IMG/VR virus record: IMGVR_UViG_3300013020_000009
Span: 1 to 31,081 of that record
Direction: 5' to 3' (one strand)
Length of the DNA stretch: 31,081 bases
Source: a virus
Taxonomy: Duplodnaviria > Caudoviricetes
Positions 1-31,081 of this stretch are shown in pieces. Position 1 is the stretch's first letter, and each line of letters opens with the position of its first letter. The translations under genes were made by a program, and so were the position numbers. The notes under the pieces are model-generated. The model had not been told where the DNA came from, made no database searches, and was given only the letters and a program-made list of their open reading frames with translations.

Positions 1-2
1 AT

Positions 3-716
3 GAAGTTACTGTTTCTGTTGAAACACGTAAAATGAGAAGTCAATGGACTCCTGAACTTGCTCAAGATGTTAGTGCTTTCCATAACATTGATGCTGAAGC
101 TGAGTTAACTGCTCTCCTTTCAGAGCAAATGGCTGCTGAAATCGACCGTGAGATTCTTCGTGATCTTCGTAGAGGTGCTGCTTGGACATTGCGTTGGGAT
201 TATAATGGATTGCGTAAGCAAACTAATACTTACTATGGTACTCAAAAAGATTGGAATCAAACATTGATTACTAAAATTAATCAAATCTCAGCACAAATCC
301 ATAAAGCTGTCCTTCGTGGTGGTGCATCTTGGATTGTTGTTTCTCCTGAGATTAGTGCAGTATTTGATGACCTTGAATACTTCCACGTAAGTAATGCTGC
401 TCCTGAACAGGATAAGTATAACATGGGTATTGAAAAGATTGGTACTCTTTCTGGACGTTACCAAGTATTCCGTGATCCTTATTCTCCTGCTGGAACAATG
501 TTGATTGGTCACAGAGGTAGAACAATACTTGAAAGTGGGTACGTGTACGCCCCGTACATACCTCTCCAGTTAACTCCTGTGATGTATAATCCATTCGATT
601 TTAAACCTATTAGGGGTATTATGACAAGATACGCTAAGAAGATGATTCTTAATCGTTATTATGGTCGTATCTTGTGTGATGGATTGCAAACATTTGGTAT
701 TGGTGACTTGAAATAG
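3..716 (+). CDS. gp23: Major capsid protein, T4 gp23 family (C-terminal part; 5' end lies outside the window)
   Basis: Frame is open from position 3 (EVTVSVETRKMRSQWTPELAQD...DAEAELTALLSEQMAAEIDREIL). Also has YAPYIPL and FKPIRGIMTRYA, all gp23 hallmarks. The ATG at 33 is internal. Confidence 0.95.
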   Translation, partial: EVTVSVETRKMRSQWTPELAQDVSAFHNIDAEAELTALLSEQMAAEIDREILRDLRRGAAWTLRWDYNGLRKQTNTYYGTQKDWNQTLITKINQISAQIHKAVLRGGASWIVVSPEISAVFDDLEYFHVSNAAPEQDKYNMGIEKIGTLSGRYQVFRDPYSPAGTMLIGHRGRTILESGYVYAPYIPLQLTPVMYNPFDFKPIRGIMTRYAKKMILNRYYGRILCDGLQTFGIGDLK

Positions 717-733
717 TCTTAGTTCTAATATAT

Positions 734-766
734 AAAAAGGGTGAGAATTAATTCTCACCCTTTTTT
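734..766. terminator. Bidirectional intrinsic terminator (perfect 32-bp palindrome)
   Basis: AAAAAGGGTGAGAATT|AATTCTCACCCTTTTT(T) between the convergent capsid and endonuclease genes, with A/T tails on both sides. Confidence 0.85.
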
Positions 767-2403
767 ATGATTTTTTCATACTTAAATTTACCACAATCCC
801 ATATTCGATCATATCCAATTTCCTGCATCATGTCCCATTCCGTTTTATTAATGTCAAAATAATTTGGATATTTTAATCTTAATTTATTTTTACCAAATCC
901 AAATTTATGTAATCGACCGCTTCTATGTGATTTTCTATAATAATATTTATAATCTGGTTTTAAAATATTAACACATTTAAATCCTAATTTAATATATAAA
1001 TTATCGTTTTGATTTGGAGTCCATCTTCTATCTGCAAAACTAATAATTCTATTAGGATTATATTGATTTATGAAAAAATTTAATAATTTAGAAGCCATTC
1101 CATTAATTACATAACCATTCTTCACAGCATACCTTGTTAATTCATATATATCATTAGTATGACCCTTAGATTTAGACATATTCCGTTTATTATCAAAACA
1201 CATAATAGAAACTAATTGGTTGTTATAATATGCACCAATACAAATTTTTGATTTAACGTTACCTTGTATGTGATTTTCATTTAAAAATTCTTTTTTTATA
1301 TCATTATCTATTTCATTAGAAATTATACATTTTCGAGCATGTATTTTTTTATTACATTTTTTCAATAAATATAATAATTTATTTTTAATAATTTCTTTTT
1401 TTTCTTCCCATTCATCTTCATGTAAATGGTATAAATTAATATTTTTCTTTGCTGCTATCAAAGTTTTATTTAAATGATAATTAAATGTTTTTTTACCATA
1501 AATTTCTGTATGATATAAATTCCCATTATATTCAATACCAATATTATATTCAGGTAAAAATAAATCAATTTCTAATCCATCTAAATATTTTCTTTTTGAT
1601 TGTTCTACTTTTATATTATTTTCTTCTAAGAATAATTTAATTTCATTTTCGGATTTAGAAGTTTTGCTTTTTTTTATAAATTTATTTGTATTTTTACTAA
1701 TAATACTTAATTTATCTTTAGTTCCCTTAGAAACTATATCATCATCACCATATTTTAATTTATATTCTGTAACATTCGTATTATGTTTTTTTAAATGAGT
1801 ATTATTAATAATTTTCATTTTTTTACCACAAATTTTACATTGAACTAAACCCATTTTAGAAATATCTTCATAATTTTTAAAATATTTTTCATCTTTTTTA
1901 TTATCTTTTAAATATTCTTCTATTGTTTTATTATGAATTTCTTTCAAATGTTTTTCATAAGCACCTGATTTATTATTTATATCTGTGGTAGTCCAATCAC
2001 AATAATAACATTTTTTAATTTCTTTTATTTTTTTATAAACGAATTCAAAATATTCATCATACCAATATTTTCCTGTTTTATATTCTAAGGATTTTCTTTT
2101 ATAGTTTGAGGGTATTTTAATATTATAATATTTTTTTAAATGATTTGTTATTGATCCTGATTTATTTTTATAATCATCAATAAAAATATTGGTTTTTAAA
2201 CATTTAGCAACAATATAAAAACCATCCCTTTCTGGATAATTCTCTTTAATTTTTTTATCAAATTCGTATGATTTTATAGTTTTTTGGATAAAAGTAAAAG
2301 AATAAGGATATTCTTCTTCTAATTTTCTCATTGAAACTCCAGAAATATATTTATTATATATTGCATTTTTTTCTTCTATATTGATATCTATTTTTTCTAA
2401 CAT
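748..2403 (-). CDS. Hef-like free-standing homing endonuclease: HTH + zinc fingers + Vsr/DUF559-type PD-(D/E)xK nuclease + C-terminal GNAT/Mom-like domain
   Basis: Fingers CYYC..HLKEIH and CKIC..HLKKH; nuclease motif SKSE..LEIDLFLPEYNIGIEYNGNLYH..HEDEW; C-terminal HARKC..NHIQG..YELTRY..ASKLL..ISFADRRW..LYIKLGF..RIWDCG. Confidence 0.75.
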   Translation of the reverse strand: MLEKIDINIEEKNAIYNKYISGVSMRKLEEEYPYSFTFIQKTIKSYEFDKKIKENYPERDGFYIVAKCLKTNIFIDDYKNKSGSITNHLKKYYNIKIPSNYKRKSLEYKTGKYWYDEYFEFVYKKIKEIKKCYYCDWTTTDINNKSGAYEKHLKEIHNKTIEEYLKDNKKDEKYFKNYEDISKMGLVQCKICGKKMKIINNTHLKKHNTNVTEYKLKYGDDDIVSKGTKDKLSIISKNTNKFIKKSKTSKSENEIKLFLEENNIKVEQSKRKYLDGLEIDLFLPEYNIGIEYNGNLYHTEIYGKKTFNYHLNKTLIAAKKNINLYHLHEDEWEEKKEIIKNKLLYLLKKCNKKIHARKCIISNEIDNDIKKEFLNENHIQGNVKSKICIGAYYNNQLVSIMCFDNKRNMSKSKGHTNDIYELTRYAVKNGYVINGMASKLLNFFINQYNPNRIISFADRRWTPNQNDNLYIKLGFKCVNILKPDYKYYYRKSHRSGRLHKFGFGKNKLRLKYPNYFDINKTEWDMMQEIGYDRIWDCGKFKYEKIIKKGEN

Positions 2404-2425
2404 TAATTACATTTTAAAATTTTTA

Positions 2426-2456
2426 CAAAAATAAATAATTTATTCAATTAAACAAA
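2426..2456 (-). promoter_or_regulatory. Bacteroidetes housekeeping-sigma promoter for the endonuclease gene
   Basis: Minus strand TTTG (2453-2456), 19-nt spacer, TATTTTTG (2426-2433), matching the -33/-7 consensus TTTG...TAnnTTTG. Confidence 0.7.
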
Positions 2457-2485
2457 AAAATCCTGTCAATATATATCAACAGGAT
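2454..2485 (-). terminator. Intrinsic terminator after the 139-aa membrane protein gene
   Basis: Minus strand AUCCUGU-UGAUAUAUAUUG-ACAGGAU stem (extendable by G.U pairs) followed by a U-run. Confidence 0.7.
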
Positions 2486-2506
2486 CTAAATTTTAAGAAT
2501 TAAATT

Positions 2507-2926
2507 TTAATATATAAAAAATCCAATAAAAAATAAAACAAAATACCAAATAGCTAATAAAGGAATTTTATATTTTCTTGGTTTAGCATCTATTTTAGAC
2601 ATCCAATAAATCCACTTATCATACCATTTATCGGTCGTACCAACATAGTAGTAGGGTAATCCTCTATGTTTATTATAAACAACGTTAAAACCGCCCAAAT
2701 ACATCAAAATACATGAGAATATAGATATTAATGTTATTGAATCATAATATTGCCATGTAAGAACAACACTAAGAAACCAAAACACTCTTAATAATAATTC
2801 ATATGTGTGATTTCTTTTTTTTGTATTATCAATTTCAGCATCACCTTTTGCATCAAAATAAATTGTCCCTAAAAAGAACAATTTTAATATCAACATAATT
2901 ATTAAATCGAAATTTCCTTGTATCAT
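2507..2926 (-). CDS. Hypothetical integral membrane protein (3-4 TM segments)
   Basis: Hydrophobic runs LIIMLILKLFFLGTIYF, LLLRVFWFLSVVLTW, ITLISIFSCILMYLGGF, IPLLAIWYFVLFFIGFFIY. Confidence 0.7.
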   Translation of the reverse strand: MIQGNFDLIIMLILKLFFLGTIYFDAKGDAEIDNTKKRNHTYELLLRVFWFLSVVLTWQYYDSITLISIFSCILMYLGGFNVVYNKHRGLPYYYVGTTDKWYDKWIYWMSKIDAKPRKYKIPLLAIWYFVLFFIGFFIY

Positions 2927-2931
2927 ATTAT

Positions 2932-3423
2932 TTATTTTAAATTTTTATCAGCCCAATCTTTAAATTCATATGGATTTAAAAACGGATCTATATTATATTT
3001 TCCTGTGGAATTTAAAAATCTTATAGCATGTTCATAACAATATGTTTTACGACTAGTTTTACTACCATACCATTTACCAAAAATAATTTTAACTAAATGC
3101 CACCAAAAGTTTTCAAATTCATATGGGGTTTCTTCAGCATTTTTCAAATAATTTAAACCCTTTTCATATTCTTCATCTGACAACTCTAAATTATAATCCA
3201 AGTATTTAAAATATTTTCCATTAAATTTTCTTAAGTAATCAATCCATAATCTAGTTTTGACACCCTCAGATATAGCACCAGATGTTTCATCACCAAATCT
3301 AATTTCTACATGATTGTAACATTTTCTGGTTTTTAATCCTCTTAATACAGCCCATAACCACATACCAATATGAATTGCTATGGCAGATATGTTTTTTGTT
3401 CTAATAATTGTAATTGACTTCAT
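2932..3423 (-). CDS. Permuted papain-like NlpC/P60 enzyme (YiiX/YaeF-like amidase/acyltransferase)
   Basis: His-before-Cys order: YNHVEI ... PYEF ... TYCYEH ... LNPYEF, as in permuted NlpC/P60 (SHV ... YCSE ... P). Confidence 0.65.
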   Translation of the reverse strand: MKSITIIRTKNISAIAIHIGMWLWAVLRGLKTRKCYNHVEIRFGDETSGAISEGVKTRLWIDYLRKFNGKYFKYLDYNLELSDEEYEKGLNYLKNAEETPYEFENFWWHLVKIIFGKWYGSKTSRKTYCYEHAIRFLNSTGKYNIDPFLNPYEFKDWADKNLK

Positions 3424-3435
3424 AACTATTTTTTA

Positions 3436-3445
3436 TATAAATAGA
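3436..3445 (-). promoter_or_regulatory. Putative late promoter (TCTATTTATA)
   Basis: Variant of the recurring ACTATTTATA motif, 12 nt upstream of the ATG at 3423. Confidence 0.55.
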
Positions 3446-3458
3446 TTTATTAAATAAA

Positions 3459-4943
3459 TTATTTTTCATCAGTCCAATTATTATCATAAATTAATTCTTT
3501 TTTTGCTCTAGTTATAGCTACATATGCTAAATTTTTTTCTTGTTGTACTTCCCATGCCTTTTGAACTTTTTTCATTGGTAATAAATCAGGTCTAACAATA
3601 AATACTCTATCTGACTCTAGACCTTTACTTTTATGTACAGTACTAAGAATAATACCCTCAACTTTATCAGTAAAAATATGTTGAATTTTTAATTTTAAAT
3701 CATTAATGTCTTTAGATATTTTACCAATAAATAATAAGGTTAAAACTTTATCTTCTAATGCAGTGTAAGTTGAATCATCTTCAATATTAATAATACCTTT
3801 ACTTAATAAATTACTTTTATAAATATTTAATTTTTCATCCCAAATAGATTTAAGTTGGTCTACTGTTTTTGCATCACCAATCATATCTATCAACGAATCA
3901 CCTATTTCAGCACCTTTAATTGTAACTTTCTTTTCTTTTATTAGAAATTGAAAAAACAATTTAACTAATGGCATTGTTGTTCTACATAAAATAAAATCAC
4001 CACTCTGTGCTTCTTTTAATACATCACCTTCTCTTACAACACCATCAATAGCAGTATCTAATGCTTTAATATCTGGTACATATTGTTGTGCATGTTTTAC
4101 AATATTTTTTGCACATCTGAATGTTGTTGATAAACTTAGTTTTTTTGTGTTTGGTAATTCTCTATACCAATCGAATGTTTTATCATTAATTCCAGTAAAC
4201 GAATAAATAGATTGATTTTTATCACCAATTAAAATAAGTCTACCAATTCTTTTACCTGTTTTGCGATCTTTTTTAACCATTTTATCAATCATCATTTGTT
4301 GAGCACGATTCAAATCTTGAATTTCGTCAACATAAACATAATCATAAGGAATTAAAAAAAGTTTATTATCGATTGCAGGTAAAAACACCATATCATTATA
4401 ATCTATTGTTTTAATATCATTCATTGATTCTTCTAAGACCATAAATACACGCTTAATGTCTTTATCAGATGAATATTTAATATTATAACGATCACAAAGA
4501 AAAGGAACAAATCTCTTTTTCGTTGTTAATGTAACCTTACATAAACCGACTAATCTTTTAATACTTTTAAGATAATCATTTATTTCATCTTCAGAAGAAA
4601 ATTCATTATGTAAATACCATTTACCTTTCTTTTTATTTATTATTTTATCTATTTTAAATTCATCAAAATCAACTTCTTTATATTTTCTAATAATAGAACC
4701 ATAACCAATTCCGTGCAATGTTTGTGTTTTAATTTCTTTTGGTAATTTTTCTTTCAATTCATCTTTAATATGTGTATTAAAAGCCAAAAATAATTTAGAT
4801 TTACCATCTGGAATATATTTCAATGATTCTATTGCTGTTGTTGTTTTTGCACATCCAGCAAATGCTTCAATAAGAATATTACCAAATCCATTTTTAATTT
4901 CATTAAAAAATAATTGTTGTTCTCTAGTCGGTTTAAATTCCAT
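3459..4943 (-). CDS. UvrD/Rep-like superfamily 1 DNA helicase
   Basis: Motifs AFAGCAKTTT (I), LAFN (Ia), VDEIQD (II), GDKNQSIYSF (III), TFRC (IV), STVHKSKGLE (V), LAYVAITRAK (VI). Confidence 0.92.
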   Translation of the reverse strand: MEFKPTREQQLFFNEIKNGFGNILIEAFAGCAKTTTAIESLKYIPDGKSKLFLAFNTHIKDELKEKLPKEIKTQTLHGIGYGSIIRKYKEVDFDEFKIDKIINKKKGKWYLHNEFSSEDEINDYLKSIKRLVGLCKVTLTTKKRFVPFLCDRYNIKYSSDKDIKRVFMVLEESMNDIKTIDYNDMVFLPAIDNKLFLIPYDYVYVDEIQDLNRAQQMMIDKMVKKDRKTGKRIGRLILIGDKNQSIYSFTGINDKTFDWYRELPNTKKLSLSTTFRCAKNIVKHAQQYVPDIKALDTAIDGVVREGDVLKEAQSGDFILCRTTMPLVKLFFQFLIKEKKVTIKGAEIGDSLIDMIGDAKTVDQLKSIWDEKLNIYKSNLLSKGIINIEDDSTYTALEDKVLTLLFIGKISKDINDLKLKIQHIFTDKVEGIILSTVHKSKGLESDRVFIVRPDLLPMKKVQKAWEVQQEKNLAYVAITRAKKELIYDNNWTDEK

Positions 4944-4956
4944 GTTTTTTTATTTG

Positions 4957-4964
4957 CAAATATA
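4957..4964 (-). promoter_or_regulatory. Bacteroidetes-type -7 element for the helicase gene
   Basis: TATATTTG on the minus strand, 13 nt upstream of the ATG; -33 element weak. Confidence 0.6.
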
Positions 4965-5017
4965 ACACCTTTTATGAAGATATAAAAGAAATACCCAATT
5001 AAATTATAAAAATAATA

Positions 5018-5027
5018 ACTATTTATA
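5018..5027 (+). promoter_or_regulatory. Putative late promoter ACTATTTATA (neck operon)
   Basis: Same motif recurs before every plus-strand transcription unit whose start lies in the window. Confidence 0.7.
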
Positions 5028-5043
5028 TATAAAACATTCAATT

Positions 5044-6168
5044 ATGAGTAATTTTATTGATACAAAAGATAAAAACAAATTATATCTTCATGTTAAACAT
5101 GAATTGGGTTATCCATTTAGACCTTTTGAAGTTACGGACGAAATGTTGGATTCTTATTTAGAAATGAGTTTAGAAGATTACTCATCTATTGTTAATAATT
5201 GGTTGATTGAACAACAATGGGTAAATCTCCAAAATATGGATATTGATAAAGGTGATTTCTTTAATGCTTTTGTGACTAAATCAAATGATTTTATGGAATC
5301 ATTTACTTATGCATATTCAAAACAAGTTGGTTTAGGAACAAATGCTCCTGCATCCAGAGGATGGGAATTAAAAAGAGACTATATAACTATTAGTGGTGAT
5401 ACTCAACATTATATTATACCTAAAAATAGAGAAGTAAATGAAGTTTTATGGGCTACACCACCGTCAATAGATCAAGGAATGATGGCTCCTTTTGCTGTTA
5501 GTAATTGGAGTGCTGGTCAATTTGGATGGGGTTATATGGGTAGACCTGCTCAATATGTTCAACCAACATATTCATTATTAATGGCTGCACAAGATAGACG
5601 TATGAAACAAAGAATTTTACAATCAGAATTAACATATAAAATAACTGGTTTAGAATCTGGAGAAAAATTATTACATCTATATCCTGTTCCGGGTAGTAGA
5701 TATGAAATTAAAAGTAAATTCGGAAAACATTTTAGTGGTACTAAGGTATGGTATTGGTATTATGATACAGATAAAAATAATTTAGAGGATTGTTTAAAAG
5801 AAAACCCTGATGTTGTTAGATTACCATCTGATGTTCCAATAGATAATTTATATTGGAAAAAATTAAACACTGTTGCTAGAAGACATGTTCGTGAATTATT
5901 AGTTGCAAAAGTTAAGATAGTTATTGGTGGTGTTAGAGGGTTTTTTAGTGGTGATGTCTCATCAACAGATGCAAAACAATTAACTATGGATTATAGACAT
6001 TTGTTAGATGAAGGAGAAAAATTAAGAGAGAGTATTTTTGAAGAGATTCGTAATAGTTTAGAGAAAATGAGTTTAGTTAATCTCAGTAAAGATCGGGCTG
6101 ATATAGCTGAAAATGTAAATAGACAAATGGGATATCAACCAATGCCAAATCCATTTATAACTATGTAA
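5044..6168 (+). CDS. gp13: Neck protein, T4 gp13-like
   Basis: N-terminal VKHELGYPFRPFEVTDEMLDSYLEMSLEDY and C-terminal LTMDYRHLLDEGEKLRE resemble gp13 (LG.P...VELT..Q..D; ..G..L..EA); gp14-like gene follows. Confidence 0.8.
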   Translation: MSNFIDTKDKNKLYLHVKHELGYPFRPFEVTDEMLDSYLEMSLEDYSSIVNNWLIEQQWVNLQNMDIDKGDFFNAFVTKSNDFMESFTYAYSKQVGLGTNAPASRGWELKRDYITISGDTQHYIIPKNREVNEVLWATPPSIDQGMMAPFAVSNWSAGQFGWGYMGRPAQYVQPTYSLLMAAQDRRMKQRILQSELTYKITGLESGEKLLHLYPVPGSRYEIKSKFGKHFSGTKVWYWYYDTDKNNLEDCLKENPDVVRLPSDVPIDNLYWKKLNTVARRHVRELLVAKVKIVIGGVRGFFSGDVSSTDAKQLTMDYRHLLDEGEKLRESIFEEIRNSLEKMSLVNLSKDRADIAENVNRQMGYQPMPNPFITM

Positions 6169-6183
6169 TTATATAATTAATTT

Positions 6184-6720
6184 ATGAGTAGAAAAAAGAA
6201 AAATATTGATTTTGAAAGTAATAGATATGGTTTATTTATGAGTGATGAATCATATAAATTAGAAATGATGTATGGTAGACATTATTTAAATACAGATATT
6301 AAACACGATATACTATTATATAAAATAAATGTTATAAAATCAAAATCTAATGATTTATATGGTCAATCAAAACCAAAAGATAAATCATATTTAACACCAG
6401 TTCAATTAACTGGTTTCATTAGAATTGATGATTCTCAACAATCTACTTATGGTGATGAATCAGGGGTTGTTAGAGATGATTCTGGTAACTTAATATTTAA
6501 TGTCTATTTAGATGAATTAAAAGAAAAGAATATTGATTTTGATAGAGGTGATATTATTGAATATAATATGGGTGGGGATTTTGCTAGATATTATGAAGTA
6601 TTCAATGCTAATAATGTTGTTGATACTACTTCTAATAGTATTGGTGGATTTAGACCATATTATAAGAAAGTTGAAGCCTTACCAGTTAAGGAAGATCTCA
6701 CGCATTTATTAAAAGTTTGA
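6184..6720 (+). CDS. gp14: Neck/head-closure protein, T4 gp14-like
   Basis: Follows gp13; NDLYGQ ... RGDIIEY ... YYEV pattern typical of gp14-like proteins. Confidence 0.65.
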   Translation: MSRKKKNIDFESNRYGLFMSDESYKLEMMYGRHYLNTDIKHDILLYKINVIKSKSNDLYGQSKPKDKSYLTPVQLTGFIRIDDSQQSTYGDESGVVRDDSGNLIFNVYLDELKEKNIDFDRGDIIEYNMGGDFARYYEVFNANNVVDTTSNSIGGFRPYYKKVEALPVKEDLTHLLKV

Positions 6721-7230
6721 TTTTTTGGTATATAATTCAAAATCATAAATTAAATCATTGTGTCTACCAGATGCAATGATTTTTTTATTATGAGTTGTTA
6801 TTTCTATATTAGGAAAATAAGTATCTCCTGTAAAAATATTTTTTAATTGTGTCATATATATCTTATCGTATAATTCGTTTTTTATAAAATAATCATAGAT
6901 CATACTTCCACCAATAATAAATATTTCTTTATTATTTTTAAATGAATTAATAAATTTAAATAATGCATCAAATGAATCAACAAAATATAAATTATTGTAT
7001 TCTTTACTTATATCATATAATTCATATTTTCTACTTAGAACAATATTAATCCTATTCGATAATGGTTTACCTATTGATTCAAATGTTTTTCTACCCATAA
7101 CAACAATATTATTCTTTGTTATGTTTTTAAAATATTTTAAATCTTCTGGTATATACCATAATAAAGAATTATTATTACCTATAACATTATTTTCAGATTT
7201 AGCTACGATTATATTGTATTTTCTATTCAT
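6709..7230 (-). CDS. folA: Dihydrofolate reductase
   Basis: IVAKSENNVIG..LLWYIPEDLKYFK..VVMGRKTFESIGKPLSNRINIVLSR..IFIIGGSMIY..GDTYFP. Confidence 0.97.
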   Translation of the reverse strand: MNRKYNIIVAKSENNVIGNNNSLLWYIPEDLKYFKNITKNNIVVMGRKTFESIGKPLSNRINIVLSRKYELYDISKEYNNLYFVDSFDALFKFINSFKNNKEIFIIGGSMIYDYFIKNELYDKIYMTQLKNIFTGDTYFPNIEITTHNKKIIASGRHNDLIYDFELYTKKSNF

Positions 7231-7466
7231 AATTCAACATCAAAATATTTTTTCTTTAAATCAATCAATTTCTTTTTTATTAATTCATGTTTTTTTTCAT
7301 CGTATAAATTTAAAGAGTGTCCATAATCAATATATATAGTTATAATAAAAGATATTAATTCTATTTCAGATTTAGATAATAATTTAGTTTTTTTTAAAAT
7401 AAATAATATTATAAGTACTAATACAAGTATTATAATTGTTAATATTAACATTATTATATAATCCAT
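7227..7466 (-). CDS. Small hypothetical protein with N-terminal membrane anchor
   Basis: YIIMLILTIIILVLVLIILFIL followed by KKTK; 4-nt overlap with the DHFR start. Confidence 0.65.
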   Translation of the reverse strand: MDYIIMLILTIIILVLVLIILFILKKTKLLSKSEIELISFIITIYIDYGHSLNLYDEKKHELIKKKLIDLKKKYFDVEL

Positions 7467-7486
7467 TTATTCTTCTATTTAAACAA

Positions 7487-7517
7487 CAAAAATATTAAAT
7501 TAAAACATAATAAACAA
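7487..7517 (-). promoter_or_regulatory. Bacteroidetes-type promoter for the membrane protein-DHFR pair
   Basis: Minus strand TTG (7515-7517), 20-nt spacer, TATTTTTG (7487-7494). Confidence 0.65.
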
Positions 7518-7526
7518 CTATTTATA
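7517..7526 (+). promoter_or_regulatory. Putative late promoter ACTATTTATA
   Basis: 15 nt upstream of the ATG at 7542. Confidence 0.7.
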
Positions 7527-7541
7527 AAAAAATAATCAACA

Positions 7542-7844
7542 ATGAATTTAAAAGAAGTAATTGAAGAGGAATTTGAAAAAACCCAAACAGATTATCCAGA
7601 TTTGATAGGTAAAACGTTAAGGTTAACAACCACTATAGAAACAAAATTTCGTGTAAAAAAGATTTTCTACCATGAAAAAAATGATCCAAACAATATAATT
7701 TTATATGGTAATCTTATTAGAGGTAATAATGAACATAGTGGAGAATCACTAAGAGTACCATTAGATAAATTTAAAAGGTTTTATAAAGAAAAGTATACTA
7801 CTTGGAAAAGGAATGATTTTGAATATCAGGAATTGCAGTATTAA
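7542..7844 (+). CDS. Hypothetical late protein (possible internal head protein)
   Basis: Has its own late-type motif, fills the gap between minus-strand genes, and starts MNLKEVIEEE. Confidence 0.65.
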   Translation: MNLKEVIEEEFEKTQTDYPDLIGKTLRLTTTIETKFRVKKIFYHEKNDPNNIILYGNLIRGNNEHSGESLRVPLDKFKRFYKEKYTTWKRNDFEYQELQY

Positions 7845-8674
7845 ACAGCAATTTCCAATTCACTATCCAATTTAGTTATCCCATCAATATTTTCAATTAT
7901 AAAATCATCTATGGTAAAATCATAAAAATTTTTATTTTCTTTTAATTTAATTGATGGTTGTTTATCTAATGATTGTTTGGTTAATATTTCAAATAAAGCA
8001 TTCATATGTCGATCATAAACATGTAAATTCTGAGTTAAATGACAAAACTTACCAACTTTATAATTTAAATGAGAAGCAATCATCATTTGAAGTGCTACAT
8101 ATTGAATTTTATTGATATAACCAGCCATAATATAATCATTAGACCTTTGAATTAAAGTCATATCTAAATAAAATTCATCATTAATTTTTCTAACACTCCA
8201 TAATGTTTCATAAGCACAAGGATCTAGACCCTTTGTTTCTTCTAAATCATTATATTGATACATATTCATAATATGTCTTCTACCAAAAGGATTTTCTTTT
8301 AATGATTTCAATAACTTATTGATTAAATCATATCTTTTTATAGTTGCTCCATACCTCTGACCAATACTATTTGTATTATTAACTTGCCACTCATCCCACC
8401 ATTTTATGCCAAGATCGTGAGCAACATTTAAATCATTAGATTGCTTTTGATATATCCATAAAATTTCTTTAATTCCAGTTTTTATAGCTGTATTTCTAAG
8501 AGTTGTTAAAGGAAATTCACCCTTAGATATGTCATATTCTTCAAAAACCTGTGTAATAAATTTTGTATGTGCAGGTGTACCATCTTTATATTTAGGTCTA
8601 GGGTTTTCATCCCAAACACCATCATTAATTATTTTTGTTAATTTTTCCCTATAATATTTATCTGCTTTAATCAT
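7841..8674 (-). CDS. thyA: Thymidylate synthase (ThyA)
   Basis: RRHI..LDPCAY (catalytic Cys)..QRSND..YINKIQY (dUMP-specifying Asn)..NLHVYDRH. Confidence 0.96.
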   Translation of the reverse strand: MIKADKYYREKLTKIINDGVWDENPRPKYKDGTPAHTKFITQVFEEYDISKGEFPLTTLRNTAIKTGIKEILWIYQKQSNDLNVAHDLGIKWWDEWQVNNTNSIGQRYGATIKRYDLINKLLKSLKENPFGRRHIMNMYQYNDLEETKGLDPCAYETLWSVRKINDEFYLDMTLIQRSNDYIMAGYINKIQYVALQMMIASHLNYKVGKFCHLTQNLHVYDRHMNALFEILTKQSLDKQPSIKLKENKNFYDFTIDDFIIENIDGITKLDSELEIAV

Positions 8675-8688
8675 AAATTTTTATTTTA

Positions 8689-8795
8689 AATAATTGATTA
8701 TTGGATGAGTCCGTTCGCTACTATGCAGGGCTTGGCTCGTATTGCAGGTAACCACTCCTGACCAAGTTCCGCAACTCTTTTTATAACCAATTATT
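8689..8795 (-). ncRNA. Candidate structured RNA in the thyA 5' leader (family not recognised)
   Basis: GC-rich island with five nested helices containing four G.U pairs that form only on the minus (thyA-sense) strand; ends 14 nt before the thyA ATG. Confidence 0.65.
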
Positions 8796-8800
8796 GTTTT

Positions 8801-9022
8801 TTAATGATTGCAATATGTTTTAATAATAGAATCTATTTCATTTATTAATTTATCTGGCATATTTGAGGTTATTAATGTGATAGTTTCACCAACTTTATAG
8901 TTTTCAACAAACATAGGGATTGTTTCAGATTGTTTTCTACCAATAACATTGTATTGTTTAATACTTATATCATCCAAATTAAATGTTATTTCTTTTTCTA
9001 GTATTTCTAAATTTCCCTTCAT
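8801..9022 (-). CDS. Hypothetical protein
   Basis: 73-aa ORF packed co-directionally between dut and thyA. Confidence 0.6.
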   Translation of the reverse strand: MKGNLEILEKEITFNLDDISIKQYNVIGRKQSETIPMFVENYKVGETITLITSNMPDKLINEIDSIIKTYCNH

Positions 9023-9029
9023 AATAACG

Positions 9030-9470
9030 TTATTTTACACCAGTATGACCAAATCCACCTTCACCTCTTTGAGTTGTAGTACTAAACAACCCAACTTCAT
9101 GAAACATTGCTTTTTCATGTTCAGCAATTACCATTTGACAAACCCTATCACCATCTTTAATTATATAATCTTCATTGGATAAATTAATCATAATAGCTTT
9201 AATTTCACCTCTATAGTCACTATCCACAGTCCCCGGAGAGTTTAAAACAGTAATTCCATTATTTGCAGCTAATCCTGAACGAGGTCTTATTTGTGCTTCA
9301 AAACCTATTGGTAATTCAATATAAATACCTGTAGGCACTATTGCTCTTTCAAGAGGTTTAAGTACAATATCTTCTTCAATATTTGCACACAAATCAACAC
9401 CTGCAGATTCTTCTGTTTTATATTCAGGTAATCTGTTTTTTGATTCATTTATAATGTTTACTATTACCAT
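9030..9470 (-). CDS. dut: Trimeric dUTPase
   Basis: All five motifs: [39 protein letters not shown]. Confidence 0.97.
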
Positions 9471-9474
9471 ATTT

Positions 9475-9831
9475 TTAAATTTTTTCTAAATCTTCAATAT
9501 TTATTTTTAATTCTTTTTTATAATATTTTATTTTAACCAATAAATGAAAACTATCGATTATTTTAATTATTTTACCTTTGAATGTTTTAAAATCATTATA
9601 ACCTTTTGATTGGTATAAATTTTCTTTTAAATATTCTGATGAATAAGCACAAACAAATATTTCTACATCATCACCAATATTATATTCTATTTTACCATAT
9701 CCTTCACATTTAGAACAAACGTCTCTTTTACAAAATTTACCACACAAAAGACATTTACCATTATCTATATATTCACAACAACAACTAGAAAATGAACCCT
9801 CACCGTAACATTCATTGCAAGTAATAATCAT
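9475..9831 (-). CDS. Cys-rich protein with DnaJ-type zinc-finger repeats
   Basis: CNECYGEG ... CSKCEGYG (CxxCxGxG twice) enclosing CCC..CLLC..C. Confidence 0.65.
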
Positions 9832-10157
9832 TTTTCATTCTTTTTTATATAATTATCGATTAAATTAGTTATATCTTCTAAGGATTCATTAAAGTTAGTT
9901 AAATCATATAAATCTTTTTGGGTAAAATTATAGGTGTCTATAATTTCTTTATCTGATTTATCATCAGAATATTCATCATTGATTTTATTAATTGTTTTTA
10001 ACAATTCTTTAGCTAAACCACCCCTATCTTCATCAATTATTGAATAACGACCATTGTACTCTTTATAGATTGAATCGTCAGCATAATAGTTTAAAACAAC
10101 CATAAATCTTTCAATAAGGCCGTCATTATTCGTTAATATTTGTTTTATTTTCTCCAT
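9828..10157 (-). CDS. Hypothetical protein
   Basis: 109-aa ORF overlapping both neighbours in a tightly packed operon. Confidence 0.65.
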   Translation of the reverse strand: MEKIKQILTNNDGLIERFMVVLNYYADDSIYKEYNGRYSIIDEDRGGLAKELLKTINKINDEYSDDKSDKEIIDTYNFTQKDLYDLTNFNESLEDITNLIDNYIKKNEK

Positions 10158-10476
10158 TTTTTTTATAATTTTCTATTATACTTTCAACTTCTTTTATTTC
10201 ACTTTCAAAAAGCTTATATTCAAATCTATATTGATGAATAGGATTAGTTTTTATATTCTGATTGAAAAACTTCCCTTGTGATTCAGCATTTTCAAAATTC
10301 TCATATAATTCTTTATCTACATTAATATATGAATAACCATGTCCACGTTTAAAGAAAATATAAAATTTTTCATTATCCTCAAAATATATTGTTTTTGTAA
10401 TATTTGACGAATCAAATATACACTCTACATATTTTTTTCCTTTGTCATCCGTAACTACTGTTTTTTCTAAAATCAT
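10126..10476 (-). CDS. KTSC-domain protein
   Basis: DSSNI..Y....FYIFFKRGHGYSYINV...YENFENAESQGKFFNQNIK matches the KTSC pattern. Confidence 0.85.
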   Translation of the reverse strand: MILEKTVVTDDKGKKYVECIFDSSNITKTIYFEDNEKFYIFFKRGHGYSYINVDKELYENFENAESQGKFFNQNIKTNPIHQYRFEYKLFESEIKEVESIIENYKKNGENKTNINE

Positions 10477-10481
10477 ATTTT

Positions 10482-10667
10482 TTATTTTTTAGACAATTCA
10501 ACTTGATTTAATAATGAGTTAGCTAAACGAATAGCTTCAGGCATACTAAGATCGATAAATGCTTCATCATCATAATTTTCTATTTGAAGCTGTATTACAC
10601 GGCCACCAATTACTGTTATTTTTTGATCATCATAATCAATAATTTTTTCTATTAGATTATTTTCCAT
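10482..10667 (-). CDS. Hypothetical protein (first gene of the KTSC-dut-thyA operon)
   Basis: 61-aa ORF downstream of a host-type promoter. Confidence 0.6.
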   Translation of the reverse strand: MENNLIEKIIDYDDQKITVIGGRVIQLQIENYDDEAFIDLSMPEAIRLANSLLNQVELSKK

Positions 10668-10713
10668 ATTTATTTTTTATGTGTTCAATTTTATTATTAA
10701 TTTATAGTTAATG

Positions 10714-10744
10714 CAAAAATAAGTAATTTATTTATAGTTTACAA
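10714..10744 (-). promoter_or_regulatory. Bacteroidetes-type promoter for the KTSC/dut/thyA operon
   Basis: Minus strand TTG (10742-10744), 20-nt spacer, TATTTTTG (10714-10721). Confidence 0.7.
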
Positions 10745-10765
10745 CTATTTATGAAACTATTTATA
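10744..10765 (+). promoter_or_regulatory. Tandem putative late promoters (ACTATTTAT twice)
   Basis: Copies at 10744-10752 and 10756-10765, upstream of the ATG at 10782. Confidence 0.7.
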
Positions 10766-10781
10766 AAAAAAGATTTAAATT

Positions 10782-11543
10782 ATGATGCCAGATAAAAAAT
10801 ATAAATCTATTGATTATAGTTATGAAGTATTAAGAAATACTGATAAATATTTGGAATATGGGTTTGATAAATTACAAAATTTATTATATCGAACTGATAA
10901 AAATACTATACATTTACCAAGGTCTATTGATTTTTTTGATTTAGATTTAGCAATAAAAAATTTATTTGAGAGTGGTCAGCTTAGTTTAAATATTGACGGG
11001 AATAAAGTACCTACATTTTATATGGAAAATGAACGATGGGGAGAATTTTCTAAAACATGGAAAATGACTGATAAAGATAAAAACGTTCCAACACCTTATA
11101 TTACTATTAGAAGGGTTGAAAAAAGTCCCGGTACTAGAATGGAAAAAAGTAATGTTGTTCAAAATAGACTTTTCACATATAAAGAGATACCAATAATGGA
11201 TGATGGGCAATTAATAAAATTATTAATGAAAATGCCACAACCTACTAATGTGGATTTGATCTATGAAGTAAATTTATTTACAAAATATCGTGTTGATGTA
11301 AACGAAATGGATAAATTAATATTGAAAAAATACGCATCAAGACAATTATATATAAATATAAATGGATCGTACATGGCAACATTATTAGAAGATATTGATG
11401 AAGCAAATACAATCCAAAATATAGATGATGATAAATATATTGTTGGTAAATACAAGATAAAATTACTTGGTTTTATTCAAGATGAAAAAGATTTTAAAAT
11501 AACTAAATCAACAAGATTACCCAATATATCTTATGATATTTAA
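10782..11543 (+). CDS. Tail terminator / sheath stabiliser, T4 gp15-like
   Basis: ERW...VPTPYITIRR...PQPTNVDLIYEVNLFTKYRVDVNEM resembles gp15-family (LP.I...; P.P.....Y.L.I.T....D..QI). Confidence 0.65.
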   Translation: MMPDKKYKSIDYSYEVLRNTDKYLEYGFDKLQNLLYRTDKNTIHLPRSIDFFDLDLAIKNLFESGQLSLNIDGNKVPTFYMENERWGEFSKTWKMTDKDKNVPTPYITIRRVEKSPGTRMEKSNVVQNRLFTYKEIPIMDDGQLIKLLMKMPQPTNVDLIYEVNLFTKYRVDVNEMDKLILKKYASRQLYININGSYMATLLEDIDEANTIQNIDDDKYIVGKYKIKLLGFIQDEKDFKITKSTRLPNISYDI

Positions 11544-12238
11544 TCAAATTCAATATTATCTTTATTAACAATAAAACTATCTCCAATTGGGTAAGTTGGT
11601 AATTTATTTTGTTTAATGTTTAATGTATTTTTATATGTGTTATTGTATGTATTAGCATCAATATTATAAAAATTAAATTTGGTAAACTCAAACGTTTTAT
11701 CTTCTTTATTAATGTGTATATCGAATAATATATCTTCTTGTGAACTTATTATTTGTGAATGTGAAAATTGATATATTTCACCATTTTTAGAATTAAAAAA
11801 AGTAAATTTACCATAATAAATATCATTAACTATATTATTCGGTATTTCTATGTCAGAAATATTATCATATACGAAATCATTGATTGGAATGTAAGGAATA
11901 TAATAATTAAATATTTTATTCCTTACATTGGGGTTGATTTTATCAAAAACCTCTAATAAAAAAAATGATTTTTTAGCATAAGGATACTGATTATTTTCAA
12001 AACCTATATCATTTATACTTGTACTACCACTAAAATAAAATGAAATATCATTATCATTTAAATTTTTATATATTGAAAAATCACCATCAATAATCTCATT
12101 AATACTTTCAGTTTTAACCTTTTCAATATACGAATTAAAAATAAATTCGTCTTTAATAAATGAATTTTTATTATCGATTGGAATTTTTATAGTTTTATCT
12201 TTAAAATCCCTAATAAAATTATATTTAATTTTTAACAT
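11540..12238 (-). CDS. Hypothetical protein, probably virion structural
   Basis: Last gene of a three-gene unit behind a late-type motif; rich in aromatic, Asn and Asp residues with a beta-strand-like pattern. Confidence 0.6.
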   Translation of the reverse strand: MLKIKYNFIRDFKDKTIKIPIDNKNSFIKDEFIFNSYIEKVKTESINEIIDGDFSIYKNLNDNDISFYFSGSTSINDIGFENNQYPYAKKSFFLLEVFDKINPNVRNKIFNYYIPYIPINDFVYDNISDIEIPNNIVNDIYYGKFTFFNSKNGEIYQFSHSQIISSQEDILFDIHINKEDKTFEFTKFNFYNIDANTYNNTYKNTLNIKQNKLPTYPIGDSFIVNKDNIEFD

Positions 12239-13389
12239 AAATCACCATAATTAGAAGTATCAATATTATTATCTTCTGTTATATATTCTTTCATAACAGG
12301 TTTGAATTTATTATATGTATTGGTATCAGAAATATCAGGTATTAATTTTAAAATATTATTATTATATAAATAATGTTTTCCATTTATAAATGGAAAATTA
12401 GTACCAATACCATATAAATTATCCACAAAACCTTTATCTATTAAATTCCTCCATATGTAATTACCTTGATCATCTAATTTAATTGCTTGTTCTGGAAATT
12501 CAACATATGTTCTACCTGAAACATTTTCAACATTTATTTCATTTTCTAAATAATCTATTTTTATGGGTATGAATAAATCATATTTCCATGTTATACTTTC
12601 AGTTGTACCAGAGTTATCATAGAATGTTTCAATTTTAATTGTTTTATCATATAATTTTGTTTCAGAATAATTATTTAAATTCCAATAAACAACATCTCCA
12701 TCAATAATATCTCCAATATTAAATGACATCGTATCTCCGGTTAACATTATTTCATTATAAATTACTTCAATACTATAATCGTCTACAACATAATCACTAA
12801 TATAAACTTTCTCATCATTATCAATTGTACCTATATAATTTTTTTTATAAATTGGCATAATATATAGTTCGGTTATTGGTTTACCAAACCAGTCATATTT
12901 ATACTCTAAATTAATATCTTTATTTATTAAATAATAATATTTTATATCACCAAAAATATTTTTAGAATAACCTTGTTTATTAATAATAAAATCAGTGTTT
13001 TTTGCGATAACTTCAAATTTTCTTAAAAAAGTATTACCAGTAATATTATCATAATTTAATGTTTCGTCTAAATTATTTATTGGTTTAACTAAGTAAAAAT
13101 CAAAACTATTAAATATATTTTTATTATCATTATTAACCTTTTTAAAAAAATCTTCAAAATATTCATAATTTGTAGTAATACCATTTAATAATGAGAAAAA
13201 TTCAATACCCCCATAAATAAAGTATTTGTTTGAATTTTGTCTTTCTTTATCAAATTGATCTGAAACATTTACATATTCTGTAAGTTTACTTTCAATTATT
13301 TTCTTTTCAGTGTTTTTTAAAAATAATTGTTTAAAAATATCACTATTTACACCATTAATATGTTTATATTCGCCTAATTGTTCAATCAT
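12232..13389 (-). CDS. Hypothetical protein, probably virion structural
   Basis: 385-aa ORF abutting its neighbours; carries four [ST]GxT motifs. Confidence 0.65.
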   Translation of the reverse strand: MIEQLGEYKHINGVNSDIFKQLFLKNTEKKIIESKLTEYVNVSDQFDKERQNSNKYFIYGGIEFFSLLNGITTNYEYFEDFFKKVNNDNKNIFNSFDFYLVKPINNLDETLNYDNITGNTFLRKFEVIAKNTDFIINKQGYSKNIFGDIKYYYLINKDINLEYKYDWFGKPITELYIMPIYKKNYIGTIDNDEKVYISDYVVDDYSIEVIYNEIMLTGDTMSFNIGDIIDGDVVYWNLNNYSETKLYDKTIKIETFYDNSGTTESITWKYDLFIPIKIDYLENEINVENVSGRTYVEFPEQAIKLDDQGNYIWRNLIDKGFVDNLYGIGTNFPFINGKHYLYNNNILKLIPDISDTNTYNKFKPVMKEYITEDNNIDTSNYGDLC

Positions 13390-15762
13390 TTAAATAAAAT
13401 TTAAATTGTATAATGTTTTTATTGCATCATTTTCATAGAAACCTTTAAATATATATGGGCCTTCATCATACAATGGTACATATGCACCATTGTAATCATT
13501 ATAACTACCATTACTATTATTCGTATCATGATTATAATATATTGTATCTGAAGAATCTATGATATTATTATCCACCAATTTTTTTAAATGTATTGATCTT
13601 GAATCTATATTTGACAATATATTTAAATGTGATTCAGGTATTTCAATTATATCTGTTTTAAAAGTATCACCTCTTATTATATTTTTAGGGGTATAAATAT
13701 CACCTAAAACATGTTGTTGAATATCTGTTCTATGTTCCAAAAACCAACTATTCCTATTCTGAGTATAATCACCAAAAATCATTTTAGAAACCATTAAATC
13801 TCTTTCTTCTCCATAAGTAGTATAATCACGAGCATATGAAAATTGTGGTATTAATATAAACATATTAACCCATTGAGCACCGAAATATCTTTGTTCTAAA
13901 CCATAAAGGAATCCATTATCTGTTTTAATATTTTTATATGCTATTTTATTATAAGGAAACTCATAATTATATGTTTTATATTGAGTTTCGCCACTACTAA
14001 TACTATCAAAACCACCATCTGTTGTTGGAGCTGTTCCACCTGTATAATTAATTGTTTCACCACTATAATTAAACACATCAGATTTAAAAATATAATTATC
14101 AATTAAATCTAAACCTGCTGTACGAAATATAAAACCACCTATAAGACAAACTTCTCTTTCATATTGTTCACCACTATCTGGTTCATTATCAGGTAATATT
14201 AATTTGTTATCTGGATCTTCTAAAGTGTTCGTTAACCAATCATTTTTTATGTATGTTGTTGGAAAAAACCCACTAACACTATAATATTTACCTATTCCCA
14301 ATGAAAAATACTTTTTTTTCCATTTTTCACTTTCCATATATCTATCAAATTCGGAATCTTCTGGATTATCTTCATCACTAACATTTCTTAAAGAATATTC
14401 AGATTGTGGTATTTTTAATATCCCTCTAGTATTATAAGCTTTATCACCACCATAATAAGTATCCCCATTATGATTTTGTGTTATTGGTAATTCTGCTTCA
14501 TTATCATTATAATCAATCAAAACCATTCCTAAGAAATTAGTAAAAACACCCTTTTCACTGTCTTCATCTATAGGAACCAATTCTCCTTGTTCATTAGTAA
14601 TTCTTCTATCCCTATTACAATTAATAACTAAAACAAAAAATCCATTATTAACATAATAATAATATTCTGATTCATCTAATTCAACAATATCAGTTCTAGT
14701 ATTTATTAAACTATTATTTTTATAATCATTAATATCTGTAAAAGTAGTACCTGTTAAATCTTTATCAATATCACTCTTATTGATATAATTAGGATAAGTA
14801 AAAACTTTAATATTTAAATCATTTGAACCTCTTAAAGTTCTAATATCCATATTTATTTCATTATTAGATTCATTAGATAAAAAATAGAAAGATGAATTAT
14901 TTCTATCATCACCATCATAAGAAATATCTGGTGTACCAATAACACATGGTTCACCCATTGTACCAATTGTACCAAAAACAATTGTACTTGATCTTATTTG
15001 TGCTCTTATATTAAAATCTTGTCTAGTTATACCAATTTCAAAATTTTCTTTATCACCCCAAAAAGGTATTACATTAACACCGATTTCTTGTGTTTCAATA
15101 TTTGGTAAATCTTCTAATCTTTTTTGTTCAATAATACTAAACCCATCTTCACTAAATAGATTTTCAGAATAACCTAAATTTTGAATCATTTCAATTGGTG
15201 ACATAGAATATGGGCCAATATCTGTAATATCCACACTCATATGAACTGTTTGAATACCAGTAGGTACACCAAATAACATATAATCACCAGAATCATTAGT
15301 TATTGTAGTATATTTATAATATTTTTCATAAATTTCTAATTGTGTTTCATCTACGGATATTTCAACTTTATTTGGAAAACTACCGAATGGTTGTTTTGGT
15401 TTATAATTACCATTTTCATCTAAAATAGATGTTCGAGGTAATAAATTATATCTTTTATTAAATTTATTTATATCTCTGGGTGTTTCATATGGATATAAAG
15501 CTACAATATCTGGATTATTTTTATCTTCTTCTGATATAGGTATAAATAATGATATTCTTGCATTCGGAATACCAATATTATCATTACCATTAACTCTACC
15601 AACAACAACACCAAAATCAGAATTAAATGAATTGTATATATCTTTCTGTGTTATTTTTAAAGATAATACACTTAACTCTTCAGTATCTTGACTCAAATTA
15701 ATTTTAAAATGAGTATCACTATTATTTAAATTTAATTTTATTCTTTTTGAATTATTACTCAT
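13390..15762 (-). CDS. Large putative baseplate/tail-associated protein with N-terminal carboxypeptidase-regulatory (prealbumin-like) domain
   Basis: VVVGRVNGNDNIGIPNARISL ... TTITNDSGDYMLFGVPTGIQTVHMSVD; divergent from the sheath gene; late-type motif upstream. Confidence 0.6.
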   Translation of the reverse strand: MSNNSKRIKLNLNNSDTHFKINLSQDTEELSVLSLKITQKDIYNSFNSDFGVVVGRVNGNDNIGIPNARISLFIPISEEDKNNPDIVALYPYETPRDINKFNKRYNLLPRTSILDENGNYKPKQPFGSFPNKVEISVDETQLEIYEKYYKYTTITNDSGDYMLFGVPTGIQTVHMSVDITDIGPYSMSPIEMIQNLGYSENLFSEDGFSIIEQKRLEDLPNIETQEIGVNVIPFWGDKENFEIGITRQDFNIRAQIRSSTIVFGTIGTMGEPCVIGTPDISYDGDDRNNSSFYFLSNESNNEINMDIRTLRGSNDLNIKVFTYPNYINKSDIDKDLTGTTFTDINDYKNNSLINTRTDIVELDESEYYYYVNNGFFVLVINCNRDRRITNEQGELVPIDEDSEKGVFTNFLGMVLIDYNDNEAELPITQNHNGDTYYGGDKAYNTRGILKIPQSEYSLRNVSDEDNPEDSEFDRYMESEKWKKKYFSLGIGKYYSVSGFFPTTYIKNDWLTNTLEDPDNKLILPDNEPDSGEQYEREVCLIGGFIFRTAGLDLIDNYIFKSDVFNYSGETINYTGGTAPTTDGGFDSISSGETQYKTYNYEFPYNKIAYKNIKTDNGFLYGLEQRYFGAQWVNMFILIPQFSYARDYTTYGEERDLMVSKMIFGDYTQNRNSWFLEHRTDIQQHVLGDIYTPKNIIRGDTFKTDIIEIPESHLNILSNIDSRSIHLKKLVDNNIIDSSDTIYYNHDTNNSNGSYNDYNGAYVPLYDEGPYIFKGFYENDAIKTLYNLNFI

Positions 15763-15780
15763 AATAACTAAAGTATTTAT

Positions 15781-15790
15781 TATAAATAAT
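15781..15790 (-). promoter_or_regulatory. Putative late promoter variant (ATTATTTATA)
   Basis: 18 nt upstream of the ATG at 15762. Confidence 0.5.
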
Positions 15791-15837
15791 CAACATTATA
15801 AAAATATTTCGATTTTATGTCTTTTCTATAAAAAAAT

Positions 15838-15847
15838 ACTATTTATA
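15838..15847 (+). promoter_or_regulatory. Putative late promoter ACTATTTATA (sheath)
   Basis: 40 nt upstream of the sheath ATG. Confidence 0.7.
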
Positions 15848-15887
15848 TATAAGATAATAATATAAAAAATTATAAAATAATAATATT

Positions 15888-18644
15888 ATGGCAGATTTTG
15901 TTTTTACTTCTCCCGGTGTAAAATTCAGGGAAAGAAATTTAACTTATGTATCAAGAAATGTTGGTGTAACAACATTAGGATCAGTAGGTGAAACTATTAA
16001 AGGGCCAGCATTTGAACCTATTTTTGTTCAAGATTTTGGTGATTTCAGAAATCGTTTTGGTGGATTAAATTATGATAAATTTTCAAATGAACAATTAAAA
16101 TATCAATTACCTTATGTAGCAAACTCTTATTTGTCTGAATCAAGTCAAATGTGGGTTACAAGGGTGTTAGGATTATCTGGTTATGATGCAGGTAAAGCAT
16201 GGGCATTAAACCTTAGTGCTGGAGTTGATTATAATACTACTGGTGCAACAACTAATGTAACTAATAGTACAGATACTAGTAATGATGGTTTTTATTTAGG
16301 AACCAGAATTTTAGAAGTTGGTGATAGTGGTAATTATTTTTCTGGGTTTGAAAAAGTTGGTGCTAATTCTTTTGAAGGTAATTTTATTGAATTTACAGCA
16401 ACAACTGTTAATGGTTTAGATATTACTGTTGACACTCAAACTACTGTTTATTCAGGCGAATCATTATCTGAATATGAAAACATGGTTTTAGGTGTTATTA
16501 GATCCAGAGCTACAGTTGAAGATATTGCAGATGGTGAACCACAATATAATTTTAAAACACAGAATGTTCAAATATCTAATAATTCAACTTTAAACGGTAC
16601 TGGTGATATGTTTGGAGAAATTACCATCAGTGTTGATGTTATTACTGGTGATACGGTTAGTGAAACTGAAACTAAAGAATATGTTGTATCATTAAATCCT
16701 AATGATAGAAATTACATTGTTAATGTTTTAGGTAATAATGTGAAAGGTAAAAATACTCCAATATATGTTGAAGCGATTTATCCAGATTTAATAAAAAAAT
16801 TAGATTCTGATGAATTAGGTTTTGGTATTAATGATACTTTAATAGATATTAATAGTAATTCATTTGCTGATTATAAAGAACAATATAAAACACCTCAAAC
16901 ACCTTGGATTGTATCTGAACTTAGAGGTAGTGAAATTGAAAGATTGTTTAGATTTATTAGTATTTCTGATGGAACATCTGCAAATAAAGAAATTAAAATA
17001 TCAATACAAAATATAAATCCTGTATCACAAGAATTTGATATAATTATTCGTGATTTTAACGATACTGATGCAAATATGATTATTCTTGAATCGTATAGTA
17101 GATGTTCAATGAGAAAAGAATTGAATAATTATGTTGGTTCTAGGATTGGTACTAAAGACGGTGAATATGAATTGAAAAGTAATTATGTTATGTTGGAAAT
17201 GAACCCAGATGCACCAGAAGATTCATTTGCTTGTGGTTTTGAGGGTTATTATGTACCAAATTTTGAATCAGAATATACGGATACTACTAGTGGTATTGAT
17301 GGTGTTGTTCCTAAGATTTTTTATAATAAATCATATGAAAATGATGATAATATTAATAGAACTTATTTAGGTATCACAGAAAGAGCATATGATGGTACTA
17401 GTGTTAGAGGTACTGGTATTAACCAAAATTTATTTAATTATTATGGGGTTACTGAAAAAGTAAAAACAAAAGGATTTCATTTAGATTCTGGTAGTACACA
17501 AACATATGAAGATGGTACTTATGTTATTGGTGAATTTGAAACTGGTGAAGGTAGATTGAGAGATTATTCAGATATTGAATCTGCAGTAGATGTATATTAT
17601 GAAGAAAATACTAGAAAATTCACATTAGTACCTTATGGTGGATTTGATGGTTGGGATGAACATAGAACAAATAGGACTTATGGTGATTTATATAGAAAGG
17701 GTGGTATATTAGATGGTGTTGCTGATGGTGTAACTCCGAAAACAGATTTTCAAGCATGGGAGAATGCAATTAATACCTTTTCAAACCCCGAAGCAGTAAC
17801 AATTAATGTTTTTACCACACCCGGAATTAATTGGAGTGATAATAATATATTGGTTAAAAATACTTTGAGAATGATTGAAACTCAAAGGAACGATTCAATT
17901 TATATTATTGATTCACCAGATATTTATGATGAGTTAAGTGTAGGTGCTGAAAAACCCGATATTAGATTTTCTAAAGAAGTTACAGAATTATTAGAAACTG
18001 CTAATATTGATAGTAGTTATGCTGCAACATACTTTCCTTATATTCAAATAAGAGATAATGAAAATAATGCTAATGTATGGTTACCACCAACAGGTGAAAT
18101 TGTAAAATCAATTGCTTTTACAGATAATATTAAATTTCCTTGGTTTGCACCAGCAGGTTTACAAAGAGGTGTTGTTTCAGCAATAAAAACTAGATATAAA
18201 TTATCACAAGAAGCAAGAGATATATTATATTCAGGTAGAATTAATCCTATTGCTGAATTTGCTAATACTGGTGTTGCTATATTTGGTCAAAAAACGTTAC
18301 AAACAACAGAAAATGCATTGGACAGAATTAATGTTAGAAGATTAATATTAGAATTAAAAGTATTGATTTCTAATATATCGACAAGATTATTGTTTGAACA
18401 AAACGATGATACAACAATAGATCAATTCTTAACCAAAACAAGACCAATATTACAACGAGTACAAAGAGAACGTGGTTTGAGGGATTTTAGAATTGTTATG
18501 GATGATACAAATAATACTCCTGAAAGTAAAGATAGGAATGAATTATATGGTGAAATATATATTAAACCAACATCCTCTCTTGAGTTCTTAGGTATTGGAT
18601 TTACATTAATGCCTACTGGAGCATCTTTCGATGAGACAATATAA
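15888..18644 (+). CDS. gp18: Contractile tail sheath protein (gp18 family)
   Basis: N-terminal SPGVKFRE; C-terminal PWFAPAGLQRG, INPI, IFGQKTL, ALDRINVRRL, LFEQND, IYIKPT. Confidence 0.96.
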   Translation: MADFVFTSPGVKFRERNLTYVSRNVGVTTLGSVGETIKGPAFEPIFVQDFGDFRNRFGGLNYDKFSNEQLKYQLPYVANSYLSESSQMWVTRVLGLSGYDAGKAWALNLSAGVDYNTTGATTNVTNSTDTSNDGFYLGTRILEVGDSGNYFSGFEKVGANSFEGNFIEFTATTVNGLDITVDTQTTVYSGESLSEYENMVLGVIRSRATVEDIADGEPQYNFKTQNVQISNNSTLNGTGDMFGEITISVDVITGDTVSETETKEYVVSLNPNDRNYIVNVLGNNVKGKNTPIYVEAIYPDLIKKLDSDELGFGINDTLIDINSNSFADYKEQYKTPQTPWIVSELRGSEIERLFRFISISDGTSANKEIKISIQNINPVSQEFDIIIRDFNDTDANMIILESYSRCSMRKELNNYVGSRIGTKDGEYELKSNYVMLEMNPDAPEDSFACGFEGYYVPNFESEYTDTTSGIDGVVPKIFYNKSYENDDNINRTYLGITERAYDGTSVRGTGINQNLFNYYGVTEKVKTKGFHLDSGSTQTYEDGTYVIGEFETGEGRLRDYSDIESAVDVYYEENTRKFTLVPYGGFDGWDEHRTNRTYGDLYRKGGILDGVADGVTPKTDFQAWENAINTFSNPEAVTINVFTTPGINWSDNNILVKNTLRMIETQRNDSIYIIDSPDIYDELSVGAEKPDIRFSKEVTELLETANIDSSYAATYFPYIQIRDNENNANVWLPPTGEIVKSIAFTDNIKFPWFAPAGLQRGVVSAIKTRYKLSQEARDILYSGRINPIAEFANTGVAIFGQKTLQTTENALDRINVRRLILELKVLISNISTRLLFEQNDDTTIDQFLTKTRPILQRVQRERGLRDFRIVMDDTNNTPESKDRNELYGEIYIKPTSSLEFLGIGFTLMPTGASFDETI

Positions 18645-18658
18645 CAAATTATCGAATT

Positions 18659-18695
18659 AAAAAAAGTCGATTAAATATTTAATCGACTTTTTTTT
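18659..18695 (+). terminator. Intrinsic terminator (perfect 36-bp palindrome)
   Basis: AAAAAAAGTCGATTAAAT|ATTTAATCGACTTTTTTT(T) just after the sheath stop. Confidence 0.85.
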
Positions 18696-18714
18696 GTTAA
18701 AAATGTTAAATAAA

Positions 18715-18724
18715 ACTATTTATA
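18715..18724 (+). promoter_or_regulatory. Putative late promoter ACTATTTATA (tube operon)
   Basis: Directly after the sheath terminator, 13 nt before the ATG at 18738. Confidence 0.7.
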
Positions 18725-18737
18725 TTAAAATAAAACT

Positions 18738-18971
18738 ATGAAAGAAATAATAGAAGATCCTTTTTTAGGTGATGCAAAGGAACCATTTTTAGATAGTGAA
18801 TATGTTTCTACTAAAAATATTGCAGAATTAAATACAAAAGAAAAGAAATTATCAAAATTTAATAGTAGAAATATAAAAAGGATTGGTGTAATAGATAACA
18901 CACCTAAATTAAAGAACAAATTTAAAACTTCTAAATCTCAAAAGAGAATAAATAGAAGAATAAACAAATAA
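18738..18971 (+). CDS. Small hypothetical protein, acidic N-terminus and very basic C-terminus
   Basis: 77 aa between the late motif and the tube gene. Confidence 0.55.
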   Translation: MKEIIEDPFLGDAKEPFLDSEYVSTKNIAELNTKEKKLSKFNSRNIKRIGVIDNTPKLKNKFKTSKSQKRINRRINK

Positions 18972-18994
18972 TTTTAAAAATAAAACAAACAATT

Positions 18995-19483
18995 ATGAGT
19001 GATTTACTATTAGGAGTACCTATGGATTATGAACCTAGAACAAAAAACAGGTTCTTTTTAGAGTTTCCAGATGATGTAGGTATTGAAATATGGAAAGTAC
19101 AAAAATTTGACAGACCTAAATTAGATATTGATAATGTTGAAATTCAATGGTTTCATGAAACTCAATACTTTTCTAATAAGTATAAATGGCAACCATTAAC
19201 AATAACATTATTAGATGTTATTGCACCATCAACGGGTCAACAAGTTATGGAATGGGTTAGACTACATGCTGAAAGTATTACAGGTAGAATGGGTTATGCT
19301 CAGGGATATAAAAAGAACTTAATATTAAAAAGTACAGACCCAACAGGAGTGTCTATCGAGAAATGGTCATTGGAACAATGTAATATTACCAATGTTGATT
19401 TTCAAGATAATGATATGGAATCAAATGAAGCACAAAAAATAACAATAACAATACAACCTCAAAGGTGTATATTAAATGCATAA
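18995..19483 (+). CDS. gp19: Tail tube protein (gp19 family)
   Basis: EPRTKNRF..RPKL..KWQPLTITLLD..VMEW..GYAQGYKK..DPTG..IEKWSL; located after the sheath gene. Confidence 0.92.
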   Translation: MSDLLLGVPMDYEPRTKNRFFLEFPDDVGIEIWKVQKFDRPKLDIDNVEIQWFHETQYFSNKYKWQPLTITLLDVIAPSTGQQVMEWVRLHAESITGRMGYAQGYKKNLILKSTDPTGVSIEKWSLEQCNITNVDFQDNDMESNEAQKITITIQPQRCILNA

Positions 19484-19514
19484 AAAAAAGCCTGTTTTTA
19501 AACAGGCTTTTTTT
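19483..19514. terminator. Bidirectional intrinsic terminator
   Basis: AAAAAAAGCCTGTTT-TT-AAACAGGCTTTTTTT between the convergent tube and spike genes. Confidence 0.85.
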
Positions 19515-19515
19515 A

Positions 19516-20412
19516 TTAATTTATTACTATATTTTTTTGTAATATACTTTCAAAATCTATTTTCTGTAATTTAATTATAACATCATTTGGATCTGATGGA
19601 ACACCATGATATGGATGTATATGTTGTATTAATGCATCTCTAATCATTTCCAATGATTTTACAATAACATCACCTCTACCTAATGGATGTCCATCTTTAA
19701 ATATTTTATTTTTATATTCATTATCTAAATCATATGATCTGAATAAAGGTATACCATCATGTGATATAATCGCAATTTTATCTGACATAATAATATTTTC
19801 AGATATTGGATTGTTGTTTTTATCTTTATTTGTAAAATCTTGTAATATTATTGATGGATTTTTTTTATTCTTCTTTAATGGGTTGTTTTTTAAATGTTTT
19901 CCAACTCGAATTAAATTTTTATTATCTTTTAAAATAATATCATTATTTTTTCTACCAATTAAAGCAACATCATCTTTATCAGGGAAAACATCTTCTGCAT
20001 CAGGGTATTGACTTAATGATGGTTGTGGCTTTGTTACACCTAAATGTGTAGTTGATAATGCTGTATATATTCCATCGTATTGAATGTTTTGTAATTGAGA
20101 TATAATACTACCCATCCATAATCTACCTCTTTGAGGATGATCTGGATTTTCTAATAATATTCTTACAACCTCACCTTGTTTTGGTATAATGTGAAAAAAT
20201 TTAGGTAAAAATGGATATGAATATGGTAAATCTGAATCATTTATCATGTTATCCAAATCAGGTATTCTAATTTTTAATCGACCACTTTCATACTCATCAT
20301 TATTAGATATTACTTCACCCCAATAAACAATTCTATTAGTTTTAATATTTGATTCTGGACGATCAAAATTACTGTTATAAGTTATGTTATTTTTTTTAAA
20401 ATATTTATTCAT
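19516..20412 (-). CDS. Baseplate central spike / gp5-like OB-fold protein
   Basis: WGEVISNNDEYESGRLKIRI..LP...P...PKQGEVV..WMG (gp5/VgrG OB-fold); C-terminal HIHPYH metal-binding tip motif. Confidence 0.8.
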   Translation of the reverse strand: MNKYFKKNNITYNSNFDRPESNIKTNRIVYWGEVISNNDEYESGRLKIRIPDLDNMINDSDLPYSYPFLPKFFHIIPKQGEVVRILLENPDHPQRGRLWMGSIISQLQNIQYDGIYTALSTTHLGVTKPQPSLSQYPDAEDVFPDKDDVALIGRKNNDIILKDNKNLIRVGKHLKNNPLKKNKKNPSIILQDFTNKDKNNNPISENIIMSDKIAIISHDGIPLFRSYDLDNEYKNKIFKDGHPLGRGDVIVKSLEMIRDALIQHIHPYHGVPSDPNDVIIKLQKIDFESILQKNIVIN

Positions 20413-20602
20413 TTATTTCTACAAATTTTTCAATCAAAAGAATATATTCTTCTTCAACAATTTTTAAATTTTTCTCTAATTCGTTTAATTCTTTTTCTGT
20501 TTTTTCAATAAGATTTATTTTTTCTAAAATATTTTTTTTTGTTTCAATATGTTTTTTTTCAACAAATTTAATTTTATTTAAAATTTCATATTTTGAGTCC
20601 AT
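20405..20602 (-). CDS. Small coiled-coil hypothetical protein
   Basis: 65 aa E/K-rich heptad pattern; overlaps the spike start. Confidence 0.6.
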   Translation of the reverse strand: MDSKYEILNKIKFVEKKHIETKKNILEKINLIEKTEKELNELEKNLKIVEEEYILLIEKFVEINE

Positions 20603-20613
20603 AAAAAATTTAT

Positions 20614-21009
20614 TTATTGTATTACACCATAACCTCTAGTTAATGTTATTGTTGATCCAATAGTTGCTACTGGCCCTGCTGGAGATGTACCTGCGGAAGA
20701 AACAGTTGTTCCCGGAGGAATTCCAACACTGATAATTGCTTCTTGTTGTAATGCTTTAATTATTTCTTCAATTCTAATTCTTTCCATTATTTCATCTGGA
20801 GATACACTACCAGACGGTAAATTACCAACAGGTAATCCAGCTTCAGATTTTCTAGCAATAATCTTAGAAGCTATTTTTGTTGGTGATAATCCAGTCCTGT
20901 TTGATGTTCCAAGAATAATTAAAGGTGTTGGTATTACAGGAGTTGGAGTGTTAATATTTAACACTTTTTCAAATGCACCAATTAAACTATTTAAATTATT
21001 GTAATCCAT
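20614..21009 (-). CDS. Hypothetical protein, probably virion/baseplate-associated
   Basis: 131 aa, Pro/Gly/Thr-rich C-terminus; in the spike operon. Confidence 0.65.
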   Translation of the reverse strand: MDYNNLNSLIGAFEKVLNINTPTPVIPTPLIILGTSNRTGLSPTKIASKIIARKSEAGLPVGNLPSGSVSPDEIMERIRIEEIIKALQQEAIISVGIPPGTTVSSAGTSPAGPVATIGSTITLTRGYGVIQ

Positions 21010-21020
21010 AATATTTCAAA

Positions 21021-22292
21021 TTAAAACCCTGCTAAACTTTTCAAAATTCCGCTATATTGTGTTATCTTTTCTTTTACTATTCTTTTCATAAATGGTTTTA
21101 TCAACCCATTTAATTCAGATTTAACAATATTAAATATTTCAGAATTAATTTCATTTTTTGCTTTTTCAGAAATACATTCTATTGTTTTCCTATTTTCGTT
21201 TATATATTCATCAATATTAGTATTGATTGTATTATTATTTAATTTTGAAATAATATTATTAAGTATTATTGTTTTAGGTGTTAAAATAAATGAATTTATT
21301 AATTCTAATTGAAAACCATTTATTAAATCTTTATTATATTTATCTTTTGCAGAATCAGTATTATTATCAGAATCATAAGTATTATTAAATATATTTTCCA
21401 ATTCATTACCAATTGAATTATTATCAGGATTAGTATTCATGTTTTTAATACTATTAGATAACACATCAATATCTAATGATGTTTTAAATATACCACAACC
21501 CCAATTATATTCAACAAATCCATTTAAAATTGATTCTGATTTTTCTTCAATATTGTTTATTTCATCTACAGATAATTCATTTGACTCATCATAAACAATT
21601 TTTTCGATTTTCTTTTTAGTTTTTAATTTATTAATTATTTGATTTTTGTTTATATTATCATTATTCAAACCAAATAAATTATCAAAAATATTTGTTATGA
21701 ATTCATTTTTGTTTGTTGAGTTATTTTCATATATGTATTCCTCATAAAAATCATTTACTATTTGTTGATCATTTAAAGGTTTTATAATTAATTCATCATT
21801 TATATCATTATATTCTGCAATTATATTGTTTATTTCTAAAGGTGTATTTGGGTTATTAATCGTTTGATATAATTTATAATCGAAACTATTAACATCATTC
21901 TCACCATAAATTAATTTACCTATATCATTATTAGGGTCTGTTTTTAATTTATTATTTACATCAATATTTTTGACAGGTAGTATTATTTCATTAAAATTTG
22001 TTTGAGATATTGTTTTATCTGAAAATGGTGATATTGTAGTATTCATCAACTGATTATTTAATATTGGAATACTATTATCATACGTTTTACTAAAAATACT
22101 TCCTAAAATTTTAAATAATCCATACCCACCCATAACAACAGTAGCTATATCTAATAAAAAACTTAATGGATCTTTTTTATTAGATATAGAAAATAAACTA
22201 TCATTTGTTTTAATTTCTCTATTATTTTCACCAAAAGATTTAATAGAATTAATACTATTAAATATATCTTTTTTACTTGATATTAAACTCAT
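21021..22292 (-). CDS. Hypothetical protein (Asn-rich), late operon
   Basis: 423-aa ORF co-directional within the spike operon. Confidence 0.65.
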   Translation of the reverse strand: MSLISSKKDIFNSINSIKSFGENNREIKTNDSLFSISNKKDPLSFLLDIATVVMGGYGLFKILGSIFSKTYDNSIPILNNQLMNTTISPFSDKTISQTNFNEIILPVKNIDVNNKLKTDPNNDIGKLIYGENDVNSFDYKLYQTINNPNTPLEINNIIAEYNDINDELIIKPLNDQQIVNDFYEEYIYENNSTNKNEFITNIFDNLFGLNNDNINKNQIINKLKTKKKIEKIVYDESNELSVDEINNIEEKSESILNGFVEYNWGCGIFKTSLDIDVLSNSIKNMNTNPDNNSIGNELENIFNNTYDSDNNTDSAKDKYNKDLINGFQLELINSFILTPKTIILNNIISKLNNNTINTNIDEYINENRKTIECISEKAKNEINSEIFNIVKSELNGLIKPFMKRIVKEKITQYSGILKSLAGF

Positions 22293-22301
22293 CTACAATA
22301 G

Positions 22302-22664
22302 TTATCTTTTTTTTCTTGTGGCATTAGCAACCATATCAATTAATTCATTCCTTCTTTCTTCACTAACACTATTTTCCTCTTCATTATTACCACTATCGTT
22401 ATTTTTATTATTAAAAACAACATCTTTTAATATTTTTAATAAAGCTATTTTTCTATCTTGTGTTTTAGATTCTTCAGCAATAAGTTTAATTATTTCTTGT
22501 CCAATAGCTGCAACTTCACCATTCTCTTTAACCTTAGCTTCCCATTTAGTAAATAAACTAACAATTCTACTTCTGATAATATGTGTGTCATTGTAAATTT
22601 CTTGCAATAAATCATTCACACTACTTTCATCAAATTTAATTTTTCTTCTTGACGGTCTAGGCAT
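22302..22664 (-). CDS. Helical hypothetical protein (weak terminase small subunit candidate)
   Basis: 120 aa of amphipathic helices; late-type motif upstream. Function speculative. Confidence 0.55.
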   Translation of the reverse strand: MPRPSRRKIKFDESSVNDLLQEIYNDTHIIRSRIVSLFTKWEAKVKENGEVAAIGQEIIKLIAEESKTQDRKIALLKILKDVVFNNKNNDSGNNEEENSVSEERRNELIDMVANATRKKR

Positions 22665-22679
22665 AATATTTCTTTTATA

Positions 22680-22689
22680 TATAAATATT
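22680..22689 (-). promoter_or_regulatory. Putative late promoter variant (AATATTTATA)
   Basis: 15 nt upstream of the ATG at 22664, heading the spike operon. Confidence 0.55.
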
Positions 22690-22702
22690 TACAATATATG
22701 TT

Positions 22703-23452
22703 TTATTCAAATAAATTTGATTTTTCTAAAAAATAAATTTCTGTAAATGGTTTCATAGCCAATCTAATTTCTTTTGTTGATAAACGTGTTTGTTCTTTCA
22801 AAAACAATAATATTTTATTTTTTGCAAATTTTTTAGATGTATTCATATTATATTCTGAATCTGCAACTTCTTCCATGAATAAAATATCCCAATTATCTAA
22901 AACATTAATTATAGCTTCTCCAACCATAATCTCTTCTGTTTTTAAATTTGATGAATTATCTAAAACTTCTTTAATTTTATCTATTATTAAATCTATTAAT
23001 TCTATATATTTATCATCATAATCATCAATCTCATATAAAAAATCATCTTTTTTTTCTATTTCATTTTGATAATCATCATAAGGTAAATTAATTGTTTTTT
23101 CTTTACTTGTTTCTTTACTATGTTTTATATAAAAATTGCGAACAATAGTTTGACAATAACTAAATGCTTTTGGTTTTCTACCACCTTCTAAAATCCTATT
23201 TGGATTATAACTGATCATTTGTTCAATCAAATGTGATAATGCATATTGTTGAACCTCTTCTAAAGAATAATTACCTAAATGTAAAGGATATTTTTTAGAT
23301 ATTGATTCAACCATCTTTCTAAATGGTTCTTTTAAAACGTTCTCATATATTTCATTTTTTACTTCCTCAGAATCAGTTGTAATATAATCTATAACAGCTT
23401 GTTCTTCAAGATAGTCAAAATATAATTTTTTTTCTTTTTTCTTTCTACCCAT
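22703..23452 (-). CDS. Phage RNA polymerase sigma factor, T4 gp55-like (late transcription)
   Basis: YF...E..A...Y ... MVESISKKY ... EEVQQYALSHL ... YNP ... KAFSYCQTIVRNFYI resembles sigma region 2 / gp55 (F.P.....FAY.TQI...AF). Confidence 0.7.
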   Translation of the reverse strand: MGRKKKEKKLYFDYLEEQAVIDYITTDSEEVKNEIYENVLKEPFRKMVESISKKYPLHLGNYSLEEVQQYALSHLIEQMISYNPNRILEGGRKPKAFSYCQTIVRNFYIKHSKETSKEKTINLPYDDYQNEIEKKDDFLYEIDDYDDKYIELIDLIIDKIKEVLDNSSNLKTEEIMVGEAIINVLDNWDILFMEEVADSEYNMNTSKKFAKNKILLFLKEQTRLSTKEIRLAMKPFTEIYFLEKSNLFE

Positions 23453-23483
23453 GTATTTATTATTCCCATAATATTGTTATTTA

Positions 23484-23521
23484 AAACGGTTATATATATA
23501 AGTTTATATATATAACCGTTT
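23484..23521. repeat. 18-bp perfect inverted repeat upstream of the sigma gene (terminator/attenuator or operator)
   Basis: AAACGGTTATATATATAA-GT-TTATATATATAACCGTTT. Confidence 0.8.
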
Positions 23522-23529
23522 GTTATTTT

Positions 23530-24330
23530 TTATTCAATTTCTAATTCTATATCTCTATCTGTATTAAAAAAATATTCTTTTTTTGCCGTTTTAAACCAAA
23601 AACCTCTTTCTTTAATACTCATAGTATCCATGTAATTTTTAAATAAACTACCATCTCTACCCTCAACATGTTTACATCCTATTTTAGGTAATACAAAAAT
23701 CTTATGAGAATTATTTAACATTCTCAACATAAATTCATAATTAAATGCTAATTTTATTTTAGTTTTTAAACCTCCAATATCTTTAAAGAATTTAGTATTT
23801 ATGATAGCACCACTAATTTTAAAATCACTAAATTCTTTAAGTTTATCTAATGTTAAGAATCCTAATTCGTTATCCTCACCAACAAATTGTCTAGACCAAG
23901 CATATTCATTTGTTAATTTTTGAGGTTCTTCTTTTTCATTTACTTCAATTAAAATATTTAACAGAACACCAACATTGTCTAATTCTTTTTCATTATAATA
24001 ACTATCAAAACGACTCAAATAATTTTCGTTTAATTCATCATCATATTCTAAAATTAAAAAATATTCAGTTTTAACATATTTTGATGCGTGATTAATCTGT
24101 CCTTGAAATGAACTATCACCATCATTTTTAATAACTTCTATATTTTTTACTTTTGAATATTTAGATATTATATTATCATGTGTTTTTGTATTTGAAACAA
24201 TTAAAATAAATGGATTATAATTAATTCTTTTTTGTTTCAACACACTATCAATACTTTCATTTAAATATTGTTCAACTTTTTCATTAAATTCGTGTACTGG
24301 AATAACTATTGTTGTATTATTTTTCTTCAT
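23530..24330 (-). CDS. Glycosyltransferase, GT-A fold (family 2-like)
   Basis: TIVIPVH..YLNESIDSVLKQ..VKTEYFLILEYDD..GAII..F..IGG..YEFMLR. Confidence 0.85.
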   Translation of the reverse strand: MKKNNTTIVIPVHEFNEKVEQYLNESIDSVLKQKRINYNPFILIVSNTKTHDNIISKYSKVKNIEVIKNDGDSSFQGQINHASKYVKTEYFLILEYDDELNENYLSRFDSYYNEKELDNVGVLLNILIEVNEKEEPQKLTNEYAWSRQFVGEDNELGFLTLDKLKEFSDFKISGAIINTKFFKDIGGLKTKIKLAFNYEFMLRMLNNSHKIFVLPKIGCKHVEGRDGSLFKNYMDTMSIKERGFWFKTAKKEYFFNTDRDIELEIE

Positions 24331-25408
24331 TTTCTTTACTTTTTAAACTTTTTTCTAATGTTTCCAATCTATCATTTAATAGTTCAACATACAAACCAAC
24401 AATATCATCTTTTTGGTCTTCTTGTCTATATTTTTTATTAATAGATTCAAAATTATCATTCATTTTACTTATAAAATCAGAATCTTCTAAATAATGTCCT
24501 AATACATTAGCGATCATATCAGGTATTTCATAAATATTTTCAGCCCAATAACCATATTTAATAGTTTCTTTATCAATATAGTCTGGTTTAATATCAGGTA
24601 TTAATCCAATTGGAAATGTTTTTGTTTTGTAACATTCTAATGGAAAAGTACCAAAGCTAGAAATTCTATCAATCCACACAGCAGCAAAAGATTCATCCAA
24701 CTTCTTAGCAAAATCCTGTCTAGATAATTGTTTAATATCATCTGTTTCAGAATATACCATACCATCAAAAGATAACCAGCTATATTGTGGATATTTCATA
24801 TAAAACAATTTAACAATTTTAGTAATATCATTTTTATTTCTATATACTATTGGTATCGTTGGTTTTTTATTTTTTATTTTATTTTCAAAATAACTAGGAA
24901 TACCAACATCAAAAACTTTAACATCGTAATAATTACCCATAGTATTTTCAAAATAATGTTTTAATGTTTCAGATGTAGTAAACACGTTTTTAATACCAAA
25001 TTGTCCCCAATTAGAACCGGGTAATAATCCATTCAACATATAATCAAATGATTGTAATAATCCAATTCTAATTGACGGAATATTTTTTGTTTGTTCAAAA
25101 ACATTCGTTAGAATTTCTGGTATTACAACAACATCTTCAGCACCAACTTTTAATTTTATATTTGATGCGTTTTGAATTTCAACATCCAAAATACTATCCT
25201 CAATCCAATAAGGTTTTTCTATTGATTCACCATTTACTAATAATTTAACATCATAACCCTCATTCTTCATTAAATGAGCATGATAAAAAATCTCATATAT
25301 TGATGCTGATGGTTCTGTTACATCTGGTACAAAAAACAAAAATTTACTTTTTTTATTTTTAATGTTTTCAATTCTTTCTATAATTTTACTATTTTCCATT
25401 TTCTTCAA
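24317..25408 (-). CDS. Glycosyltransferase, GT-B fold (family 4-like)
   Basis: DVVVIPEI, LSRQDFAKKL, SSFGTFPLEC (variant of EGFGLPPLEA). Confidence 0.75.
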   Translation of the reverse strand: MKKMENSKIIERIENIKNKKSKFLFFVPDVTEPSASIYEIFYHAHLMKNEGYDVKLLVNGESIEKPYWIEDSILDVEIQNASNIKLKVGAEDVVVIPEILTNVFEQTKNIPSIRIGLLQSFDYMLNGLLPGSNWGQFGIKNVFTTSETLKHYFENTMGNYYDVKVFDVGIPSYFENKIKNKKPTIPIVYRNKNDITKIVKLFYMKYPQYSWLSFDGMVYSETDDIKQLSRQDFAKKLDESFAAVWIDRISSFGTFPLECYKTKTFPIGLIPDIKPDYIDKETIKYGYWAENIYEIPDMIANVLGHYLEDSDFISKMNDNFESINKKYRQEDQKDDIVGLYVELLNDRLETLEKSLKSKENEEK

Positions 25409-26114
25409 TTTTTTTTATAATTTCTTTATCTTTGACCAAATCAATTAATTGTATAAATTCATGTTCACATTCAATATCATTATTATAAGGTCTTTTTAAT
25501 TTAATAACCATTTTATCGTCTGGTTTATTTTTAAGTAATTCTGGATTAGTAGTAATTAAAACATCACAATCATCCCAAAATTCATAATATTCATCATAAA
25601 ATTTATAATTTTTAAATCTAATCATAGACTTACTTAAAAAAAACAATGTTGGTGGAATTGAATGTAGATTTTCTTTTGATACAATTGTTATTTCAAAATC
25701 TTTGAATTTATTGATAAATTCATTTAAGTGTAAATCTAAACCTCTATACATTTGAGGTGCAGATCCAAAAATTTCAAAAACAAAATCCTCATACATAAAT
25801 CTATTATATTGTTCTTCAGCAGTAAATTCCTTGCTTTCTGTTTTAAAGAGAAAAGGATCTGCTGCAGATGTACCATCATCATTAATTTGATAATCTTTTG
25901 GTGAAATATCTTCTGGAGCATCATCTTTAAGAATGTTTACTGATTCAACACCACTTTCCCATTTATATTTATTAAAATAATCAAACACATATTCTTCTTC
26001 TGGAACACCTTCTTCACCAAACTCTTGAACATACATTCTATCGAATTGAGTCCATTTATTTCTCAATATCTCATCAATTTCAATACTAATTCTAATTTTT
26101 TTATTCATAAACAA
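25389..26114 (-). CDS. HAD-fold 5'(3')-deoxyribonucleotidase-like protein with degenerate catalytic motifs
   Basis: ISIEIDEILR (motif I), ITIVS (II), DVLITTNP..IKLKRPYN (motif IV region). Start may be the Met at 26108. Confidence 0.6.
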   Translation of the reverse strand: MFMNKKIRISIEIDEILRNKWTQFDRMYVQEFGEEGVPEEEYVFDYFNKYKWESGVESVNILKDDAPEDISPKDYQINDDGTSAADPFLFKTESKEFTAEEQYNRFMYEDFVFEIFGSAPQMYRGLDLHLNEFINKFKDFEITIVSKENLHSIPPTLFFLSKSMIRFKNYKFYDEYYEFWDDCDVLITTNPELLKNKPDDKMVIKLKRPYNNDIECEHEFIQLIDLVKDKEIIKKIEENGK

Positions 26115-26376
26115 ATTCTTTAATTTTTTCTACTAATTCTTTATTTAATTTTTTTAATTCATTTTCATGTTTTTTTATTAAATTTTCATTTGTAATATAT
26201 TCAGGATTAATACAAACTAATTCAGTATTTGCCTTTGTTATATCTGGAATTAAAATATATTTAGAATCATCAGATTTAGTTTCTTTAAATACATCTCTAA
26301 CCTTTTCAGTATAAAAATTCCATTGATCTGGTGGTATTTCTTTCAATCCAATATAAAATACATAAATATGTTTCAT
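26101..26376 (-). CDS. Hypothetical protein
   Basis: 91-aa ORF overlapping the phoH stop and the next start. Confidence 0.65.
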   Translation of the reverse strand: MKHIYVFYIGLKEIPPDQWNFYTEKVRDVFKETKSDDSKYILIPDITKANTELVCINPEYITNENLIKKHENELKKLNKELVEKIKEFVYE

Positions 26377-28262
26377 AATTTATTTGTTTTAAAATATTCT
26401 CTAAATACTTTATCAATATGTTTAATTAACGGATTTCTAACGTTATCATCAGCATCATTCATTTCAACAACATTAATACCATTAATTTTATTTTTAAATA
26501 ATTTTATCAATTTAGATAAAGAACTTTCATTTTTATTTTTTAAATCTATTTGATTTGTATCACCAAGAATAATCATTTTAGAACTATTAGACAAACGACT
26601 CATAATTGTTTCCATATTACTCATAGATAAGTTTTGGCAATTATGGGTTAAAATATTATTAACATAATAATTATTATTGTCTTCAACTTCCATATTATAT
26701 ACTCTCTCAACACCATTATAAATAATATCTTTAATTTCTAAAGTAGTATTTTCGTAATCATTTTCATATGTATAATAATGTTTAAGATTAAAATGATTTT
26801 GATATTTATTTTGTAATTTATAATACATTGATGGATGAACATATTCTTTTATTAAATTTTGTAATATATTTGATCCATTTTTACCTATTCTTATACAATA
26901 ATAATTTGTTTTATATTTTTCACCGTTTTCATTGGTTTTTTCTTTTTTATAGTTGAAAACTTTTGACTCTATATTAAACTTATTTTGTAAAATATTTACC
27001 AATATTTGATTTTCTTCTTTTGTAAATCCTTCTGAGTGAAAGCTGATATTAGATTCATCGTTATTATATTTATATATAGATCCATCATCCATATACCATA
27101 AAGCTAAACTTCTTTCAGTTATATATTTTTCAATATCAGATGTTATTTTTTTCTTACCATTATAAAAACTATTTACAAATTTTTTATCCAAATAAAAAGA
27201 TTTTGTTCGGAATGATGATTGTATTTCACCAGTAAAACCGGATCTATAATTATTATTTGTTTTTGTGTTATATAAATCAGCACAAAATTTACAATATTCA
27301 GATTGTTTTAATGAATGATTTTTATTTAATCTATAAATATTTTTATCATTTTGTTTGTTTTTAGTAAACCCAGCATCACCTAACACAAAACCTAATAAAA
27401 TATCATAATTATTTTCATTTAATATTGAATGATTCCCCATAGCATTTTTTCTTTTTATAAGTCTATCACCAATATTTAAATCTTTTAATTTTTTATATTC
27501 AATTTTACCATTATTATATATAGCAAAAGGATGATTATTTGTAGCAATTATTGGTTTTGAAGATGAAAACAATAATTTAAACGTTTCTTTATTATTAGTT
27601 ATTCTTATAGAATTAATCTTTTTATATTCTTTAATTTTAGTATTTTCATTATAAGATAATACATAAATACTTTCATTTTTTAAAAAATGTTTATATAACA
27701 TTTTCATGCTAATATATCTTTTATTTAAATTCTTGTTAAATTTAATAATAACTTTAGAATCCCCACCAACACATTCATCAACAATAATAATAGCATCGTC
27801 AATACTAGTACCCCTCAAAAAAGCAACTGGAAAAGGTTTAATTATTTCCTCATTTAATAAATTGTTTAATGATGCTTTACTAATAAATTTTTCTAAATTT
27901 AAATAATAACTCTGCATATATGGTTCTATTTTTTCCATATAATCACCTTTTAAAAATCCAATTTCTTCACCCTTTAAAGGTATTACAGATTTAATTAAGT
28001 ATATTTTTCTATATTTTGATGATGTTTTTCTTATTAAATTTAAAGCATATCCAACACTAATATATGTTTTACCACTACCAGCCTGTCCAGAACAAATAGT
28101 TATTTCATTGTTTTTTATTGAATTAATTAATTCTTTTTGACTATCATTTTTAGATTTTATTGTAATATTATTTGGTATAATTTTATCAATTATTTTTCTC
28201 TCATCAATAATACGATTATCATTATACGCTTGAAAATCATTAAAATAATCACTTTTACCCAT
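26373..28262 (-). CDS. phoH: PhoH-family ATPase interrupted by an intein (spliced product ~251 aa)
   Basis: GQAGSGKT, IGFLKG...EK..PY, FLRGTS, IIVDE/CQN, RL...SK.IILGD..QIDL, VRNPLI. Confidence 0.95.
   Translation of the reverse strand: MGKSDYFNDFQAYNDNRIIDERKIIDKIIPNNITIKSKNDSQKELINSIKNNEITICSGQAGSGKTYISVGYALNLIRKTSSKYRKIYLIKSVIPLKGEEIGFLKGDYMEKIEPYMQSYYLNLEKFISKASLNNLLNEEIIKPFPVAFLRGTSIDDAIIIVDECVGGDSKVIIKFNKNLNKRYISMKMLYKHFLKNESIYVLSYNENTKIKEYKKINSIRITNNKETFKLLFSSSKPIIATNNHPFAIYNNGKIEYKKLKDLNIGDRLIKRKNAMGNHSILNENNYDILLGFVLGDAGFTKNKQNDKNIYRLNKNHSLKQSEYCKFCADLYNTKTNNNYRSGFTGEIQSSFRTKSFYLDKKFVNSFYNGKKKITSDIEKYITERSLALWYMDDGSIYKYNNDESNISFHSEGFTKEENQILVNILQNKFNIESKVFNYKKEKTNENGEKYKTNYYCIRIGKNGSNILQNLIKEYVHPSMYYKLQNKYQNHFNLKHYYTYENDYENTTLEIKDIIYNGVERVYNMEVEDNNNYYVNNILTHNCQNLSMSNMETIMSRLSNSSKMIILGDTNQIDLKNKNESSLSKLIKLFKNKINGINVVEMNDADDNVRNPLIKHIDKVFREYFKTNKL
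26640..27773 (-). mobile_element. Intein (378 aa, residues 164-541) with LAGLIDADG homing endonuclease
   Basis: Starts CVGGDSKV; block B ATNNHPF; endonuclease blocks LLGFVLGDAG and LALWYMDDGS; ends VYNMEVEDNNNYYVNNILTHN followed by +1 Cys. Confidence 0.95.
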
Positions 28263-28281
28263 AAAATTTATTTTTATGATA

Positions 28282-28289
28282 CAAATTTA
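28282..28289 (-). promoter_or_regulatory. Bacteroidetes-type -7 element for the phoH-GT operon
   Basis: TAAATTTG on the minus strand, 19 nt upstream of the phoH ATG; -33 element unclear. Confidence 0.55.
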
Positions 28290-28332
28290 AGTATTTTATG
28301 ATAAATAAAAAACACTTTTTTTTAAATTTATT

Positions 28333-28341
28333 ACTATTTAT
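28333..28341 (+). promoter_or_regulatory. Putative late promoter ACTATTTAT
   Basis: 27 nt upstream of the ATG at 28369. Confidence 0.65.
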
Positions 28342-28368
28342 TAATAAAAATTATAAAATTTTATAATT

Positions 28369-29250
28369 ATGGATGAAAATATGAATGCAAATATTAAAGA
28401 TGCTATTAATAAGTTTAAGGAAAATAAAACTGAAGCTAAATCTTATAATATTCCAGAAAACAATGAAAAAGAAGCATCACCAACGTATAGTAATTATCAT
28501 GAAACTGATCCAGATTTAATAGTTGGTTACGAATTAGTAGAATTACCATCAAAAAGTATTAATAATTATGGTGGAGTGGGTTTTGATGAATTTAAAGTTG
28601 AATACTTAACATCTAAAGATGAGGACGTATTAACAACACCATCATTAATTAAAAATGGTACTGTTTTAGACGTTTTATTAAAGAGAAAAATAAAACATAA
28701 TATAAACCTTGATGAGTTATATTATGGTGATAAAAACGCTTTAATTTTGTTTTTGAGGACTTCTAGTTATGGATATAATTATGATGTTGAAGTTTATAAT
28801 CCAAGAACAGATGAGGTATATAAAGATGTTGTTGATTTAAGTAAATTAAAATATAAAAAAATCACTAGAAAACCTGATGCTGACGGACTGTATAGTTTTG
28901 AATTGAAAAAAAGAAAAAAAATAATTCGTTATAAATTGTTAACATCTGGTGAAGAAAAAAGATTACTTGAAAAAGCAGATGCTATTAAAGAAGCATATAA
29001 TAGTGAAGTATCTGAATATAATTCATTAAAATTGAAGAATCATATTATTAGTATTGATGGTAATACTAGTAGGGATTATATTAATAAATTTGTGGATGCT
29101 ATGCCTTTAATGGATACATATGAATTAAGAAAAGATATTTTAGATGTTACACCTGATGTTGATATGGAGTATGAGTTTAAGGATAAAGAAGGTTTTAAAT
29201 TTAAATCAAGAATTAGTATAGGTGTGGATTTTTTTTTCCCGAACATCTAG
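28369..29250 (+). CDS. T4 gp26-like baseplate hub assembly protein / probable tail assembly chaperone
   Basis: VELPSK..YLTSKDEDVL..GDKNALILFLR.SSYG..Y..VDLS.L..LT..EE..DFFFP; upstream of the tape measure gene. Confidence 0.8.
   Translation: MDENMNANIKDAINKFKENKTEAKSYNIPENNEKEASPTYSNYHETDPDLIVGYELVELPSKSINNYGGVGFDEFKVEYLTSKDEDVLTTPSLIKNGTVLDVLLKRKIKHNINLDELYYGDKNALILFLRTSSYGYNYDVEVYNPRTDEVYKDVVDLSKLKYKKITRKPDADGLYSFELKKRKKIIRYKLLTSGEEKRLLEKADAIKEAYNSEVSEYNSLKLKNHIISIDGNTSRDYINKFVDAMPLMDTYELRKDILDVTPDVDMEYEFKDKEGFKFKSRISIGVDFFFPNI
29229..29238 (+). other. Putative -1 slippery site (T TTT TTT / T TTT TTC)
   Basis: GAT TTT TTT TTC CCG at the end of the gp26-like ORF; the -1 frame is open from 29217 to 29438. 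Confidence 0.6.
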
Positions 29251-29267
29251 CAGGGAAATATAAAAAA

Positions 29268-29438
29268 ATGGTGTTAGATGAAATGTATGCGTTAATAAAA
29301 CATTCGAATTTTAGTTTTAATGATTTAAATGATTTACCAACATATAAAAGGAGATATTTTATTAATAAATTAAAAGATGATATAGAAGAGATAAATAAAC
29401 AAAACGAAAGTATATCAAATAGTATTAAAAAGAGATGA
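29268..29438 (+). CDS. Short gp51-like ORF (56 aa, missing from the ORF track); probably the frameshifted C-terminal extension of the upstream gene
   Basis: MVLDEMYALIKHSNFSFNDLNDLPTYKRRYFINKLKDDIEEINKQ...; the FS..D...MP...R.YF pattern resembles gp51-like/GT chaperone tails. Confidence 0.75.
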   Translation: MVLDEMYALIKHSNFSFNDLNDLPTYKRRYFINKLKDDIEEINKQNESISNSIKKR

Positions 29439-29460
29439 TTATGATCATCTCTTTTTTTTT
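29427..29460 (+). terminator. Intrinsic terminator
   Basis: AAAAAGAGATGAT-TATG-ATCATCTC-T9. Confidence 0.85.
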
Positions 29461-29475
29461 ATGAAAAAAATATAA

Positions 29476-29485
29476 ACTATTTATA
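29476..29485 (+). promoter_or_regulatory. Putative late promoter ACTATTTATA (tape measure)
   Basis: 17 nt before the ATG at 29503. Confidence 0.7.
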
Positions 29486-29502
29486 TTAAATAATCTAAAC
29501 TC

Positions 29503-31081
29503 ATGGCAAAAAAAATATCAGATATAAAAAAAGATTATAATAGAGAAATTGAAGCTAGAAGAAGATTAATAGAATTAGAAGAACAAGAAATGAATTCTAT
29601 TAGTCGAATTTTCAATGTTAAAGATAAAATATATCTATTAGAACAAAAATACAATCACGAATTAAAATCTAGAAATGATATGTATGATGCTTATGAAAAA
29701 AATAGAAAAGAAGCATCAAAAAATGGTGAAAGAATACATCAAAAGACATATGAAGCATTTAAAAAACAAGTTAAAATACAAGATAAAAAAATTAATAAAT
29801 TAAGAATACAAAATAATTTATTACAATCTGGATTAGGTATAATTCAAAAAATGTCTTCTTTTGATTTACCTATTTTAAGTTATTTAATGGATTTTGATAA
29901 AACAATTAGAGATACTGCTGTTAGTATAGGTATATCTGCTGAAAGAACTGAACAACTTAGAAATAATTTTCAAGATGCACATAAAATTGCTACAAGATTA
30001 GGTGGTACTAGTAAAGATTTAGCTGAAATACAAACAAGTTTTGCTAATGAAACTGGTAGGGCTAAATTATTATCTGGTAAAATGCTGGGAGATATCATTA
30101 AAATATCTAAAGGTGTTAATATTAGTAGTGAACAAGCTGGTAATTTAGCAGGTCAATTTGAATTGGTTGGTTATAATGCTACAACAACAATGAATTATAT
30201 TGAAAATGTTGTTGATATGTCTGAAAGGGTTGGTGTTAACACTGCTAATATTATTCAAAAATTAAATACTAATTTTAAAAAATTACAAACATATAATTTC
30301 AAGCATGGTGTTGATGGTATGGCTAGAATGGCTATATATGGTGAGAAATATAGAATGGATATGTCATCAGTATTAACATCAATGGATAAAGCTAGAAACC
30401 TTGAAGAAGTTATAGATATGGCTGCAAATTTACAGGTTTTAGGTGGTCAATTTGCAGCAATGGCTGATCCTATGGCTATGTTATTTGAGTCAAGAAATGA
30501 TCCAGAAGCATATACTAAGAGAATAAATAATATGACTAAAGGATTAGTTTCATTAAGAGAGACAGCAGAAGGATATTCTTTCGAATTAGCATCACCAATG
30601 GCTAGAGATATGTTAGATAAAGCTGCAAAATCATTAGGATTATCAACAGAAGAACTAACACAACAAGCATTTCGTCAAAAAGAATTAATGACTATGAGAC
30701 AACAAATGCTTGGTATGAATTTATCCAGAGATCAAAAACAATTAATAGAAAAATTAGCTAATTTTGATAATAAAACAGGTAAATTTACTGTTACTATTGG
30801 TAGTGAAGTTCATGCGTTAACAGATTTATCTCAAAAACAAATTCAACTATTAAAAACGGAACAAGATAGTTTACAACAAAGGGCTATAAATGCACAAACT
30901 TTTGACGATGCATATCAAGCCACTTTAAATGAATTAAAAACAGTGTTATTACCAATATTAAAAGGTGTTAATCTTGTTTTACAAAAAGCAAGACCAATTT
31001 TTACAACAATTAGTGACTTTTTAGAAGACCAAAAATGGTTAGCTGGATTTCTTGGGGGTGTTGGTATTTTTGCTGCAAGCA
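29503..31081 (+). CDS. Tail tape measure protein (N-terminal part, runs off the window)
   Basis: Long open frame MAKKISDIKKDYNREIEARRRLIELEEQ..., helical and Ala/Gly/Met-rich (AANLQVLGGQFAAMADP, AAKSLGLSTEEL); follows the chaperone-like pair. Confidence 0.8.
   Translation, partial: MAKKISDIKKDYNREIEARRRLIELEEQEMNSISRIFNVKDKIYLLEQKYNHELKSRNDMYDAYEKNRKEASKNGERIHQKTYEAFKKQVKIQDKKINKLRIQNNLLQSGLGIIQKMSSFDLPILSYLMDFDKTIRDTAVSIGISAERTEQLRNNFQDAHKIATRLGGTSKDLAEIQTSFANETGRAKLLSGKMLGDIIKISKGVNISSEQAGNLAGQFELVGYNATTTMNYIENVVDMSERVGVNTANIIQKLNTNFKKLQTYNFKHGVDGMARMAIYGEKYRMDMSSVLTSMDKARNLEEVIDMAANLQVLGGQFAAMADPMAMLFESRNDPEAYTKRINNMTKGLVSLRETAEGYSFELASPMARDMLDKAAKSLGLSTEELTQQAFRQKELMTMRQQMLGMNLSRDQKQLIEKLANFDNKTGKFTVTIGSEVHALTDLSQKQIQLLKTEQDSLQQRAINAQTFDDAYQATLNELKTVLLPILKGVNLVLQKARPIFTTISDFLEDQKWLAGFLGGVGIFAAS

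Follow-up and report, generated by a model that had tools for sequence, protein, structure and literature searches.

A probably constrained and non-coding GC-rich element ahead of thyA in a T4-like jumbo phage, tentatively read as a small-RNA module

Introduction

What is the compact GC-rich island that sits directly ahead of the thymidylate synthase gene in the DNA of a large phage? The 31,081-nt stretch analyzed here (hereafter the window) is part of a T4-like jumbo phage genome, encoding a Gp23 capsid protein, a tail sheath protein, UvrD, dfr, thyA, dut and an intein-bearing PhoH, and a 299-kb contig carries the same proteins. An earlier note, written from the sequence alone, described the island as an unrecognized structured RNA filling the thyA leader, and proposed as its possible identities a folate- or nucleotide-sensing switch, a ThyA autoregulatory site, a processing signal or ribozyme, or an independent small RNA.

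Results and Discussion

A GC-rich element fills the space upstream of thyA

The element is flanked, reading along the minus strand, by a 73-aa orphan ORF and then by thyA, whose identity is borne out by Pfam (Table 1). As the earlier note had described, it takes up nearly the whole intergenic space (107 of 126 nt), stops 14 nt short of the thyA ATG, and forms a GC island in otherwise AT-rich DNA: positions 8703-8777 are the GC-richest 75 nt of the window, with a GC content of 0.547 compared to 0.243 overall. The second GC peak of the window, at 20657-20731, is coding. The reported sequence and coordinates are correct, and all five helices named in the note can form on the minus strand.

Table 1. 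Coordinates of the element, its parts and the neighboring genes in the window.
Feature	Position	Strand	Remarks
Candidate structured RNA (GC core and closing AU-rich stem)	8689..8795	minus (likely)	Kept in the lake relative X8
5' arm of the 13-bp closing stem	8783..8795	minus	Pair probabilities 0.54-1.0; not conserved in the second X8 contig (loose end at 8781)
3' arm of the 13-bp closing stem	8689..8701	minus	Ends 14 nt before the thyA ATG
GC-rich core, GC 0.547	8703..8777	minus	Nested fold no better than shuffles
Helix CUUGGU (8766-8761) / GCCAAG (8736-8731)	8731..8766	minus	Common to both candidate folds; encloses the CAGG/CCUG hairpin (8760-8745)
Alternative 7-bp helix 8775-8769 / 8747-8741	8741..8775	minus	Predicted; H-type pseudoknot; fits all three observed substitutions
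Two words (13 and 9 nt) common to the 3' peripheral hairpin loops of a phiKZ-group RNA-polymerase group I intron	8713..8748	minus	Possibly chance
21-nt perfect complement of the rpsM (S13) start region in one Ignavibacteria-type genome	8730..8750	minus	16-19 nt in eight others
Stop-free frame, 39 codons, in frame with thyA	8684..8800	minus	Lacks an ATG here; no protein relatives
thyA, thymidylate synthase, 277 aa	7841..8674	minus	Pfam PF00303, E 1e-60
Orphan ORF, 73 aa	8801..9022	minus	Absent in the lake relative X8 (joint 8794-9030)
dut, dUTPase	9030..9470	minus	DNA closest to Bacteroidia genes, of two classes tested

The outer stem is predicted to be modestly stable, and two inner folds may compete

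Folding of the whole element (8689-8795) on the minus strand gave a z-score of -2.7, with 4 of 500 shuffled sequences folding as well. The core by itself scored at the level of shuffles, with z-scores of -0.1 for 8702-8781 and +0.1 for 8707-8777. Stability beyond chance is modest, and all of it comes from the outer AU-rich stem.

The earlier note had assigned the RNA to the minus strand on the grounds that several helices contain G·U pairs, which would be A·C mismatches on the other strand. This argument does not fix the strand, because the plus strand folds almost as well (-25.5 versus -28.2 kcal/mol) and itself forms four G·U pairs, of which two are A·C on the minus strand. The minimum-free-energy (MFE) structure of the minus strand contains three G·U pairs; the fourth cannot form together with the first pair of the neighboring helix. 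We consider the minus strand the likely one only because the operon runs in that direction.

In our models the inner fold is not unique. The 7-bp helix at 8775-8769/8747-8741 competes with the UGCGG/CUGCA helix at 8773-8769/8728-8724 (-6.7 versus -4.4 as duplexes) and would cross the CUUGGU/GCCAAG helix as a pseudoknot, giving two competing inner folds; ViennaRNA cannot score the pseudoknot fold, and as a nested helix the 7-bp helix has no ensemble weight. The possible pseudoknot resembles the topology of c-di-GMP-II and folate/purine riboswitches. Downstream of the element, the thyA start region is predicted to be mostly open, with the start codon outside the closing stem. No terminator-like or sigma-70-like site was found at the element.

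The element belongs to no Rfam family

We took the gathering thresholds of the Rfam 15 covariance models (CMs) as the criterion for family membership. No match in the window reached this level and ARAGORN reported no tRNA, in agreement with the note's judgment that the element does not fit the tRNA, THF, ZTP, SAM-I, hammerhead or HDV consensus; the element belongs to no Rfam family. At E-values up to 10, only chance-level matches appeared (mir-27, Alpha_RBS, S16-Flavobacteria and sRNA162 fragments), all far below threshold. The THF, ZTP, folE and dfrA-dnaX models likewise scored nothing up to E 10, c-di-GMP-II (RF01786) found no match even at E 10 within the phage's own genome, and Intron_gpI detected no group I intron catalytic core in the window. 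Likenesses to SAM-I, SRP, twister, pistol, cobalamin and T-box RNAs were rejected, none being scored by Rfam. The element shares with the c-di-GMP-II, THF, ZTP, folE and dfrA-dnaX RNAs its size and its position 5' of a metabolic gene, but differs in matching none of their models and in having no conserved gene association.

In a catalogue of viral candidate RNAs, compared by gene names only, none of 880 rows (genes within 25 bp) names ThyA and one names ThyX (PMC10690425, supplement file 5). Titles and abstract openings in the literature contained no earlier report on this element.

Related copies suggest a constrained, modular element

Public assemblies yielded three homologous copies: one from seawater (X6) and two from lake contigs (X8), the latter single and of low depth. 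X5 and X7 do not cover the element. X6 is nearly the same strain; its element differs at one position, 8707, where a G-C pair becomes G·U on the minus strand. The first X8 contig spans thyA and the element; over 342 nt it shows 22 differences, of which 16 fall in about 231 nt of coding sequence and 6 in the 112 nt of the element; two of the six are readable (8727 and 8721). If 60-90% of the coding differences are at third positions, neutral divergence would give 14-21 differences in 112 nt, compared to the 6 observed (p 0.015-0.0001). Because of this deficit, seen in one informative relative, the element is likely under constraint, and coding does not account for it, given a third-position GC content unlike that of the genes.

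The three readable substitutions show no compensatory change of a pair. The 8707 change keeps its pair and 8721 lies in a loop, while 8727 breaks a predicted pair of the UGCGG/CUGCA helix, leaves the pseudoknot model intact, and is an unpaired base in the plus-strand fold.

The copies differ in their surroundings. In the first X8 contig the element is joined straight to the dut stop (joint 8794-9030) without the intervening 73-aa ORF. The second X8 contig matches positions 8741-8781, the 5' half of the element, with 4 differences, and places it behind unrelated DNA; this copy lacks the 5' arm of the outer stem, and the contig ends before the 3' side. Together, these two arrangements suggest that the element is modular. 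In all three genomes with a visible 3' side (the window, X6 and the first X8 contig), the element is still on thyA. In another X8 thyA contig, with 27 differences in 157 nt, the similarity leaves off at 8682.

The element is absent before related thyA genes

Using nhmmer, we searched the best 80 of 162 phage loci with a related thyA (61-75% identity) and found the element ahead of none of these genes; the preceding 200 nt are mostly other genes. Two complete relatives with capsid identities of 88-89%, read whole, contain no copy, and the dut-thyA slot of three other capsid-close relatives holds small ORFs or nothing. Capsid-close relatives carry at the syntenic place a longer thymidylate-synthase-like gene of 352-356 aa that is only 22-28% identical (L540 17051-18817, L616 and L617), and for this reason we conclude that thyA has been swapped within this phage group.

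Broader searches gave no true copy apart from that of the same phage. Matches to phages and plasmids in blastn were at chance level, and word-pattern scans of viral contigs gave no homologue among the matches listed, whose numbers were near those due to chance, with one scan covering 24 of 64 parts. A metagenome word scan gave 11 matches, one of them the same phage (L367), which was also the only find of nhmmer over 534 loci; a GTDB word scan over 61 of 64 parts gave 121 matches, about the number expected by chance. Single-sequence CMs, which are insensitive, gave one weak false match and no true copy in 49 thyA-locus records, nothing in a set of 5 records, nothing in a further 49 that were selected on capsid or size and in part overlap the sets before them, only the window itself among 100 sources, and nothing in 150 Bacteroidia-class genomes. 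Most of these records are fragments, and word and CM searches may miss diverged copies.

Several look-alikes were discarded: those in L260, L267 and L318 are antisense to an oxygenase-like ORF and that in L517 is antisense to an ORF, those in L436, L442 and L443 are by eye a repeated coding stretch, that in L399 is AT-rich, and 12-13-mers shared with the relative G055 are coding. Separately, G056 and G055 contain GC-rich, ORF-free islands that are not called as tRNA (L650 15194-15284, L648 11252-11354, L651 11630-11739 and L622 9836-9947), and the island in L650 has a T-arm-like hairpin.

These results bear on the reading of the element as a cis-acting leader of thyA. In a lineage-specific form of this reading, ThyA, a phage repressor or, less likely, a metabolite would stabilize the fold, and the closing stem beside the A-rich initiation region would lower translation. 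Persistence of the element on thyA in the window, X6 and X8 despite a differing upstream gene argues for such a leader, as do the closeness of the stem to the ATG and the two competing inner folds. Binding of thymidylate synthase to its own mRNA has moreover been described, and the autoregulatory site in human thymidylate synthase mRNA is alike in that structure adjoins the start codon (PMC4274661, PMC5929524); here, unlike at the human site, the stem excludes the start codon and the element is missing from related thyA genes. Against a leader stand its absence from all 80 related loci, the mostly open start region, the lack of a Shine-Dalgarno (SD) or terminator platform, the lack of any Rfam riboswitch match, and the lack of ThyA among the catalogued viral RNAs, compared by gene name (PMC10690425). 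We consider this reading possible but somewhat unlikely, with a minor share of it falling to a true riboswitch. If correct, it would describe a recent, lineage-specific control element rather than a new riboswitch class.

Neither a folate- or nucleotide-sensing switch nor a conserved thyA cis-regulator is supported: the element is restricted to the window's own lineage, and it has no Rfam match, no terminator, no SD sequence to hide and no other visible expression platform. A true riboswitch is unlikely. What stands of the note's main claim is a constrained non-coding element outside any Rfam family.

A small RNA of its own is the tentatively favored reading

As the element belongs to no catalogued family and is absent before related thyA genes, a small RNA of its own is likelier than a thymidylate switch. 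We tentatively favor a lineage-restricted small-RNA module in a variable slot, likely cut from the dut-thyA transcript and acting in trans. Among the options that the note had listed, an independent small RNA fits best; its existence as a discrete transcript, like everything beyond a constrained non-coding island, is what we infer. The homologues are too few to fix structure, strand or function, which limits the present value of the element.

In outline, a narrow lineage of roughly 300-kb T4-like phages would have placed an RNA module in the variable slot between dut and thyA, where it would be co-transcribed with the operon on the minus strand. Closed by the 13-bp AU stem, the element would be excised as a stable RNA, whose core would then base-pair with targets in trans. 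The search for targets gave a single candidate, the start region of host rpsM; a duplex there could be seeded by the unpaired CAAUACGA loop and would keep S13 and its operon from being translated.

As to the host, no Shine-Dalgarno core precedes any of the 33 genes in the window, and DNA from positions 1-16000 of the window has matches in 103 of 251 Bacteroidia-class and in 32 of 251 Ignavibacteria-type genomes, mostly via dut, with class names taken from the centre genomes. On these two grounds the host is likely a member of the Bacteroidia. No CRISPR-spacer-like match pointing to a host was found for the first 16 kb, with two candidates scored per genome. One unpublished genome (G694) enters only the tallies of window-DNA matches and the one-mismatch 16-mer counts below.

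Complementarity to the rpsM start region

We tested rpsM because of the weak Alpha_RBS match noted above. The plus strand of the element aligns to the rpsM coding part of this model (RF00140, the S4 operator of the E. coli alpha operon) with 13.9-14.2 bits; the score is far below the gathering threshold of 38, the alignment is on the strand opposite to the phage operon, and the S13 frame is not kept (stop after 9 codons). Of 301 Bacteroidota-phylum genomes, 9 contain an exact match to a 16-mer from the plus strand (1 for the reversed control), and all nine matches are rpsM starts, so that a minus-strand RNA would be a perfect complement over the S13 start codon. The rpsM match, at 21 nt, is the best BLAST match among 251 Ignavibacteria-type genomes, and shuffled elements reached 16 nt against 224 start regions in 1 of 20,000 cases. 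No exact 16-mer match was found in 201 Bacteroidia-class genomes. With one mismatch, 44 of these 201 genomes match (control, 6), and 28 of the 47 one-mismatch matches listed are synonymous variants of the same five codons, by sequence match only.

Other features of the match temper this picture. Its E-value is 5e-4 per genome and about 0.13 over 251 genomes, and unrelated matches score nearly as well. Similarity to the rpsM region ends at the edge of the block (p 0.6-0.7), and half of the complementary stretch is paired inside the predicted fold. The longest matches are in Ignavibacteria-type genomes. These use SD sequences, which the phage lacks, and the phage dut is nearer to Bacteroidia. 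The match may be due to chance; allowing for all conserved ribosomal-protein starts, we estimate p at about 0.002-0.02. Within the 31-kb window, complementarity to genes of the phage itself does not exceed 11 nt.

The most specific form of the small-RNA reading is a structured, guide-like antisense RNA, cut from the nucleotide-metabolism operon, that would cover the start codon of host rpsM with its central 21 nt, perfectly paired, and shut down the S13 operon during infection. We judge this form quite unlikely. If true, a lytic phage would here silence a ribosomal-protein operon of its host through RNA pairing, which would be rare; a reporter would make it easy to test. Titles and abstract openings in the literature named no phage RNA acting on rpsM. 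The closest comparison is the lambda RNA LPR1/PreS, a phage base-pairing small RNA that acts on host dnaN and enhances its translation (bioRxiv 10.1101/2024.10.31.621285). LPR1 and the candidate RNA here are both short, intergenic and of phage origin, with the translation start of an essential host gene as target or candidate target. In contrast to LPR1, which enhances translation, the pairing of our element is predicted from sequence as one perfect block of 18-21 nt over the start codon and is predicted to be repressive.

Likeness to intron hairpins and the possibility of a relic

The element might instead be a relic: a short, foreign, GC-richer fragment that the variable slot has taken up, for instance from the 3' periphery of a group I intron or as an inverted piece of the start of a host gene, and that now has hardly any function or none. 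As a comparison set we used the 3' hairpins of phage group I introns (phiKZ-group RNA polymerase, T4 td and Felix O1-type nrdD). Words of 13 and 9 nt occur in the element in the same order and at similar spacing as in two hairpin loops after P9 of the phiKZ-group intron; the stems differ, however, and the element has no catalytic core. This likeness is one among 86 mostly chance pattern matches; phage introns often contain the second word, and the phiKZ-group intron gets no score from CM R2. Since the stems differ and the match is one of so many, the likeness may reflect chance or a shared tertiary motif. In the intron itself (L091 minus strand, about 1485-1790; L394-L398), an insertion follows the 5' strand of P7, and a 6-nt loop within it is complementary to the last 3' hairpin loop; the 3' hairpins fall outside the Rfam Intron_gpI model.

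A relic would be consistent with a core that folds no better than chance, with the failure to find a family in any collection searched, and with the short likenesses to intron loops and to rpsM. It is harder to reconcile with the low divergence, which lies under the neutral estimate, with a clean closing stem of 13 bp and with a second copy in another context; nor is there an intron core, and the similarity to rpsM is confined to one block. We consider a relic unlikely.

A possible role in RNA processing or self-cleavage

Lying between cistrons, the element might also serve in RNA processing or stability, by cutting the polycistronic mRNA in front of thyA, perhaps as a self-cleaving ribozyme, or by protecting it there. 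The alternative fold has an HDV-like aspect, in that it opens with the 7-bp helix, begins with a G·U pair and is crossed by a second helix. HDV-like ribozymes form a nested double pseudoknot with P3/L3, P1.1 and a catalytic C at a junction, and their first helix is opened by a G·U pair. By inspection only a P1/P2-like pair of helices can be drawn in the element, the P3/L3, P1.1 and catalytic junction do not fit, and no Rfam ribozyme model matched; overall, we hold a processing or ribozyme role to be distinctly unlikely.

A possible translated leader

In a coding reading, a translated leader ORF of about 40 codons would couple dut to thyA translation or attenuate it, the window copy having lost its ATG. 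The element does lie in an open frame of 39 codons in frame with thyA, and both X8 contigs show an ATG in this frame just after the upstream stop (by eye, at loose ends, with 4 differences unseen). In the first X8 contig, the stop codon closing the frame would overlap the start of thyA. Against this, the third-position GC content (GC3) of the frame is 12/38 compared to 0.085 for genes (p 5e-5), and the three readable substitutions are all non-synonymous. No relatives of the peptide were found among 1.84 billion proteins, phage genomes or PHROGs. The element thus has, in this genome, no start codon, no genome-like codon use and no protein relatives, as a small protein gene would. The -1 frame is open for 19 codons, with both X8 changes silent (n=2) and a GC3 far above that of the genome. 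At the 5' edge of the core (8777-8782, minus strand), a run of As ending in AAG resembles a slippery site. The coding explanation is weak, and we find it improbable to much the same degree as a processing role; ribosomes may read through the element in some relatives.

Other features of the window

Three further observations concern mobile and intergenic elements in the window. A 551-aa ORF (748-2403, minus strand) has strong PHROG matches to homing/HNH endonucleases and no Pfam match, and lies directly after the capsid gene on the opposite strand. The PhoH-like gene (26373-28262, minus strand) contains its intein with a LAGLIDADG endonuclease. Finally, terminator-like AT-rich inverted repeats with T runs lie between genes at 18655-18700 and 19480-19519.
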